Translations under genes and position numbers: made by a program
Shown: positions 1 through 64,000 of the stretch, piece after piece
Position numbering within the stretch: the stretch's first letter is position 1
How the letters are laid out: the number at the start of each line of letters is the position of its first letter
NCBI GenBank assembly: GCA_040755995.1
Contig: JBFMAF010000034.1
Location: 74,968-138,967 of the forward strand
Source: Acidobacteriota bacterium
GTDB taxonomy: Bacteria; Acidobacteriota; CAIWXX01
Reading direction: 5' to 3'
DNA: 64,000 bases
The notes under the pieces: model-generated
Seen by the model: only the letters and a program-made list of their open reading frames with translations
Databases searched by the model: none
What the model was told of the DNA's origin: nothing

Positions 1-153
1 GGGACCAAGATGCACACGGTTGGGGCGGCGATGTTCGCTGCGACAGCAGTGCCGTCGTCAGTGTACTATGCCAAGACGAAGGGGTTCGATGTCTCTGCAT
101 TCACGCAGGGCACGGGAGAGACACAGGCGCATGTACTGGAGCGGACGGAATGA
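1..153 (+). CDS. 3' end of an unidentified protein (partial, runs off window start)
   Basis: Frame +1 is open from base 1: GTKMHTVGAAMFAATAVPSSVYYAKTKGFDVSAFTQGTGETQAHVLERTE*, TGA at 151-153, 27 bp before vsr. Confidence 0.55.
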   Translation, partial: GTKMHTVGAAMFAATAVPSSVYYAKTKGFDVSAFTQGTGETQAHVLERTE

Positions 154-180
154 TGCGGCGGGCAAGTCTGAGGGGTAGTC

Positions 181-597
181 ATGCCTGATGTCTTCGATAG
201 GCAGAAGCGATCCGAGATTATGCGCAAGATCGGGCCCAAGGACTCGGCACCGGAGATGCGCGTCCGCTCGATCGTTCACCGCCTGGGCTACCGGTTCCGA
301 CTCCATGGTCGTGATCTCCCAGGCACCCCCGACATCGTGCTGCCCGGGCACCGCAAGGTCATCTTCATGCACTCCTGCTTCTTCCACGGCCATAGGGACT
401 GCCCGAGGGCGACAATTCCGGCGACGCGCTCGGGGTTCTGGGAGGTCAAGATCGAGGGCAACGCCAGGCGTGACCGCGCGAGCCGCCGTAGGCTTAGGCG
501 CCTCGCATGGGAGTGCCTGGTCATCTGGCAGTGCGAGATACGAAAAGGTACCGAAGAGCGGCTTCGGGCGAAGATCCGCAGGTTCCTGGAGGGGTGA
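181..597 (+). CDS. vsr: Very short patch repair endonuclease Vsr
   Basis: MPDVFDRQKRSEIMRKI..KDSAPE, LPGTPDIV, FMHSCFFHGH, FWEVKIEGNARRD, LVIWQCE match Vsr motifs; a C5 methyltransferase lies nearby. Confidence 0.93.
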   Translation: MPDVFDRQKRSEIMRKIGPKDSAPEMRVRSIVHRLGYRFRLHGRDLPGTPDIVLPGHRKVIFMHSCFFHGHRDCPRATIPATRSGFWEVKIEGNARRDRASRRRLRRLAWECLVIWQCEIRKGTEERLRAKIRRFLEG

Positions 598-783
598 AGG
601 ATGGGGAAGGGCATCTTCACGCCGGGCGCAACCGCCGCATGACGACATCCCATAGATCCGCTACCGCTTGACCGCAACGAACCCAACAAGTCCCGAGAGG
701 AGGAGCGGCGACCGGATGTCCCGCTTCGCGGATGCGGGGGGTGAGTCCATCTTTCGCGACATGCTCGCCGATCGCAGAGTCCG

Positions 784-837
784 TGTGGCATACGGCTCAG
801 ACAAATTGACCCACTTTGCTCAGATAAACTGACCCAC
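784..837. repeat. IS21-type element end with tandem 20-bp repeats
   Basis: GCTCAGACAAATTGACCCAC (795-814) and GCTCAGATAAACTGACCCAC (818-837), 23-bp period, preceded by TG; typical of IS21 subterminal repeats. Confidence 0.6.
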
Positions 838-1132
838 CTAACGGACGGCCTTTTTTGTTTCCAAGCAGCAACATCTGGGTCGAGTCTGGTGAGTGGTATA
901 TGTGTGGACGAATCCGGGTGGTCCGCATGCAGGGTGGGCGGAGGGGGACGGCGCACTTAGCGGATTGTTGACCGGGGATCTCGGAAGCAGATGACCGGGG
1001 GTTTGGGGAAACGTGACTGCGGGCGGTCACTTGGGGGCGAGACGGCGGTCAACAGTTGCGCAAACGCGTTGGGGGCCGCGTGGGACAGGGCGGTCATGCT
1101 CCCAGCTTTGAAGGAGGGAAAGGAATGAAGGC

Positions 1133-1430
1133 ATGGCAAGAAAGCGGCCATCCATCCGCCATGCACGAGACATTCTGCCACTGAGGCGCGAAGTCCCGGC
1201 TGGGTGTTCGAGAGACCGCCCGCAGCCAGCGCGAGGGTCGCGGCAAGCTCGTCAAGTACCTGCGCTGGCGCAGGCAGCGGAGGGTAGGGTGGTCGCTGCC
1301 GGAGGTGATCGCCCACGCCCAGCTGCAGCAGTTGCTCTCTTCCGCCCAGAAGCCTCCGCCGGTGGCCCCCGCCCGGGGGAGAGACTGGACGCTATTCAGG
1401 AAAAGCAACCCCGCGTTGTGGAGCATAGAG
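1133..1430 (+). pseudogene. istA: Frameshifted N-terminal remnant of an IS21-family IstA transposase
   Basis: MARKRPSIRHARDIL, then in another frame LGVRETARSQ..LVKYLRW..VGWSLPE..LQQLL..RDW, resembling the IstA HTH N-terminus; TGACCGGGG-type repeats upstream at ~968-1020. Confidence 0.6.
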
Positions 1431-1477
1431 CGGGGGCCACGCTCCGGACCACCATCGATTCAGCAGAGGAGCCCTGG

Positions 1478-2533
1478 TCACGCATCGCGAAAGGCACTGC
1501 TCTCCTTCAAGAAGCGCGCCACCGCCGCAGCATGCCATTTAGCGAGCTCGGGAGGGAAGGCGTTGCCGATGAGCGCAGCCGCCGGGAACTTGCCCCGGCA
1601 CAATTGGAAACGATAGCCGCGGCTGAACGATTGAAGGAGTGCGGCCTCACGCAAGGTCACGCATCGGTCCTCCTGCGGGTGTAGAAACCGCCCTTTGGAG
1701 GGATTCACACAACCAGTCGTGATGGTCGGCGCAACAGCGTCCCATGCCATACGCCCGTATACATCCGAAAACCCGCGGCATCGTTTGTGACACGGTAAAC
1801 GAGCCTCCCGGCCGAGATCACTCATGCTTCCGCCGTCCTTCGGGATGCTGCCAATCAGCCTCCTGGTACGGCTGGTTCTGTTCTCCGGTAGGTCGTGGAC
1901 CTCATCTCCGCTGTCGCCTGGTCGAGGCAAACAGCCGATTGCGTCACGTACGGTGCGACGGACAGTCAAGGGATCCGGGTATGGGATCCTTGCGGCGCGT
2001 GCTGCGAGGAGGATGACTCTTTCGCGCCGTTGTGGCACTCCGTAGGCGGCCGCGTCGACTTCGCGATAGTCGGCGGCATATCCCAACTGCTCCAGGTCAC
2101 GATGAAACCGATGGAATTCGGTCCGTCGCAGCAGCCCGGGCACATTCTCGAACATCACTGCCTTGGGCAGCATGCCAACTACGAACCGGAGGAAGTCACG
2201 TATGAGTCGATTCCTTGGATCGGGAATCGTCCGAGAGCCGTTCAGCGTCCGAAGGCGCGAGAACCCCTGACAGGGCGGACACCCAGCCAACAGATCCAGG
2301 TCTCCCTCCTGCAGGCCTAATTCATCCATGACTTCCTCGGTTGACAGTGCGCGGATGTCCGTGCGCCAGATCCTGACCTCGGGATGATTGAGGGCGTAGG
2401 TATCGGCGGCGAGACGGTCGATTTCGATCGCGGCCAGGACCCTGAAACCCGCCGCCTTTAGTCCCGCCGTCAATCCACCGCAGCCGGAAAAGAGATCGAT
2501 CGCGGAATAGCGGGCTTCTTCAACGACCACCAT
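1478..2533 (-). CDS. dcm: DNA (cytosine-5)-methyltransferase
   Basis: Motif I DLFSGCGG, catalytic GCPPCQGFS, ENVPG, YGVPQRRER, TLREAALLQSF, IGNAFPP. Confidence 0.95.
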   Translation of the reverse strand: MVVVEEARYSAIDLFSGCGGLTAGLKAAGFRVLAAIEIDRLAADTYALNHPEVRIWRTDIRALSTEEVMDELGLQEGDLDLLAGCPPCQGFSRLRTLNGSRTIPDPRNRLIRDFLRFVVGMLPKAVMFENVPGLLRRTEFHRFHRDLEQLGYAADYREVDAAAYGVPQRRERVILLAARAARIPYPDPLTVRRTVRDAIGCLPRPGDSGDEVHDLPENRTSRTRRLIGSIPKDGGSMSDLGREARLPCHKRCRGFSDVYGRMAWDAVAPTITTGCVNPSKGRFLHPQEDRCVTLREAALLQSFSRGYRFQLCRGKFPAAALIGNAFPPELAKWHAAAVARFLKESSAFRDA

Positions 2534-2557
2534 TGTCCCTCGGAATCCACTCTCTGG

Positions 2558-4228
2558 CTACGAGGATCGAGCGCTTTCTGCCAGCTCGCTGATCATCGCC
2601 TCGCTACGAGCTGTAGCAGCTGCCTCCTGACTGTGCGACCAACGCTCCGCCGCCTCAAGGAAGTTCTCGTCGCCTATGGCCGCGATCTCCAACTCTTTGT
2701 CGTGCTCCACCTGGATGATGAGCGGGAATCGGACGGCTTGGCCGCTGATGATCCCCTGGCCCGGTCCGAATCCCGGGAGTAGACGGCTGTCGTCCTTGCT
2801 CAAATTCTCCATGACCTTCTCGACGAAACTCTGGTCACGCGGGTTCACCAAACGAAAAATCATGAACGTGTTGCACTGAGAAAGGGCCGTCTCGTCCAGG
2901 CGGCTTGGACGTTGGCTGACCAGCAGTAGGCCTGTGCCGAATTTGCGTCCCTCCGTGATCACCTTCCTGATGATCTCGAGCGAGGGGGTGTCCGCCTGCC
3001 CTTCGCTGTGCGATGGAATGAAGTTGTGGGCCTCTTCCACGACTGCCAGGAAGGGAGGGATCGCGTTCGACATGGAGGCGCGATGTTCGAATAGTTGTTT
3101 CAGCACGATCGACACTATGGTTGACTGCGTGAGGTGGTCGTAGCCGCCCAGGTACAGCACGCTCGCTTGGTTCGGCCGCACGAACCCGGCGGGATTCGTT
3201 AGGGGATCGGGCATGGGTTCAAAGGGAAACTGTTGGAGTGACGCCTGCTGCCGCAGTCTCTCATTGGATTTCCCCATTTGCTGTATGTAGCCACGCACAA
3301 TTCGCAGTCCGCGTTTCACCGCGGGAACCGTACCGGGGTGGCTCCCTTTCGGCAATTCATCGAGTTTCTGAACCAATAGTTGAAGGAAATCGTCAAGCCC
3401 GACTTCGGAACGGAGTTCCACCTTCTCGAGCGCCTCGTCGTATCTGTCCCTTTGTGCGTCTGAAAACCCCTGGGTCATTTGTGACACCAGGTATCCCACG
3501 AGATCGCGGTTTTCGGACTTCACACGAAGGTTCGGGTAATAGAGACGCACAGTTCGACTGGGGAATAAGTCTCGCCTCGTGTAGAGGCCTAGGTAGTCGC
3601 CATGGGGATCCAGAATCAGGAGGGGATATCCCAGCGTCAACAACTCCCGAATGATTCTCCGCGCTGCTACCGTCTTCCCTCCGCCCGTCATCGCAAGGAT
3701 CGCCATGTGACGAGCCACGATCGGACTCGTCTTGATCCTCACTTCGACATTAGAACGGCCGATCAACGTGCCCAATTTCAGGCGTGGAGCATCTTCGTCG
3801 CCCGTCAGGATGGTCTTCACCGACTCGGCTGGAGGCAACAGCACCTCGCCTCCCGGACTGACAGGATAGTTGAGTGGGCGCATACGCTTGAAGTCACCCA
3901 TAGGCGTCGCCCCGAGAACCAGCACTTTTCCCTCGACCTGGTCCCGCGACAGCGAGAGCACGGTGTCGCGGAGTTCGAGTCGCTCCTCGGCGAGCTCTTG
4001 GCCTGCCTCTGCCGGGAGAAAGGGGTTGAATCGGCCGAGTTCTACGATCCTCCCCCAAACCGCCACTCTTTCTTTCGTCAACGCCTCGCGATCGGACCCG
4101 GCAGGGCTGGGAACGTCCATCTCAGTGTACACGAGGTCCCCGAGTTTCGCCGCGTAGTTGCGCATGAAGAAACGGTACTCCTGAGGTGTCGTGTTGCCCA
4201 CAACGGTGCCCACATGAATGCCAACCAT
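2558..4228 (-). CDS. herA: HerA-family ATPase/DNA translocase (HAS barrel + DUF87)
   Basis: N-terminal HAS-like VGTVVG, RHMAILAMTGGGKT Walker A, ILDPHGDY, VVEEAHNF Walker B, EGRKFGTGLLLVSQRPS, SQCNT. Confidence 0.92.
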   Translation of the reverse strand: MVGIHVGTVVGNTTPQEYRFFMRNYAAKLGDLVYTEMDVPSPAGSDREALTKERVAVWGRIVELGRFNPFLPAEAGQELAEERLELRDTVLSLSRDQVEGKVLVLGATPMGDFKRMRPLNYPVSPGGEVLLPPAESVKTILTGDEDAPRLKLGTLIGRSNVEVRIKTSPIVARHMAILAMTGGGKTVAARRIIRELLTLGYPLLILDPHGDYLGLYTRRDLFPSRTVRLYYPNLRVKSENRDLVGYLVSQMTQGFSDAQRDRYDEALEKVELRSEVGLDDFLQLLVQKLDELPKGSHPGTVPAVKRGLRIVRGYIQQMGKSNERLRQQASLQQFPFEPMPDPLTNPAGFVRPNQASVLYLGGYDHLTQSTIVSIVLKQLFEHRASMSNAIPPFLAVVEEAHNFIPSHSEGQADTPSLEIIRKVITEGRKFGTGLLLVSQRPSRLDETALSQCNTFMIFRLVNPRDQSFVEKVMENLSKDDSRLLPGFGPGQGIISGQAVRFPLIIQVEHDKELEIAAIGDENFLEAAERWSHSQEAAATARSEAMISELAESARSS

Positions 4229-4247
4229 AAGACGTCCCTCCTCAATG

Positions 4248-6044
4248 CTACTGAGCCTTGGGTCTGAAGAAGAAGTCGCGCGGGCCCCTCGCCAGTAACA
4301 GTCTGACCTGGCTGACCAGGCGCGGGTCCCCTGTGTTCATCGCTCGACGCAGCATCCCCGCTGACAGGCTCGCGGATACGCCGCGCGACAGCCAATCCGG
4401 TACCTTGGCGTACTTGTCGACGATGTCAAGTCCGACGGGGAACGCATAGCGCGGCAGCAACCTGGCGGTGTGGTAGAGGAATCGCGCAATGAAACCTGAG
4501 ACCTCGGCGGCGGCTCGATTCATCTCCACCCTAAACGGGAAGTTACTTTCCTCACTCTTGACGAGCATCGCCGACGGGCGGGGATACTGCGCCACCACGG
4601 GCTTCCAGCGATCACGGGCCCGCACCTCCAAGTTCTTGTCGACTTCTATGGGAGTGAGGTACTCGCCCTCCTTGAGAATGCAACCGAAAAGGAAATCGTC
4701 CGTGATGTCATACTGCTCGATTTTCTCGATCGCTGCCTCCTTATACGCTGCGGTAAAGACACGCTCCCGCTCCAAGCGGTCCATGACCGCCGTGGTGACC
4801 GCCCTGCCGACGGGGCGCTCCACGACTCCCACGACGGGGATGGTGCATTCGTCGATCAGCTGCATCAAGTAGGCGTAAATCGCCATGAACTGATTCCACA
4901 TGGACGGTTCGCCTGGAATGTGCTGGACCTTGTTCGAAACCTTCCCTTCGTCGATTCCGATCTTGTTGAGGAATCCCGGCGCCAGGAACGGCACGTAATT
5001 CGGTGGGCCTTCGTCATACTGCTGGAAGGCGTTCACGAGGGGCCCGTGGATCAGAAGGGCCCGCGTCTCCGGATGCTCTCTCAGATGCAGCAGAGCCGTG
5101 AGAGCCTCCAGGGTGTACCGCGCCGCCTCCTGCAGACGCTTCGGGTCGGCGCGTTCAGGAAGGCGTCGACCTCCGTCCAGGAGGTCTCCGATGACGTAGG
5201 GGTGCATGGACCACTGCTCCCGGTGCTCTGGTTCTTCCACCCCGGGGCGAACCGAATATACGCCGACTCGCAACGCCAGCGGTTCGATGCCCGGGAGCGA
5301 AGCAATACGAGCCACGCCCCCGTCAACGAATGCGAACCGCTCTCCCTCCACCTCAGACCACATATCTAGATGGGACTTGCGTATCTGTCCGATCCGGATC
5401 TTGGAGCCGGCGGTCTCCAAGGAGGCGCGCAATTGCTCGGCGAGTTTCTTGACGACTATCGGAAAGTGGATGTTTTCCTCCGTCCTCATCGAGAACAGGT
5501 GCGAAAAGAGCGCGGTCAGGATGTGCGGTGCGTCCAGGAAGCGCGCGGCGTGCAATGCGAACAGGTCGGGATCCTTTGCACTCGCCTCACGGTATAGGGC
5601 CTCGACAATATGCGGCGCTTCAACAACGGTCGCCTTCGTAGGTGGGATGTCGTATGATTGGAACCGCAATGCGGGTTCGATCGATTCGAGTCTGGACAGA
5701 AACTCGGGTTCCCACACGTCCACCACGCATCGCGCCTCGCTCTCGCTGCCTTCAATGAAGAAGGCGACGATCTTTCCGTGCAAGTCCGCAAGCTGCAAGT
5801 GCCTGCAGAGCCCCTCACACTTGACGTAGAAAGCCTCCTTGAACACCTGTATCCTGGCAGAGCCCTCTGCGACAATAGTCCCGGGTGTATGGTCCTTGAA
5901 CTTGATCAAGAGGCAGCAGCCGTCACGCAGATGGCCCGCGGCAGGTCCAACCGGACAGAGGGCGTGTTCGGCGATCCGTCTGGCGTTCTGTTCGCCGCCG
6001 AGCAACCAGCCACCGTCGACGAGGATGAACAAGTTCCGATGCAC
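4248..6044 (-). CDS. nurA: NurA-domain nuclease with ~230-aa N-terminal extension
   Basis: FAFVDGG, LLIHGPL, VVGVVER, PFRVE, YAFPVGLDIVDKYAKV (NurA C-terminal GYP..L..AD..A-like); directly upstream of herA. Confidence 0.8.
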   Translation of the reverse strand: MHRNLFILVDGGWLLGGEQNARRIAEHALCPVGPAAGHLRDGCCLLIKFKDHTPGTIVAEGSARIQVFKEAFYVKCEGLCRHLQLADLHGKIVAFFIEGSESEARCVVDVWEPEFLSRLESIEPALRFQSYDIPPTKATVVEAPHIVEALYREASAKDPDLFALHAARFLDAPHILTALFSHLFSMRTEENIHFPIVVKKLAEQLRASLETAGSKIRIGQIRKSHLDMWSEVEGERFAFVDGGVARIASLPGIEPLALRVGVYSVRPGVEEPEHREQWSMHPYVIGDLLDGGRRLPERADPKRLQEAARYTLEALTALLHLREHPETRALLIHGPLVNAFQQYDEGPPNYVPFLAPGFLNKIGIDEGKVSNKVQHIPGEPSMWNQFMAIYAYLMQLIDECTIPVVGVVERPVGRAVTTAVMDRLERERVFTAAYKEAAIEKIEQYDITDDFLFGCILKEGEYLTPIEVDKNLEVRARDRWKPVVAQYPRPSAMLVKSEESNFPFRVEMNRAAAEVSGFIARFLYHTARLLPRYAFPVGLDIVDKYAKVPDWLSRGVSASLSAGMLRRAMNTGDPRLVSQVRLLLARGPRDFFFRPKAQ

Positions 6045-6422
6045 GATGTCCTCCCTTCAGCGAGTCTCCTGACGGCCTCCTGACAAAGTATGCCTGAGGC
6101 GCATTGATGTCAAGCGGCATCGGAAAGCATCCCTGCAATTCAGACGCTGGGGAGAGGATTCGGCGATCCAGCGGGCGCGGCAGCTACGGCAGGGGCACTT
6201 ACCTACGTTGGAAGGCGGGGGACCGGGGGGGGCCGGCGGTGCTGCGGTGTGAATCGAGATGTGGCATCACTGGAGAAGGCGGGAATGCCCACGCAGATCA
6301 CGCCATCTGGTCTGAAGAAGCCAAGTGGAATCCGTTGAGACTCACGCGAGCAAGGGTGAGACCGGTCCGGAGCTTCTAGTAGAGCCAGAGGGGGAGCGGT
6401 GGAGGTGTCAGTGCCCTCGACG

Positions 6423-8081
6423 TTAAGGTGCTCTTGGGTTGGCCAGGAGGCTGTAGATTTCGCGCTTGAGGGACTGGACCTTCTTGAGGAGTTTTCTCCG
6501 GGGTTCGCCATCCGGGAGAAGCAGGAGTATCTCAGCGAACTCCGGGAGTGAGATCAAGCAGAACTTGTGTTGGTAGTAGAGCGCGACGACGTCGATTGCG
6601 GGTCCAAGGCGGCGGAGGAATTGGACCCTCGTTCCGCGGGTGAGTTCCCTTCGCTGGCGGAGGAGGTGGACTTGGAGCAGCGTGTAGGTGAGCAGGACGA
6701 AGAGGACGTGAGCGAGAACCAGGGAGAATGCGCGGGACGTGACCCTCATGAGATCCCAGAAGCACTTGTACTGGCGGTGCCGTTCCTCGATGGTGGGGCG
6801 GAGCTCATAGGTGGAGCGGATCTGTGCGGCGCTCCAGTCTCGCGCCGTGGTGACGATCACCCACTCTTCAACCTGTCCATGAACATCGATTTCGCGGCTG
6901 ATGACAGCGGTCAGTGGCACGGGGCAGCTACTCCAGCTTGAGAGATCACGAACGATTCCGATGAGGGTGAGTGCTGGGACCATGGGCGGGGGCGGAGGGA
7001 GTCCTTTTCGCGCGGCCAGGGTCTGTTGTCTCTTTGCCTCGCGCTTGATGATTGTCGGATGTTTGGGCCGATCCGTTTGATCTCGCCGTGTTGCCACAGG
7101 ACGTAGGAAGATCTCCCACGCGAAGTCCTTCATCGCGGCCAACGCCTGAACATCTATGAAGGCGTCCATGTTTTTCCTAAGAGGCATCACCGTATCGATC
7201 TGGTGAATCTGCTTGAGCCGCCCGATCGCCTCCCCGTCGATGAATCCACGATCCAGAATGAGCACACGCATCCAGCCGCGGCCAACTGCCTTCACAAACT
7301 CCTCGACCATTTCATAGAGAATCGCAGACTCGTGCTCGTTACCAGGAACGAGTCGCGCAGCGACCACAAAGAAGAAATCCATATTTCGATTGATATGGAT
7401 CAGGTTGACCAGCTTGTAGCATCGCCTCCACTGGTAGCGCGTGTCTTTCAAGTCGACTTCTTCGTCGTTGACCGGATGGTTATGTTCGTCGAATAGCAGC
7501 CTGACCGACCCCTCGTACCATTCATTGTCCGGGACGAACACATAGGAGGCGTCCCCGATGTAGACCCCCTCGGCATCCAGGAGCTTGCTCCCGCGTAGCG
7601 CCCGGGGCACCTCTCGATTGAACCAGGCATGGAGCAGGCCAGAATCCGTATCACGGCCTAACTTGCGGAGGAAGTCCTGATCGCAGGGCGTCTGCCGGCC
7701 ATTCGTGTTCTTGTCATTGAACCCCGTGCAGGCGAGCGACACGTCCCCTGAATCCGGATGAACCACCTTTCGTCCCACTTCCGGCCCCAGCGCGCTGATC
7801 AAGCCTCCTGAGCGGATGACGTAGGGAAAGGCCCGGTAGCTACCCGTCCCATGCAACCGCAGGCTCATCTGACTCGCGATGTAGACCCAAACCGGGACCT
7901 CCTCCTTCTTGCGCGGGGTCGGGTAGGTCTCCACCAGTCGATCCATTATCGGGCGCGCAAGAATGTGCCGGAAGAAATCGGCCTCGGCCGCCTCCGTCAC
8001 CGGTTCAAGATAGTCCAGATTCCCCGCGCGGAGCGCGTCTAAAACAAACTCCCGATCATGCTCGAACGTAATAAGGTTCAT
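6423..8081 (-). CDS. DDE transposase, IS4 superfamily
   Basis: YIGDAS (D), ILDRGF (D), YELRPTIEERHRQYK = Y(2)R(3)E(6)K signature. Confidence 0.88.
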   Translation of the reverse strand: MNLITFEHDREFVLDALRAGNLDYLEPVTEAAEADFFRHILARPIMDRLVETYPTPRKKEEVPVWVYIASQMSLRLHGTGSYRAFPYVIRSGGLISALGPEVGRKVVHPDSGDVSLACTGFNDKNTNGRQTPCDQDFLRKLGRDTDSGLLHAWFNREVPRALRGSKLLDAEGVYIGDASYVFVPDNEWYEGSVRLLFDEHNHPVNDEEVDLKDTRYQWRRCYKLVNLIHINRNMDFFFVVAARLVPGNEHESAILYEMVEEFVKAVGRGWMRVLILDRGFIDGEAIGRLKQIHQIDTVMPLRKNMDAFIDVQALAAMKDFAWEIFLRPVATRRDQTDRPKHPTIIKREAKRQQTLAARKGLPPPPPMVPALTLIGIVRDLSSWSSCPVPLTAVISREIDVHGQVEEWVIVTTARDWSAAQIRSTYELRPTIEERHRQYKCFWDLMRVTSRAFSLVLAHVLFVLLTYTLLQVHLLRQRRELTRGTRVQFLRRLGPAIDVVALYYQHKFCLISLPEFAEILLLLPDGEPRRKLLKKVQSLKREIYSLLANPRAP

Positions 8082-8500
8082 TGCTTCTTCTCCCGATTCC
8101 TCCGAAGCCGACGAGGCGGCGGTGGTGGCAGCCGCAATGCCTTCTCCAGCCGGTCCACTGCCGCAAGAATCTCACTCTGAATCCGCACGAGAGTCGCCCG
8201 AGCCCGGCGGAAATCCCGATAGCGCAGCGTGAGCCGTTGAACCCGGAGACTGTCGGCAGGGGACACCGACCGCAAGCGCGTCTTGCCCTCCTCACTCCAG
8301 GTGATAACGTCGCTGACGTGTCGCGCCTCCTCAGACCTGGCGCAATGGCAGCCGGCCTTCCCGCACCGCGTGCGCAGCTTGTAGAGCGTCCCCTTGATCA
8401 ACTCACGGGGTCGCAACAACGCCTCGATCAGGCGGCGATGCCGCTCGATCAGGTCGTGGAGCGTCTGCCTTTGACGGCTCGCATGTACCAAATCGGCCAT
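8078..8500 (-). CDS. DUF6788-family protein (IS-associated, putative Zn-binding)
   Basis: LIKGTLYKLRTRCGKAGCHCARSEEARH..TWSEEGKT; 4-bp overlap with the transposase start. Confidence 0.8.
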   Translation of the reverse strand: MADLVHASRQRQTLHDLIERHRRLIEALLRPRELIKGTLYKLRTRCGKAGCHCARSEEARHVSDVITWSEEGKTRLRSVSPADSLRVQRLTLRYRDFRRARATLVRIQSEILAAVDRLEKALRLPPPPPRRLRRNREKKQ

Positions 8501-8886
8501 TCTGGACCTCAGCCTTTATTCGCATTCTAGTAATAACATAAAGATTCAACCAAGGCAACAAGAAAAATGTGAGTTCCGACGAATAACCCTCCCTAACTCG
8601 GCCGACTAGCCGCCAGGGAGCCTACCCCTCGGAAAACCGGCCCATCGCCGCATGTGGCCGCTGGGCGGCCCGCCCTCCGAGGTTCACGGCAGGATCGTGG
8701 AGCCGGCGACAGGAGCCCGGGTGACGCCACACCCTACTGTCTGAATCGCAGGGAAAGCATCCGAGAAAGGGAGAATGGACGGCCAATGCCGTCCAGCTGC
8801 CGAGCCTTCCTTGTTCCCATGTGTAATCCCTAGTTGGCGCCGCCCCTGGGGAACCTGGTACCGATCGATGATGTGCCAGCCTTCCT

Positions 8887-9131
8887 GTGGCGGCGTTCGA
8901 CACGTTCTTCCTGACGGTGGTCGCGCTGGTGATCCTGACAGGTGTCCTCACGGAGGGGGGCGACTTGCATTCACACCGGAGCTGGCCTGTGTGCTCTACG
9001 TGGTGCACCTGGGCGTGGTGCTCTGCCTCTTCATCACGTTCCCCTACTCCAAGTTCGCGCATATGCTCTACCGTACGCTGGCCATGGTTCACGCCAGAAT
9101 GGCGGGCATCGCGTCACCGCGCGCCAGGTAG
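8887..9131 (+). pseudogene. qmoC: C-terminal remnant of QmoC (membrane subunit of the Qmo complex), 5'-truncated and frameshifted
   Basis: FDTFFLTVVALVILTGVLTE, frameshift in the G-run near 8955, then RLA..LYVVHLGVVLCLFITFPYSKFAHMLYRTLAMVH; lies directly upstream of sat. Confidence 0.7.
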
Positions 9132-9199
9132 AGCGCTGCTGAGGATGGGACAATCCAACAAGTCTCGCGAGATAATTTCAACGAAAGGGAGGAGTACTC

Positions 9200-10468
9200 A
9201 TGAGTAAACTCGTATCGCCGCATGGGAGTGCGGATCTGAAGGCTCTTCTGCTTCAAGGCAAGGAAGCGGAGGAGGAGAAGAAGAAGGCTGAGACGCTCAA
9301 GAAGGTGCCCATGACCAGCCGGGAAACCTCGGACCTGATCATGATGGCCATCGGAGCTTTCACGCCGCTGCCGGGGTTCATGGGCCGGGACGATTGGAAG
9401 GGCTGCTGCGAGAGCTACCAGCTGCCGTCCATGAAGAACCTGTTCTGGCCCATCCCGATCACGCTGTCGGCCGAGCAGGCGCTTGCCGATTCGATCAAGA
9501 TCGGTGAGGAAGTCGGGCTCTGGGACACGGAGACCGAGGCCTACGTCGGGACTATGAAGGTCACCGAGAAGTACGGGATCGACAAGGAGTACGAGTGCAA
9601 GCAGGTGTTCCGGACCAACGACAAGGCGCATCCGGGCGTGCAGAAGGTCATGGAGCAGGCACCCGTCAACCTGGCCGGTCCGATCCGGCCGTTCTCGGAG
9701 TCCTACTACCCCGAGATGTTCTCCACCATCTATCAGCGCCCCGCGGATGCGAGGAAGCTGTTCCAGGAGCGCGGGTGGAGCACCGTGGCGGCGCTGCAGC
9801 TGCGCAACCCGATGCACGGCTCGCACGCATACCTGGCGTGGATCGCCATCGAAGTCTGCGACGGCGTCTACATCCACCAGCTCGTCGGCAAGCTGAAGCC
9901 GGGAGACATACCGGCCGAGGTGCGCGTGAAGGCGATCGATGCGCTCGTGAACAAGTACTTCCGCAAGGAGCGCGTGATTCAGGGCGGGTACCCGATGGAG
10001 ATGCGCTATGCCGGACCGCGTGAGGCGCTGTTGCACGCCGTGTTCCGCCAGAACTACGGCTGCAGCCACCTGATCGTCGGCCGCGACCACGCAGGTGTCG
10101 GCGACTACTACGGCCCGTTCGATGCGCAGAAGATCTTCCTGGAGATCCCGCACGACGCACTCGAGCTGAAGCCGCTGCCGCTCGACTGGACCTTCTACTG
10201 CTACGAGTGCAAAGGCATGGCGTCGATGAAGACCTGCCCGCACGAAAGCAAGGCCGTGATCGATGAGAACGGCAACTACAAGGGCGGCGCCAGGCTCCTG
10301 CTCTCCGGTACGCTACTTCGCAAGCTGATGAGCGAAGGCAAGCCGGTGCCCGAGGAGTTCAGCAAGCCCGAGGTCATCGCGATCCTCAACGACTACTACA
10401 ACAGCCTCGAGAAGAAGGTGGAGATCAAGCTGCACGGATTCGCCACCGGCGAAGCCGGCAAGAAGTAA
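9200..10468 (+). CDS. sat: Sulfate adenylyltransferase (dissimilatory-type ATP sulfurylase)
   Basis: [58 protein letters not shown], Zn site [25 protein letters not shown]. Confidence 0.97.
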
Positions 10469-10498
10469 TTACCCCCTTTACCCTCGCCTAACTTTCAC

Positions 10499-10532
10499 CA
10501 ACCGGGGCCTCCAGGCCCCGGTTTTTCTTTTC
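10499..10532 (+). terminator. Rho-independent terminator after sat
   Basis: AACCGGGGCC-TCCA-GGCCCCGGTT followed by a T-rich run. Confidence 0.85.
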
Positions 10533-10734
10533 GGCTCATGAGGTGCCTGACCACAATAGGTCGTGCCCGATGTGTTCAGTGGTCTGGATGCGCTTCTTCT
10601 TTCCCCGCCGCATGACGCCCGTGCCTTGCTCGAGGGAAACGGCGAGGCGGTGAGGGGGAGACGCGGAGAACCGAACACCACCTCTTCACCGCGTGTCCGC
10701 GTCGCTGCGACTCCCTCTCTCTTCGTTCGTATCG

Positions 10735-10858
10735 AAGCTCCGGGAAGGCCGTCTCGCTCGCGGTACCGGGTGCTGAAGCCTGCCGCCTCCAAGCAAGCAG
10801 CAAGCTGCTGGGCCAAACCGGAATCCTCTTCAACGTGACTCGTGAAAACGTCTGGCAT
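10735..10858 (-). pseudogene. Truncated TIR-domain protein (third integron cassette)
   Basis: MPDVFTSHVEEDSGLAQQLAACLEAAGFSTRYRERDGLPG resembles a TIR_2 N-terminus (DVFISH..D..A..LA..LE..G); starts just after the attC GTT; similarity is lost after ~40 aa. Confidence 0.55.
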
Positions 10859-10884
10859 CGGATATATCCCGCCGCTCGTTGTAC

Positions 10885-10947
10885 GCCCAACGCCGAGCAT
10901 CAGCGGCACGAGGTCTTATCCGTGTCCGCTGGACGCTCTTGTTCGGC
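10885..10947 (-). other. Integron attC site (63 bp)
   Basis: Minus strand GCCGAAC AAGAGCGTCCAGCGGACACG...CGTGCCGCTGATGCTCGGC GTTGGGC: inverse core, imperfect palindrome, GTTRRRY core. Confidence 0.8.
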
Positions 10948-11142
10948 ACGTCTTGCCCTGGCGGTCGTGGCTCGGCGGCTTATCTCCTCGATTGTGAGAT
11001 CCTCGTCGAGGCCCTCTCGCCACTTTGTTTGGTCAAATGGTTCTCGCTGAATCAGCGCTACGAAACGCTCGGCTTCAATGTCGCCAAGATACCTAGCTAG
11101 GACCTGTAGCCCCTTCATACGGATCTCAGTGTCAGTAATCAT
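10900..11142 (-). CDS. Small antitoxin partner of PIN toxin
   Basis: MITDTEIRMKGLQVLARYLGDIEAERFVALIQREPFD..KWR; ATGA-coupled to the PIN gene; reads into the attC. Confidence 0.75.
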   Translation of the reverse strand: MITDTEIRMKGLQVLARYLGDIEAERFVALIQREPFDQTKWREGLDEDLTIEEISRRATTARARRAEQERPADTDKTSCR

Positions 11143-11595
11143 AGCCTGCGCTCCTTGATAAACAGTATCGGGTCCGCGATGTTGATTGCCGTCACCCGAG
11201 GCTTGCATTTCAATATTCTGTCATCGGTTGTGATGAAGTACTCGCATCCAGCGGCGATTGCGCAGGCCAGGTGCAAGGAATCGATCTTCGGAAGGCCCTC
11301 TTCATGCAGACTGCTCGCGTTCGCGAGCAGCTCGGGGCTCTCCTGGACCTCCAATTCAGCGCAGGCCCTCCAGACGCTAATCCGGCTCTTGCGTTCCGGA
11401 TACGGGTTCCTGTCGTTCTCGTAATCCAGAATATAAGACCAAACCCGGGATGCTTGTGACAAGCTGGTAATCCTTGCTGTGTTTATCCCACCAGTCCCGC
11501 GTCCATTTCGTGCGCGCGGCCATTTCCGGTTCGCTGCGGGTCTCGTAGTAGAAGCTCGGTATCGTCGTTTCGATGTAGACAAGCTGCTTCAGCAC
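11139..11595 (-). pseudogene. PIN-domain (VapC-like) toxin, out-of-frame and apparently chimeric
   Basis: VYIETTIPSFYY..WTRDWW..YQLVTS in one frame; VWSYILDYEN..DSLHLACAIAAGCEYFITTDD in another; junction near 11445. Confidence 0.7.
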
Positions 11596-11749
11596 AAATC
11601 AGCCGCTGGCATTGAAAATCCGGTCAATCCGTCACGCAACACTCGGGTGATACGGTTCGGCTCTTCTGCTTCCACCATAGCACCTCCTCTTGCGATGTAG
11701 TACATCCCGCGGTTTCATCGATGTCATGCTCTGCAAGTCAACCGGCCCG

Positions 11750-11813
11750 GCCCAACACCCCAGATCAGCGGCGGGCCGCGCAGCGGACCGTCCGCTGCAA
11801 CCGGTTGTTAGGC
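11750..11813 (-). other. Integron attC site (64 bp)
   Basis: Minus strand GCCTAAC AACCGGTTGCAGCGGACGG...CCGCCGCTGATCTGGGT GTTGGGC; the upstream gene's TAA stop lies in the inverse core. Confidence 0.88.
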
Positions 11814-12485
11814 CGGAGGCTCCTCGCGCTCGAACCTCGCGAGTTCGGCGAGGTGCCCGGCCGCCGATCGCAGTGCCCGACCCGAGAGGGCGTCCACCAA
11901 CCGGCGGGCCCGTGGCCCGAGGTCAGGGCGCTCGACGTACCTGCGCGACAACAGGTGCCCGAGCGCGAGGAACGCCAGCCCGAAGACGACGTTCGCGATG
12001 AGCCAGGCAAGATCGATGCGGGCGAGCGCATCAACGCCGGTCAGCGCCTCGAACAGAACCAGACCTGCGGGGAGCCAGGCTACCACGCCTCCGATCACTG
12101 CCCACTTGAGTGCACGGTACTCCACGAGCCTAGTGTGCTCGAGCTCGCGCTGGATCTCCATTACCGGTGCGCCGTAGTCGAGCTTGAGGCTGTTGACCAA
12201 CAGGTAGGTGCACAGCGCGGTGATCGCGCCGGTGAGCACGGCAAGCGCGCCACCCACGATGGCGTAGCGCGGCTCGGTTACGTGAGCGGCGAGGACCGAC
12301 ATCGCGACGACGAGCATGGTGATGCCGAGCGCCACCTCCAGCGCCCTCCACAGGACGTAGGGCGCGAGGGCGAAGCGGACCTTGCGCAGCAGCGCTTCGC
12401 GCAGAAGCCGCTGGTCGATGGCGACGCTCCGCTCCAGCATGGTGCCGTGCGCGGCCCAGGCTTCTTTCAAATCATCGAACTGCAT
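11808..12485 (-). CDS. Membrane protein, probable anti-sigma partner of the adjacent ECF sigma factor
   Basis: MQFDDLKEAW start, about four hydrophobic segments, overlaps the sigma gene end. Confidence 0.7.
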   Translation of the reverse strand: MQFDDLKEAWAAHGTMLERSVAIDQRLLREALLRKVRFALAPYVLWRALEVALGITMLVVAMSVLAAHVTEPRYAIVGGALAVLTGAITALCTYLLVNSLKLDYGAPVMEIQRELEHTRLVEYRALKWAVIGGVVAWLPAGLVLFEALTGVDALARIDLAWLIANVVFGLAFLALGHLLSRRYVERPDLGPRARRLVDALSGRALRSAAGHLAELARFEREEPPA

Positions 12486-12990
12486 GTGATCCTCCCGTGT
12501 TGCTCGCGCGCTGGTCCAACGCGACGCGCAGCTTGTTTTTGATGCGCAATAGTTTCGTGCCGACGTTTGACACGGAGATGCCGAGCACTTCCGCGATCGA
12601 CGCGTGGTCGGTCCCGTCGAGGTAGAGAAGGACGAGCGCCTTATCGAGCGCGCCCAGATCGTCGATGCAGCGCAAGAGGAGTTGGACATCCTCGTTGGGC
12701 TCGACGCAAGCTGCCGCGATGGTGATCGCGTGGGCGTCGAGCGACAGGTGCCCCTCCCGATGCCGCCGTCCACGGCGGTAAAACGAGATCGCGACGTTGA
12801 GCGCGATGCGATAGACCCACGTCGTCTCCTTGTAGCGCTCGTCGTACCGGTGGCGGTAGCGCCAAAGTTGCAGGGCGACCTCCTGAAAGACGTCCTCGCG
12901 GTCCGTCACGTCCCGGCAATAGGCGTAGGCGATCTTGTGGATCAGCCGGGCGTGCCGCCGGATCAGGTCGGTGAACTCTTGGGCTTCCAT
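12472..12990 (-). CDS. ECF-type RNA polymerase sigma-70 factor
   Basis: EDVFQEVALQLW, TTWVYRIALN (region 2); IAEVLGISVSNVGTKLLRIKNKL (region 4). Confidence 0.93.
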   Translation of the reverse strand: MEAQEFTDLIRRHARLIHKIAYAYCRDVTDREDVFQEVALQLWRYRHRYDERYKETTWVYRIALNVAISFYRRGRRHREGHLSLDAHAITIAAACVEPNEDVQLLLRCIDDLGALDKALVLLYLDGTDHASIAEVLGISVSNVGTKLLRIKNKLRVALDQRASNTGGSHAVR

Positions 12991-13133
12991 CGGGGGTATT
13001 ATTCGCAGGCGCCCCTCGCCAGATCACAGGCTCAGTCGTTCTTTCTTCCGGCGCCCCGACGCAGGGGGCTGCTGAGCCCCGCCGCCTCCACGGACGGCCT
13101 GAAGAGAGCCCGCCTGCGCCGATCCCGCTATCG

Positions 13134-13313
13134 GCCTAACAATAATTAGACTGATCCGCATAAGATGCGGAACTACGCTTCCCTGCCTTGATAGCGCGTC
13201 GCTGATTCATCCGGCAGAATCGCGATAAGTCCTTCTGTTTCAGTCATTTGTGCCCCATGCTTTGGAATATCCTCCGTTCTTATGCGGATCGGCATAAGAA
13301 CCTCCTCGTTGCC
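13134..13313 (-). other. Putative attI region downstream of a co-oriented intI tail
   Basis: Minus-strand GTTAGGC at 13140-13134, complementary to the inverse core of the first cassette; GATCCGCATAAGA / TCTTATGCGGATC inverted repeats at ~13153 and ~13278. Confidence 0.6.
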
Positions 13314-13345
13314 TCAAAGTCCGTCAACCGGGCTGCGTAGGCCCC
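13314..13345 (-). pseudogene. intI: Last codons of an integron integrase
   Basis: GLRSPVDGL* matches the IntI C-terminal GVRSPLD motif; no catalytic core upstream. Confidence 0.55.
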
Positions 13346-13711
13346 TGAGTTCCCCGTCACGCGGGGTGGCCGCTTCCTGGGGCGCCCGCCCGGGTTGCGC
13401 CGCGCGATGGCCCACCGAGTTCACCGGACGAAGCGAAGGGGCCACCTCAACCGGTTCGCCAGTGACGACGTCGACCGGGCATCCCCTCGGTGTCCGGCAC
13501 TGTACGATGCTTCTCTTCGGGATGCCAGCGCCGATCAGGGGTAGTCTTGATCTTCGCCACTCGTTGCGGCTCATATGGCACGATCACTCTCAACCGCCCC
13601 CTGCGTCCTGGATCAACTACTACAGCGCTAATCGCTGCGAACTCCCTCCATTCTGAACCGAGACGACGAATGTGTCAACAAGGCTTGCGCGTGCGCGTGC
13701 GCGCACCCACC

Positions 13712-14068
13712 ACGGCCCGTTCGATTCGCAGAAGATCTTCCTCGTGATCCGGCACGGCGCTCGAGCTCAAGCCGCTGCCACTGGACTGCACATTCTACTG
13801 CTACGAGTGCAAGGGCATGGCGGCGAGGAAGACCTGCCCGCACGAGAGCAACGCGGTGATCGACGAGAACGGCAACTACAAGGGCGGCGCCAGACTCCTG
13901 CTCTCCGGCACGCTGCTCCGCAAGCTGATGAGCGAAGGCAAGCCGGTGCCCGAGGAGTTCAGTAAGCCCGAGGTCATCGCGATCCTGAACGACTACTACG
14001 ACAGCATCGAGAAGAAGGTGGAGATCAAGCTCCACGGTCACGCCACAGGCGCCGCCGAGAAGAAATAG
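13712..14068 (+). pseudogene. sat: Second, 5'-truncated copy of sat (3' ~355 bp, with frameshift)
   Basis: ACGGCCCGTTCGAT... matches sat from ~10109; small deletion near 13758; ends [13 protein letters not shown]. Confidence 0.9.
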
Positions 14069-14098
14069 CCACCCTCTATACCCTTGCTACGCTTCACC

Positions 14099-14131
14099 AA
14101 CCGGGGCCTCCGGGCGCCGGTTTTTCCTTTC
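14099..14131 (+). terminator. Copy of the sat terminator
   Basis: AACCGGGGCCTCCGGGCGCCGGTTTTTCCTTT. Confidence 0.75.
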
Positions 14132-14144
14132 GGTAGCAAAGTTC

Positions 14145-14190
14145 TTGACATCATACCCATTATGGGGTGTATCATTCCCAATATGGGAAT
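14145..14190 (+). promoter_or_regulatory. Promoter with two palindromic operators for the MNT-HEPN operon
   Basis: TTGACA at 14145; CCCATTATGGG and ATTCCCAATATGGGAAT palindromes, the second overlapping the ATG at 14183. Confidence 0.55.
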
Positions 14191-14788
14191 GAGCAGGTCA
14201 TCGGTGGGGATCGCTGACGCATTGTTCACCAAGGTGCAGCAGCGTGTGCTTGGGGTTCTCTTGGGAAATCCTGGCCGGACTTTCTACGCCAACGAGATCA
14301 TCGCGCTCGCCGGGTGCGGCACCGGCGCGGTCCAGCGGGAGCTGGCCCGCCTTGCAGCGGCGAAGCTGGTGACGGTCACCCGCGTTGGCAATCAGAAGCA
14401 CTACCAGGCAAACGCTGCCGCGCCTGTCTTCGAGGAGTTGCGCGGCCTGGTGCTGAAGACCTCCGGGCTAGCTGATGTGCTTGGTGCTGCGTTGGCACCG
14501 CTGGCGACGCAGATCAGTGCTGCTTTCGTCTACGGCTCGGTGGCCAAGGGGCAGGACACGGCAGTGAGCGACATCGATCTGATGGTGCTGAGCGACACTT
14601 TGGCCTACGCCGATCTCTTTGTCGCCCTCGAAGGGGCCGCGAAACGGCTCTGTCGCCAGGTGAATCCGACGGTGTACTCTCGGCAAGAACTCGGCAATCG
14701 GATTCAACAGGGCAATTCCTTTGTCACACGGGTCCTGGCGCAACCCAGGCTCTGGTTGATCGGTGGGGAACGTGATCTCGGCGCTTGA
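14183..14788 (+). CDS. HTH + minimal nucleotidyltransferase (MntA-like antitoxin)
   Basis: N-terminal wHTH (FYANEIIALAGCGTGAVQRELARL), FVYGSVAKG..SDIDLMV. Confidence 0.85.
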   Translation: MGMSRSSVGIADALFTKVQQRVLGVLLGNPGRTFYANEIIALAGCGTGAVQRELARLAAAKLVTVTRVGNQKHYQANAAAPVFEELRGLVLKTSGLADVLGAALAPLATQISAAFVYGSVAKGQDTAVSDIDLMVLSDTLAYADLFVALEGAAKRLCRQVNPTVYSRQELGNRIQQGNSFVTRVLAQPRLWLIGGERDLGA

Positions 14789-15200
14789 GAACCTGTGCGG
14801 CCCAGGGAAACCGCTCAAGAAGGAACCGCCTGATACCCAGGAATATCAGGGCCTGAGGCGGTCCGGATTGGTACGGCTTGCCGACGCCGGCAACACCGCC
14901 AACTCGCTCGAGAGCCGCTTCGACCTGGGCTACAACGCGGCGCATTCCCTATGCTTGGCGGCGTTGCGCCGTCACGGCTATCGGGCGGTCAACCGATACG
15001 TCGTCTTTCAGGTGTTGCCGCACACTCTGGGCCTGGGGCCGGAGGTATGGCGCGTCCTGGCCAAGTGCCATGACCTCCGGAATCTCGGCGAGTACGAGGG
15101 CGACCTCGGGGTCGATGGGCGAATCGTAACCGGCCTGATCGCCGCCTGTCAGGCAGTGGCCGCCAGGCTGGACGCGCTGGGACCGCCGAGCCAACCGTGA
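14772..15200 (+). CDS. HEPN-like toxin partner
   Basis: RFDLGYNAAH..LRRHGYR, HDLRNLGEYEG; overlaps the MNT gene. Confidence 0.7.
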   Translation: MISALENLCGPGKPLKKEPPDTQEYQGLRRSGLVRLADAGNTANSLESRFDLGYNAAHSLCLAALRRHGYRAVNRYVVFQVLPHTLGLGPEVWRVLAKCHDLRNLGEYEGDLGVDGRIVTGLIAACQAVAARLDALGPPSQP

Positions 15201-15285
15201 CCGCCGTTGGCCAGATCGAAATGCTGACGCAGCAGCGGGTGGTGGCGCTGTCAAGCGACTCGGCGGGCTAGGCAGATTCCTTGGG
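15197..15285 (+). pseudogene. Possible 5' stub of type I restriction subunit HsdR
   Basis: GTG overlapping the HEPN stop: MTAVGQIEMLTQQRVVAL, like HsdR starts of the MS.VGQ.E..TQ.RVV.LF type; frame breaks at once. Confidence 0.4.
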
Positions 15286-15458
15286 ACTGTCTTGCCGCAA
15301 CGGCGTCGCCGGGCCTGTCTTTGGGCCGTAGCACTGCCGCCGCCCTTTATGCCGAGCTTCGCGAATAGATCTACGTGCGGTATCTCTGAGTACTGCGGCA
15401 GCAGGCCGCGCCCGCGGGCCTGATCGAGCATGGCGAGTATCTCGCCGAACTGCAGTTT

Positions 15459-16246
15459 CGATCCGGCCATTCTCGGAGCCCTACTACCCCGAGATGTTCG
15501 CGAGCATCTACCGGAGGCCTGCTGACGCGAGGAAACTCTTCCAGGAGCGCGGGTGGAGCACCGTGGCGCCCCTGCAGCTGCGCAACCCGATGCACGGCTC
15601 GCACGCATACCTGGCGTGGATCGCCATCGAAGTCTGCGACGGCGTCTACATTCAACAGCTCGTGGGCAAGCTGAAGCCGGGAGACATCCTGGCCGAAGTG
15701 CGCGTGAAGGCGATCGATGCGCTCGTGAACAAGTACCTCCGCAAGGAGCGCGTGATCCAGCGCGGGTACCCGATGGAGATGAGGTATGCCGGACCGCGTG
15801 AGGCGCTGGTGCACGCGGTGTTTCGCCAGAACTACGGTTGCAGCCACCTGATCGTCGGCCGCGACCACGCGGGTGTCGGCGACTACTACGGCCCGTTCGA
15901 TGCGCAGAAGATCTTCCTGGAGATCCCGCACGGCGCGCTCGAGCACAAGCCGCTGCCCCTCAATTGGACCTTCTACTGCTGCGAGTGCAAGGGTATGGCG
16001 TCGATGAAGACCTGCCCGCGCCAGAGCAAGGCCGTTATCGATGAGAACGGCAACTACAAGGGCGGCGCCAAGCTGCTGCTTTCCGGCACGTTGCTCCGGA
16101 AGCTCGTGAGCGAAGGGAAGCCGGTGCCCGAGGAGTTCAGCAAGCCCGAGGTCATCGCGATCCTGAACGACTACTACAACAGCATCGAGAAGAAGGTGGA
16201 GATCAAGCTGCACGGATTCGCCACCGGCGACGCCGGCAAGAAGTAA
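15459..16246 (+). pseudogene. sat: Third, 5'-truncated copy of sat (3' 788 bp, no indels)
   Basis: Collinear with 9681-10468 (offset 5778); 19 of 250 aa differ by manual comparison, including Zn ligand TCPH->TCPR. Confidence 0.92.
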
Positions 16247-16277
16247 CACCCCCTCATGCCCTAGCTACACATTCGCC

Positions 16278-16307
16278 AACCGGGGCCCCGGACCCCGGTT
16301 CTTTCTT
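16278..16307 (+). terminator. Copy of the sat terminator
   Basis: AACCGGGGCCCCGGACCCCGGTTCTTTCTT. Confidence 0.7.
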
Positions 16308-16429
16308 GGCCCTGCCGGATGGTCGACGCTTCGATGGCGTGCACCTCTTCAGCGCGCGCCGGAACAAGATACTCCTAGCACGCAGGTCACTCACCCTGCC
16401 GCATAGCTGCATGGACGCGCTCGGCCCAC

Positions 16430-16777
16430 TCACTGAGGTTCGCATTTCGATTGGATGACGTGGCCGATCGCCTTCACGATTCTCCGAAAGGCTGGACTAT
16501 CCAAGGTCCCCCTTGGACCGGAGGAGAAATCGATCTGCTCTTTGTCGATGGAGAAAATGTTCTCGCACTGCGCCACGCAGTCCACTGTGAAACCAAACTC
16601 CCCCGGTTGGAATGGAACACAGCTCGGCAGTTTGCTCCTCGCGGGAAATCGGGAGGAGGTGCACGGTACCACGAATACGTAGCGGCCGCGGTTCAACTCC
16701 TCGCGGGATACGATGATCACTGGATGTGGACCCGCCGGGCCGAAGTCCGCGGTGTAGATCTGGCCGGGCCGGATCAC
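16430..16777 (-). CDS. PemK/MazF-family toxin
   Basis: RPGQIYTADF..GPHPVIIVS..N..VVPCTS..VAQCENIFSIDK. Confidence 0.85.
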   Translation of the reverse strand: MIRPGQIYTADFGPAGPHPVIIVSREELNRGRYVFVVPCTSSRFPARSKLPSCVPFQPGEFGFTVDCVAQCENIFSIDKEQIDFSSGPRGTLDSPAFRRIVKAIGHVIQSKCEPQ

Positions 16778-16992
16778 GGAATCTCATCCAGGCGACCCGC
16801 GGCGTTGCGCAAAGCAGTGGAATGGATGATCTGTTCGCGTCGTTCGTCCTCGAACAACGCCCGCATCGCCTCATACTCGTCCTCCGGAACAAGGACATAA
16901 GCAGTGTCAGTGCGGGGATCGACCACACGTTGGGGGTGCTTGTCCTCCCTGTCTAGTGCCTGCTGCTGGTCGGAAGTCAGTGTGATACTCAT
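16774..16992 (-). CDS. Small antitoxin-like partner of MazF
   Basis: 72 aa, VVDPRTDTAYVLVPEDEYE; 4-bp overlap with the toxin. Confidence 0.7.
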   Translation of the reverse strand: MSITLTSDQQQALDREDKHPQRVVDPRTDTAYVLVPEDEYEAMRALFEDERREQIIHSTALRNAAGRLDEIP

Positions 16993-17055
16993 CGCGTATC
17001 AAACCTTCGTGCACATTCTACCATCGCGCGATGGGGTCGGCCATAAAATAGAATC

Positions 17056-17688
17056 TCATCGTTTCTGGAATTCCCTCTCGCACTTCTTCCCTTCGAATTT
17101 CCAGGTCTTCGCTATCTCGTCACGAATACTGCAACTCGTCTCGTATGTCTCTGGTGAGGCACACAGCGTTATTTCACATATGGAGCCGCCATTGTCTATT
17201 GCAATGATGCTGTCTTCCCAGAACAACGTACCCGTGTCATTACACCTGTACAGGACCACCAGGTGCTTAGCTTTGAGGTCTCCAAGTACGGTGTCCGCAA
17301 CATCCTTCTTGAGCACTGATGCATTCTCTTCTTCCAACCACCGAAGGCGCAGAGCCACGACCTGGTTAAGGGAACCGGGGATGTCTTGCGGGTCATCAAG
17401 TATTGCTCCGTAGTCGCCCTGAACCAACAGGTAGTCTGTACCCGCCTCGTTGGGTAATATGGCTCCAAAGCCATGATGAGACGAGGACCGCGAACTATCC
17501 CTGCCGAGAACCCCGTTCGGAATCGTGACAGAAGAGCAGTGATCCGGATGAAAATAGTATCCTGAAAAGATCACTTGGTTGTCACTCAGGAAGCCTGCAA
17601 CGAAGCCCGACCGGTCACAATCTCCTGCAATAGACGGCACTGCACATGCAAGGATCGAGACCGCGGTCAGGAAGGTTTTCCTCTTCAT
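17056..17688 (-). CDS. Secreted hypothetical protein (probable cassette gene)
   Basis: MKRKTFLTAVSILACAVPSIA signal peptide, GGAGG RBS, lower GC, downstream of a degenerate attC. Confidence 0.6.
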   Translation of the reverse strand: MKRKTFLTAVSILACAVPSIAGDCDRSGFVAGFLSDNQVIFSGYYFHPDHCSSVTIPNGVLGRDSSRSSSHHGFGAILPNEAGTDYLLVQGDYGAILDDPQDIPGSLNQVVALRLRWLEEENASVLKKDVADTVLGDLKAKHLVVLYRCNDTGTLFWEDSIIAIDNGGSICEITLCASPETYETSCSIRDEIAKTWKFEGKKCEREFQKR

Positions 17689-17760
17689 GGCACGTCCTCC
17701 CCATCGACGAGGTAGATCTAGGGCAGAACCAGCCGGGCGTAAAGGAGCGTCAGACGACAA

Positions 17761-17822
17761 GCCGGACGCTAGACATCGGTGGCGGCGCGCAACGGGGGCT
17801 CCGCTGCATGCGGATGTCCGGC
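17761..17822. other. Degenerate attC-like site (62 bp)
   Basis: GCCGGAC GCTAGACATCGGTGGCGGCGCGC...CCGCTGCATGCGGAT GTCCGGC; size and inner motifs match the other attCs but the cores read GAC/GTC. Confidence 0.5.
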
Positions 17823-17997
17823 GGCTTCTCCAGGATTCGCTCCGAGCTCCCATTCGTATACCCGCTCACCGTATCTACGTAGTTGCCACGTGCCTCAAGG
17901 CAATCCCTTGTGGGACCAGAATGGCGGCGGCATGGATCTCGAAGTGAATAACTCTGTTCATTCATTCCCTCCTTGATTGTCCATCGGCGCTGTTCAC

Positions 17998-19310
17998 TCA
18001 GTCGCTCTCATCCAACGCCGCCCTGACCTTGGCGGCCAGGTCCTGCGCCGAGAACGGTTCTTGAATGAATCTGCAGCCCTTATCCAGCACGCCCCGGTGC
18101 GCGATGATATCCGCCGTGTAACCCGACATGTACAAGCATTTCACCTCGGGGCAAAGGGTCTTCATCCGTTCTGCCAATTCCCGTCCGTTCATTACGGGCA
18201 GCACCACATCGGTGACCAGCAGGGCGAGCTGGCCGGCATGGGCCGCAGCCGATCGCAGGGCTTCGGAAGGGGTTTGGGCCGTCAGGACCCTATAGTTGAG
18301 CCCGGAGAGAATCCTGTCGGCCAGCTTCAAGATCGAGACCTCGTCCTCGACCACCAGCAACGTCTCGCCGAAGCCCTTTGCAGCTCTCCTAGCGGCCTGC
18401 TCGCGTTCTTCGGGGATATCCCCGATGTGCCTGGGCAGGTAGATCCTGAAAGTCGTGCCTTGACCTGGTTCGCTCGCAACGCTAATGAAGCCTTCGTTCT
18501 GCTTGACGATGCCGTAGACGGTGGCCAGGCCCAGGCCGGTCCCCTTGTACTTCTCTTTGGTGGTGAAGAAGGGCTCGAACAGGTGTTCGAGTATCTCCTT
18601 GTCCATGCCGCATCCGTCGTCGCTGAACGCCATCAGCACATACTGGCCGGGAACGAGCTCGGCGTGGTCGGCGCAGTCTGCTTCATCGACCACTACGATT
18701 CCCGTCTCGATGGTGACCTTGCCTACTCCGGTGATGGCGTCTCTGGCGTTGACCGCCAGGTTGGCCAGGATCTGGTCGATCTGGGAGGGATCCATCCTCA
18801 CCATGCACCTTTCATGCGCCGGCCTCCAATCCAGATCGACATCCTCGCCGATGAGCCTGCGGAGCATCTTGAGGATACCCGATACGCTGTCGTTCAGATC
18901 GAGCACTCTCGGGCTTATGGGCTGCCTCCGCGCGAAGGCGGCAATTGGCGCGTGAGGTCCGCGGAGCGCTTCGCGGCGGACAGCACCTCCGTCAAACCTG
19001 TGGAGATCGGGCTCTCTGGAGGCAGGTCTGCGAGAGCGAGCTCGGTATTCCCCAGGATCACTCCCAGCATGTTGTTGAAATCGTGGGCTACTCCGCCTGC
19101 AAGTCTTCCCACGGCCTCCATCTTCTGGGCCTGTCTGAGTTGCTCCTCCAGGTTCCTGCGCTCCTCCTCCGCCTGCTTGCGCTCGGTGATGTCCTGGGCA
19201 GCGGTGAGGGTGAATCTCTCCTTTCCGATTTCCACGGTATCTACGTTCACGTTGAAGACACGCACATCGCCGGACTTCGTCCGCAAGCGCAGCTCATAAT
19301 CCCGTATCAC
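17998..19310 (-). pseudogene. Hybrid sensor kinase (PAC-HisKA-HATPase-REC), 5'-truncated and frameshifted
   Basis: QAQKMEAVGRLAGGVAHDFNN; frameshift near 18941 (QL|AFARRQ); NLAVNARDA, FEPFFTTK, GTGLGL, VVEDE. Confidence 0.85.
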
Positions 19311-20047
19311 ACCACGCTTCTGAAACTCGGCCAGGTCAGGTCGAGACGCATCACAAGCCGGTCCGTGGCCCTCTCGGGTGAAATCCCGATGGACCTCGCC
19401 TGCTCTTGGAGCTTGGTGACGAACTCGCCACCGCCCTGCAGGTGAGGGTGTGGATGCCTGTCAACGATGCGGAATCCGAGCTTCTCCCAGAAAGTGTGCC
19501 CGGCGCTGCCCGTGACCTCGTAGATGAGGGGGAGGTCCTCAAATGACTCGGCCTCGATACATTCCCAGCCGTTTGTCTTGGCCCAATCAATCAGCGTCCT
19601 GACCATGCACGTGCCGACGCCCTTTCGCTGGTAAGCATTCTCCTTCTGCTGCGGCGAGCCTGCCATCAGGCAGTGAACTGCGAGCGTCCTGTCATCTATC
19701 TGCGCGGGGGCCGGGTAGCTGCTGTTGGCGAAATCCTCAGCGGGGCCGAAGGGATAGTCCTGTTGAAGGCAAAGACCGCCGGCACCATCCATGCTGCATA
19801 CAACCTTCGGGTAGAAACGAAGATGCCCCACGATTTCCTTGCCGTCGCGCGCCACCATGGCGCACACGCCGTAGGTCCTGGTCAGCTTCCTCAGAAGCGG
19901 CAAGTTCCGATCGCGGAAGCGCTCCCACGGTAGTTCGCTGTCGGGCGGCCACCGGTCGATGATGTCGCGGGAAAGCGGTCCACAGTGGAGACAGCGCCAC
20001 AGGATGAACTCCTCCGTCATCGGTTCAACCATGACGTCTTCAATCAT
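19307..20047 (-). CDS. GNAT-family N-acetyltransferase
   Basis: YQRKGVGTCMV acetyl-CoA motif A, FWEKLGF. Confidence 0.75.
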   Translation of the reverse strand: MIEDVMVEPMTEEFILWRCLHCGPLSRDIIDRWPPDSELPWERFRDRNLPLLRKLTRTYGVCAMVARDGKEIVGHLRFYPKVVCSMDGAGGLCLQQDYPFGPAEDFANSSYPAPAQIDDRTLAVHCLMAGSPQQKENAYQRKGVGTCMVRTLIDWAKTNGWECIEAESFEDLPLIYEVTGSAGHTFWEKLGFRIVDRHPHPHLQGGGEFVTKLQEQARSIGISPERATDRLVMRLDLTWPSFRSVV

Positions 20048-20191
20048 GGCACGCTCAGTCCAGGCCACCGCTGATGCCCACGCGCGGGTATCGCCTCGAC
20101 AGTGGGATCGCAACGTGGCTCAGCCGCACCGTGGTCATCCCCCAACCCTCCTTCTCCGTCGGCCGGTCGCCCAGCCGCTGCGCGCGGCGGC

Positions 20192-20503
20192 TCAGACCCG
20201 GGCTCTCCGCCTGGCGCTCCGTGCATGGCCGACGCTGGCTTCCATGTAGGCCCTGAGCAGTGAGTTGATGCGCGTCTGATAACCCGGCCCTTGGGATCGG
20301 AACCACTCCAGGATGTCATCATCCAGGCGGACTGTGAGCAGCGACTTGCGCCGGATCGGTTTCAGGCCGCGCCTGACCAAAGCGCGGGCGAACATCTCCG
20401 GTGTGATTTCAGGACTGTCAGACAGGTCGATATCCTCGTCTTTGGTTGCGTCCACACGTGCCCAATCAGTGCACGATTTGTTCGAAGTAGCTTTCTTCCT
20501 CAT
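20192..20503 (-). CDS. brnA: BrnA-family antitoxin
   Basis: TDWARV..D..DID.SD.PE, TVRLDDDILEWFRSQGPGYQTRINSLLRAYM. Confidence 0.92.
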   Translation of the reverse strand: MRKKATSNKSCTDWARVDATKDEDIDLSDSPEITPEMFARALVRRGLKPIRRKSLLTVRLDDDILEWFRSQGPGYQTRINSLLRAYMEASVGHARSARRRARV

Positions 20504-20741
20504 GTCTCATTGCCTTTCGGACCGAGATGATCCTGATCAGATCACCCTCCTCCGTGTGCGCGACCACGACGGGGCGCCCCTTGAGCAGGCCGACCGTCTG
20601 AAAGCGCCTCTCGTCATAGTCAAAGCGTGTGTCCTCGATTGTAGCCGTGATGCCCTCGAACACGTCCTCGATACCCACGAAATCAATCCCGTGCTTGCGG
20701 AGATTCGCCCGCCGCTTCTTCTCGTCCCATTCGAACCGCAC
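20466..20741 (-). CDS. brnT: BrnT-family toxin
   Basis: MRFEWDEKKRRANLRKHGIDF, YDERRF, IRIISVRKA. Confidence 0.93.
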   Translation of the reverse strand: MRFEWDEKKRRANLRKHGIDFVGIEDVFEGITATIEDTRFDYDERRFQTVGLLKGRPVVVAHTEEGDLIRIISVRKAMRHEEESYFEQIVH

Positions 20742-20747
20742 GCGATG

Positions 20748-20776
20748 ATTGTAACTACTGATCGTAATTACGTCAA
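20748..20776 (-). promoter_or_regulatory. sigma70 promoter of brnTA with operator palindromes
   Basis: Minus strand TTGACG-17 bp-TACAAT, 6 nt before the GTG; GTAATTAC and GTAACTAC boxes inside. Confidence 0.65.
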
Positions 20777-20962
20777 CGTGGCGCTGTCGGCGCTGACTGT
20801 GGACATGAGGACACTCCCCCGGGTTTGGGGTTTGTGCAACTCATCGGTTCTGCAAGAGAGCGCATTTGCGCGGCGATGGGCGCTACGCTTGTGGCCGCGC
20901 CCAGGCCACCCACCATGATAGCCGAAAGAACGAGCGATGGATGTGAGCGGATTGCATGCTGG

Positions 20963-22756
20963 TCATGCACCGTGGGCCAGGGCCCGAAACTCGGCAGACC
21001 TCTGCATGAGCTCATCCCATGTACCGCTGATTTCAATCCGGCCGGCTCGCAGGAAGACGATACGATCACAGTACTGCACGGTCTGCATGCGGTGTGCGAC
21101 CAGAAGTATGGTGGTGCGGCCGTGCAGGAAGCCTATGGCCTGCGCGACGGCCTGCTCGGTGCGGGTGTCCAGCGCGGAGGTGGCTTCATCGAATATGAGC
21201 AGCTCGGGGTCGCGATACACCGCCCGTGCAATCGCCACGCGCTGTCTTTCTCCGCCGGAGATCGTCACGCCGCGCTCGCCGAGCATCGTGTCCAGCCCTG
21301 CGGGGAGGCCGGCTACAAAATCCTCGAGCTGCGCCAGGCGGAGCGCCGCATTGACCTTTTCGTCCACGATGGAGCCATCCGGGACCCCGAACGCTATGTT
21401 TCGTCGCAGGGTATCGTGGGTAAGGTAGATGTTCTGGGGCACGTAGCCGATCTTCCGGCGCCAGGCCTCCGCCCTGTCGCTGATGTCCACGTCATCGACG
21501 GTAACTCGGCCCATGGAGGGCGGCAGCAGTCCGAGAATGATGTCGATGAGCGTGCTCTTGCCTGAACCCGTGGCGCCGACGATGGCAACCGATTCCCCCT
21601 TGGCCACGATGAGGTCCAGATCCTTCAAGACAGGTTCGGCCTCGGGTCCGTAAGCAAAGAAGACGCCCTCCACTGCAAGCCGGCGCTGAAAGGCGAGAGG
21701 CCTGTCGCGATCTGCTTCGCCGTGCGGGACGGCCACTGTGCCTATCAGGCGCATGTCTTCGTAGACCAGGTGGGCATCCGCCGCCCCGTACCGAATGTTG
21801 TTCCACTGGACGGCCATCCGGTTGAAAGAAGGAATGGCCCGGAATCCTGCATAGGCGAACAGGCCCAGCAGCGGAAGCACTTTTTGCCCGCCGCCGGCTT
21901 CCGCGCAGGTCATACCGACAACCAGCAGAGGGATGCAGACGAAAACCGTCTCGACTAGAAACCGTGGGGCAGCGTTGAGAGTGGCGTGCCACTTGCGTGT
22001 CTTCTCGAGGCGGAGCTGGAGCGACAAGAACATGTCGTACCAGTGGCGCTCGCCATCCATGGCCTTCAGTTCCCGGATGCCGCCGAGCGCCTGCTGCAGG
22101 GCCTCCCGGGACTCTACCGAGAGCTGGTGCTGCTCGGCACCGAGGCGGTAGAACCGTCTGTGAGTCCCGTACAGCAACGCTCCGAGCACAAGGCCGATCG
22201 CGGCCAGCGACACGAGCGTTGTCACCGGCGAAGCGAGAATCAGCACGGCGGCCATGCCCGCCAGAACCAGTATTTCGGATATGCATGAAACCGCCGATTC
22301 CAGCACCCTCCGTACGGCATCCTCCGTGCTTCGCACGACCTTGTGCGTGAGGCCTGCGGAACTGCGGCGAGAATGGAACGGCAACGGGGCACTCAGATAC
22401 TGCAACAGGAGACCGCTGGAGAGCGCGGCCACCGTCCTGCCTGTCACGGCGCTTCTGAGGTAGGTTGAACCGAGGAGGAAGAAGTTCTTGAATACGAAAA
22501 GACACGCGGCCGCGAGCGTGAACGAGAGGATGAGCCCGGTCGCGTCCCGGATGCCGAGCGCTGAGTACAGCATAGAGACGACGGGCATGCTGTAGGCGCT
22601 ACTCGGGCTGTCCATGATCCTTATAAGAGCAAAGACGGCCGCGGCGCCCAGGCTTTCGAGCACGGCCTCGACAAGCGAAAGGGGGATGAGGCCGAACCAC
22701 CCGAGCCGCATGCGCGGGCTCAGAAGGGACAGGAGCTTGCGTATACTTGCAAGCAT
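20963..22756 (-). CDS. ABC transporter, fused permease/ATPase (PglK/HetA-like glycan flippase)
   Basis: N-terminal TM domain, GATGSGKST, ISGGERQR, IFDEATSALD; divergent from the glycan cluster. Confidence 0.88.
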   Translation of the reverse strand: MLASIRKLLSLLSPRMRLGWFGLIPLSLVEAVLESLGAAAVFALIRIMDSPSSAYSMPVVSMLYSALGIRDATGLILSFTLAAACLFVFKNFFLLGSTYLRSAVTGRTVAALSSGLLLQYLSAPLPFHSRRSSAGLTHKVVRSTEDAVRRVLESAVSCISEILVLAGMAAVLILASPVTTLVSLAAIGLVLGALLYGTHRRFYRLGAEQHQLSVESREALQQALGGIRELKAMDGERHWYDMFLSLQLRLEKTRKWHATLNAAPRFLVETVFVCIPLLVVGMTCAEAGGGQKVLPLLGLFAYAGFRAIPSFNRMAVQWNNIRYGAADAHLVYEDMRLIGTVAVPHGEADRDRPLAFQRRLAVEGVFFAYGPEAEPVLKDLDLIVAKGESVAIVGATGSGKSTLIDIILGLLPPSMGRVTVDDVDISDRAEAWRRKIGYVPQNIYLTHDTLRRNIAFGVPDGSIVDEKVNAALRLAQLEDFVAGLPAGLDTMLGERGVTISGGERQRVAIARAVYRDPELLIFDEATSALDTRTEQAVAQAIGFLHGRTTILLVAHRMQTVQYCDRIVFLRAGRIEISGTWDELMQRSAEFRALAHGA

Positions 22757-23168
22757 TCTACTGCCTCCCCGGGATCAGGCTCTTGTGCACAGTCTCGGTC
22801 TTCTCTCCGAAAGCTGCCCGCGAAACAGCCGCTGCCAATTTGTACACCAGCAAGCCCAGAGCCTCGGATAGTGATGTTTCAACGGCAATGACGACGGGGT
22901 TGGCGCGGCACGGCGGCTGTCATGGGAACTCTTTCGCGAGACCGAATTCACTCATCCCGCATGCACTATAGGGCATCGTTGCACGTTCCGTCAACGTATG
23001 CGCAGACCCACCCGTCGAGCGTTCCGCACTTTGACAACCGGCCTACCTCAACATATATTCTCGCGGTGCCATGTTCTCATCGGCTTCCGCGTGACGAAGG
23101 CCGGGCATGGTCGACGATGGAGTTGCCCTAGCCCTTCGAGCCTAGTCGTGGATATCTACAGGACTGGA

Positions 23169-24422
23169 ATGAATCCGGGAACCTTCAATCTCGTAAACGG
23201 ATCATGCCATCGGCGCCAGGAGGAAATAGCCGCGGTCAAGAGATTCCTTGTCTCGAACAGATGGAGAGAGGAAGGCGGTGTCAATCAGGCGGACCTGGTC
23301 ATATTCTTTGCCTGCGGTGCGATGCGTCTCAATGTCGATGAAATGATGGTGAGCCTCACCGACGTCATTGGCAAGATGAAGAACGGCGCAGAGCTCGTCG
23401 TCGGCGGCTGTCTGCCCCGGACAGACAGCGAGAGGCTGAGCCAGGTCTTCACTGGAAAGACGATTACGTACGCCGATTACACCGCGCTCGACACGCTCCC
23501 CGGCGTCGAGAATCGGTTCGAGACACTGCCGAAGGTGTTCGGCAATGGCGCGTTCTGCCCGCCGCTCGTCAAGCCGGGCCTGCGCAAAGCGGGCGCTCTT
23601 CGCCTCGTCAGGCTCTCACTTGACCTCGCGCGTGTGTTGATGCGCCACCGGCCGACATCCATTCTGAGGAGAATCGCATCAAGGCTCAGGCAATACGAGC
23701 GCATGGTGATCAGCGTTGGGGCAGGCTGCTCTCGAACCTGCCCCTATTGTGCGAAGCGATTCGCCCTGGGCCCCGTGAGGAGCAAACCGGCAGAGAAAGT
23801 CATGCAGCGGATTGCGGCAGGGAGAATGCTGGGGTACCGGACCTTCGATCTCTTTGCCGATTCGATCGGAGACTACGGCCAGGATCTGGGCACCGACTTC
23901 GGAGCGCTCCTCGACAGCATCGCGGACTTCGAGGCAGCCGTCAGCGTCGGGATCTATGATCTACACCCCGAGGATTTCATCCGGTACTTCGACAGAATCC
24001 TCGGTTTGTGCAAAACGGACAGGTTGCATTACCTTTACGTAATCACGGAATCGGGAAACGCGCGGGTGCTGAGATCGATGCGTCGGGAGATCGACACCGT
24101 GGATCTCGCTCGAAAGCTTCAGGCAATTCGCGGCTACAAGAGCGTTTTCATGCAAACGGCGATCATTGTCGGCTATCCGGGCGAGACGGATGAGGAGTTC
24201 GACGACACGCTGGCGCTGCTCGGCGAAGTCAATTTCGACAATGTGTACGTGCATTGTTATTGCGATATGCCGAACACAGAGTCATCCCGGCTCGACGGCA
24301 AGATCTCCAAGGAGACCGTGTCGAGACGATTGCGCAGGATAGCCGCTGCCGGCATCAGGCACAGCGTTAGCGAGGCCAGGCGCGAGTGCGATCACTCGTT
24401 CCCATGGGGCTCGTTGGGCTGA
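23169..24422 (+). CDS. MiaB/RimO-like radical SAM protein 1 (UPF0004 + rSAM, no TRAM)
   Basis: SCHRRQEE, FACG, GGCLP; CSRTCPYC; ESGN, IIVGYPGETDEEF. Confidence 0.85.
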   Translation: MNPGTFNLVNGSCHRRQEEIAAVKRFLVSNRWREEGGVNQADLVIFFACGAMRLNVDEMMVSLTDVIGKMKNGAELVVGGCLPRTDSERLSQVFTGKTITYADYTALDTLPGVENRFETLPKVFGNGAFCPPLVKPGLRKAGALRLVRLSLDLARVLMRHRPTSILRRIASRLRQYERMVISVGAGCSRTCPYCAKRFALGPVRSKPAEKVMQRIAAGRMLGYRTFDLFADSIGDYGQDLGTDFGALLDSIADFEAAVSVGIYDLHPEDFIRYFDRILGLCKTDRLHYLYVITESGNARVLRSMRREIDTVDLARKLQAIRGYKSVFMQTAIIVGYPGETDEEFDDTLALLGEVNFDNVYVHCYCDMPNTESSRLDGKISKETVSRRLRRIAAAGIRHSVSEARRECDHSFPWGSLG

Positions 24423-24479
24423 TGAGGGCGTGGCGTTGAGGCTGGCACCGCCGATTCAACTATCTGCATCTAGAATCGC

Positions 24480-25718
24480 GTGAGATCGTTTCACTTCGTC
24501 GACAATTCGTGCTATCGCCGGCAGGAAGAGGTGTCAATGGTGCGCAGGTTCTTCCTGTCGAACGGATGGACGGAGTCAGCGACGGTGGAGAATGCCGACT
24601 GCGTGATCCTGTTCACCTGCGCGGAGATGCGTTACAAAGCGGCCAACATGATCGGAGAAGTGGAAAGGCTGTCGGCTCGGATCGGCCGTGATTCGGAGTT
24701 GATTGTGGGAAGCTGCCTGCCGAAGACCAACAAGGAAGCGCTGGCGAAGGTCTTCAGCGGGCGCACGATCACGCCGACCGATTTCAGCGCGCTCAACGCT
24801 CTTCCGCAGATCAAAGTCAAGATCGAGGACATGCCACCCGTCTTTGGTAGGAATGCGGCCTTCAGGCCGTTCCCTGCGCGGAATCGTTGGAGCAAGGGCA
24901 ACGCCATTCCGTACGGGATATCACGTTGGGCTTCCAGGCTTATGCTTCGCCACCTTCCATTCGACGGTCTGAAGGGCCTCGCGATAAAGCTCGGAAGAAC
25001 CAGGGCGATGCGAATCCATGTATCGGCGGGCTGTGCCAAGAACTGCTCTTACTGCGCGATTCATTTCGCGACCGGGCAGGTCAGGAGCAAACCGCTCGAA
25101 GTGATCATGCAGACTATCTCCGAGGGGCTCCGGCTGGGATACAGAACTTTCGATCTCATCTCCGACTCCATCGGCAGCTACGGCCTGGATCTCGGCACGG
25201 ACCTGGGCGAGCTATTCGATCGTGTTCTGGGACATCCGGATCGCTTCACGATCGGCATCGACGATCTACATCCACACGAGTTCATCAGGTACTTCGACGG
25301 GGTCTTCTCCCTGTGCAGCGCGGGCAAGATGTCGTACCTCTACGTGCCGGTTCAATCAGGCAATGAGCGGATACTGGGATTGATGAATCGCCGGTGCAAT
25401 GTGAAGGACCTGACGGACAAGCTCCTAATGATGAGGCACCTTGGAGATGTTTTCCTGGAGACGAGCGTCATCGTGGGATTTCCCGGGGAAACCGAGGCGG
25501 AATTCGACGACACGGTTCATTTCTTGAAGACGGTCGATTTCGACAACGTGTTCATACACTACTACTGCGACATGCCGAACACCACATCCTCGATCCTCCC
25601 CGACAAGACGGACAAGGCCACCATGGTGGAGCGATTGAACCGGATCAATCGTTCAGGCATCAGGCACTCTGTGGCGGCCACCCGCCACGAGTGGGACTGC
25701 AATCTGGCGCTTCCATGA
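24480..25718 (+). CDS. MiaB/RimO-like radical SAM protein 2
   Basis: SCYRRQEE, FTCA, GSCLP; CAKNCSYC; PVQSGN, VIVGFPGETEAEF. Confidence 0.87.
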   Translation: MRSFHFVDNSCYRRQEEVSMVRRFFLSNGWTESATVENADCVILFTCAEMRYKAANMIGEVERLSARIGRDSELIVGSCLPKTNKEALAKVFSGRTITPTDFSALNALPQIKVKIEDMPPVFGRNAAFRPFPARNRWSKGNAIPYGISRWASRLMLRHLPFDGLKGLAIKLGRTRAMRIHVSAGCAKNCSYCAIHFATGQVRSKPLEVIMQTISEGLRLGYRTFDLISDSIGSYGLDLGTDLGELFDRVLGHPDRFTIGIDDLHPHEFIRYFDGVFSLCSAGKMSYLYVPVQSGNERILGLMNRRCNVKDLTDKLLMMRHLGDVFLETSVIVGFPGETEAEFDDTVHFLKTVDFDNVFIHYYCDMPNTTSSILPDKTDKATMVERLNRINRSGIRHSVAATRHEWDCNLALP

Positions 25719-26980
25719 GCAAGAAGTTCCTCATCATCGGCAAGTCGTGCAGTCGGCGGCAGGAAGAAGTGTCCATGGTGAGGAGGTTTCTCCTGTCGAA
25801 CGACTGGAACGAAACCGGGCGACTGCAGAGAGCAGACCTGATTGTCTTCTTCGCCTGCGCCGGTGTCCGCTGCATCGTGAACGAGAACCTGGAGGAAATA
25901 GCAGAAACCCAGAAGAGAATGAAACCGGGCGCAGAGCTGATTGTCGGAAGCTGCCTGCCGAGAATGGACACCGAGAGTCTTCGAAGCGTCTTCAAAGGGA
26001 GAACCATCACCCCGACGGACTTCACGGCGTTGAACGATCTCCCCAATGTCCGGCTGCCTTTCGAAGCCATGCCCGCCATGTGGGGCAGGGATGCTGCGTG
26101 CATCCAGTTGAAACACCCCGGATCGATCGCTGCCTCACGAATGTGGATCGAGGACGCAGCATTCCAGTGCGTCAAGTTCATCATCGAAAAGCGGCCGGCC
26201 CCCTTCTTGAAGCGGACGGCCTTCTGGCTGAAGAGGCGCAACATCGTGAGCTTCTCTGTCGCCGCAGGCTGCTCGAGGAAATGCGCCTACTGTGCCAGGC
26301 CGTTCGCGAGCGGAAAGGTACGGAGCAAGCCGATCGAGGTGGTCGTGGAGAATATACGCAGAGGACTCAGCCTGGGCTACAGAAGCTACAACCTGTATGC
26401 CGACTCCATCGGCACCTACGGCTCTGATCTGGACGTCAGTCTCGGGGATCTGTTGGAGCGGATTCTGGGCATAGACGGGCGTTTCACAATCGGCCTGTAT
26501 GACGTACATGCGCAGGATTTCATCAGGTTCGTTCATCCGATCAAGCGCCTGTGTGAATCGGGAAAGCTCCATTACCTCTATGTGGGCGTCCAGTCTGGGA
26601 ACGAGCGCATCTTGAAACTGATGAGGCGGCCGTGCGACGTGGAGGACCTGGCGGCGAAACTGGCCGACATACGGCGCTTCGAGCACGTGTTCATGCAGTC
26701 GGCGATCATCGCAGGATTCCCAGGGGAGACCGACGACGAGTTCGAAGATACGCTTCGGCTGTTGAAGCGGGTCAACTTCGACAACGTCTTCGTTCATTGC
26801 TACTGCGACATGCCGAACACCGAAGCGTCCGGCATGCCGGCCAAGGTCGACAAGGATGCAGTGCGCGGGCGGCTCACCCGTGTCACACGCGCAGGCATCC
26901 ATCATGACGCAGCGGAGGCCCTGCAAGAGTGGGACGGCAACCCCGCTATTCACGATTATTTCGGACATCAGGCCCGATGA
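25715..26980 (+). CDS. MiaB/RimO-like radical SAM protein 3
   Basis: ATGA-coupled start MSKKFLIIG; SCSRRQEE, FACA, GSCLP; CSRKCAYC; VQSGN, IIAGFPGET. Confidence 0.87.
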   Translation: MSKKFLIIGKSCSRRQEEVSMVRRFLLSNDWNETGRLQRADLIVFFACAGVRCIVNENLEEIAETQKRMKPGAELIVGSCLPRMDTESLRSVFKGRTITPTDFTALNDLPNVRLPFEAMPAMWGRDAACIQLKHPGSIAASRMWIEDAAFQCVKFIIEKRPAPFLKRTAFWLKRRNIVSFSVAAGCSRKCAYCARPFASGKVRSKPIEVVVENIRRGLSLGYRSYNLYADSIGTYGSDLDVSLGDLLERILGIDGRFTIGLYDVHAQDFIRFVHPIKRLCESGKLHYLYVGVQSGNERILKLMRRPCDVEDLAAKLADIRRFEHVFMQSAIIAGFPGETDDEFEDTLRLLKRVNFDNVFVHCYCDMPNTEASGMPAKVDKDAVRGRLTRVTRAGIHHDAAEALQEWDGNPAIHDYFGHQAR

Positions 26981-28287
26981 GATCAATCAGGAGCAGGCCG
27001 GCACCGGCCGCGCCGATCTTGTCTGCTCCCGCTGATGCATCCACCCCTGTGAAGACCTTCACATTCGTCAACCAGTCGTGCCACCGGCGTCAGGAGGAAA
27101 TCGCCATGGTCAGGCGGTTTCTTCTTCTCAACGGCCTTGCCGAGGACTCGGATCTGACGAGAGCGGACCTGGTAATCCTCTTCACCTGCGCGTTCTGCCA
27201 GAGCAAAATCGCGGACATGTTGAATGAGATAGCGCGCATTCGTTCCGTCATCAGGGAAGGATGCGAGCTTGTCGTCGGAAGCTGTTTGCCAAAGACAGAC
27301 GGCGCCGGGCTGCGGAAGGTCTTCAGCGGAAAAACGATCACGCCTACCGATTTCAGCGCGCTCAACCGGCTCCCCGGGATCACCTCCGGAATCGAGGAGA
27401 TGCCGGAGGCGATCGGAAGGCAGGCTGCATGCGAGCCGCTCGTCATCCAACCACCCTCGAACACGGCCAGGGCTCGCTTGAAGGCACTTGCGCTGGGCGC
27501 TACCAGATCGCTGATGCGCACATGGCCGGCGCTGCCTCTCGAAAGAGTCGCTACCAGGCTCGAAACCGACCGGCGAATGGGAGTGTTTATCTCTTCAGGC
27601 TGCATGCGAAAGTGCTCGTATTGTGCGATCCGGTTCGCCACTGGGCAGCTCAGGAGTAAACCGCTGGACGTGGTCACTCGAGCGTTTTCCGAAGGGCTGG
27701 ATCGGGGATATCGCAAGTTTGAGCTGTATGCCGATTCAATCGGCGACTATGGGTTGGATATCGGCACGGACCTCGGCGAGCTGTTTGACTGGTTCTCGAA
27801 GAGCCATCGGGTCTTCAGCGTCGGAATCTATGATCTCCACCCGCAAGCGTTTCTGAAGTTCTTTGGAAAGCTCTTCTCACTCTGCAGGGCGGGCAGGATT
27901 CACTATCTCTATGTTCCCCTGCAATCGGGCAACGCAAGAATCTTGAAATTGATGAATCGCTCGTGCGATGTGAACGCTCTCTTGAGGAAGCTCCTGGAAG
28001 TGAGGAAACATCGTGGTGTGTTTCTTCAGACCAGCGTCATCGTGGGCTTCCCGACCGAAACAGACGCGGAATTCGAGGAGACGCTGGCTTTTCTAAGGGC
28101 AGTCCGGTTCAGCAATGTGTTTGTCCATTTCTACAGCGACATGCCCAATACGGAATCATCGAAACTGGCCGACAAGATAGACAGGGCGACCATGCTGCTG
28201 CGGCTGAAGCGACTGGGGAGAGCCGGTATCAATTATGACCCTGACATGGCCCGGCACGAGTGGGAAGCTACCCCCGCTCTTGGTTGA
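26977..28287 (+). CDS. MiaB/RimO-like radical SAM protein 4
   Basis: ATGA-coupled start; SCHRRQEE, FTCA, GSCLP; CMRKCSYC; PLQSGN, VIVGFPTET. Confidence 0.87.
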   Translation: MRSIRSRPAPAAPILSAPADASTPVKTFTFVNQSCHRRQEEIAMVRRFLLLNGLAEDSDLTRADLVILFTCAFCQSKIADMLNEIARIRSVIREGCELVVGSCLPKTDGAGLRKVFSGKTITPTDFSALNRLPGITSGIEEMPEAIGRQAACEPLVIQPPSNTARARLKALALGATRSLMRTWPALPLERVATRLETDRRMGVFISSGCMRKCSYCAIRFATGQLRSKPLDVVTRAFSEGLDRGYRKFELYADSIGDYGLDIGTDLGELFDWFSKSHRVFSVGIYDLHPQAFLKFFGKLFSLCRAGRIHYLYVPLQSGNARILKLMNRSCDVNALLRKLLEVRKHRGVFLQTSVIVGFPTETDAEFEETLAFLRAVRFSNVFVHFYSDMPNTESSKLADKIDRATMLLRLKRLGRAGINYDPDMARHEWEATPALG

Positions 28288-28386
28288 CCATGCATCGTGA
28301 TCTGCGCCCGAGCGCGGGAGTTGCGTCGTGAAGGCACCTGTCGCCGGCGAGCGACCTCTGCAACCAGGTCTGGCGCACGCACGCCA

Positions 28387-29565
28387 ATGAGCCGCGTTGG
28401 ATTTCTCTGGGACTCGCTGAGCGCCAATACGGGTGACCAGGCCATCGGTCTGACCATGCTGCGCCTGGCGCGGCGCGCCGGGCTGCGCGGCCTCGATCCC
28501 GTGCGGATCGGCGAGCCGCTGGCCGGCCGCTACGACATGCTGGTTGTCGGCGGCGGCGAGCTGCTCCACCCGCCGGGCCACGGCTTCTACGACCTCTTCC
28601 GCGTCCCGGGCGAGCACGTGCTCAGCACTGTGGGCACCTCCGGCGTCGTCGATGCCAGCCATCTCTCGTCCTACCGGCTGGTCACCGTGCGGTCATCGGC
28701 GGACCGCGACAACCTGCGCGGACTCTCGCGCGAGGTGAAGGTCGCTCCATGCCTCAGCGTGCTGTTCCCAGGGCTGGCCGAGGACCATCCGGCGGCCATG
28801 GAGCGGGACTCGATTCTGGTGCACCTGCACGCGGGAGCGTTCTTGCCGAGCACCGCCCCGACGATGGTGTCGATGCTGCGGCGGCTGGGCCGGCCGGTTG
28901 CGCTGCTTCCGTTTACACCCTACATCCGCGACGCCGACATACAGGCAGTCCTCGCCGCCGCCGCGGACATCGCTCCACCGCTCGCAGTCGCCGGCCCGGA
29001 CCAGGTATTCGCCGCCATGCGCCGGGCTGGTGCAGTGGTCGTCGCGTCGCTACACGCCGCGATCTTCGCGTACATCGCCGGCGTGCCCTTCCTTGCAATT
29101 CCGTACGTGCCGAAGGTGAGGCACTTCATGGCAGAGCGCGGACTTGAGCACCGGCTGCTGCCGGACGTGCTGCGCCTCCCAGAGAGGCTGCATCTCCTCG
29201 CCGCCGATGGCGTCGACTGGCAGGCGACGGCCGCGGCAGATGTGGCGTCCGCAGGCGCGGTCGTGGATGAGATATTCGCCTTGGTCGAGGACGCCCTTGC
29301 GCGGTCCGGTGGAGGTCGGGCCTGGGGAGCCGCCTGGAGGGAGCCGGCCTGCCCCGAGCGGGCGCACGCCGAAACCATGGGCCGCATTGCTGAGTTCGGC
29401 CGCCGGCAGGCGCAGGTCACGGCCGACGTTCTCGCCGGCCGTCACAGATTGCGGCGACTGATCGCAACCGGCATTCGGACGGTGGTGAAGCATGTGCCGG
29501 CGATCCGCCGGCTGGGCTGGGCGCGAGCGGTGTGGGAGCGGTGGCTGGTGACTCATGGCTGCTGA
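28387..29565 (+). CDS. Polysaccharide pyruvyl transferase-family protein
   Basis: NTGDQAI, VGGGELL, VTVRS, SLHAAIFA..GVP, YVPKV. Confidence 0.78.
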   Translation: MSRVGFLWDSLSANTGDQAIGLTMLRLARRAGLRGLDPVRIGEPLAGRYDMLVVGGGELLHPPGHGFYDLFRVPGEHVLSTVGTSGVVDASHLSSYRLVTVRSSADRDNLRGLSREVKVAPCLSVLFPGLAEDHPAAMERDSILVHLHAGAFLPSTAPTMVSMLRRLGRPVALLPFTPYIRDADIQAVLAAAADIAPPLAVAGPDQVFAAMRRAGAVVVASLHAAIFAYIAGVPFLAIPYVPKVRHFMAERGLEHRLLPDVLRLPERLHLLAADGVDWQATAAADVASAGAVVDEIFALVEDALARSGGGRAWGAAWREPACPERAHAETMGRIAEFGRRQAQVTADVLAGRHRLRRLIATGIRTVVKHVPAIRRLGWARAVWERWLVTHGC

Positions 29566-30478
29566 CGGCGGTCCCAGCGGCTCCACCGAGCCCCTGGTCT
29601 ACGTGGTGGTGCTGAGCTGGAACCGCGCCGCCACGACGCTCAGGTGTATCGAGTCAGTTGCCGGCAGCAGCTATCGGAACGCCCGCGTGGTTGTCGTCGA
29701 CAATGCATCCGCCGACGATTCTGTGGCACGCATTCGGGAGCGATTCCCTCAGGTTCCGCTCATTCAGAACCCAGCTAACCTGGGGTACGCCGAAGGCAAC
29801 AACGTGGGGATACGGTACGCGATGGAGAGGGGAGCCGAGTTCGTGCTGGTGCTCAATGACGACGTCTTCATTGAACCGGACGCGCTGGGCCACATGGTGG
29901 CCGCGGCGGGCCCAGGGGTGGCGGCCGTCGGGTGCAAAGTGCGCCTCTTCGACGAGCCCGACCGGTTGTGGGCGGCCGGCGATCTCAATTTCCGGACGGC
30001 AGATGCACACCCGAAAGACGACGGCCGTTTCGATGCGCCACGCGACCTGGACTACGCCGTGGGTTGTTGCATCCTCCTCCGCGCCGGCGTCCTCGATGAG
30101 ATCGGGCGTTTCGATCCTTCATACTTCCTCGAGTTCGAGGAAGTCGACTGGTGTTCCCGCGCCCGGAAGGCGGGTCACAGGATCGTTTATGAGCCGAGAG
30201 CCGTGGTCTACCACAACCATTCGGTGTCTTTCACCGACAGTTGTTCGCCGGCCTTCCACTATCTCTCCGCCCGCAACTGTCTTCTGTTCTGGAAGCGCAA
30301 TGACGTCGTGCTTAGCGGACGCCCCCGCGCCCTCTACGGCCTGATTTCGTGGCTGGCCCAGCTTCGTCTCATTCTGCGCACAAGGGGTTCCAAGCTGCGA
30401 CGGATCACTGCCGCTACGCTCGGGGTCGTCGACTACTACCGCGGGCGCTTTGGCGCTCCACCTCCCAACCTCTACTGA
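29555..30478 (+). CDS. Glycosyltransferase family 2
   Basis: VVVLSWN, VVVDNASAD, NLGYAEGNNVG, LVLNDD, GCCILLR, FEEVDWC. Confidence 0.93.
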   Translation: MAADGGPSGSTEPLVYVVVLSWNRAATTLRCIESVAGSSYRNARVVVVDNASADDSVARIRERFPQVPLIQNPANLGYAEGNNVGIRYAMERGAEFVLVLNDDVFIEPDALGHMVAAAGPGVAAVGCKVRLFDEPDRLWAAGDLNFRTADAHPKDDGRFDAPRDLDYAVGCCILLRAGVLDEIGRFDPSYFLEFEEVDWCSRARKAGHRIVYEPRAVVYHNHSVSFTDSCSPAFHYLSARNCLLFWKRNDVVLSGRPRALYGLISWLAQLRLILRTRGSKLRRITAATLGVVDYYRGRFGAPPPNLY

Positions 30479-30494
30479 TCATGGGGGCGCGCGC

Positions 30495-31724
30495 GTGAAG
30501 ATCCTGTACGCCGCCGGCGACTTCCCGGCAGAGCCTCTGAACGGGTGCCACTGGTTTGCGTACAACCTGATTAACTGCATGGCACGATCGCACGAGTGCC
30601 ACCTGATCAGTCTTGCCATGCCGGGGCGAGCCGCGTGCGTCCGGGAATGGGAGCGGTGCCTGCCGGGCCTGCGCGTGCTGGATGTTCTCCCGGTGCGGCA
30701 CCGTCAGCTGGTGCGTTGGTCGAAGGGGGCGAATTACATCACGAACCTCCGGATCCCCCATCTCGTGCAATGGATGACACCGGGGTTCACTCGTGCACTT
30801 CGACGGGTGGTCCGCGAGACCTCCTACGACCTCGTCCACTTCACCGACATCACCCTGGTCTTCTATCGCAACCTTGTGCGTGGCTCCCCAGTCGTGATCT
30901 CCGGGCCCGATCCGGCCTCGCTCCATCTCCGGGGCAACATGCCGTTTGAACCTTCGTTCGCAAAGAGAGTGAAGTTGGCCACGACGGCCCGGGCGTACGG
31001 CAACATAGAACGGACCCATCTAAAGACGTTCTCAGCGGTCCACGTGGTGTCCGAGGCGGACGCCGAGCACTTGAGGCGCAGCGCCGGACTGAAAAACGTC
31101 ACTGTGATTAACCATGCGGTGGACCCGAGATTCTTCGCCGTCCCCATTGAGGCCTGCGGCGACGAGGATGCAGTTACCATGTTCAGCTCGGGATCCTTCT
31201 CGGTGCCCTACATACGTACGCCGTTCATGAGCTTCTTCGAGAGGCACTGGGATGCGATCCGGCGATGCCGCCCCGCGGCACGCTGGGTTGTCGCGGGACC
31301 GGGAGCGCCAGCCGATGTGAAGAAACGGCTCACGGCGGCGCCCGGTGTCGAATACCACGAGTGGATTCACGACTATGACGGCGCTCTCTTTCGATCCGAC
31401 ATCGCCGTTTTTCTGGATGGCAGCGGAACGGGCATGAAGACAAGGGTGCTGCAGGCCATGGGCGCCGGAAAGGCAGTGGTCGGCACGCCTTTCGCCTTCA
31501 CAGGGCTTGAGGTCAAACACGGAGTGCAGGGCTTCATCGCGGACGGGCACGATTCCTTGATGAGGGCCCTGGTCGCTCTGATCGAGTCGCCCCGGCTGCG
31601 GCGTGAAATCGGCGGGGCCGCGAGGGAACACGTCAGGGCGAGATTCACGCTGGAAATCACGGGCCGAAAGTGGGATGCCCTGTACGAGCGAATGTTGCGG
31701 CAGCATCGGGATACACGGCTGTGA
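30495..31724 (+). CDS. Glycosyltransferase family 4 (GT-B)
   Basis: VHVVSEAD, GTGMKTRVLQAMGAGKAVVGT, IGGAAREHVRARF. Confidence 0.87.
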   Translation: MKILYAAGDFPAEPLNGCHWFAYNLINCMARSHECHLISLAMPGRAACVREWERCLPGLRVLDVLPVRHRQLVRWSKGANYITNLRIPHLVQWMTPGFTRALRRVVRETSYDLVHFTDITLVFYRNLVRGSPVVISGPDPASLHLRGNMPFEPSFAKRVKLATTARAYGNIERTHLKTFSAVHVVSEADAEHLRRSAGLKNVTVINHAVDPRFFAVPIEACGDEDAVTMFSSGSFSVPYIRTPFMSFFERHWDAIRRCRPAARWVVAGPGAPADVKKRLTAAPGVEYHEWIHDYDGALFRSDIAVFLDGSGTGMKTRVLQAMGAGKAVVGTPFAFTGLEVKHGVQGFIADGHDSLMRALVALIESPRLRREIGGAAREHVRARFTLEITGRKWDALYERMLRQHRDTRL

Positions 31725-31851
31725 ACAGATGGGTTGCCGCCCGCCCGCCCGGTCGAGTCTTGCCTTGTCGAAGCCCTATCGATATACTCGGAGTTCGGTA
31801 CCTCGGAGTCGGCGCTGGCGCGACTAGCTCGCCAAGAGGAGCTTTGTACCA

Positions 31852-32853
31852 ATGGAGATCAAGGGATTGCGCGTGCTCGTCACGGGCGGTTGCGGATTTC
31901 TCGGATCGTGGATTGTCGAGGACCTTGTGAAAAGAGGCGCCGACGTCACGGTCTACGATAACCTCAGCCGCGGGACTCAGGACAACCTGAAGGCGGTTGA
32001 GAAGGATGTCAGACTCTCCGTTGCGGACATACGCGATCAGCAGAAGGTCTACGAGGCTTGCCGGACGGCGGATGTCGTTTCTCACCATGCTGCTCAAATC
32101 GTGTCGTCGTTGGAAAGCTCGATCGAGACGATCGAGGTCAATCTGTCGGGCAGCGTGAAGGTATTCGAGGCCGCCGCCGCGGCCGGCGTCAAGAAGGTGA
32201 TCTACGCCTCGTCCGAGACCGTGTACGGGCATGCCAACGCCCTTCCACAGGATGAAAACCATCCGACCAATCCGCTCTGGCCATACGGAGTCACCAAGCT
32301 GGCCGTGGAGAAGTTCGCCAGCATCTTCCACGCCTACTCCGGGATGAAGATGATCGGGTTGAGGTACAGCGACATATACGGGCCGAGGGAGTGGTACGGG
32401 CGCGCGTCGACGGTGTTGCTGCGAGGCGCGATGCGCGGCGAGCAGCCGGAAATGCCCGATGCCGATCAACTCAGGGACTACTGCTACGTCGCGGATGCCG
32501 TCGCGTTTCACAACCTCTGCATCGCTGAAGATGAGCTCGATGACGAGATCTTCAATGTCTCCACCGGAGTCGCGACGAGTACAGGGGAGCTGGCGGAGCT
32601 GATTGCGGACACCTGCCGCCTGGATTGGAGCACTCCGCGGCTTGCCCACGGCGACGCAAGGCACGAAGACGTGCGGGCGAGCCACGTGCCGCATGCTGAG
32701 TGCAAGGCGATCGTGCTGGACAACTCGCGGGCGAGGCGCATCGGGTGGGTGCCCCACGTCATGCTGCCGGAGGGGATCAGGCACCAGCTGGAGTGGCTCC
32801 GTGCTCATCCTGCTGCATGGGACGGAGCGCGGGTTGCAGGAGAGGTTGGCTAG
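31852..32853 (+). CDS. NAD-dependent sugar epimerase/dehydratase
   Basis: VLVTGGCGFLGS, YASS, YGVTK (YxxxK), RDYCYVAD. Confidence 0.9.
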   Translation: MEIKGLRVLVTGGCGFLGSWIVEDLVKRGADVTVYDNLSRGTQDNLKAVEKDVRLSVADIRDQQKVYEACRTADVVSHHAAQIVSSLESSIETIEVNLSGSVKVFEAAAAAGVKKVIYASSETVYGHANALPQDENHPTNPLWPYGVTKLAVEKFASIFHAYSGMKMIGLRYSDIYGPREWYGRASTVLLRGAMRGEQPEMPDADQLRDYCYVADAVAFHNLCIAEDELDDEIFNVSTGVATSTGELAELIADTCRLDWSTPRLAHGDARHEDVRASHVPHAECKAIVLDNSRARRIGWVPHVMLPEGIRHQLEWLRAHPAAWDGARVAGEVG

Positions 32854-33828
32854 GTGAAGAGACAACAGATGCTGTATCTGTCTCGCTCCGATGTCGAGAA
32901 GGTGGCATTGGATATGCCCACGATCATTGCCCTCCTCGAGGAGGCCTTCAGGGAGAAGGGGCATGGGCGCGTCGAGATGCCTCCGAAACCCGGCATCCAC
33001 ACACGCCCGGACGCGTTCATTCACGCGATGCCCGCTTACATCCCGGCGCTGCGGTCGGCGGGGATGAAGTGGGTGAGCGGCTATCCGGACAACCAGAAGC
33101 TCGGCCTCCCATACATCTCCGGCCTACTGATTCTGAACGACGCCGAGACGGGACTGCCGTACGCTGTCATGGATTGCAGCTGGATTACGGCCTACCGGAC
33201 TGGAGCGGCCTCGGCGCTGTCAGCCAAGTATCTGGCGCGCCCATCAAGCGAGGTCGTCGGAGTGCTGGCGTGCGGTGTCCAGGGGCGCACAAACCTCATC
33301 GCCCTCGCGTCGGTGCTGCCGATCAAGCGCGCCTACGCCTTCGACATCTCCGCCGCGGTCCAGGAGCGCTTCGTCGACGAGATGCATTCCAGTCTTGGCA
33401 TCGAGGTCATCGGGGTCGACGGGCCCCGCCGCGCGGTCGCCGAATGCGACGTCGTCGTCACCTCAGGACCGATTCTCAAGCATCCGGTGCCGGCCATCCA
33501 GAAGGACTGGCTGTGTCCCGGGGCCTTCGCAAGCGCGGTGGATTTCGACAGCTACTGGGCCGGCGAGGCTCTGGCGCAGTTCGACAAACTGGCCACCGAC
33601 GACATTGCCCAGTTCGACTACTACCGGAGCGCCGGCTATTTCCAGGCGACTCCGCGGCCCTATGCGGACCTGGGCGAGCTGGTGGTCGGGTTCAAGCCCG
33701 GCCGCGAGCGAGACGACGAGCGAACCATGGCGATGAACCTGGGGCTGGCGCTCGACGACATGGCGGTCGCGCCGGAGATCTATCGGAGGGCGCGGGAGAA
33801 GGGCATTGGGACGATGCTGGAGCTGTGA
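32854..33828 (+). CDS. Ornithine cyclodeaminase/mu-crystallin family protein
   Basis: HAMPAY, GMKWVSGYPDN, ITAYRTGAAS, CGVQGR, GLALDD. Confidence 0.92.
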   Translation: MKRQQMLYLSRSDVEKVALDMPTIIALLEEAFREKGHGRVEMPPKPGIHTRPDAFIHAMPAYIPALRSAGMKWVSGYPDNQKLGLPYISGLLILNDAETGLPYAVMDCSWITAYRTGAASALSAKYLARPSSEVVGVLACGVQGRTNLIALASVLPIKRAYAFDISAAVQERFVDEMHSSLGIEVIGVDGPRRAVAECDVVVTSGPILKHPVPAIQKDWLCPGAFASAVDFDSYWAGEALAQFDKLATDDIAQFDYYRSAGYFQATPRPYADLGELVVGFKPGRERDDERTMAMNLGLALDDMAVAPEIYRRAREKGIGTMLEL

Positions 33829-33991
33829 GGTGTCTGTCTTCGTCCCGGAGGGCGCCCGATACCTCGCTCTCCCCATGAACCACGCCGTGCCGACAGGATG
33901 CAGTCCATTGCCAGGGTTCGCAGGGGGCCAGGCGGCTCCCCGTTGAATCTCTCAACTTGCGGGACCACGCTGGTCTGTGCAGAATGCCGAT

Positions 33992-35011
33992 ATGAAACGG
34001 CGTGAGTTCCTTGGGTCGGCCGCGACAGTTGCGGGTCTTGTGATGACTCCGAGCGGCGTCCTCAGCTCGGATGCGAAGAGCCGTGTCGTTCAAGTGTTCC
34101 ACGCTGACGCCGTGCGCCCCGGCAGGCAGGTGGATCAGGCTATCGTAGCGAAGATGCTTCGCAGCGGCCTCAGGGCGCTGGCCGGCGAGGGCCAGTCCAT
34201 CGGCAAGTGGGTCCGCCCGGGCGATCGGGTCGGGCTCAAGATCAACACGCTGGGCCGCCCGCTTCTGTTCACGCATCGCGAGCTGATACTAGCCCTCGTC
34301 GAGGAGCTGAAAGAGACGGGGGTCAGCGAGAACAACATCATTGTATGGGACCGGTTCGAGAACCATATGTTGGAGGCGCGATTCGTCATGAACAACTCGG
34401 ATCGCGGCGTGCGCTACGTCGCGACGGAATCAGGCGGCGATGGGCCTGCCAGACTCGACGACAACGAGCCCTACCAGTCTGCGCATGACGATCCGCGCGA
34501 TCGCCACAACGGCGACACCGCCTCGCGATTCTCCCGGATCTTCACTCGGGAATGCGACAAGATCATCAACATGCCGATCCTGAAGGATCACGGCCAGACG
34601 GGCGTGACCCTTTGCCTCAAGAACCTGGCCTTCGGTATCACGACGAACAACAACAGGTTTCATGGAGCCAGCCACGTCGGACCGTTCATATCCGATATAT
34701 GCGCCCGGCCGCTAGTGAAGTCCAAGACCGTCCTGCATATTCTTGACGGCCTGGAAGGATGCTTCAACAATGGGCCGGCACCGCGACATCCGGGCTCGTT
34801 TTCGACGCCCCGCACAATCTGGCTCGGCTTCGACCCCGTGGCCGTCGACGTGGTCGGGCGCAGGGTAATCGAAGAGCAAAGGCGCGCAGGTGGGTTGCCC
34901 TCGCTTGCGGCCATGAACAAGCCGGTCGACTACATAGAGATGGCGGCCCGAAAGGGAGTAGGGGAATGCAATCTCGATCGCATCTCCCTCGAAAAGATCT
35001 CCGCTGCCTGA
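33992..35011 (+). CDS. DUF362 domain protein, Tat signal
   Basis: MKRREFL, VGLKIN, INMPILKDH..GVTLCLKN, DPVAVD. Confidence 0.85.
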   Translation: MKRREFLGSAATVAGLVMTPSGVLSSDAKSRVVQVFHADAVRPGRQVDQAIVAKMLRSGLRALAGEGQSIGKWVRPGDRVGLKINTLGRPLLFTHRELILALVEELKETGVSENNIIVWDRFENHMLEARFVMNNSDRGVRYVATESGGDGPARLDDNEPYQSAHDDPRDRHNGDTASRFSRIFTRECDKIINMPILKDHGQTGVTLCLKNLAFGITTNNNRFHGASHVGPFISDICARPLVKSKTVLHILDGLEGCFNNGPAPRHPGSFSTPRTIWLGFDPVAVDVVGRRVIEEQRRAGGLPSLAAMNKPVDYIEMAARKGVGECNLDRISLEKISAA

Positions 35012-35070
35012 TTGGCCTTGCCAGGTTCGCGCATCGCTAGACAGGGACTCCCTCGATGGGCGCCCCCCTA

Positions 35071-35967
35071 TCACACGAATGCATCCTTGTCGTACCCGAT
35101 CTTGATGAGCTCGATCCTCTGTGGGTCCGCCGTGCCGAGATGGTACTTCGTGTCGGCGATGGCTATGTGCTTTGCGGGCGGGCTGAGCGGCCGGTCTTCT
35201 GCGAAGTAGTCGCGTCTGATGGCCTCGATTATCCGCAATCCGGTGGCATCCACTGCGACAGCATCGAACCCCAACAACAGCCCGTAGTACTTCCAGACAT
35301 ACTTGGGGCTGAAACTGTGGGGACCGAAGCTGTGGAATTGCGGCGTGAACATCACGAGCACGTTCAGCCGTGTCTTGCCCCTCACGATTGGCAGATCCCA
35401 GATTGACGCCAGATCCGCGCAGGAATCGCCATGAATGGAGCTCGGATCCGGCAAGAACATGATGTAGTTCTTGATCAACCCTCCGACCCCCGCCCAGTGG
35501 TGCGAGCGCATCGGACGGGCGTTGACGAGCGCCGTGGCCTTCTGGAAGATCGGATTCCTCAGGACGTTCAAGTCGTCGATGCTGATATTCGGTTCCTTGA
35601 CGCCGGCCTGGACAATCCGCTTCTTCAGCGCATTCTCGACCTCCGCTGTCGTCTTGAGATATGGCCACCTGTTATTCTTGATGCCGACGATGTCGTCCGG
35701 CTCGATGATCGTCTTCCAGGCGCTCTGCGGGTCGGGCTTGCCGGTCAGGGCCTTGATGCCCGTGTCCAGCATCTCCTGTACTACGGCCTGCTGAGGCATG
35801 CCGGTTTCGCCCAGGACGTTGAGATCGCGCACGAGCACGACCCGGCTCTTGTCGGACTTTGCGGCAGTCGTCTTCTCCGCTGCCGAGAGCAACAGGGGCG
35901 TAGCTATGGCGGCGGCCGAGGCGCTCTTGATGAATTCCCGCCGGCTGATCGATTCGATCGACTTCAT
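35071..35967 (-). CDS. DUF362 domain protein, Tat signal
   Basis: SRREFIK, VGIKNN, RSHHWAGVGGLIKNY, DAVAVD. Confidence 0.8.
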   Translation of the reverse strand: MKSIESISRREFIKSASAAAIATPLLLSAAEKTTAAKSDKSRVVLVRDLNVLGETGMPQQAVVQEMLDTGIKALTGKPDPQSAWKTIIEPDDIVGIKNNRWPYLKTTAEVENALKKRIVQAGVKEPNISIDDLNVLRNPIFQKATALVNARPMRSHHWAGVGGLIKNYIMFLPDPSSIHGDSCADLASIWDLPIVRGKTRLNVLVMFTPQFHSFGPHSFSPKYVWKYYGLLLGFDAVAVDATGLRIIEAIRRDYFAEDRPLSPPAKHIAIADTKYHLGTADPQRIELIKIGYDKDAFV

Positions 35968-35980
35968 CGATACCTCCGTT

Positions 35981-36874
35981 TCATTCCCTGATCTTGGTCA
36001 AGATGTTCCTGACGGCCTGCGCATCCGGCGCGTTGAAAACGATACTCAGAAGCTCGCCCCGGCGTTGCAGCCCGGTCCACCGGCCGTCATCCATCACGCG
36101 AGTCATTTCCGTGCCGCCTCCGAGCACCTTCTGTCTGAATTGCTCGCCGGCCGCCTCCGCAAGCGCGGCATCCGGGTAGCGGACCACGAGCACGTAGCAG
36201 GTGGCGCCTTCCTGCCGGTACTTCCCCAAAGCCGCCGGCGTGTCGTTCCCGATATCGAGGACGTTCTCGGCGGATACGAATGAGAAGCTGTTCAGCCACA
36301 CGTAGTGGTGGAAGTATTTGACGCTCTCGGGAATCAGGTCTTCCGCGGGAAGCAGCGCTATGACAGGCGGCAGTGCGCCATCATTCTTGATCGCACCGGA
36401 AATCGCATCGGCAACTCTAAATACGACATCCCTCTTGGCCGGTGTTTCCGGAAAGGCAAGGATGGAGACGTAATATCGGTCCTTCCAAAACGTCAGCAGG
36501 CCACCGGCGTACTCGCTGCCCTGACCGAACCGGCTATCGATCGTTTCGCGAGAATGCGCGAAGGCTCCGAATGCGTCATACGAACTGCCCATGTCGAAGA
36601 TATCGACGATAATCTCAGCATCGGCTGAATCCTTGTATTTCAGCGATATCGATCCCTCGAAGTTGTAGGACAGGAAGAGCTCGGCACCGCCGTCGATGTA
36701 GCTCGAAAGCGTCTCAGGCGTGAATCGATCGGGCGGTTCGCTCTTCGTCCATCCGTCGATCGATACCGGCAGTGATTGGTTGAAGTCGATCATGCTCTCC
36801 GACATGGCAGACGTCCTCATCAGGCTGACTAGCGATATGAATGCTCCTACCCCGACGGCAATCTCGCGCGGCAT
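35981..36874 (-). CDS. DUF6599-like periplasmic protein
   Basis: ETLSSYIDGGAELFLSY, VDIFDMGSSYDAFGAF, FWKDRYYV; start uncertain. Confidence 0.65.
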   Translation of the reverse strand: MPREIAVGVGAFISLVSLMRTSAMSESMIDFNQSLPVSIDGWTKSEPPDRFTPETLSSYIDGGAELFLSYNFEGSISLKYKDSADAEIIVDIFDMGSSYDAFGAFAHSRETIDSRFGQGSEYAGGLLTFWKDRYYVSILAFPETPAKRDVVFRVADAISGAIKNDGALPPVIALLPAEDLIPESVKYFHHYVWLNSFSFVSAENVLDIGNDTPAALGKYRQEGATCYVLVVRYPDAALAEAAGEQFRQKVLGGGTEMTRVMDDGRWTGLQRRGELLSIVFNAPDAQAVRNILTKIRE

Positions 36875-37044
36875 TACCCTGGACAAGCTCTCTCCTCCAC
36901 AGGTTTCATGATGGTAGCAAAACAGAACCGTGAATTCAAAGACAGGTGACGTCATTGATAAAGACCGGCCCTTTCCTTACAATGCGCCCTGATGATCACC
37001 ATGAAGCCGCGTCCCGACGATTCGCGCGGGCACAGGAGAGAGTA

Positions 37045-38724
37045 ATGAGAAAAGTCATCTGCTGGATCGTGACGGGCCTGATCGTGCTTCCAATCTTCTT
37101 CGGAAGCCTCGACGCTCAAGAACTGCAAGCTGGCTTGTCGCCGAGCGAAGAGATGGACAAGCTTTTCGATTTTTGGAACCGCCTGGACCAACCAGGATTT
37201 GCCGTGGTCGTGCTCAACGGGGGCCAGGTGGTCTATCAGAAGGTATTCGGCCTTGCCTGCCAGGAGCACGGCGTCCCTATCGCTCCCGATTCTGTCTTCA
37301 ACACCTCGACGCTCGCTCAGCCTATCGTCGGCCAGGCAGTGGCGATGCTGGAGAAGGAGGGCAAGCTCTCGCTGGACGACGATGTTCGCAAGACCATCCC
37401 CGAGATTCCAGACTTCGGGACACCGATCAAGTTACGCCACCTGGTATATCAAACCAGCGGGCTTCGTGACTGGCTTCCCGTGCAGCAGCTCACCGGACGC
37501 GAGATGGAGGAGCTCACATTCGAGCGGATGCTGAAGATCATCCAGGAACAGAAGAAACTCCTCTTCTCACCCGGAGATCGCTTTCAGTATTCCAATAGCA
37601 ACTATGACCTGCTAGCGGAGGCGATCAAGCGGACAACCGGGAGGACGTTTTCCGAATGGGCCTGGGAGAGCATCTTCAAGCCGTTGAAGATGACCAGGAC
37701 GCTGTTTCGCGACAACTTCAGGTCGATGATTGAAAACGAGGCCTTCAGTTATGACTACACGCGCAGCGAATACCAGAGAGGAATCGATACTCTCTCAATG
37801 ATTGGCTCGCATTCACTCCATACATCGATCACAGACCTGGCCAAGTGGCTGCAATACATCGATGCCGGAGCGGCCGGTGGGAGTGAGCTTCTCGCCAAGA
37901 TGTTCGCAGCCGGCGTCCTGAACAACGGTCAGAGATCTGCGTACTGCTACGGATTCAATGTCGACGATGGCGCGGGAAGGAGGCAGGTAAGTCAAACAGG
38001 AACCTGGGCCGGATCCGGAGCAAACCTGGTCTATTTGCCCGACCAGCGATTCGGATTCGCCGTCCTGTCCAATTGGGACTATGTTCCAGCCGATGCATTC
38101 GCGACGGACATAATCGGTATCTACCTGCCTGCTGAAGCCCCAGTGCCCGACACGGGCGGCACGGCGGCCGCGGATAAGAAGAGTGTGAAGGTCAACCGGG
38201 AAAAGCTCGATCAGTACGTCGGCGACTATCGCCTGCGGCCACGCCAGGTTTTCACCATCAGCCGCTCGGGCGATCAGCTTACACTCGACTTCTCCGGGCA
38301 GAAATTCCCGCTGACGGCCCTGTCGGAAACCGATTTCTTCTTGGACGTCGCCGACGCGCGCATTACCTTTCAGAAGAATAGTGATGGGAAAGTCCTTCAA
38401 TGTCTCTGGAAGGGTGGAAGCGAGATAATTGCGCCGAGGGTTGTTCTGGTCAAGCCCACGCCGGAAGAGCTGAATGAGTTTGCGGGAACCTATTTCAATG
38501 AAGAACTGGATCTACGCATCCGGCTCCTGCTGCGCGGCGATGCGCTCGTTGTTCAGAGTCCGGGGCAGGGCGACGTCCGCCTGGCGCCTGATGAACAAGA
38601 TCGTTTCTCGTCGACTTCGATCGCCATGCCGATGATCATCTTCCAGCGAGATGCAGGGAAGCTTGTGACCGGATTCACAATCGATACCGATGCTGTGCGT
38701 GATCTGGTCTTCAGGAAAGAATGA
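37045..38724 (+). CDS. Serine hydrolase/AmpC-like beta-lactamase family protein with C-terminal DUF3471-like domains, probably catalytically degenerate
   Basis: Signal peptide, PGFAVVV, LSLDDDVRK, TSGLRD, PGDRFQYSNSNY; the SxxK position reads NTSTLAQ. Confidence 0.82.
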   Translation: MRKVICWIVTGLIVLPIFFGSLDAQELQAGLSPSEEMDKLFDFWNRLDQPGFAVVVLNGGQVVYQKVFGLACQEHGVPIAPDSVFNTSTLAQPIVGQAVAMLEKEGKLSLDDDVRKTIPEIPDFGTPIKLRHLVYQTSGLRDWLPVQQLTGREMEELTFERMLKIIQEQKKLLFSPGDRFQYSNSNYDLLAEAIKRTTGRTFSEWAWESIFKPLKMTRTLFRDNFRSMIENEAFSYDYTRSEYQRGIDTLSMIGSHSLHTSITDLAKWLQYIDAGAAGGSELLAKMFAAGVLNNGQRSAYCYGFNVDDGAGRRQVSQTGTWAGSGANLVYLPDQRFGFAVLSNWDYVPADAFATDIIGIYLPAEAPVPDTGGTAAADKKSVKVNREKLDQYVGDYRLRPRQVFTISRSGDQLTLDFSGQKFPLTALSETDFFLDVADARITFQKNSDGKVLQCLWKGGSEIIAPRVVLVKPTPEELNEFAGTYFNEELDLRIRLLLRGDALVVQSPGQGDVRLAPDEQDRFSSTSIAMPMIIFQRDAGKLVTGFTIDTDAVRDLVFRKE

Positions 38725-38748
38725 TCCGCGCCGTCAGGCCACACGGGT

Positions 38749-40086
38749 TCACTCCATCCCGAGCAGCTTCAGCTTCTTCCAGAGCGTCTTGCGGCTGATG
38801 CCCAGGATCTCGGCGGCGCGCTTGCGCTGTCCGCCCACACTTTGGAGCACTTCCTGAAGATACCGCCGCTCCGCCTCGCGAATCGCAAGGTTCAACGGGT
38901 GCGCGGGGGCAGCCGGTTCTGCGGCTCTGTCCATCCCTTCCACTGCGAAGTCCTCCTCGGTCAGAATGGAGTTCTTGGCCAGCGTCACGGCACGCTGCAG
39001 ACTCGATTCCAGCTCGCGCACGTTCCCAGGCCAGTGGTAGGCCAACAGATAGCGGCATGCATCGGGGCTCAACCCCTGGATCGACTTTCCGGGCTGCTGG
39101 TACTTGGCGAGGAAGTGATTGGCGAGCGGGAGGATGTCTTCGCGCCGGTCGCGCAGGGGCGGGAGTGAGACCGTGATGACCTTGAGGCGGTAGAAGAGGT
39201 CCTCGCGCATGCGTCCCGCGAGCACCTCGTCTTCCAACCGCTTTCGGCTGGCTGAGATGACGCGCACATCCACCTTGATGGTCCTGCTCCCGCCCACGCG
39301 CTCGAACTCTTTCTCCTGCAGCACCCGAAGGAGCTTGGCCTGGAGTGCCGGGCCGGGATCCGCCACCTCGTCGAGGAACAGGCTGCCGCCGTCGGCCATC
39401 TCGAAGCGACCCTTGCGGTCGCGGATTGCGCCGGTGAAGGCCCCCTTCTCGTGACCGAAGAGCTCCGCTTCGAGCAGTGTTTCCGGAATCGCAGCGCAGG
39501 CCACCTTGATGAGCGGTGCCGCCTTGCGCGCGCTCTGCTGGTGAATCGCCCGCGCCACCAGCTCCTTGCCGGTCCCCGTCTCGCCCTGGATCAGCACCGT
39601 CGCGTCGCTCTGGGCGACTGTTGCTATGAGGTCACAGACGCGCGCCATCTTCTGGCTCACGTAGATGATGTCGCAGAACTGCTGCACGCCTTCGGGGCGC
39701 GCGTGACGCGTGTCGATATTGCCGCGCTGCGCGAGAAGCCCGCGCAACAGAATCAACAGGTCTTCCTGCGGGAATGGTTTCTGCAGGTAATCAGCCGCGC
39801 CGGCCTTCATCGCGGCCACTGCGGACTGGATCGTACCGTACGCGGTCATCATGATCCCCAGCCCCTCGGGGTTGACCGTCCGGTAGCCATCGAGCAGCGT
39901 CAGACCGTCGACTCGAGGCAGCTTCAGGTCCAGCAGCGCAACATCAAAAGGTTGGTTCTGGATGAGATCGAGCGCCTCGATACCGTCGGACGCGGCCACC
40001 ACCTCGTATCCCTCCTCTGCGAGATCGTTTGCGAGCGTGAGGCGGAGAATCGGTTCGTCCTCGACCACCAGCACGCGATACCTCAT
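38749..40086 (-). CDS. sigma54-dependent response regulator (NtrC/AtoC family)
   Basis: VVEDE, LLDLKLP, GETGTGKE, GAFTGA, WPGNVRELE, Fis-type HTH. Confidence 0.95.
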   Translation of the reverse strand: MRYRVLVVEDEPILRLTLANDLAEEGYEVVAASDGIEALDLIQNQPFDVALLDLKLPRVDGLTLLDGYRTVNPEGLGIMMTAYGTIQSAVAAMKAGAADYLQKPFPQEDLLILLRGLLAQRGNIDTRHARPEGVQQFCDIIYVSQKMARVCDLIATVAQSDATVLIQGETGTGKELVARAIHQQSARKAAPLIKVACAAIPETLLEAELFGHEKGAFTGAIRDRKGRFEMADGGSLFLDEVADPGPALQAKLLRVLQEKEFERVGGSRTIKVDVRVISASRKRLEDEVLAGRMREDLFYRLKVITVSLPPLRDRREDILPLANHFLAKYQQPGKSIQGLSPDACRYLLAYHWPGNVRELESSLQRAVTLAKNSILTEEDFAVEGMDRAAEPAAPAHPLNLAIREAERRYLQEVLQSVGGQRKRAAEILGISRKTLWKKLKLLGME

Positions 40087-40150
40087 CGCGCCCTCCTGCT
40101 GTTGGAGCAGCGGAGCGTCACTGTCCGGCCGCCTCGGCACTTCCAGCCTG

Positions 40151-41617
40151 TCATCCGGCCGTCCTTTCGGGGTTCAGCGGTAGTGTGATGATGAAAGTGC
40201 TCCCCTTGCCCACTTCGCTCCTCACGTCGATAGTGCCTCCGTGTGCGCGCACGAAGCCGTAGCCGACAGAAAGCCCGAGGCCCGTGCCCTTGCCGACCTC
40301 CTTGGTGGTGAAGAACGGGTCGAAAATCCTCGCCTGGTGCTCCGGCCGAATGCCGACACCGGTGTCCGAGACCTGCACCTGCACCACGGGCCCTGAGTCG
40401 CGCTCATGCGGCCCTACGCTCACCGTCAAGCTTCCGCCGTCCGGCATGGCCTCCATAGCGTTCCGCAGTACGTTCAAAAAGACCTGCTCCATCTGGTGCG
40501 GGTCGATGAACGCGTCCGGAAGGCGTGGATCCGCGGCAAGCGAGTAGCTAATGCGCCTGGGGGTAAGCTCGTGATCCAAGAGGGTGAGCACCCGCCGGAG
40601 CAGCGCGGCGACATTGGTCTGGGCGAGCTGTGGCTTGGCCTCGCGGGCGAAGTTCAGCAACTGCCCGACGGTACGCCCGATCCGGCCGAGGCCGTCCTGG
40701 AGCATGGTCAGGTACTGGACGCGTTGCCCCTCATCCTTCAGCCCTTTCAGTAGTGTCCTGACGCAGTTCTGCATCCCGGCCAGTGGGTTGTTGATCTGGT
40801 GTGCGATGCCGGCGGCCATCTTGCCGAGCGACGCGAGGTTCTCGGCCCTGCGGATCTCTTCCTCATGCCGGTCCTCGAGCTGCCGCCGGGCGTCATACAG
40901 TCGGGTCACCATCGCGTTGAAGCTCCTTGCAAGTTGGCCGATCTCGTCGTTCTCGCGAGCGTCTATTCTTACGCTGAGGTCGCCGGCCTCCACCAGATTC
41001 ATCGTGCGCGAGATCGTTTCGATCCTGCGGCCCATCGCAAGCGAAAAGTACGCGGTGATCAACGCCCCGGTCAGCACGAGGCCGACAACCGCCGACAGGG
41101 CTACCCAGGTCAGGTATCCGTCCCAGTTCGCCTCGGCACGAGGCACGTTTACCAACACGTTCAACATGCCGAGCACTGCGCGGTCGGGCGGATGGCATCC
41201 CTGGCAGGCCCGAACGTTGAGGACGGGCCGGAACACGCCGACGCGGCTCCCACCACCGCTCCACGCGAGCCCGCCGGTCGCCTCCCCGGCGGGCCTCTCG
41301 CCGGACGGTAGTCCGTGGCCGACCTCTTCGGGCCGGCTTGATCGCCGGATCACCCACGACGCATCGAGGACGCGAATGGTCTCAATCTGAGGTGACTCCC
41401 CCATGTGCGCCAGAATCGTCTGGACTTCCTTCGTCCTCCCCTGCCCCATCGCCTCTGCGATGGAGCGCTCGGCCACGTTGGCAATCACGTCGGCCTCGCG
41501 CCTGGCCGCATCTACCCGGTATAGCCCGTTGATGCGATAGGTAATCAACGAGTAGACGGCGATCACCACGAGCAGGATCGCCCCTACACCGAATGCCATC
41601 TTGAACCGCAGCGCCAT
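40151..41617 (-). CDS. Membrane sensor histidine kinase with HAMP and a periplasmic CxxCH motif
   Basis: Two TMs, ACQGCH, HAMP (DEIGQLARSFNAM), AHQINNP, NVLRNA, FDPFFTTK, GTGLGL. Confidence 0.92.
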   Translation of the reverse strand: MALRFKMAFGVGAILLVVIAVYSLITYRINGLYRVDAARREADVIANVAERSIAEAMGQGRTKEVQTILAHMGESPQIETIRVLDASWVIRRSSRPEEVGHGLPSGERPAGEATGGLAWSGGGSRVGVFRPVLNVRACQGCHPPDRAVLGMLNVLVNVPRAEANWDGYLTWVALSAVVGLVLTGALITAYFSLAMGRRIETISRTMNLVEAGDLSVRIDARENDEIGQLARSFNAMVTRLYDARRQLEDRHEEEIRRAENLASLGKMAAGIAHQINNPLAGMQNCVRTLLKGLKDEGQRVQYLTMLQDGLGRIGRTVGQLLNFAREAKPQLAQTNVAALLRRVLTLLDHELTPRRISYSLAADPRLPDAFIDPHQMEQVFLNVLRNAMEAMPDGGSLTVSVGPHERDSGPVVQVQVSDTGVGIRPEHQARIFDPFFTTKEVGKGTGLGLSVGYGFVRAHGGTIDVRSEVGKGSTFIITLPLNPERTAG

Positions 41618-41709
41618 CCAACCACCAGTGTATACGTATACACTCAGGCCGGGTCTCGTTCAACTCCCGGCGCCGGAATTGGTTTGACCCGCCGGGATTG
41701 TTCCAGCTA

Positions 41710-41725
41710 TGCTTTGGCAGTGCCA
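41710..41725 (-). promoter_or_regulatory. Putative sigma54 -24/-12 promoter for the kinase-regulator operon
   Basis: Minus strand TGGCAC-TGCCA-AAGCA (GG-N10-GC), ~90 bp upstream of the kinase ATG. Confidence 0.45.
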
Positions 41726-41780
41726 CGCCCCCTGGCACTGATGTCGACCCGGTCAGGCCATGCTTCGTTGGAGATGTGAC

Positions 41781-44222
41781 ATGAAGAGCGCGACCGTAGC
41801 GGTCATCGCCTTCTTCACTTGTGCTGTCTCGTTCGCAATCGCTGGTGACAACCGTTGGACCTTCCTCGGTCCGGAAGGCGGCGGGATCGACTCCTTCACG
41901 TTCCATCCGCAGATCAAGGGAACGATCTACGCGAGCGGGAATGGCGTGTTCCGAAGCCGTGATTTCGGGTTGAGCTGGGAGCGCCTGCCGCTGGCCGGTG
42001 GTATCCTCAGGATCCACCCCAAGAACCCGGGTACTATCGTGGCGGCCCTCTGGGATATGGTGTACGCTTCGACCAACAAGGGGAATACATGGCAGGTGAT
42101 TTGCCCGGATGCCAAGACATCGGATGGCTTTTCCGATCTCGAATTCCACTCGGGAGACCCGCAGATCCTGTATGGCGTCACGCATTACACCGGAGTGTTC
42201 AAGAGCACTGATGGTGGGAAGAGCTGGACAAGGAGAAGCTCCGGGCTGAAGCTTGAACCCGCAGATCCCAACGGGCGCGCCGGAATTGAGGTGGATCCCA
42301 CCGATGGCAATCGCGTGTATGCGTTGCTGGCGAGCAGCAGGGTATACAAGACGACCGACGGCGGGGAATCGTGGGTCGAGCTGAAGAAGGGGCTGGATAT
42401 TCTGGATCGCACGATGGAGAGCATCGCGATCGACGTGCGCGATCCGGAGACACTCTACGTTGCGGGCCAGACGCCCGCGGTGTACAAGTCCACCAGTGGC
42501 GGCAGCGACTGGTTCCTAACCGGTATGGGCGGAGAATGGTACGAGGTGGCAGTCGATCCGAAGAATTCGCGGGCAGTCTATGCGGGGTCGACCCAGGTGG
42601 GCAGGAGCACAGATGGCGGGGAATCGTGCTCGTACGTCAGCATGCCCTGGCCGACGGTCATCTATGTCGAGGGGATCGGGATTCATCCGAGCAAGAACCT
42701 GGTATTCGCGGGCACTTCGAAGGTCGGGATATTCAGGTCCTCAAACAACGGCAAGACCTGGCGCCAAGCGAACCGCGGCCTGGACGCAATGTGGGTGTAC
42801 GATCTGCAGGCTCCGGCACAGCAGGCGAATACCCTGTTCGCGTCCCCCCTCTTGGACCTCTATAGGAGTCTGAATGGTGGGACTAGCTGGGAAGTATGTG
42901 AAGGACTGGCGGAATTCGAGGTCGACGGCAAGATCGCCATTCATCCCAAGGATCCCAATCTCATCGCCGTACCAGGAATAGGGCTATCGGGTGATGCTGA
43001 TGCGATCGCGCTCAGCAGAGACGGAGGCACCACATGGGAGTTCAAGATCCCATGGCAGCCCGCGGGGCACTACCAGGCGTATGCAGTGGCCATGCATCCC
43101 ACGAATCGGGACGTGATGTACGTGGCGCTTTCGCGCAGGGATACCTCGAACACCCCCCTCGGCTTGGTGAAGACCACTGACGGGGGCGAGACATGGAGGT
43201 TGGTTAGCAAGGGGCTGTCCGAGAAGCGCGTCGGGGTGATCGCCTTCGACGCGCGGGACAGCTCGACAATGTACGCCGGCACGTGGATGGGCCATCAAGG
43301 GACCGGGCGTGGCAGGGTCTTCAGGAGCACCGACGGAGGAGAGTCGTGGAAGGAACGCAGCAAGGGGTTGGGGGAGCAGAACGTCCGCGACATCCTCGTC
43401 GACAAGGCAAATTCCAGCGTGATCTATGCGGCTACCGGTGCAGCGACATACAAGAGCACCGATGCCGGCCGCAGCTGGGTGCTCAAGAACGGTACACCGA
43501 CCTTCTGCCTGGCTCAGCATCCCTCGAACAAGCAGACGCTTGTTGCAGGCGGACAGTATGGTCTCTGGATTTCGACAGATGCAGGAGAGAACTGGAGTGC
43601 CTTCGATTCGACCGGACTCGGTCCGTTCCAGGTATGGGACTTTCTCTTTGATCCGGCCGACGCAGAGAAGTTTCTGATCGGAACCACCGGTGGAGTCTAC
43701 ACCTACACGCGCAAGGTGTCCCCGGCCGCACCTGTGATCGAGCAGCTGCTGCCTGCCTCAGGGAAGGTCGGCGACACGATCTCGATCAAAGGCAAGGCGT
43801 TCGGTCAGGCGCAGTCCACCAGCAAGGTTCTCTTCGTCAACCTCGACGCCGGAGCCGCGCAGTCCTGGTCAGATACGAGCATCCAGGTCGCAGTCCCGGC
43901 GGGCGCTCGGACCGGCCCGGTGACAGTCACCGTCTTGGCGAAGAGGAGCAACCCCTACGAGTTCATCGTGCTACCGGCGACCGGCAACGTGGAGCCCACC
44001 AGCGGCCCGGCCGCGGGCGGGACGCGCGTCACGATCATAGCTCCTTCCGGCACCTCCGGCACCCAGTTCAACGTCCTGTTCGGCTCGGCCGTGGCCCTGG
44101 GCGTCGGTTTCACACCGCCGAACATCATCACATGCACCAGCCCCGCTGGATCGGGCACGGTCGATGTCAAAGTGACAAGCTCCGTCACTTCGACGACCGT
44201 CGGGACGTTCACGTACCAGTAG
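41781..44222 (+). CDS. Secreted BNR/Asp-box repeat beta-propeller protein with C-terminal IPT/TIG domains
   Basis: Signal peptide; many S/T-x-D-G-G-x-S/T-W repeats; C-terminal PASGKVGDTISIKG and PTSGPAAGGTRVTI. Confidence 0.85.
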   Translation: MKSATVAVIAFFTCAVSFAIAGDNRWTFLGPEGGGIDSFTFHPQIKGTIYASGNGVFRSRDFGLSWERLPLAGGILRIHPKNPGTIVAALWDMVYASTNKGNTWQVICPDAKTSDGFSDLEFHSGDPQILYGVTHYTGVFKSTDGGKSWTRRSSGLKLEPADPNGRAGIEVDPTDGNRVYALLASSRVYKTTDGGESWVELKKGLDILDRTMESIAIDVRDPETLYVAGQTPAVYKSTSGGSDWFLTGMGGEWYEVAVDPKNSRAVYAGSTQVGRSTDGGESCSYVSMPWPTVIYVEGIGIHPSKNLVFAGTSKVGIFRSSNNGKTWRQANRGLDAMWVYDLQAPAQQANTLFASPLLDLYRSLNGGTSWEVCEGLAEFEVDGKIAIHPKDPNLIAVPGIGLSGDADAIALSRDGGTTWEFKIPWQPAGHYQAYAVAMHPTNRDVMYVALSRRDTSNTPLGLVKTTDGGETWRLVSKGLSEKRVGVIAFDARDSSTMYAGTWMGHQGTGRGRVFRSTDGGESWKERSKGLGEQNVRDILVDKANSSVIYAATGAATYKSTDAGRSWVLKNGTPTFCLAQHPSNKQTLVAGGQYGLWISTDAGENWSAFDSTGLGPFQVWDFLFDPADAEKFLIGTTGGVYTYTRKVSPAAPVIEQLLPASGKVGDTISIKGKAFGQAQSTSKVLFVNLDAGAAQSWSDTSIQVAVPAGARTGPVTVTVLAKRSNPYEFIVLPATGNVEPTSGPAAGGTRVTIIAPSGTSGTQFNVLFGSAVALGVGFTPPNIITCTSPAGSGTVDVKVTSSVTSTTVGTFTYQ

Positions 44223-44371
44223 GCGGATGACTGCTTCGCCAATCATCGGTCCGCCGAACAGTCTTCCACACTGCCCACCGCCCATACTGATGATGCCCTA
44301 CCGCTCACTTCGCTAAGCAAGGTACATGCGACGCGACACGGGTCGCTGTGAGTATCTGATATAATGCCGCT

Positions 44372-45955
44372 GTGAGCCGATTCTTCAATCTGGAAGGGCC
44401 CGTGAGGCCCGAAGATCACTATTGTCTGCCCCCTCTCAGCAGGCTCGATATGTCCGAGGTCATGGACATGATCGACCGGAAACGCTATTTCGTCCTTCAC
44501 GCGCCGCGCCAGACAGGTAAGACGAGCTGCCTGCTGGCACTCATGAAGCGCCTGAACGGCGAAGGGCGTTATCGGTGCCTGTACGTCAATGTTGAGGTTG
44601 CGCAATCGGCGCGTGAGGATGTGAAGCGTGGAATGCGAGCCATTCTGACGGTGCTCGGCGCGAGGGCGCAGGAGGCGCTCGGGGACGCCTATCCCGAATC
44701 CATCGCGGCTGAGATGCTCGAGAAGGCAGGCGAAGACGCTGCTTTGGGGCGGGTTCTGAACCTGTGGTCGGCAACCTCTGCTAAACCACTCGTGGTTCTT
44801 TTTGACGAAGTGGATTCGCTCGTCGGCGACACATTGATCGCCGTGCTGCGGCAGCTCCGCGAGGGCTACGACAAGCGCCCGGCCGCATTTCCTCAGAGCG
44901 TTGTTCTTTGTGGGGTGCGCGACGTCAGGGACTACCGCATTCGCTCCTCGAAAGAGAATACGCAGATTGCCGGCGGCAGCGCGTTCAATGTGAAGGCCAA
45001 GTCGCTGCGGCTTGGTGATTTCTCCCACAGCGAAGTGACGGCACTGTACAAGCAGCACACCGAAGAGACCGGGCAGTCGTTCGAGGATGCTGCGCTGGAG
45101 CTGGCCTGGGAGCTGACCCGGGGCCAGCCTTGGCTCGCGAATGCGCTTGCATACGGCGCATGCTTCGAGATGAAAAGCGGCAGAGACCGCTCGATGCCGA
45201 TCACGGCGGACATGATACTGGAAGCCAAGGAGAGGCTTATCCTGGATCGCGTGACCCATCTCGACCAGCTTGCCGACAAGCTGAGGGAACCCAGAGTGCG
45301 GCGAGTGATCGAGCCGCTGCTGGCAGGCGAGACCAGCCCAGAGGCGCTATCTCCGAACGACATCTCCTACGTGCAGGATCTCGGCCTGATCCGCACGGAC
45401 GGGCAGCTGTCAATCGCCAACCCGATCTACCAGGAGGTGATACCTCGCGAGCTCACGATCGCGACTCAGTACACGATCTCACATCAGCCTGCGTGGTACA
45501 TCCTGGCCGACGGCCGTATCGACATGTCGAAGCTGATCGGCGCGTTCCAGGAGTTCTTCCGCGAAAACTCGGAGATCTGGATCGAACGGTTCGAGTACAA
45601 GGAGGCCGGGCCGCAGCTGCTCATGCAAGCTTTCTTGCAGCGCATAGTGAACGGGGGTGGGTACGTACAGCGCGAATACGGGCTGGGGCTCGGGCGTACA
45701 GACCTTCTGGCCGTGTGGCCTTATCCCGGCGGAGTTCAGAAGGCCGTGATCGAGTTGAAGATACTGCACAAGTCGGTCGAGCGCACGATCGCCGAAGGCC
45801 TGCGGCAGACGGCCGGGTATATGGATCGCTGCGGCGTCAGCGATGAGGGGCACCTGATCGTCTTCGACCGCACTCCAGGACGATCGTGGGACGAGAAGAT
45901 CTTCAGGCGCGATGAGGCTGTGGCCCGCAGCATCATCCACGTCTGGGGGATGTGA
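44372..45955 (+). CDS. AAA-family ATPase with C-terminal PD-(D/E)XK-like domain
   Basis: APRQTGKT, LFDEVD; REYGLGLGRTDLL..VIELK. Confidence 0.82.
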   Translation: MSRFFNLEGPVRPEDHYCLPPLSRLDMSEVMDMIDRKRYFVLHAPRQTGKTSCLLALMKRLNGEGRYRCLYVNVEVAQSAREDVKRGMRAILTVLGARAQEALGDAYPESIAAEMLEKAGEDAALGRVLNLWSATSAKPLVVLFDEVDSLVGDTLIAVLRQLREGYDKRPAAFPQSVVLCGVRDVRDYRIRSSKENTQIAGGSAFNVKAKSLRLGDFSHSEVTALYKQHTEETGQSFEDAALELAWELTRGQPWLANALAYGACFEMKSGRDRSMPITADMILEAKERLILDRVTHLDQLADKLREPRVRRVIEPLLAGETSPEALSPNDISYVQDLGLIRTDGQLSIANPIYQEVIPRELTIATQYTISHQPAWYILADGRIDMSKLIGAFQEFFRENSEIWIERFEYKEAGPQLLMQAFLQRIVNGGGYVQREYGLGLGRTDLLAVWPYPGGVQKAVIELKILHKSVERTIAEGLRQTAGYMDRCGVSDEGHLIVFDRTPGRSWDEKIFRRDEAVARSIIHVWGM

Positions 45956-46110
45956 GAAAAGCATCCCGGCTCGCCGTCGAGGGACAGACAGCAGGCTGTG
46001 AGGATGCTCCGGCCGGGCGGCACTGCTCGGGTGTGCAAGACACTGCGGCCGATCTCTCACGCGCTGAACAGGTACGCACCTGCTTCGCCGGTGCGTGCAT
46101 GCGATGACTG

Positions 46111-48195
46111 TCAGTTCTCCAGCTGGCGAAGCAGCGCGTCCACATCCGAGACCGGCTCCTTGCAGGTGAAGTTGCGGCAGACGTAGACGAGAGGGCCGCT
46201 GTCTCCCGCTTGCTTGCTCTGGATCGCTGGCGCCTCGGCGGCGTCCAGCTCGCCGTCGGCTATGAGCACCACCGTGCGTGGTAGGAATCGCGACTGGACC
46301 GCATCGGTGAGGGCCCGTGTCCGCCCGTCGCTCCTCTCGCCGGCGATCACGATCTGCCGGCTCGGGCCGATGAAATGATCGTGCGCGATTGCGAGATAGG
46401 GCACCTGCGACGGGTGCTTGCGAAGAAGACCAGCATAAGCCCGCAGCGTCTCGGCAGCCTTCTGACGCAGCGCATCATCCGAGAAGATCTCTGCGAGCCG
46501 CACGAGGTTGAGCACCGCCACGGAGTTTCCCGCAGGCAGAGCCCCGTCGGTGATCTCCTTCTGGCGCGCAATCAGATCCGACCGCCCCGGAGCGGTGAAG
46601 AAGAAACCAGCACCGTCGGCATCGTAAAACAGCTCAATGCACTTCGTGTTGAGCTCCCGGGCGAGCCGCAGCCAGCGGGCTTCGTACGAGGTCTCGTAGA
46701 GATCCAGCAAGCCCTGGACGAATAGGGCGTAGTCGGCGAGCGTCCCGTCGTACTTCGCCTCGCCGAGACGGAAGCGTGAATGGAGCGATCCACCCCTGTA
46801 GAGGCTCGATGAGATGAACTCGGCCGCCCGCGTGGCCGCTGAGGCGAAGAGGGGTTCGCGCAGGGCGCGCGCTGCCGCGGCCATCCCGGAGATGGCCAGG
46901 CCGTTCCAGGATGTCAGGATCTTGTCATCGCGCAGCGGACGCGTGCGTTTCGATCGGGCTTCGAAGAGCATTCGTCTGGCGGCCTCTACGACCCGCGCAA
47001 CTTCCTGGGCGTCCAGGTGCTCCAAACGCGCGATCTGTTCAGGTGTGAACCTCACGTTTAGAATATTGAGCCCCGACGTTCGCGAATGAGGCTCCTCCCA
47101 GTTGCCCTCCTCCGTCACGTCGAGCGCGAGACCGAAGATGCGTGCGTCGCTTTCTCCGAGGAGGCTCTCGACCTCGGCGCGCGTCCAGACATAGAACTTC
47201 CCTTCGACACCTTCGCTGTCGGCGTCCTCGGCCGAGTAGAACCCGCCGTCCGGGTCCTGCATGTCGCGGAGCAGGTAGTCGGCGGTCTCTCGCACGACAC
47301 GCTCGTAGGGGGCCCTGCCCGTGATCTGGTAGGCTTCTGCGTACAGGCGCAGGAGTTGAGCGTTGTCGTAGAGCATCTTTTCGAAGTGCGGCACCAGCCA
47401 GCGCGCGTCGGTAGAGTATCGAGCGAAGCCACCTCCGAGGTGGTCATAGATCCCGCCGTTTGCCATGTGCACGAGCTGCGATTCGACCATCTCGAGCGGC
47501 CTGGGGTCCTGCGTACGGGCGTGCAGCCGGAGGAGGAAGAGCGAGATCGACGGCTGGGGGAATTTCGGCGCGCCGCCGAAGGCGCCATGAGCCTCGTCGA
47601 AGCTGCGTTCGAAGTGCGGCAGGGCCTCCGACAGCAGGTCCTCATCGAGATCGCCTCGGGCGTCCCAGGCGCCGAGCCGCTGCACGGCATTCGTCACCTC
47701 ATCCGCCTCGCGCGCGATCTCCTCGCCCTTTGTCTTCCAACTGGCGGCGAGCAGCTCGAGCACGCGGCGGAAGCCCGGCCGCCCCCAGTTGTCCTCGGGC
47801 GGGAAGTACGTCCCTCCGAAGAACGGCTTCAGATCCGGTGTGAGCCACATCGACATCGGCCAGCCTCCGGGCTGCCCCAGCACCTGGGTCAGCGCCGTCA
47901 TGTAGATGTCGTCGACATCGGGGCGCTCTTCGCGATCCACCTTCACCGGCACGAAATGCTCGTTGAGGACCGCTGCTGTCTCCTCGTCCTCGAAGCTCTC
48001 GCGCTCCATGACGTGGCACCAGTGGCAGGTCGAGTATCCGATGGACAGGAAGATGGGCTTGTTCTCTCGTTTTGCTTTGTCGAACGCCTCCTGTCCCCAG
48101 GGATACCAGTCGACGGGGTTGGTGGCGTGCTGCTGGAGGTAGGGGCTCTTCTCGTGAGCGAGCCGATTATTCGGCTTCTCCTGTTCGTGCAGCAC
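46111..48195 (-). CDS. YyaL/SPATA20-like thioredoxin-domain protein (DUF255 + alpha/alpha barrel)
   Basis: [52 protein letters not shown]. Confidence 0.95.
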
Positions 48196-48590
48196 GAGGT
48201 CACCTCTACGTCGTCTGCGCGCCCGGCCCCTGATGCCCGCAGCTACTGAAGATGCGCGGTGCGGAGGAGAAAGTCAAGGCTCGGGCGAGGTATATGAAGA
48301 GCAGCCAACGAGGTCAAGGAGGCGGGAGGCGAAGACGTGGTGACCTCGTCCGCGTCGCAGCTCAGCAGATACATCTCCGATCTGAGAGTGCGCATATCAT
48401 TCAACGACAGGATCGCCTGCATGGTACGCCGACGCCTGCTGGGCCGAGTGGCCTCTAAACCTCCGTGGCTCCGCCGCCCGAGCCTTGCGAGGACTTTGAC
48501 AACTCAGCTTCGCAGCCCTATATTTGGACCATGACTTGCTGCTCGCGCCCGCCAAAGGTCATTGCGACAGGCGAAGTTGCTTCTGCCGTG

Positions 48591-49883
48591 ATGAATAGGG
48601 TAATAGCATTGGCTGTTTTCCTAACCTTTTCTCATCCCATTTGGATCGAGGGCAGCAATTTTGCGTGCTCGATCCAGAGCGATAGCGACGTTTTCGTCCG
48701 TGATGTCCTTGAAGTACCTAACGGGGGTTTCCTGTGCGCCGTGAACGCCGGCGATGGGGGCTTGGCCAAGCTGGATCGCAGCGGCAATATTGCATGGATT
48801 AGGCGGTACTCAGGCCCGGGCAATGGCCTCCTTGTGCTCGATCGGACAGTTGATGGCGGCTATATCCTGGGCGGGTTGCGAATGATGTACCCGGATCCGT
48901 ATGATGCATGGATCATTCGAACCGACGCGAAGTGCAGAACCTTATGGGAGAAGGCATATGGCGGACGACGGACCGAGTGGGTAGACACTGTCAAACAGAC
49001 GTCAGACGGCGGATACATAATGGGCGGGTTTACCACATCCTTTGGCCATGGCAATGATGCATGGATAGTCAAACTAGATAGTACTGGCCATGTCACATGG
49101 GAAAGAGTCTTCGGCGCCAGAGAGCGCGAGTTCTGCGTCGCGACATGGGAGCATCCTGAAGGTGGCTACATCGCTGTGTCATTTGTCGGCTCGACCGGAC
49201 ATGGTGATGTCAACGTAATGAAGCTTGATACTGCAGGGAATGCGGTTTGGCAGAAGAATTACGGGAGCCCGAGGGCTGAGCGGCCTTGCTCAGCGGCTGC
49301 CACCTTCGACGGTGGGTGCATCATCTGTGGCGTGACCGCTGGCTATGGCAGCGAGAAGGATGCCTGGGTTTTCAAGCTCGGGCCCGACGGACAGATTGAG
49401 TGGCAGAAGAGGTATGGTGGAGCGGGAACGGACTTGGCGGATTCCGTACGTCAGACGACAGACGGGGGATACGTAGTCTGCGGATCTACTCTTGGTGATA
49501 ATGCTGCAGACTCCTCTGCATGGATGCTGAGGCTTGACAAGCAGGGTGAGATTGCGAGTCAGAAGAGCTTCGTATGTGCCGGGTACTACGGTAGATTGAC
49601 GTTCATCATGGAAACGAGCCGACAAGGCATCATTGCGGCCGGATATCTCGAAAGTCAGCTTCCCCCGTGGGGCTTCGACTCGCTTGTGCTTTCGCTTTCT
49701 GGGAATCTAACAATGCCGGCGATCGACTGTCCGTATTTGGCGAGCACGAGTGTTGTTGCCAAGGAGACAGAATCGATCTCTTCACCATCCACATGGATCC
49801 TCCGATCGACTCATTGCGAAGTCAATGAGACCATGACTCCTGCGACTGAAACATCATTTGCGGTCATAGGATTCTGCCAATAA
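48591..49883 (+). CDS. Secreted repeat (beta-propeller) protein
   Basis: Signal-like N-terminus; repeated W-x-K-x-YGG, QTxDGGY and DAWxxKLD units; lower GC. Confidence 0.7.
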   Translation: MNRVIALAVFLTFSHPIWIEGSNFACSIQSDSDVFVRDVLEVPNGGFLCAVNAGDGGLAKLDRSGNIAWIRRYSGPGNGLLVLDRTVDGGYILGGLRMMYPDPYDAWIIRTDAKCRTLWEKAYGGRRTEWVDTVKQTSDGGYIMGGFTTSFGHGNDAWIVKLDSTGHVTWERVFGAREREFCVATWEHPEGGYIAVSFVGSTGHGDVNVMKLDTAGNAVWQKNYGSPRAERPCSAAATFDGGCIICGVTAGYGSEKDAWVFKLGPDGQIEWQKRYGGAGTDLADSVRQTTDGGYVVCGSTLGDNAADSSAWMLRLDKQGEIASQKSFVCAGYYGRLTFIMETSRQGIIAAGYLESQLPPWGFDSLVLSLSGNLTMPAIDCPYLASTSVVAKETESISSPSTWILRSTHCEVNETMTPATETSFAVIGFCQ

Positions 49884-50083
49884 ACGCCATGACGGCCTTC
49901 GAATATTTGTATCTCGGGATACGGCGTTGATCAGCTTGTCCGGCAGGCATGCGTCGACCCCCGAACGAAGCGCAGTGGCATGGCCCCGATGTCCGCAGAT
50001 ACTGAAGATGCGCCGTAGGCAGGCGGAAGCCAAGACTCCGGGGCTGGCGCCAGCGGGTCGCAGCGCCGCTGGCCCGGCGCAGC

Positions 50084-50623
50084 TCAGTCGTCTCTCGCTG
50101 AGATGATCGCGGGCGGGGCCTCATCTGCCTGCAGCGGGACCGACGACAGCGCGGGAGCGGTTCGCTCCAGCGGTGTCGTCAGGCAGACCTCGGTGGCGGA
50201 TCGCACGAATCCGGTCACGCGATGGATGTGGTTGATGAGCAGCTCCTGCAGGTGCCCCGTGTCACGCGCGCGGACCTTGACCCAGAGGTCGTACTCTCCG
50301 GTCACCACGTGGATCTCTTCCACTTCCGGAATCGCTCGCAGGTCCGCCACGGTCTTCTCCACGTTCTCCGCCAGCTCCGTTCGCAGATGAACGATTGCGG
50401 TGACGGTGTATCCGAGCAGTCGCGGATTGACGAGTATCGAGAATTTTTCGATGATCCCGTTCCGGCGAAGCTTGGTGACGCGTTCGTGGACGGTGGCCGT
50501 CGCCACGCCCACGCGCTGGGCGATCTCGGCGTACGGCATACGACCGTCTTCGATCAGCGCTGTAAGTATCAACCGGTCGATCTCGTCGACCCGCACTGAC
50601 TTCTCGCCCCGGTTCTGACCCAA
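50084..50623 (-). CDS. Lrp/AsnC family transcriptional regulator
   Basis: DEIDRLIL..L..DGRMPYAEIA..VG....VHERVTKL, VTGEYD. Confidence 0.93.
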   Translation of the reverse strand: MGQNRGEKSVRVDEIDRLILTALIEDGRMPYAEIAQRVGVATATVHERVTKLRRNGIIEKFSILVNPRLLGYTVTAIVHLRTELAENVEKTVADLRAIPEVEEIHVVTGEYDLWVKVRARDTGHLQELLINHIHRVTGFVRSATEVCLTTPLERTAPALSSVPLQADEAPPAIISARDD

Positions 50624-50690
50624 TGTCTCTTCTCCCCCGGACGAACCCGGAGGCGCGGAGATCGAGCTCGCCCGCGCCTCCTGGGTGCCG

Positions 50691-52118
50691 CTACTTCAAA
50701 TGATTCAGAGCCTGGTCCAGGTCCGCCATGATGTCGTCGGGATGCTCAGCGCCGACGCACAGGCGAATGAGGTTGCCGGGAATGTGCGCGAGCTTCCGGC
50801 CCTCCTCGCCCTGCTGCTGGTGTGTAGAGATCGCCGGTATCGTGGCGACGCTCTTTATGCGCCCCAGGTCGGTTGCGCGCCAGATCCGCTTGAAGCCATC
50901 CATCGCCTTCCTGGCCTTCTCCGGACCCCCCTTCACGCAGAATGACATCAGATGGCCGTACCGGTTGACGCGCTTGCCGCCGTAGGCTTCATCGTGTTCG
51001 GAGTCGACGAGCCACATGTACTTGCTCGCCAGCTCGTGCAGAGGATGGTTCGGCAATCCCAGGTACTCCACCTTCTCCACGGCCGGATGCTTTTCCAGGA
51101 ACATAGCGACCTTCATCGTGTTGCGGCTGAAGAGGTCCATCTTCGATCGCAGGGTCCGCATGTCGTTCAGCGAGAGGATTGCCTGCATCGGATGCAGGTT
51201 CGGCCCATAGTCCCTGTTAGGGAGGTACTTGACGTAGAGCGCGAAGTCCTGCTTCAGCGCGTCGTTCGGAATACTCGTGACGAGATTCTTGCGCGCGATG
51301 ACCGCACCGCAGATGCCGAACCCGCTGCTGGTGAGGGTCTTGCTCGCCGACTGGACTACGATGTCAGCGCCGTGACAGATGGGACGCATCAGGGCGGGTG
51401 TCGCAATGGTGTTGTCGACGATGAGCGGCAGGTTGTGGCTGTGCGCCAGGTCAGCAACCTTCTCGATATCAAAAAAACCCTGCGCGGGATTGCTCGGGAG
51501 CTCCCCGTACAGGAACCTCGTGTTCTCGTCGATCTTGCTCGCCCACTCATCGAGATTCGTCGGATCGACGACCCACCGGCACTCGATGTCCCGCTCCTGC
51601 ATCATCCGCACGCTGAACTGTTGAAAGGTGCCGCCGTAGCACTGCGCCGTCGCCACGAAGTTGCGCGACTCGTTCACATGATGATGGACGTGAACGAGGA
51701 ACGGCTGCACCGCGGTCATGATGGCAGCCATGCCGGAGGAGGTCGAGCAGCAGGAGGTCTCACCTGCATAGCCGTACCCTTCGAGCAGCGCGAGCGCCCA
51801 CTCGTAGTAGTAGGTCGACGGGTTCGCGATGCGCGAGTAGCACCACGTCGGGATGAGATACGCGAGCGCCGCAGCCATCTCGTCTGAATCGCGATAGGCC
51901 TGCGACGTGCTCATGAAGACCGGTTCGATGATCGACCCCTGGTAATCTTCGATCGCCTCTTCGACCGAGTACAACCCGTGCACCGCGATCGTGTCGAACT
52001 TCCAGCGTTTGACCACGTCGCGTATGTATGCAGTGCGGCGGGCGAGGTATGCGTTGTTCTTATCGATGTATTCCTGCATCCCGGGAGTGATCATCACATC
52101 TGGGTTGGGTGCGCTCAT
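50691..52118 (-). CDS. PLP-dependent Cys/Met metabolism enzyme (O-acylhomoserine sulfhydrylase/cystathionine gamma-synthase family)
   Basis: YSRIANP, SSGMAAI, YGGT, ELPSNP, VDNT, SASK, LIRLCVGAE. Confidence 0.9.
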   Translation of the reverse strand: MSAPNPDVMITPGMQEYIDKNNAYLARRTAYIRDVVKRWKFDTIAVHGLYSVEEAIEDYQGSIIEPVFMSTSQAYRDSDEMAAALAYLIPTWCYSRIANPSTYYYEWALALLEGYGYAGETSCCSTSSGMAAIMTAVQPFLVHVHHHVNESRNFVATAQCYGGTFQQFSVRMMQERDIECRWVVDPTNLDEWASKIDENTRFLYGELPSNPAQGFFDIEKVADLAHSHNLPLIVDNTIATPALMRPICHGADIVVQSASKTLTSSGFGICGAVIARKNLVTSIPNDALKQDFALYVKYLPNRDYGPNLHPMQAILSLNDMRTLRSKMDLFSRNTMKVAMFLEKHPAVEKVEYLGLPNHPLHELASKYMWLVDSEHDEAYGGKRVNRYGHLMSFCVKGGPEKARKAMDGFKRIWRATDLGRIKSVATIPAISTHQQQGEEGRKLAHIPGNLIRLCVGAEHPDDIMADLDQALNHLK

Positions 52119-52566
52119 TCCAGGCCTCCTGACTCACGAGGGCTTGCCGGCAGGCTGCCGGCCATCCACCCCCGAATAAAGTGATTAGACATTACGACAG
52201 ACCGCTATGAACTCGGTCATCCCTCCTCTGCTCGAACCGGAATCCATCGCGCAACAACCAACTGCGCTCGCCGGACTAGTGCACGCCCGAGCATCGAGCT
52301 TCGCAATGGTGAAGTCGATCGTCCAGTCCACGCCGGGAGCATAGATCAGGAAGGGGAGATAGTCAAGCGTTTTGTTCGGCCAAAGTGCTGTTTGTCCATC
52401 CATTCTACGGCAAGCGTTACTAATTACTGTGTGTTCTTTCGGCAAGCATGCTCGACTCCCGTACGTGACTGGCGGCCGTGGGAGACGGCTTCATGCGCGG
52501 GCGGATCACGATCCGGGCACGGGCGGATCACGATCCGCCCTTGCTGCGACCCATGCCCGGCCTCGC

Positions 52567-53223
52567 TCAGTCGAACCAGGATGACAACTCGGTCACGTTG
52601 ATCTCGTCAAGGCGACTGACGATCTTGTCGCACCCGAGGAGTGCGCCGACGGGATGTGTGGCGGCTACTGCGATCACCTTCATCCCCGCGGCCCGGCCGG
52701 CCCGTATCCCCACCGGCGTGTCTTCGAACACGACACATCGATGCGGAGGCATACCGATGCGCTTCGCAGAGAGCAAGAACACTTGGGGATTCGGCTTGCC
52801 GTCGCTGACGTCCTCTGCCGACACGATCGCATCGAAGTACTCTTCGAGACCGAGCAGCTCAAGAATGCTTGTGACATTCAGGCGGTGCGTCGACGATCCG
52901 ATGACCCGGGGCACAGAGACTCGCTGGAGCTGCGCGAGCAGCTCCTTCACGCCCGGCAACGGCTCGATCCCGGTCTCTTGCACGACACGGCGGTACAGCG
53001 CCTCCTTCTTCAGAGAGAGTCGCGCGACCTCGGCGGGATCGCTCGTCCATCCGAGCAGCTCCGGGATGATCTTCTCGTTCTTCATCCCGAAGCCGCGTTT
53101 GAAACTGTCCGCCGGCAGCTCCAGCCCTTCTTCCTCCGCCAGCCTCCTCCAGCTCTCCTCATGCTGTGCCGATGAATCGATGATTACTCCATCCCAATCG
53201 AACACCGCACCCCAGCTGGCCAT
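52567..53223 (-). CDS. HAD-family phosphatase (beta-PGM-like)
   Basis: FDWDGVIIDS, GKPNPQVF, VFEDTPVG. Confidence 0.92.
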   Translation of the reverse strand: MASWGAVFDWDGVIIDSSAQHEESWRRLAEEEGLELPADSFKRGFGMKNEKIIPELLGWTSDPAEVARLSLKKEALYRRVVQETGIEPLPGVKELLAQLQRVSVPRVIGSSTHRLNVTSILELLGLEEYFDAIVSAEDVSDGKPNPQVFLLSAKRIGMPPHRCVVFEDTPVGIRAGRAAGMKVIAVAATHPVGALLGCDKIVSRLDEINVTELSSWFD

Positions 53224-53228
53224 TCTTC

Positions 53229-53678
53229 TCAGAGCGCAGCCAACACTTCGTCGAGGTGCCCATCCACCTTCACCTTCGCGAAGATCTTCGCTATCCTCCC
53301 CTGTTCATCGATGATGAACGTGGTCCTCTCCGTGCCCATGTACGTGCGTCCGTAGAGCGTCTTCTCCTTCCAGACGCCGTATGTCTGCACGACCCGCCTG
53401 TCCACGTCTGCAAGCAGCGGGAAGTTCAGCCCGTACTTGGCCCTGAACTTCACGTGCGAAGCGACCGTATCAACGCTCACGCCGATCACAGCGGCACCCC
53501 TGTTCCGGATCTGCTCGCTGCCGTCGCGAAAGGCGCAGGCCTCTCGGGTGCACCCCGGAGTGTCGTCCTTGGGATAGAAGTAGAGGACGACCTTCTTGCC
53601 TGCGAAGTCACGCAGGCTCACAGCGACGCCATCCTGGTCAGAAAGAGTGAACGCAGGGGCCCGCTGCCCGACCTGCAT
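53229..53678 (-). CDS. bcp: Peroxiredoxin BCP
   Basis: YFYPKDDTPGCTREACAFRD, ERTTFIID; start may be the GTG at 53777. Confidence 0.92.
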   Translation of the reverse strand: MQVGQRAPAFTLSDQDGVAVSLRDFAGKKVVLYFYPKDDTPGCTREACAFRDGSEQIRNRGAAVIGVSVDTVASHVKFRAKYGLNFPLLADVDRRVVQTYGVWKEKTLYGRTYMGTERTTFIIDEQGRIAKIFAKVKVDGHLDEVLAAL

Positions 53679-53781
53679 GCCGGCTTGCGCCGCGCCACGT
53701 GGCTTCTTCTTCGCGCCCTCCCCAGTGGACCTGTTCTTGCGATTGGCCTTGCTCTCGGTGTTCTGGCGGCAACCCACCTCG

Positions 53782-54135
53782 CTACTCCTTGGGCGCCTCC
53801 GGCGTCGGCGCCGCGGCTGGCGCGGGGGCCGGCGCAGCGGGGATCTCCGGCGCTGCGACGGGCGCAGGTGCTGGAGCCGGCGCCGGAGCGGTGATGGTCG
53901 GCGCCGCAACCGGCTCGGCGACTGCCGGTGCCGGCCGCATGACCCGAGCCGCCTTCCTCGCCTTCACGGGCGCTCTTTTCTTTGGTACGGGCTTCTTGAC
54001 CGGTTTCTTCGTCAGAGCCTTCTTCGGAGAAACCTTCTTCTTCGCCGGCGCCTTCTTCTTCGCCGGCGCCTTCTTCGCAGCCGGCCTCGTCACACCACGG
54101 CCTGGTCTCGCGGGTTTCTTCACGCGCTTGGGCAT
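53782..54135 (-). CDS. Lys/Ala/Pro-rich histone H1-like protein
   Basis: AAKKAPAKKKAPAKKK repeats followed by a PA-rich tail; AGGAGG RBS. Confidence 0.65.
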   Translation of the reverse strand: MPKRVKKPARPGRGVTRPAAKKAPAKKKAPAKKKVSPKKALTKKPVKKPVPKKRAPVKARKAARVMRPAPAVAEPVAAPTITAPAPAPAPAPVAAPEIPAAPAPAPAAAPTPEAPKE

Positions 54136-54240
54136 ATTGGATCCTCCTTTCTATTTCGTCGTGCCCTGCCTCCGTCTCATCCCGAAGGTGTATTCACTGA
54201 CTGGTTCTCACCGCTCACGTGCACGGAATCTTCCTCCCTT

Positions 54241-54843
54241 TTACTCCATTCCATGGCCGTTTGGAAAGGGATTTTTGGGCGAGCCATGGAATCGGTTGCG
54301 CAGGGTTCGCACGAATACCTCGTCCGCCTTCGCCGAAAAAATCTCCACTGGCGACCGGCCGCGTCGCCAGGCGAGATAGAACATGACTGCCAACGCCAAT
54401 CCAGTGATCACGAAGTTCGGCCATGCGTTCAGAGCCCACTGCCCGCTCCACGTCCACTCCCACGCCAATGAGAACGGCAGCAGGTACGGAATAGGCCACT
54501 GCTCTCCGTCAGGGCCGCGGGCGCCGACTACGTCACACAGGAGGTGCAAGTGAAACACGAACAACATCACCGCGGGTGTGACTACTCGCCGGGTGGCCAG
54601 TGCCACACCGAATGCGCACACGACCAGACAGAATCCGATGTTGTGCGCCAGCGCATGGTGGTACTCCGAGAACCAAAGGATCGGATGGTCAGTGTTGCGA
54701 GTAGCCAGCTCGACGATCGCACCCACGCCGTCAAGATCAGGAATGACGCTCGCGGCGGCAATCAGCGCCCGGTCGCGACGAGTCGGCGCCCCCGAACCCT
54801 CGGCTACGATCCACCCGATAAGGAAGTGCGTGACTGGGCTCAT
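54241..54843 (-). CDS. Membrane-bound metal-dependent hydrolase (YdjM/DUF457-like)
   Basis: MSPVTH, IPDLDG, YHHALAHN, HLHLLCD. Confidence 0.82.
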   Translation of the reverse strand: MSPVTHFLIGWIVAEGSGAPTRRDRALIAAASVIPDLDGVGAIVELATRNTDHPILWFSEYHHALAHNIGFCLVVCAFGVALATRRVVTPAVMLFVFHLHLLCDVVGARGPDGEQWPIPYLLPFSLAWEWTWSGQWALNAWPNFVITGLALAVMFYLAWRRGRSPVEIFSAKADEVFVRTLRNRFHGSPKNPFPNGHGME

Positions 54844-54962
54844 CCTCTCCGCCTGCTTCATCACAGCGTCGCGGCCGGTTGCTGCGGGGAGGAGGATACC
54901 ACTATCGATCGAGAAAGGGGAAGGGCGAGCGCCCTTCCCCCTGGCGGTCCAGCGCCGAATCG

Positions 54963-55772
54963 CTACCGCCGTCCGCGACCTCCGGCCGGGAAGCCGCTCG
55001 CCGCATCCCGCAATTCCACTTCGAGCCCAGTGGCCGGGTCTACCAGCTTCAGCGCCACCCAGTGCTCGCCGGCATCCCAGCGCGCCGGCGCCATCGTGAC
55101 CTCGAGCTCCATTCCCTCTGTGATGTCGAAATCCGCATCCGCCAGAACGTGGTAGGGTGATACGATGATCTCCTGCTCACCCTGTGCGGTCTCAAGAACC
55201 AGCGTGGGCATGCCTTGTCCAAACCCCCCGGAGAAGCTCCGCACCCTACCCTCGATCGTCGTGACGGCGCTCATGTCGGGACCCGCACCGGCGCAGTTGC
55301 CGGCGCCACTCCGGGCCCATCCGCCTCCACCGGCCATCGACGGGCCACGCGGACCCGGCGAGCCGCCTCCGGTCCAGAGCGGCCGCCCGTTGGCATCGCG
55401 CAACTTCACTGTGACGCCCCGCGTCACATTCCGGACCTCTTCCACCGCGTACCCGCTCGGACAAAGGTTAGAGGCCCACGCATGGACCTCGACCTGATCG
55501 CCCGTTTTCGCCACGAATTTCTTGGACGCCAGGTAGCGATACGGGCCGAGCACGAATGAGTATCTCTTGCCCGAGGAATCGCGCACAACGAGGGTGGGTG
55601 TGCCCTGCCCGTAGCCCGCCGCGTACTTCTCGACCTGGCCATGCACGACCACGGGGTTGCTGGTGTCCACCCGTTGACCGCACGGGCCGGCTCCGTATTG
55701 GGCCCACACAACTGCCGCCATCAGAATCATCATGGCGCCAGCCGTCGCAAGTTTTCCGAAGTTGATCTTCAT
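54963..55772 (-). CDS. Secreted protein with two tandem OB-fold-like repeats
   Basis: Signal peptide; two units G.V..Y/F..G.GQG.PTLV....G....(VLGPY/IVSPY)..L....G..E V...LRDA.G.P. Confidence 0.65.
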   Translation of the reverse strand: MKINFGKLATAGAMMILMAAVVWAQYGAGPCGQRVDTSNPVVVHGQVEKYAAGYGQGTPTLVVRDSSGKRYSFVLGPYRYLASKKFVAKTGDQVEVHAWASNLCPSGYAVEEVRNVTRGVTVKLRDANGRPLWTGGGSPGPRGPSMAGGGGWARSGAGNCAGAGPDMSAVTTIEGRVRSFSGGFGQGMPTLVLETAQGEQEIIVSPYHVLADADFDITEGMELEVTMAPARWDAGEHWVALKLVDPATGLEVELRDAASGFPAGGRGRR

Positions 55773-55819
55773 GACTGCTTCTTCCTTCCGAGCCCCCCCA
55801 TGGGACTCAGTGAGTGAAT

Positions 55820-55934
55820 TGCCGGTTGCGTGCCAGGCACACGTCCCATACGCGGGCGCTGGAATCAATCGGTTCGAGGCAGCAGCAACGCCCCGGCTAT
55901 GCAGCTTCTTGCAGCGCCGCTGCAATCCGTTGCA
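55820..55934 (-). promoter_or_regulatory. sigma54 promoter with tandem palindromic enhancer-like sites
   Basis: Minus strand TGGCAC-GCAAC-CGGCA at 55835-55820; TGCA-N6-TGCA at 55900-55913 and 55921-55934. Confidence 0.6.
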
Positions 55935-55946
55935 GTTCTCCTTCGT

Positions 55947-57233
55947 CTACTGGAGGCCGAGACGCCGCAGCCTGTAGTAGAGCGTTCGCACCGAGATGCC
56001 GAGAAGGCGGGCCGCTGCCTGCCGGTTGCCGGCGCTCTGGCGGAGCGCTTCCAACAGCGCCTCGCGCTCGCGTTCATCCCGGTCCAGCGGCACGGGTGCA
56101 GTGAAGGCGGGACGGTCTTTGGGTAGCAAGAGGTCCTCCGGCCGGATCGGAGCCCCGGCGCGCACCACCAATGCCCGCTCCAGCACGTTTCTCAGCTCGC
56201 GGACGTTGCCCGGCCAGGTGTAATGCCCGAGCGCGCTGATGGCCTCGGGCAGGACCTCGGGCACCGCAATCGCGTGCTGCGCCGCGAGACGATGCAGCAG
56301 ATGCTGCGCGAGCACCGGGATGTCGCCCGCGCGCTCGCGTAGCGGCGGGAGCTCGATCGGGACGACCGAGAGCCGGAAATAGAGGTCGCGCCGGAACGCG
56401 CCCGAATCCACGCTCGCATCGAGCCGCCGATTCGTCGCGGCCACGAGGCGCACGTCGACAGGGATGTCCTGGCCGCCGCCGAGCCGGCGCACCAGGCGTT
56501 CTTCGAGCACGCGAAGGAGCTTCGCCTGCATGGCCGCACTCAAGTCGCCGACCTCGTCCAGGAACAGCGTCCCCTTGTCGGCCTCTTCGAATCGGCCCCG
56601 GCGCAGCCTGTCGGCCCCGGTGAACGCGCCGCGCTCGTGGCCGAACAGCTCGCTCTCGGCCAGCGTGTCGGGCAGCGCCGCGCAGTTGACCGCGACAAAC
56701 GGCCCGCGCGCACGCGAGGACCGTGCATGCAGCCTGCGCGCAATCAGTTCTTTCCCCGTTCCCGATTCGCCCGCGATCAACACAGACACGTCGCGCATGG
56801 CCACGCGGTCGACCACTTCCAATAGCTCTTTCAGCTTCGGATTCGCGGTGATGAACGAATCATCGCCCGCGGCCGGGGCGAGCAGGCGAGAGACGACGGC
56901 CATCAGTGCAGCAGGCGACGCGAGCGGCTTGGTGAGGTAGTCGGCGGCACCCAGCCGGACGGCTTCGACGGCCTCGGGGATCGTGCCGTAGGCGGTCAGC
57001 ACTACAACCGCCGGCGCAGCTCCTCTCTCGCGCAGCTTGCGGAGCAGCTCGATCCCGCCCATTCTCGGCATCCGCTGGTCGGTCAGGATGAGCTGGAATG
57101 GCTGTTCTTGCGCGGCCGCGAGCGCCTCGATCCCGTCCGGCGCCTCGACGACACTGTGTCCCGATTTCTCGAGGATGTCGCGCAGCAGTGCGCGGAACGA
57201 CGGCTCATCGTCTGCAATGAGAATGCGGGCCAT
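55947..57233 (-). CDS. sigma54-dependent response regulator
   Basis: IADDE, TDQRMP, GESGTGKE, GAFTGA, WPGNVRELRN, Fis-type HTH. Confidence 0.95.
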   Translation of the reverse strand: MARILIADDEPSFRALLRDILEKSGHSVVEAPDGIEALAAAQEQPFQLILTDQRMPRMGGIELLRKLRERGAAPAVVVLTAYGTIPEAVEAVRLGAADYLTKPLASPAALMAVVSRLLAPAAGDDSFITANPKLKELLEVVDRVAMRDVSVLIAGESGTGKELIARRLHARSSRARGPFVAVNCAALPDTLAESELFGHERGAFTGADRLRRGRFEEADKGTLFLDEVGDLSAAMQAKLLRVLEERLVRRLGGGQDIPVDVRLVAATNRRLDASVDSGAFRRDLYFRLSVVPIELPPLRERAGDIPVLAQHLLHRLAAQHAIAVPEVLPEAISALGHYTWPGNVRELRNVLERALVVRAGAPIRPEDLLLPKDRPAFTAPVPLDRDEREREALLEALRQSAGNRQAAARLLGISVRTLYYRLRRLGLQ

Positions 57234-57236
57234 GCT

Positions 57237-58427
57237 TCAGCTCCGTCGCGCCGCCGGCAGGCTCAGGCGCGCCGTCGAGCCTCCACCGGCTCTCGCGCGG
57301 AGCGACACGTCTCCACGGTTGGCTCGGGCGAGTGCGCGCACTATCGCGAGTCCCAGCCCCGTGCCTTCGGGCCGCGTGGTCACGTACGGGTCGAATGCGC
57401 GCTCGGAATCGATCGACAGTCCCGGCCCCCGATCGCCGACCTCCGCTATGACGCGGACACCGCCTCCACGCAGCGCGATCTCGATCACGCCGTCCGGATC
57501 GAACGCGCGGGCGTTCGCGACGAGCTCCTCCAGGATGCCCTCCGCGTGCTCCCGGTCGGCAATGGCCTGGCAGGGCGTCGTCTCCACGACCTCGACTCGC
57601 GGACCTGCTCGCGCCGCCACCGCGCGGGCGACCTCCGCCAGATCCAGCTCCTCCGCGTGGACCTCAGGAGGGCGTGCGAAGTCGAGCAGCCGGCTGATGA
57701 ACGTCTCGATTCTGAGGCTCGCGTCGACGATGCGCTGCGCGCGTTCCTGCCCGGGCGGTGCCAGCTCATCGGTCAGCAGCTGCGCGGTGCCTTTGATCGC
57801 CGCAAGAGGATTTCGGATGCGGTGCGCCAGACCGGCCCCGGCGGTGGCGAGCGCCTGGAGCCGGTGCTGTTCGGCTTCCGCGGCGGCGAGGCGCTGGCGC
57901 TGCAGCAGCCCCGCGGTGGCGAAGTAGGAGAAGGTGAGGAGCGCCAGAGCCGCGATGATCGAGCCGATGGTGACGGCGCGGGCCAGGCTGCCGGCGCTGC
58001 CGAGCTGGGCGGTCGGATGCAGCCTCGCGCGCATCGGGAAATTGCCGCCGTGTCCCATTCCGAAGCCGAAGCCGGGTCCGCCGGCGACTCCGCGCCACGC
58101 AGGCCCCAGGGCGAGCGGGATCTCGACAGCGTCCCCACCCACAAGACCGGAGCTCGCGAGCGTGCCGGAGGGACCGGCGATTTCGATGCCCGTCACCTTG
58201 TCGGCGTGCGCCGCGCAGAATCGCTCCAGCGCCTCTTCTGCGCCCGCCGGTCCGGCTTCGCGCAGATCAGCCTCGACATCGTGGCCGAGCCGCAGAAGCT
58301 CGCCTTCACGCACGGCGGCATCCCGCTCGCGAAGAGTTGTCGACGCCAGTAGAGCAACGACGATCAGCCCGGCTGCGAGCAAAGCCGCGGCGACCACGGG
58401 CGCCGCCACCAGCGCGCGCGGGCTCAT
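57237..58427 (-). CDS. Membrane sensor histidine kinase
   Basis: Two TMs, LAHRIRNPL, ELVANA, DRGPG, FDPYVTT, GTGLGL. Confidence 0.9.
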   Translation of the reverse strand: MSPRALVAAPVVAAALLAAGLIVVALLASTTLRERDAAVREGELLRLGHDVEADLREAGPAGAEEALERFCAAHADKVTGIEIAGPSGTLASSGLVGGDAVEIPLALGPAWRGVAGGPGFGFGMGHGGNFPMRARLHPTAQLGSAGSLARAVTIGSIIAALALLTFSYFATAGLLQRQRLAAAEAEQHRLQALATAGAGLAHRIRNPLAAIKGTAQLLTDELAPPGQERAQRIVDASLRIETFISRLLDFARPPEVHAEELDLAEVARAVAARAGPRVEVVETTPCQAIADREHAEGILEELVANARAFDPDGVIEIALRGGGVRVIAEVGDRGPGLSIDSERAFDPYVTTRPEGTGLGLAIVRALARANRGDVSLRARAGGGSTARLSLPAARRS

Positions 58428-58462
58428 CTTGCCGACCTGTGCCGCCGAATCCGGCGGTCTCG

Positions 58463-59704
58463 CTAGCTGAACCAGACCGACTTGCGCCGCTGCAGCCTCG
58501 CGTTGAGCATCCGTTGGATGACGGCTCGCACCTCCTGCGCCATGCGGTTCACCCGGATTGGATTGTCGAGCTGCTCCTTTGCGTCTTTCCCGAAGTCGAT
58601 CGGCTCACCGAAGTCGATGTACCACTTGGTCGGGAGCGGGATCACGCCGAGCAATCCCAGGTGCGGGAAGAACGGCGTGATCGGGAAGTAAGGGAGGCCG
58701 ATCGGCTTGCCGATCCAGTTGGCCTTCGCGAGCACGGGATAGATCTCCTCGGCGCCTGTCACGGCGCACGGGATAACGGGGCTGCCGGTGCGGACGGCGA
58801 GGCGAATGAAGCCGCCGCGGCCGAAGCGGGCGAGCCTGTAGCGGTCCCGGAAATACTTGCCGACACCCTTCACGCCCTCGGGGAAGACGCCCACCAGCTC
58901 GTCGCGGTTCAGCAGCATCTCGCCGTTCTCCTGGCAAGCGCGGACCATGCCGCCGCGGACGAGCAGAGGCGCGAGCACCGGGAGGAGCGCAAACATGTCG
59001 AGCGCGAGGAACCGGGCCATTCTGTGGGAAGGGTGCTCCCTCTCGATCCCCAGTCGCATCATGATACCGTCCCATGGGAGCACGCCCGAATGGTTCACCA
59101 CCAGCAGCGCTCGACCCTTCAGCGGTATGTGCTCGAGTCCCGACAGATCAACCCGCCACCACTTTTCGTACAAGAACTCGAAGAGCGGCATGATCGATTC
59201 CGTGAACTTACGGTCGTAGCCGAAGTCATCGACCTCGAGCGACCGGTTCCTCATGCGAAACTCCAGGTACTTGCGCTTGATGCGGTCCGGGTCGAGAAGG
59301 CGGGCCAGAAAGGAGGGCTGCGGGGCGGGCGTCTCGGCTGCCGCCTCTTGTTTGCCAGCCGCGGGCTCCGCCTGTTGCTCGCGGTCGAGGAACGTGACCG
59401 CGACCGTCTTCCCTTCCGCAGCCGGTTTCTTCTTGGCCGCGGGCCCCCGCGTCTTGCGCGCCTCGCGGGCAGGCTTGGGCGGCCTGCTCCGCGGCGCCTT
59501 CGGTCGGGCCGCACTCCGGGGGCGCCTCCGCACCGCCGGGAGAGGCTCCACCGGGCGCAGCTCGGTCCGCGCGGCTTCAGCCTCTATCTCCGGCTCTGCC
59601 TGGGGTGCGGGCGCCGGCTCGGGGGAGAACCTTACTACATTAGTGGTAGATTCTGCCGGTCCCCCGGCGAGGTCCTGATCTTCCGCCAACCTGTTTTCCA
59701 TCAT
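58463..59704 (-). CDS. Lysophospholipid (PlsC-like) acyltransferase with low-complexity N-terminal extension
   Basis: VNHSGVLPWD (HxxxxD-like), VFPEG, GRGGF, VDDFGYD. Confidence 0.88.
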   Translation of the reverse strand: MMENRLAEDQDLAGGPAESTTNVVRFSPEPAPAPQAEPEIEAEAARTELRPVEPLPAVRRRPRSAARPKAPRSRPPKPAREARKTRGPAAKKKPAAEGKTVAVTFLDREQQAEPAAGKQEAAAETPAPQPSFLARLLDPDRIKRKYLEFRMRNRSLEVDDFGYDRKFTESIMPLFEFLYEKWWRVDLSGLEHIPLKGRALLVVNHSGVLPWDGIMMRLGIEREHPSHRMARFLALDMFALLPVLAPLLVRGGMVRACQENGEMLLNRDELVGVFPEGVKGVGKYFRDRYRLARFGRGGFIRLAVRTGSPVIPCAVTGAEEIYPVLAKANWIGKPIGLPYFPITPFFPHLGLLGVIPLPTKWYIDFGEPIDFGKDAKEQLDNPIRVNRMAQEVRAVIQRMLNARLQRRKSVWFS

Positions 59705-59766
59705 GGGGCTCTCCGTTTGCGAATTTTCCTGGATTTACCTGTCTGCGCGGCGGGACACCCGGAGCG

Positions 59767-60723
59767 TCATGCCGCCTTCCTCCGCTTGGCCAGGTGTTCC
59801 ATGAGCGCGCCCTGTGTAGTGAAGCGCGGGCGAAACTTGAGCTCGCTGGCGGCCCTCTGCGTGTCGACGATGCACGGGTAGCGCAGGTAGTCGAGGTGTG
59901 GCGACGGAGTATCCGTGAGGCGCAGTATCCAGAGGGCGTGGAAGAGCTGGTAGGCGAGCGGATGGGCAATGGGGACACCCACGACCCCCGCGTGGTACAG
60001 CGCAGTGCTGAGGGGCATGACGCCGCTGCCGCCGATGTTGAAGATTCCCGATGCCTTGTAGTCGATGGCGCGCATCACCGCATCCGCCACGTCGTCCTGG
60101 TAGCAGAACTGCAGCAAGGGATCGTACCCGAAGAGGGTTGTGGTCGTGTAGGATGCCAGCATGCGCGTGTACAGATTGTCGCACAAGGGACCGAGCATGG
60201 GCGCGTATCGGAGCAGCACGATCGTCATGTCCTTGTGCTTCGACATGAACGCCACGATGCTCTGGTCCGCCTCCGCCCTGTCCTGCAGCCATTCGTAGTC
60301 CCGGTTGGGATGGAGCGGTGCGGTCTCGGTGATATAGCACGGGTTACGGCCGTCGGCGCCGTAGAGGGCCGCCGGGCTGACCGAGACGATGTGCCTGACG
60401 CCGGCGCTGCGGGCGGCGTGGAGCATGTTGAGGGTGCCGATGGCCTGCAGTTCGTGGGAGTAGCCGGTGTCGAATATGGGCCTGGGCAGGTAGGCCAGGT
60501 GCACGACGGTGTCGCAGGCTTCCTTCAGGAAAACGCGCTCGAGCTCGACGTCCGTATTCGGTTCGACAAGGTCGACCGGGTAGAACCTCGGCTTCTGCGT
60601 GGGCCGTTCGATGTCGATCGCCACGATCAGATCGTCGCGCCCGACGAGGCGATCCATCAGGAGGCGGCCGATGACCCCTCGCGTTCCGGTGACGGCGATT
60701 ACTCTCTGACTCTTGCGAGCCAC
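59767..60723 (-). CDS. NAD-dependent epimerase/dehydratase family protein
   Basis: IAVTGTRGVIG, DTVVHLA, GYDPLLQF..DDVA. Confidence 0.82.
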   Translation of the reverse strand: MARKSQRVIAVTGTRGVIGRLLMDRLVGRDDLIVAIDIERPTQKPRFYPVDLVEPNTDVELERVFLKEACDTVVHLAYLPRPIFDTGYSHELQAIGTLNMLHAARSAGVRHIVSVSPAALYGADGRNPCYITETAPLHPNRDYEWLQDRAEADQSIVAFMSKHKDMTIVLLRYAPMLGPLCDNLYTRMLASYTTTTLFGYDPLLQFCYQDDVADAVMRAIDYKASGIFNIGGSGVMPLSTALYHAGVVGVPIAHPLAYQLFHALWILRLTDTPSPHLDYLRYPCIVDTQRAASELKFRPRFTTQGALMEHLAKRRKAA

Positions 60724-60727
60724 AGCC

Positions 60728-61036
60728 TTACTCCGTCTGCTTGGCTCTGCGCCTCGACTTCGTCGCCGCCAGCAGTTCGTCCAGCTTGGACTCGATAGCA
60801 TCGAGTCGCTTCTCGATAGCATCGAGCCGCTTGTTGATGTGATGGATGTCCTTTGTGGACGGCAGGTTCATCGCGCCCATGGCGGTGGTGGCTGTCTTGT
60901 CGAGCTTCTTCTTGGCCTTGAGCGCCTTCTCGAAGGCCTTGATGAAGAGCGGGTTGGAGATCACCTCGTTGCTGATCTGCGTGAAGACCTCCTCACCTTT
61001 TCCCTTCAGTTTGTCGAATACGCCTTTCTCCTCCAT
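60728..61036 (-). CDS. Small coiled-coil phasin/PhaE-like protein
   Basis: MNLPSTKDIHHINKRLDAIEKRLDAIE. Confidence 0.6.
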   Translation of the reverse strand: MEEKGVFDKLKGKGEEVFTQISNEVISNPLFIKAFEKALKAKKKLDKTATTAMGAMNLPSTKDIHHINKRLDAIEKRLDAIESKLDELLAATKSRRRAKQTE

Positions 61037-61194
61037 GCGATCCTCCTTGAGTTTTCTCGGTCATCATTCTATCCTAGGCAGGCCATGGTTGGAAACTTCC
61101 TCAAGGCGAGACGATCGGAAGGCGCCGAAGTCCGCGTCAGCGACGACGGCGTGGACGGTGGCGCCGATTTTCTTTTTGGAAAGGAACTGCACTG

Positions 61195-61635
61195 ATGGCC
61201 AGGTTCAAGGACAAGACGGAATTCAAGAAGGTTTTCGACAAGCTGTTCCATCTCATGTCTACGGATTCAGAGGTCGGCCCGAAGCTCCGGGGCGCCAAGT
61301 CGCCGCAGCGATTCGAGTTCACGGACGTCGGGATGGTCCTGAATGTTCGAGACGCCGACGAGAAGAGCGCGGGGCGCGGGCAGCACCTCATCTGGGTGTG
61401 GGGCAACGAGAAGTGCGACTGGGAACCGCTCGTGACGCTGCAGATGACGGCCGACGTCGCCAATCGCTACTTCCAGGGGAGGCAGAACATCGCCGTGAGC
61501 GTGGCCACAGAGCAGATCATCATCAAGAGCGGCGACATGGCCAAGACGCTCGCCCTGATCCCGCTCACTGCTCCGATCTACAAGAAGTACCAGAAGATGC
61601 TCAAGGACGACGGCCTCGATCACCTGCTGGCATAG
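61195..61635 (+). CDS. SCP2 sterol-binding-like domain protein
   Basis: RFEFTD..LN, VTLQMTADVANRYFQG..N..VA...I...G. Confidence 0.65.
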   Translation: MARFKDKTEFKKVFDKLFHLMSTDSEVGPKLRGAKSPQRFEFTDVGMVLNVRDADEKSAGRGQHLIWVWGNEKCDWEPLVTLQMTADVANRYFQGRQNIAVSVATEQIIIKSGDMAKTLALIPLTAPIYKKYQKMLKDDGLDHLLA

Positions 61636-61651
61636 CGTCTCAGGCACAGCC

Positions 61652-61784
61652 GGTCTCCGCGTCTCCGTGTCTTCATTCCGCGCCTCCGTCTCTGCGCGTC
61701 TCCGTGTTTCGGTATCTCCGCGTTCCGCATCCGCCCACCGTTCCTCCCGGGAGCCGCCTGTTCCGCATTCCGTATTCCGCATTC
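61652..61784. repeat. Low-complexity intergenic short repeats between convergent genes
   Basis: Recurring CCG(C/T)GTCT octamers and TTCCG(C/T)A heptamers; similar octamers at ~63920-63950. Confidence 0.55.
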
Positions 61785-63171
61785 ACAAAGGGTCCCTCCT
61801 GCCGTACAGCACCATTCTGTATGCACCGCCTCTGAAGACGCACACTACCCTGTACTGAGTCCGGAACCACGGATCGCGATCGAGCGAGGCGGCGAGATCC
61901 GAAGCGAGCAGCGCGTAGTCGCTGCGCACCTGCCTCAGCGCTCCAAGGAAGTCCTCCTTCGCGCGGAAGGCGGTGAGGCCCGGGGTGACCAAGCCGGCGA
62001 AGTCGTGGATGTGGAGCTGCGAGTAGTAGCCCAGGTAGCCGATGTCCTTGAGGAACAGCGTCGAGCCCGCCGGAGCGATTTCGCGGACTGCTATCCCCGT
62101 GGACCGCAGGTAAGTTCCCAAAGCGACCTGATCGCGCAGCTTCTCTCGCAGAGTCACGACGAGGTTCAGAGCGAGTAGCACCGCCATAGCCGCAGTGACA
62201 GGGCGTCTCCAGCGGCCCGGCCGAAGGCGATCGCACGCAAGGTCCAACCCGGCGCCTGCTGCGACTGCGTATCCGACGTAGGCGGGCGGATAGTACCATG
62301 GATGGAGTTGAGAGAGACTCAGAGTGTAGGCTGCCATGTATGCGATCGCGTAAACGGTCCAGGCCGACCAACGGGCGCGTTCGTCGAACAGGACGGCGTA
62401 GACGGCGGAGAGAAGCATGACTATGCCGAGCGCATCGCCGGCGTGAAGGAACCCCATGGCCAGGACATAGAGCGCGGCATCCGCGATGCCGGTCTTCGGA
62501 AGCGCCGCCTTGGCCAGCACGGAATTGGGGACGGGGTGGCCGAAGTAGAGTGTGGCGAACACCAGCCAGGGACCGGCCGCGGCGAGGAAGACGGCAAGCG
62601 GTTTCCACGGCACGCGTCTCCTGGCGACGGCGAAATGGACAAGCAGGACGACGATGAGGATGGCGGCGTCCACACGCAGCAGGAAGGCCACGGCGCATGC
62701 GATCGCGCTCGCGTTGTATTTGCTACGCTCGTAGTAGAAAAGCGCCAGGGCGGTCGCGCAGCAGAACAGCCCCGTCTCCATTCCGGACGCAGACCAGAAC
62801 GCGTTGATCGGGCTCAACGCGTAAAGCACGGGGCCGAACCGCCAGCCCGTCGCCGCCGGCGCCGCGCCGGCCCCGGCGCACCGCCGGGCCAGAATCGGAG
62901 CGACAAGGCTGTCGGCGATGACGTTGAGCCACGGACCGGCCGAAAGCGGACTGAGGCCGAGGAGGGCGAGGAGCGAGAGGAGCAGTGTGTAGAGCGGTGT
63001 CGTCACGCCAAGCACACGCTCGCCCGGGTTGTAGACGAACCCCGCCCCCCCGACGATGCTCTCGACGTATCTGTACGTAATGAAAGCATCGTCGGTCGTG
63101 GCGGCCATGAAGGGCATGCGCACACCGCATGAAACAACGAAGAGCAGCGCTGCAGGGACAAGAGCTCTCAT
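61783..63171 (-). CDS. Multi-TM GT-C-like glycosyltransferase (AftB/PMT-like)
   Basis: DDAFITYRY, YNPGERVLGVTTPLY, SGMET, DIGYLGYYS..DFAGLV. Confidence 0.75.
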   Translation of the reverse strand: MRALVPAALLFVVSCGVRMPFMAATTDDAFITYRYVESIVGGAGFVYNPGERVLGVTTPLYTLLLSLLALLGLSPLSAGPWLNVIADSLVAPILARRCAGAGAAPAATGWRFGPVLYALSPINAFWSASGMETGLFCCATALALFYYERSKYNASAIACAVAFLLRVDAAILIVVLLVHFAVARRRVPWKPLAVFLAAAGPWLVFATLYFGHPVPNSVLAKAALPKTGIADAALYVLAMGFLHAGDALGIVMLLSAVYAVLFDERARWSAWTVYAIAYMAAYTLSLSQLHPWYYPPAYVGYAVAAGAGLDLACDRLRPGRWRRPVTAAMAVLLALNLVVTLREKLRDQVALGTYLRSTGIAVREIAPAGSTLFLKDIGYLGYYSQLHIHDFAGLVTPGLTAFRAKEDFLGALRQVRSDYALLASDLAASLDRDPWFRTQYRVVCVFRGGAYRMVLYGRRDPL

Positions 63172-63308
63172 GCTTGATCGAACTCGCGAATGGCCAATCA
63201 CCGTCCTGGCTAACAGGTCGCTATCTTACTGCATTCACACGTTGAGCTCACATCATTCACCGCTGCGACTCCGCGTGATTGTAACTACAAATGGAGTTAT
63301 AATGCATC

Positions 63309-63608
63309 ATGAGGTTCGAATGGGATCAGGCGAAGAACGAACAGAACATCGAGAAGCATGGGCTGGACTTTGCGGATGCGCCGGAGGCTTTTCGCGGCCC
63401 GCTGCTTGTGGGGCTCGATACGCGGGAAGACTACGGGGAGGACAGATGGATTGGAATCGGTACGCTGCAGAGGCGGCCAATAGTCGTCGTCCTCGTGTTC
63501 ACCGAGAGGGCTCCCGATATCATCAGAGTCATACCGCTCAGGAAGGCGACGAGAGATGAGAAAGAAAGGTACGAGGAAGCCGTCAAGAACGGATTGGAAA
63601 CGGGTTGA
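63309..63608 (+). CDS. brnT: BrnT-family toxin
   Basis: MRFEWDQAKNEQNIEKHGLDF, DYGEDRW, IRVIPLRKA. Confidence 0.93.
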   Translation: MRFEWDQAKNEQNIEKHGLDFADAPEAFRGPLLVGLDTREDYGEDRWIGIGTLQRRPIVVVLVFTERAPDIIRVIPLRKATRDEKERYEEAVKNGLETG

Positions 63609-63861
63609 GTCAATGACCGACCAGGACATCGACCGTTCCGAAATCCCGGAGCTGGGCGATGATTTCTTCGCCAGGGCAGTTCTCTGGCCTGGGCCCAAGA
63701 AACAGATTACGCTGCGGCTCGACCCCGATGTCTTGGATTTCTTCCGGCACCAGGGACGTGGATACCAGCGCAACATCAACCTGGTTCTCCGGACGTACAT
63801 GGAAGCCCGGCGCGCGCGACCTGACGGCCTGAAGCTCGGCGACGCGGCTACCAGGCGGTGA
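63556..63861 (+). CDS. brnA: BrnA-family antitoxin
   Basis: TDWKRV..D.DID.SEIPE, ITLRLDPDVLDFFRHQGRGYQRNIN. Confidence 0.92.
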   Translation: MRKKGTRKPSRTDWKRVESMTDQDIDRSEIPELGDDFFARAVLWPGPKKQITLRLDPDVLDFFRHQGRGYQRNINLVLRTYMEARRARPDGLKLGDAATRR

Positions 63862-64000
63862 TCGCCAAGTGAAGGAACTTTGGCGACGGGACAGTTCCGA
63901 TGCCCGGCGGGTCGAGCCTCCGCGTCTCGGTGTCACCGCGTCCCCGTGTCGGCCCCTTGCAGAGTCACTCCTTCCGGCGGGGGCGGCGTGCCGGCCCGGA

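What the first reader, a model, noticed from the sequence alone, without database searches (positions are those of the whole stretch)
20963..33828. Four tandem TRAM-less methylthiotransferase-like radical SAM enzymes heading a glycan biosynthesis/export cluster
Seen: four co-oriented ~410-440 aa paralogues, two of the three junctions ATGA-coupled. Each keeps CxxxCxYC plus three N-terminal cysteines (SCxRRQEE, F[AT]C, G[GS]CLP). They share V[YF][VI]HxYxDMPNT and end ~40 aa later. They are followed by pyruvyltransferase-like, GT2, GT4, epimerase and cyclodeaminase genes, with a divergent PglK/HetA-like ABC exporter. Known: in MiaB/RimO/MtaB those three cysteines bind the auxiliary Fe-S cluster used for methylthiolation, a C-terminal TRAM domain recognises tRNA or S12, and the genes are normally single-copy housekeeping. 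Inference: this subfamily has been redirected from RNA/protein to a sugar, lipid-linked glycan or glycolipid, possibly adding methylthio/thio or methyl groups at several positions. I know of no characterised pathway like this.
Basis: partly seen in the sequence, partly recalled or inferred. Interest (0 to 1): 0.85.

Follow-up and report, generated by a model that had tools for sequence, protein, structure and literature searches.

The report
Four TRAM-less methylthiotransferases for glycan tailoring
Four neighbouring genes encode iron-sulfur radical enzymes built like those that add a methylthio (-SCH3) group to tRNA but without the RNA-gripping end; they form four old, distinct subtypes that sit with sugar-transfer and export genes, so they likely decorate a cell-surface sugar chain, which would be a new kind of target for this enzyme class.

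Summary
Observation confirmed. Four intact paralogues (R1-R4, 45-53% identical) carry UPF0004 + radical SAM with all six cluster cysteines and no TRAM domain (Pfam, tail length, AF2 model; RimO Z 28). They fall below every NCBIfam MiaB/RimO/MtaB cut-off and branch outside those clades; the genome encodes its own MiaB, RimO and MtaB elsewhere. New here: R1-R4 are four conserved subtypes that occur together as mixed sets (1 of 31 co-located pairs are the same type, 8.4 expected), and most carry a ~32-residue basic amphipathic insert. The module shared with one related genome is R1-R3 + pyruvyltransferase-like + GT2 + GT4. The exporter differs between the two; the epimerase and cyclodeaminase are not part of the module. 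The clade nests in a large uncharacterised TRAM-less family, glycan-linked in 8 of 21 independent loci versus 7 of 132 canonical loci, so enriched but not exclusive. Best reading: site-specific radical methylthiolation of a surface-glycan intermediate (about 0.4). No activity, substrate or product is shown. This scan noted the broad family before on other DNA, including in sugar clusters, but not this four-subtype clade.

The parts
20963..22756 (-). Divergent ABC exporter (ABC_membrane + ABC_tran; MsbA/HepA/PglK-like). Candidate flippase; no orthologue in G001, which has Wzm/Wzt in its cluster instead
22965..22994 (-). Sigma-70-like site (TTGACG-18-TATAGT, 10/12) pointing to the ABC exporter; consensus match only
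23031..23059 (+). Sigma-70-like site (TTGACA-17-TATATT, 11/12) 110 nt before the R1 ATG; favours a start at 23148/23169 over 22998; consensus match only
23169..24422 (+). R1: UPF0004 + radical SAM, no TRAM; subtype with Glu in place of the otherwise conserved Gln of QSG (8 of 8 R1-type rows)
24480..25718 (+). R2: UPF0004 + radical SAM, no TRAM; Cys11/47/79 and Cys185/189/192; modelled at pLDDT 93
24912..24995 (+). R2 residues 145-172: two predicted helices inside the ~32-aa basic amphipathic insert that canonical methylthiotransferases lack
25715..26980 (+). R3: UPF0004 + radical SAM, no TRAM; ATGA-coupled to R2 here and in G001
27049..28287 (+). R4: UPF0004 + radical SAM, no TRAM; likely GTG start 27049 (alternative ATG 26977); not found in G001
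28387..29565 (+). Polysaccharide pyruvyl transferase-like protein (PF04230, 42 bits); 68% identical orthologue in the G001 cluster
29555..30478 (+). GT2 glycosyltransferase; 77% identical orthologue in G001 is fused to a putative sugar O-methyltransferase (TIGR04371, above cut-off)
30495..31724 (+). GT4 glycosyltransferase; 70% identical orthologue in the G001 cluster
31760..31788 (+). Weak sigma-70-like site (9/12) before the epimerase; may mark the end of the module
31852..32853 (+). NAD-dependent epimerase/dehydratase; adjacent but not in the conserved module (best G001 match 34%, other contig)
32854..33828 (+). Ornithine cyclodeaminase/mu-crystallin family; orthologues (71%, 83%) lie on other contigs in G001 and G002, so not part of the module

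Best explanation
R1-R4 are four TRAM-less relatives of the MiaB/RimO methylthiotransferases that keep both sets of iron-sulfur-binding cysteines and likely add methylthio (-SCH3) groups, each probably at its own position, to a sugar intermediate of the surface glycan that the neighbouring glycosyltransferases are predicted to build. Shown: domain anatomy, six cysteines, SAM-binding motifs, loss of TRAM, separate clade, four stable subtypes, linkage to PV/GT2/GT4. Inferred from MiaB/RimO chemistry: a radical-SAM [4Fe-4S] cluster on CxxxCxYC and an auxiliary cluster on the three N-terminal cysteines; one SAM methylates a cluster-bound sulfur, a second gives the 5'-deoxyadenosyl radical that abstracts a substrate H, and SCH3 is transferred. 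[quoted passage not shown]
For: Six cysteines present in 72 of 72 core rows and 121 of 121 broad rows where all six positions align; spacing CX35CX31C, close to the published CX35-36CX32-33C (PMC5352715, passages read). SAM-side motifs kept: S293, M302, R304, GFPxE, and Q292 except in R1. Best folds RimO Z 28.0 (rmsd 3.2, 331 aligned, chain 3-363 of 421) and MiaB Z 27.1. tRNA and S12 jobs are already covered by MiaB (457 bits), RimO (434) and MtaB (349, just under its 357 cut-off) on other contigs. G001 keeps R1-R3, PV, GT2 and GT4 together at 68-77% identity, with Wzm/Wzt, a sugar O-methyltransferase fusion and a KdoO-like hydroxylase; G002 of the same family lacks the whole set. Three of 5 other close GT4 orthologues share a contig length with R proteins (9752, 5869, 6354). 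Glycan gene within 5 kb: 8 of 21 independent TRAM-less loci versus 7 of 132 canonical loci, Fisher p 1.2e-4. Four subtypes, each a clade (99-100 support), with 1 of 31 co-located pairs the same type versus 8.4 shuffled, P 0.0003. Linker from third Cys to CxxxC is 106 aa (median; R1-R3, broad) versus 66-74 in canonical enzymes, net charge +5 to +9 versus -2 to 0.
Against: No activity, substrate or product is known. Residues 91-100% conserved in all four canonical classes are replaced in this clade (R2 numbering N14->R, N45->F, R198->T/S, R259->G), so the auxiliary-cluster chemistry may differ. Direct synteny for this clade rests on 2 genomes of one family; more distant R2/R4 arrays could not be inspected, and no close GT4 orthologue matched their contig lengths. 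13 of 21 broad-family loci had no glycan gene in the profile test; some sit with B12 radical SAMs, ThiF/MMPL or polyamine genes. Most R4-type proteins lack much of the insert (median linker 88). The locus has no initiating sugar-phosphate transferase or ligase, so the glycan itself is undefined.
Confidence: 0.4

Rival explanations
1. Same glycan-pathway substrate, different radical chemistry: thiol or thioether insertion without a methyl group, C-methylation, or radical deoxygenation, epimerisation or oxidation of sugars, with the auxiliary cluster as sulfur donor, substrate anchor or electron relay.
For: Canonical residues near the auxiliary cluster and barrel are replaced, and new invariant polar residues appear (D229, D262, H264, H360, D364, E404). 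AprD4, a radical sugar dehydratase, is the fourth fold match (Z 20.3). AbmM inserts sulfur into a sugar from its cluster (PMC12691670, passages read). Broad-family members often sit with methylating enzymes: B12 radical SAM within 5 kb in 16 of 40 loci versus 0 of 144.
Against: UPF0004 with three cysteines is known only from methylthiotransferases in the papers read. RimO and MiaB outscore AprD4 by 7-8 Z units; AbmM is a weak match (Z 8.9).
Confidence: 0.27
2. The target is not a sugar but something else handled by the locus: a lipid or aglycone that GT2/GT4 glycosylate, a small exported metabolite, or a protein acceptor.
For: No initiating transferase, polymerase or ligase in the locus. The amphipathic insert fits a lipid substrate equally well. 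Broad-family loci include UbiA/B12-radical-SAM, ThiF/MMPL and polyamine contexts. Earlier scan notes place other TRAM-less members in lipid, NRPS, NAD and phage-fibre loci (unchecked leads).
Against: The genes that stay with R1-R3 in G001 are all glycan genes, and G001 adds Wzm/Wzt with a Wzt C-terminal domain, a sugar O-methyltransferase and a KdoO-like hydroxylase. No lipid or peptide biosynthesis gene lies in either core locus.
Confidence: 0.2
3. The four subtypes are subunits of one heteromeric enzyme that makes a single modification, rather than four site-specific enzymes (compatible with either chemistry).
For: Subtypes occur as mixed sets; R2/R3 translational coupling is conserved; R1 has a Gln-to-Glu change in the SAM-ribose motif.
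Against: The sets vary: R1+R2+R3 in G001 (100% complete, 350 contigs, no R4) and at contig length 9752; R1+R2+R4 at 43852 and 61566; R2+R3+R4 at 141326 (lists may be incomplete). All subtypes keep six cysteines.
Confidence: 0.15
4. They are extra tRNA or ribosomal-protein methylthiotransferases that work without TRAM, or with a TRAM supplied in trans.
For: In B. subtilis chimeras, substrate discrimination lies outside TRAM (PMC2952846, passages read). The proteins are basic (net +5 to +15). Unrooted, the TRAM-less set falls on the same side as archaeal e-MtaB.
Against: Own MiaB, RimO and MtaB are present. No PF01938 TRAM match lies on this contig (2 in the genome, both on C41). The Phe and Arg of the F-x-Y-S-x-R motif (MiaB F350, R355, numbered; tRNA-contact roles recalled from Esakova 2021, not read) are His and Met in all core rows. 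Patchy distribution (core clade in 2 of 401 genomes of the phylum sample) and low GC3 fit an accessory island.
Confidence: 0.05

Closest known systems
RimO (uS12 Asp beta-methylthiotransferase; TIGR01125; PDB 4JC0)
   Same: UPF0004 three-Cys domain + radical SAM barrel; best fold match, Z 28.0, 26% identity; acts on an sp3 carbon of a non-RNA substrate.
   Different: No TRAM; 108-141 bits versus cut-off 357; core+RimO clade rejected, p-AU 1e-4; ~32-40 aa insert; multi-copy in a glycan locus.
MiaB (tRNA i6A37 methylthiotransferase; TIGR01574; PDB 7MJV)
   Same: Same two-domain core, Z 27.1; QSG, MxR and GFPxET motifs.
   Different: No TRAM; 110-133 bits versus cut-off 355; Q215, D319, F350, R355 positions are D, G/S/A, H, M; core+MiaB rejected, p-AU 3e-5.
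MtaB and e-MtaB/CDKAL1 (tRNA t6A37 methylthiotransferases; TIGR01579, TIGR01578)
   Same: e-MtaB is the nearest canonical lineage in unrooted trees and shares K/R at position 195 and the GxYGxD segment.
   Different: No TRAM; 124-154 bits versus cut-offs 315 and 357; core+MtaB and core+e-MtaB rejected, p-AU 9e-6 and 3e-4.
Radical SAM enzymes acting on sugars: AprD4 (PDB 6FD2), AbmM (PDB 8WM2)
   Same: Precedent for radical chemistry on sugars, and for cluster-derived sulfur insertion in AbmM.
   Different: No UPF0004 three-Cys domain; 12-13% identity; natural-product pathways, not surface glycans.
5-methylthio-xylofuranose (MTX) cap of mycobacterial lipoarabinomannan
   Same: A methylthio sugar on a bacterial envelope glycan exists (PMC10675199, passages read).
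   Different: Made from methylthioadenosine and attached by a glycosyltransferase (recalled, not read here), not by radical C-H methylthiolation.

Membership tests
MiaB/RimO/MtaB methylthiotransferase family (TIGR00089) | Radical SAM domain with CxxxCxxC | tested here: met
   PF04055 47-66 bits in all four; motif intact
MiaB/RimO/MtaB methylthiotransferase family (TIGR00089) | N-terminal UPF0004 domain with three Cys (CX35-36CX32-33C) | tested here: met
   PF00919 24.5-31.2 bits (2 of 4 above the 27-bit cut-off); CX35CX31C in 72 of 72 core rows, within the X26-X34 spread of the canonical set
MiaB/RimO/MtaB methylthiotransferase family (TIGR00089) | C-terminal TRAM domain | tested here: not met
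   No PF01938/PF18693 hit; tail after CxxxC 227-235 aa versus medians 279-290; model ends in two helices; structural match to RimO stops at residue 363
MiaB/RimO/MtaB methylthiotransferase family (TIGR00089) | Score above curated cut-off (251 bits) | tested here: not met
   166-187 bits; one broad relative just passes at 256
MiaB/RimO/MtaB methylthiotransferase family (TIGR00089) | Two [4Fe-4S] clusters and SAM-dependent methylthio transfer | not testable with these tools
   Ligands present; needs reconstitution and assay
MiaB | TIGR01574 cut-off and placement in the MiaB clade | tested here: not met
   110-133 versus 355 bits; AU rejection
RimO | TIGR01125 cut-off and placement in the RimO clade | tested here: not met
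   108-141 versus 357 bits; AU rejection
MtaB / e-MtaB | TIGR01579 / TIGR01578 cut-offs and placement inside those clades | tested here: not met
   124-154 bits versus 357/315; core clade excluded from both. A sister position of the whole TRAM-less set to e-MtaB is not excluded
B12-dependent radical SAM methyltransferases | B12-binding domain (PF02310) | tested here: not met
   No PF02310 hit at E<=0.01; N-terminal domain is UPF0004 with three Cys
MTL1 (fifth methylthiotransferase-like group of epsilon-proteobacteria; name recalled) | Membership of that clade | not tested
   No paper with both terms in the library; no MTL1 sequence was in the trees
ABC-transporter-dependent surface glycan locus | Glycosyltransferases plus ABC exporter in one locus | tested here: met
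   GT2, GT4, PV-like and MsbA/PglK-like exporter here; Wzm/Wzt in G001
ABC-transporter-dependent surface glycan locus | Initiating phosphoglycosyl transferase and ligase/acceptor identified | tested here: inconclusive
   None in the locus; two Bac_transf-like genes lie on other contigs

The most novel reading that the evidence does not exclude
A set of four specialised two-cluster radical SAM enzymes writes methylthio groups onto several positions of one pyruvylated surface glycan at the inner membrane. They would be the first methylthiotransferases acting outside tRNA and ribosomal protein uS12, and an entry point to a large TRAM-less sister family (more than 130 clusters at 50% identity) that may branch outside all four known classes.
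Probability: 0.33. Interest if true: 0.85.

Novelty: new variant of a known kind. Interest (0 to 1): 0.62.

Why it matters
A 2023 paper (PMC10702137, Discussion read) states that tRNA and ribosomal protein S12 are the only known substrates of methylthiotransferases, and notes that the enzyme making methylthio-F430 is still unknown. A TRAM-less family with non-RNA substrates would extend C-H methylthiolation to small molecules or glycans. Four orthologous subtypes with one scaffold give a ready comparison set for how site selectivity is encoded. It also predicts sulfur-decorated envelope glycans in uncultured bacteria. These proteins are currently auto-named 'tRNA A37 methylthiotransferase MiaB' in metagenome annotations, which is a systematic mislabel.

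Tried and rejected
Assembly repeat or recent duplication: rejected. Epimerase and cyclodeaminase as pathway partners: rejected as conserved partners. R1 start at 22998 and R3 start at 25394: rejected by alignment, orthologue starts and promoter position. Both collection scans were swamped by canonical enzymes and covered 1 of 64 parts, so they gave no core-clade locus; their canonical loci served as the control set. Plasmid search gave only 14 records at 24-29% identity. Core clade not found in the genome samples centred on WOR-3, Desulfovibrio, a Bacteroidales family, Methanothrix, Methanosphaera, GN15 or Anaerolineae; only broad-family members were. No sequencing run was listed for the stretch. 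The R2-R3 complex prediction could not be run because the queue was full, so binding is untested. The careful 40-row tree did not finish; the quick tree is reported. The promoter count (5 versus 2.9 +/- 1.8 shuffled) is not significant by itself. The PV-like protein had no solved relative (best E 0.036). Longer fused forms search gave 3 weak hits. Literature: 10 searches showed no paper on a TRAM-less methylthiotransferase-like family or its link to glycans; the library lacks most subscription papers, including the MiaB structure paper, and no supplements were read.


Full report
OBSERVATION. Pfam finds Radical_SAM and UPF0004 in all four and no TRAM. NCBIfam ranks TIGR00089 first at 166-187 bits against a cut-off of 251, and every MiaB, RimO, MtaB and e-MtaB equivalog is missed by more than 160 bits. 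The paralogues are 45-53% identical. Downstream lie PV-like, GT2, GT4, epimerase and OCD genes; an MsbA/HepA/PglK-like exporter is divergent. The genome (7.7 Mb, 99.8% complete) has MiaB, RimO and MtaB on three other contigs, so the four are additional.

TRAM IS ABSENT. The distance from CxxxC to the C-terminus has a median of 226-232 aa in the core subtypes and 221 in the broad family, against 279-290 in the canonical classes. The AF2 model of R2 (87-row alignment, pLDDT 93, pTM 0.90) ends in two helices. Its best structural matches are RimO (Z 28.0, rmsd 3.2, 331 aligned, chain residues 3-363 of 421) and MiaB (Z 27.1), then MgmA (23.5) and AprD4 (20.3); Foldseek gives the same top group. PF01938 hits only two places in the genome, both on another contig; that test alone is weak because it misses the genome's RimO and MtaB.

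FAMILY. A profile search listed 120 of 239 hits. The top 88 (4 are the window's own) score 413-760 bits and none carries a TRAM annotation; two more score 207 and 184; of the 30 rows at 141 or less, 16 carry TRAM. Against 1.84 billion representatives, 16 of the 150 listed score 340 or more and 134 form a plateau at 262-300 bits where the list is cut; 126 of those with normal length have TRAM-less tails (209-273 aa). So a small core clade nests in a large TRAM-less family. The Atlas shows unnamed UPF0004 + Radical_SAM clusters of about 400 aa without TRAM. Trees on TRAM-free columns: in 76 rows the core is one clade (99) apart from MiaB (100), RimO (100), MtaB (99) and e-MtaB (99), with all TRAM-less rows together at 84; in 40 rows the four canonical classes group together at 99 and exclude all TRAM-less rows, two of which branch separately (quick tree). 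AU tests on 21 rows reject core+RimO, +MiaB, +MtaB and +e-MtaB (p 1e-4, 3e-5, 9e-6, 3e-4) and reject the whole TRAM-less set as sister to RimO, MiaB or MtaB (p 0.018, 0.003, 0.005), but not to e-MtaB. Whether TRAM was lost or never gained is open. Canonical rows were a random subset of 118 motif-labelled proteins.

FOUR SUBTYPES. Among 87 core proteins, R1 (8), R2 (26), R3 (11) and R4 (25) are each a clade with 99-100 FastTree support; 17 are basal. Taking equal 'longest contig' length as a proxy for co-location gives 18 groups of 42 proteins; 1 of 31 pairs is the same subtype against 8.4 in shuffles (P 0.0003). The proxy is not proof of one contig. The combinations vary (R1R2R3, R1R2R4, R2R3R4), which fits separately specialised enzymes better than a fixed complex.

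ACTIVE SITE. All six cysteines are present in 72 of 72 core and 121 of 121 broad rows where the six positions align. S293, M302, R304 and GFPxE are kept; Q292 is Glu in R1 only. Positions conserved across canonical classes are changed (N14->R, N45->F, R198->T/S, R259->G), and the F-x-Y-S-x-R segment becomes H-x-Y-C/S-D-M. MiaB numbers come from the alignment; their roles in tRNA binding are recalled from Esakova 2021, which I could not read. The linker between the third cysteine and CxxxC is 106 aa (R1-R3, basal, broad) versus 66-74, is basic (+5 to +9 versus -2 to 0), has a higher hydrophobic moment (median 0.45-0.65 versus 0.29-0.46), and is modelled as helices 145-158 and 162-172. Most R4-type proteins have a shorter linker (median 88). 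No transmembrane segment is apparent.

CONTEXT. With the core profile, 3 of 401 genomes of the phylum sample matched: G000, G001 (three copies) and G027 (a broad member). G001 has [sugar O-methyltransferase-GT2]-R1-R2-R3-GT2-GT4-Wzm-Wzt-PV-KdoO-like. Shared genes are 68-77% identical; R4, the exporter and the epimerase have no orthologue there, and OCD lies elsewhere in G001 and G002. G002 lacks the module. Of 5 other GT4 proteins at 63% identity or more, 3 share a contig length with R proteins, 1 is on a contig too short to tell, and 1 has no match; one of the three may be G001's own cluster. GC3 of R1-R4, GT2, GT4 and the exporter is 0.70-0.77 against a genome median of 0.83, in line with an acquired island. 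Broad-family members were found in 1 of 151, 7 of 251, 8 of 57, 1 of 201, 0 of 151, 3 of 101 and 0 of 181 genomes in seven other group samples. One test applied to all loci (profiles built from G000 paralogues outside this locus, seeded from TRAM-less loci; no Wzx profile) found a glycan gene within 5 kb in 15 of 40 TRAM-less versus 7 of 144 canonical loci, and a B12 radical SAM in 16 of 40 versus 0 of 144. After merging the duplicate G001 locus and dropping 18 Bacteroidales-family loci (6 positive) and the Collinsella-like controls, it is 8 of 21 versus 7 of 132 (p 1.2e-4). Pfam shows examples with DegT, GT4, Wzx, Wzz, Bac_transf and GT-C genes, and counter-examples with prmC, U32/B12 radical SAM, ThiF/MMPL and polyamine genes. 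Fusions in the broad family: a B12 radical SAM (P0239), internal duplications (P0139, P0172), and an N-terminal domain that is sulfotransferase-like only as a lead (P0189).

MECHANISM. By established MiaB/RimO chemistry (PMC10702137 Discussion read; PMC5352715 passages), one SAM methylates a sulfur on the auxiliary cluster and a second yields the radical that activates a C-H bond. The proteins keep the parts for this, lack the RNA/protein clamp, and travel with glycan-building and tailoring genes. I therefore infer methylthiolation of a nucleotide-sugar or lipid-linked glycan at several sites before ABC export. I put the glycan-pathway substrate at about 0.7 and methylthio transfer, given that, at about 0.55, hence 0.4. 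Rivals: other radical chemistry on the glycan (0.27), a non-sugar target (0.2), tRNA or uS12 (0.05); a heteromer (0.15) is a separate question of organisation.

KNOWN AND NEW. It works like a methylthiotransferase by anatomy but fails membership of MiaB, RimO, MtaB and e-MtaB. Ten library searches showed no description of a TRAM-less family; the library lacks most subscription journals. Papers seen: PMC10702137 (passages and Discussion), PMC5352715, PMC2952846, PMC12691670, PMC10675199, PMC7545696, PMC13459092 and bioRxiv 2026.06.07.730766 (passages only; the last two had nothing relevant). This scan's earlier notes describe other TRAM-less members in sugar, lipid, NRPS, NAD and phage loci; look-ups by sequence and by relatives found nothing like this clade, and one note is a re-reading of this same stretch. 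I read those notes after forming my reading; they are leads, not support.

VERDICT. A real, intact, uncharacterised enzyme set; new variant of a known kind; interest 0.62.

Noticed in passing
window 9200-10465, 13757-14065, 15461-16243; G000:C34:68369-69634: ATP sulfurylase (sat) is present as a full copy, two 3' fragments at 91-92% identity, and a second full copy (98%) 16 kb upstream of the first, outside the window; looks like a repeated integration site at the sat 3' end.
   Followed up: partly
window 1478-8081 and 14084-20503: Island-like content upstream of the cluster: cytosine DNA methylase-HerA-NurA genes, DDE transposase, nucleotidyltransferase pair, PemK-like and BrnA-type toxin-antitoxin genes, and a sensor kinase split over two ORFs at 17998-19310.
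   Followed up: no
L203:6335-10269 (G1286:C38): A broad-family TRAM-less gene directly follows pyruvoyl arginine decarboxylase, deoxyhypusine synthase and agmatinase genes, suggesting a polyamine-linked member.
   Followed up: no
L192-L202, L207-L212 (family of G405): Eight of 57 genomes of one Bacteroidales family carry 1-4 TRAM-less genes inside large clusters of B12 radical SAMs, SPASM radical SAMs, UbiA prenyltransferases, methyltransferases, sulfotransferases and Wzm/Wzt.
   Followed up: partly
L181:10284-11720 (G001:C23): KdoO-like hydroxylase (PF11004, 193 bits) follows the PV-like gene in the related cluster; absent from the window's cluster.
   Followed up: no
protein P0093: An R2-type UPF0004 N-terminus joined to a GT28-C-like region without the radical SAM barrel; single sequence, may be a chimera or frameshift.
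   Followed up: no
window 33977-36955: Two convergent DUF362 genes with Tat-like N-termini and a DUF6599 gene lie right after the OCD gene.
   Followed up: no
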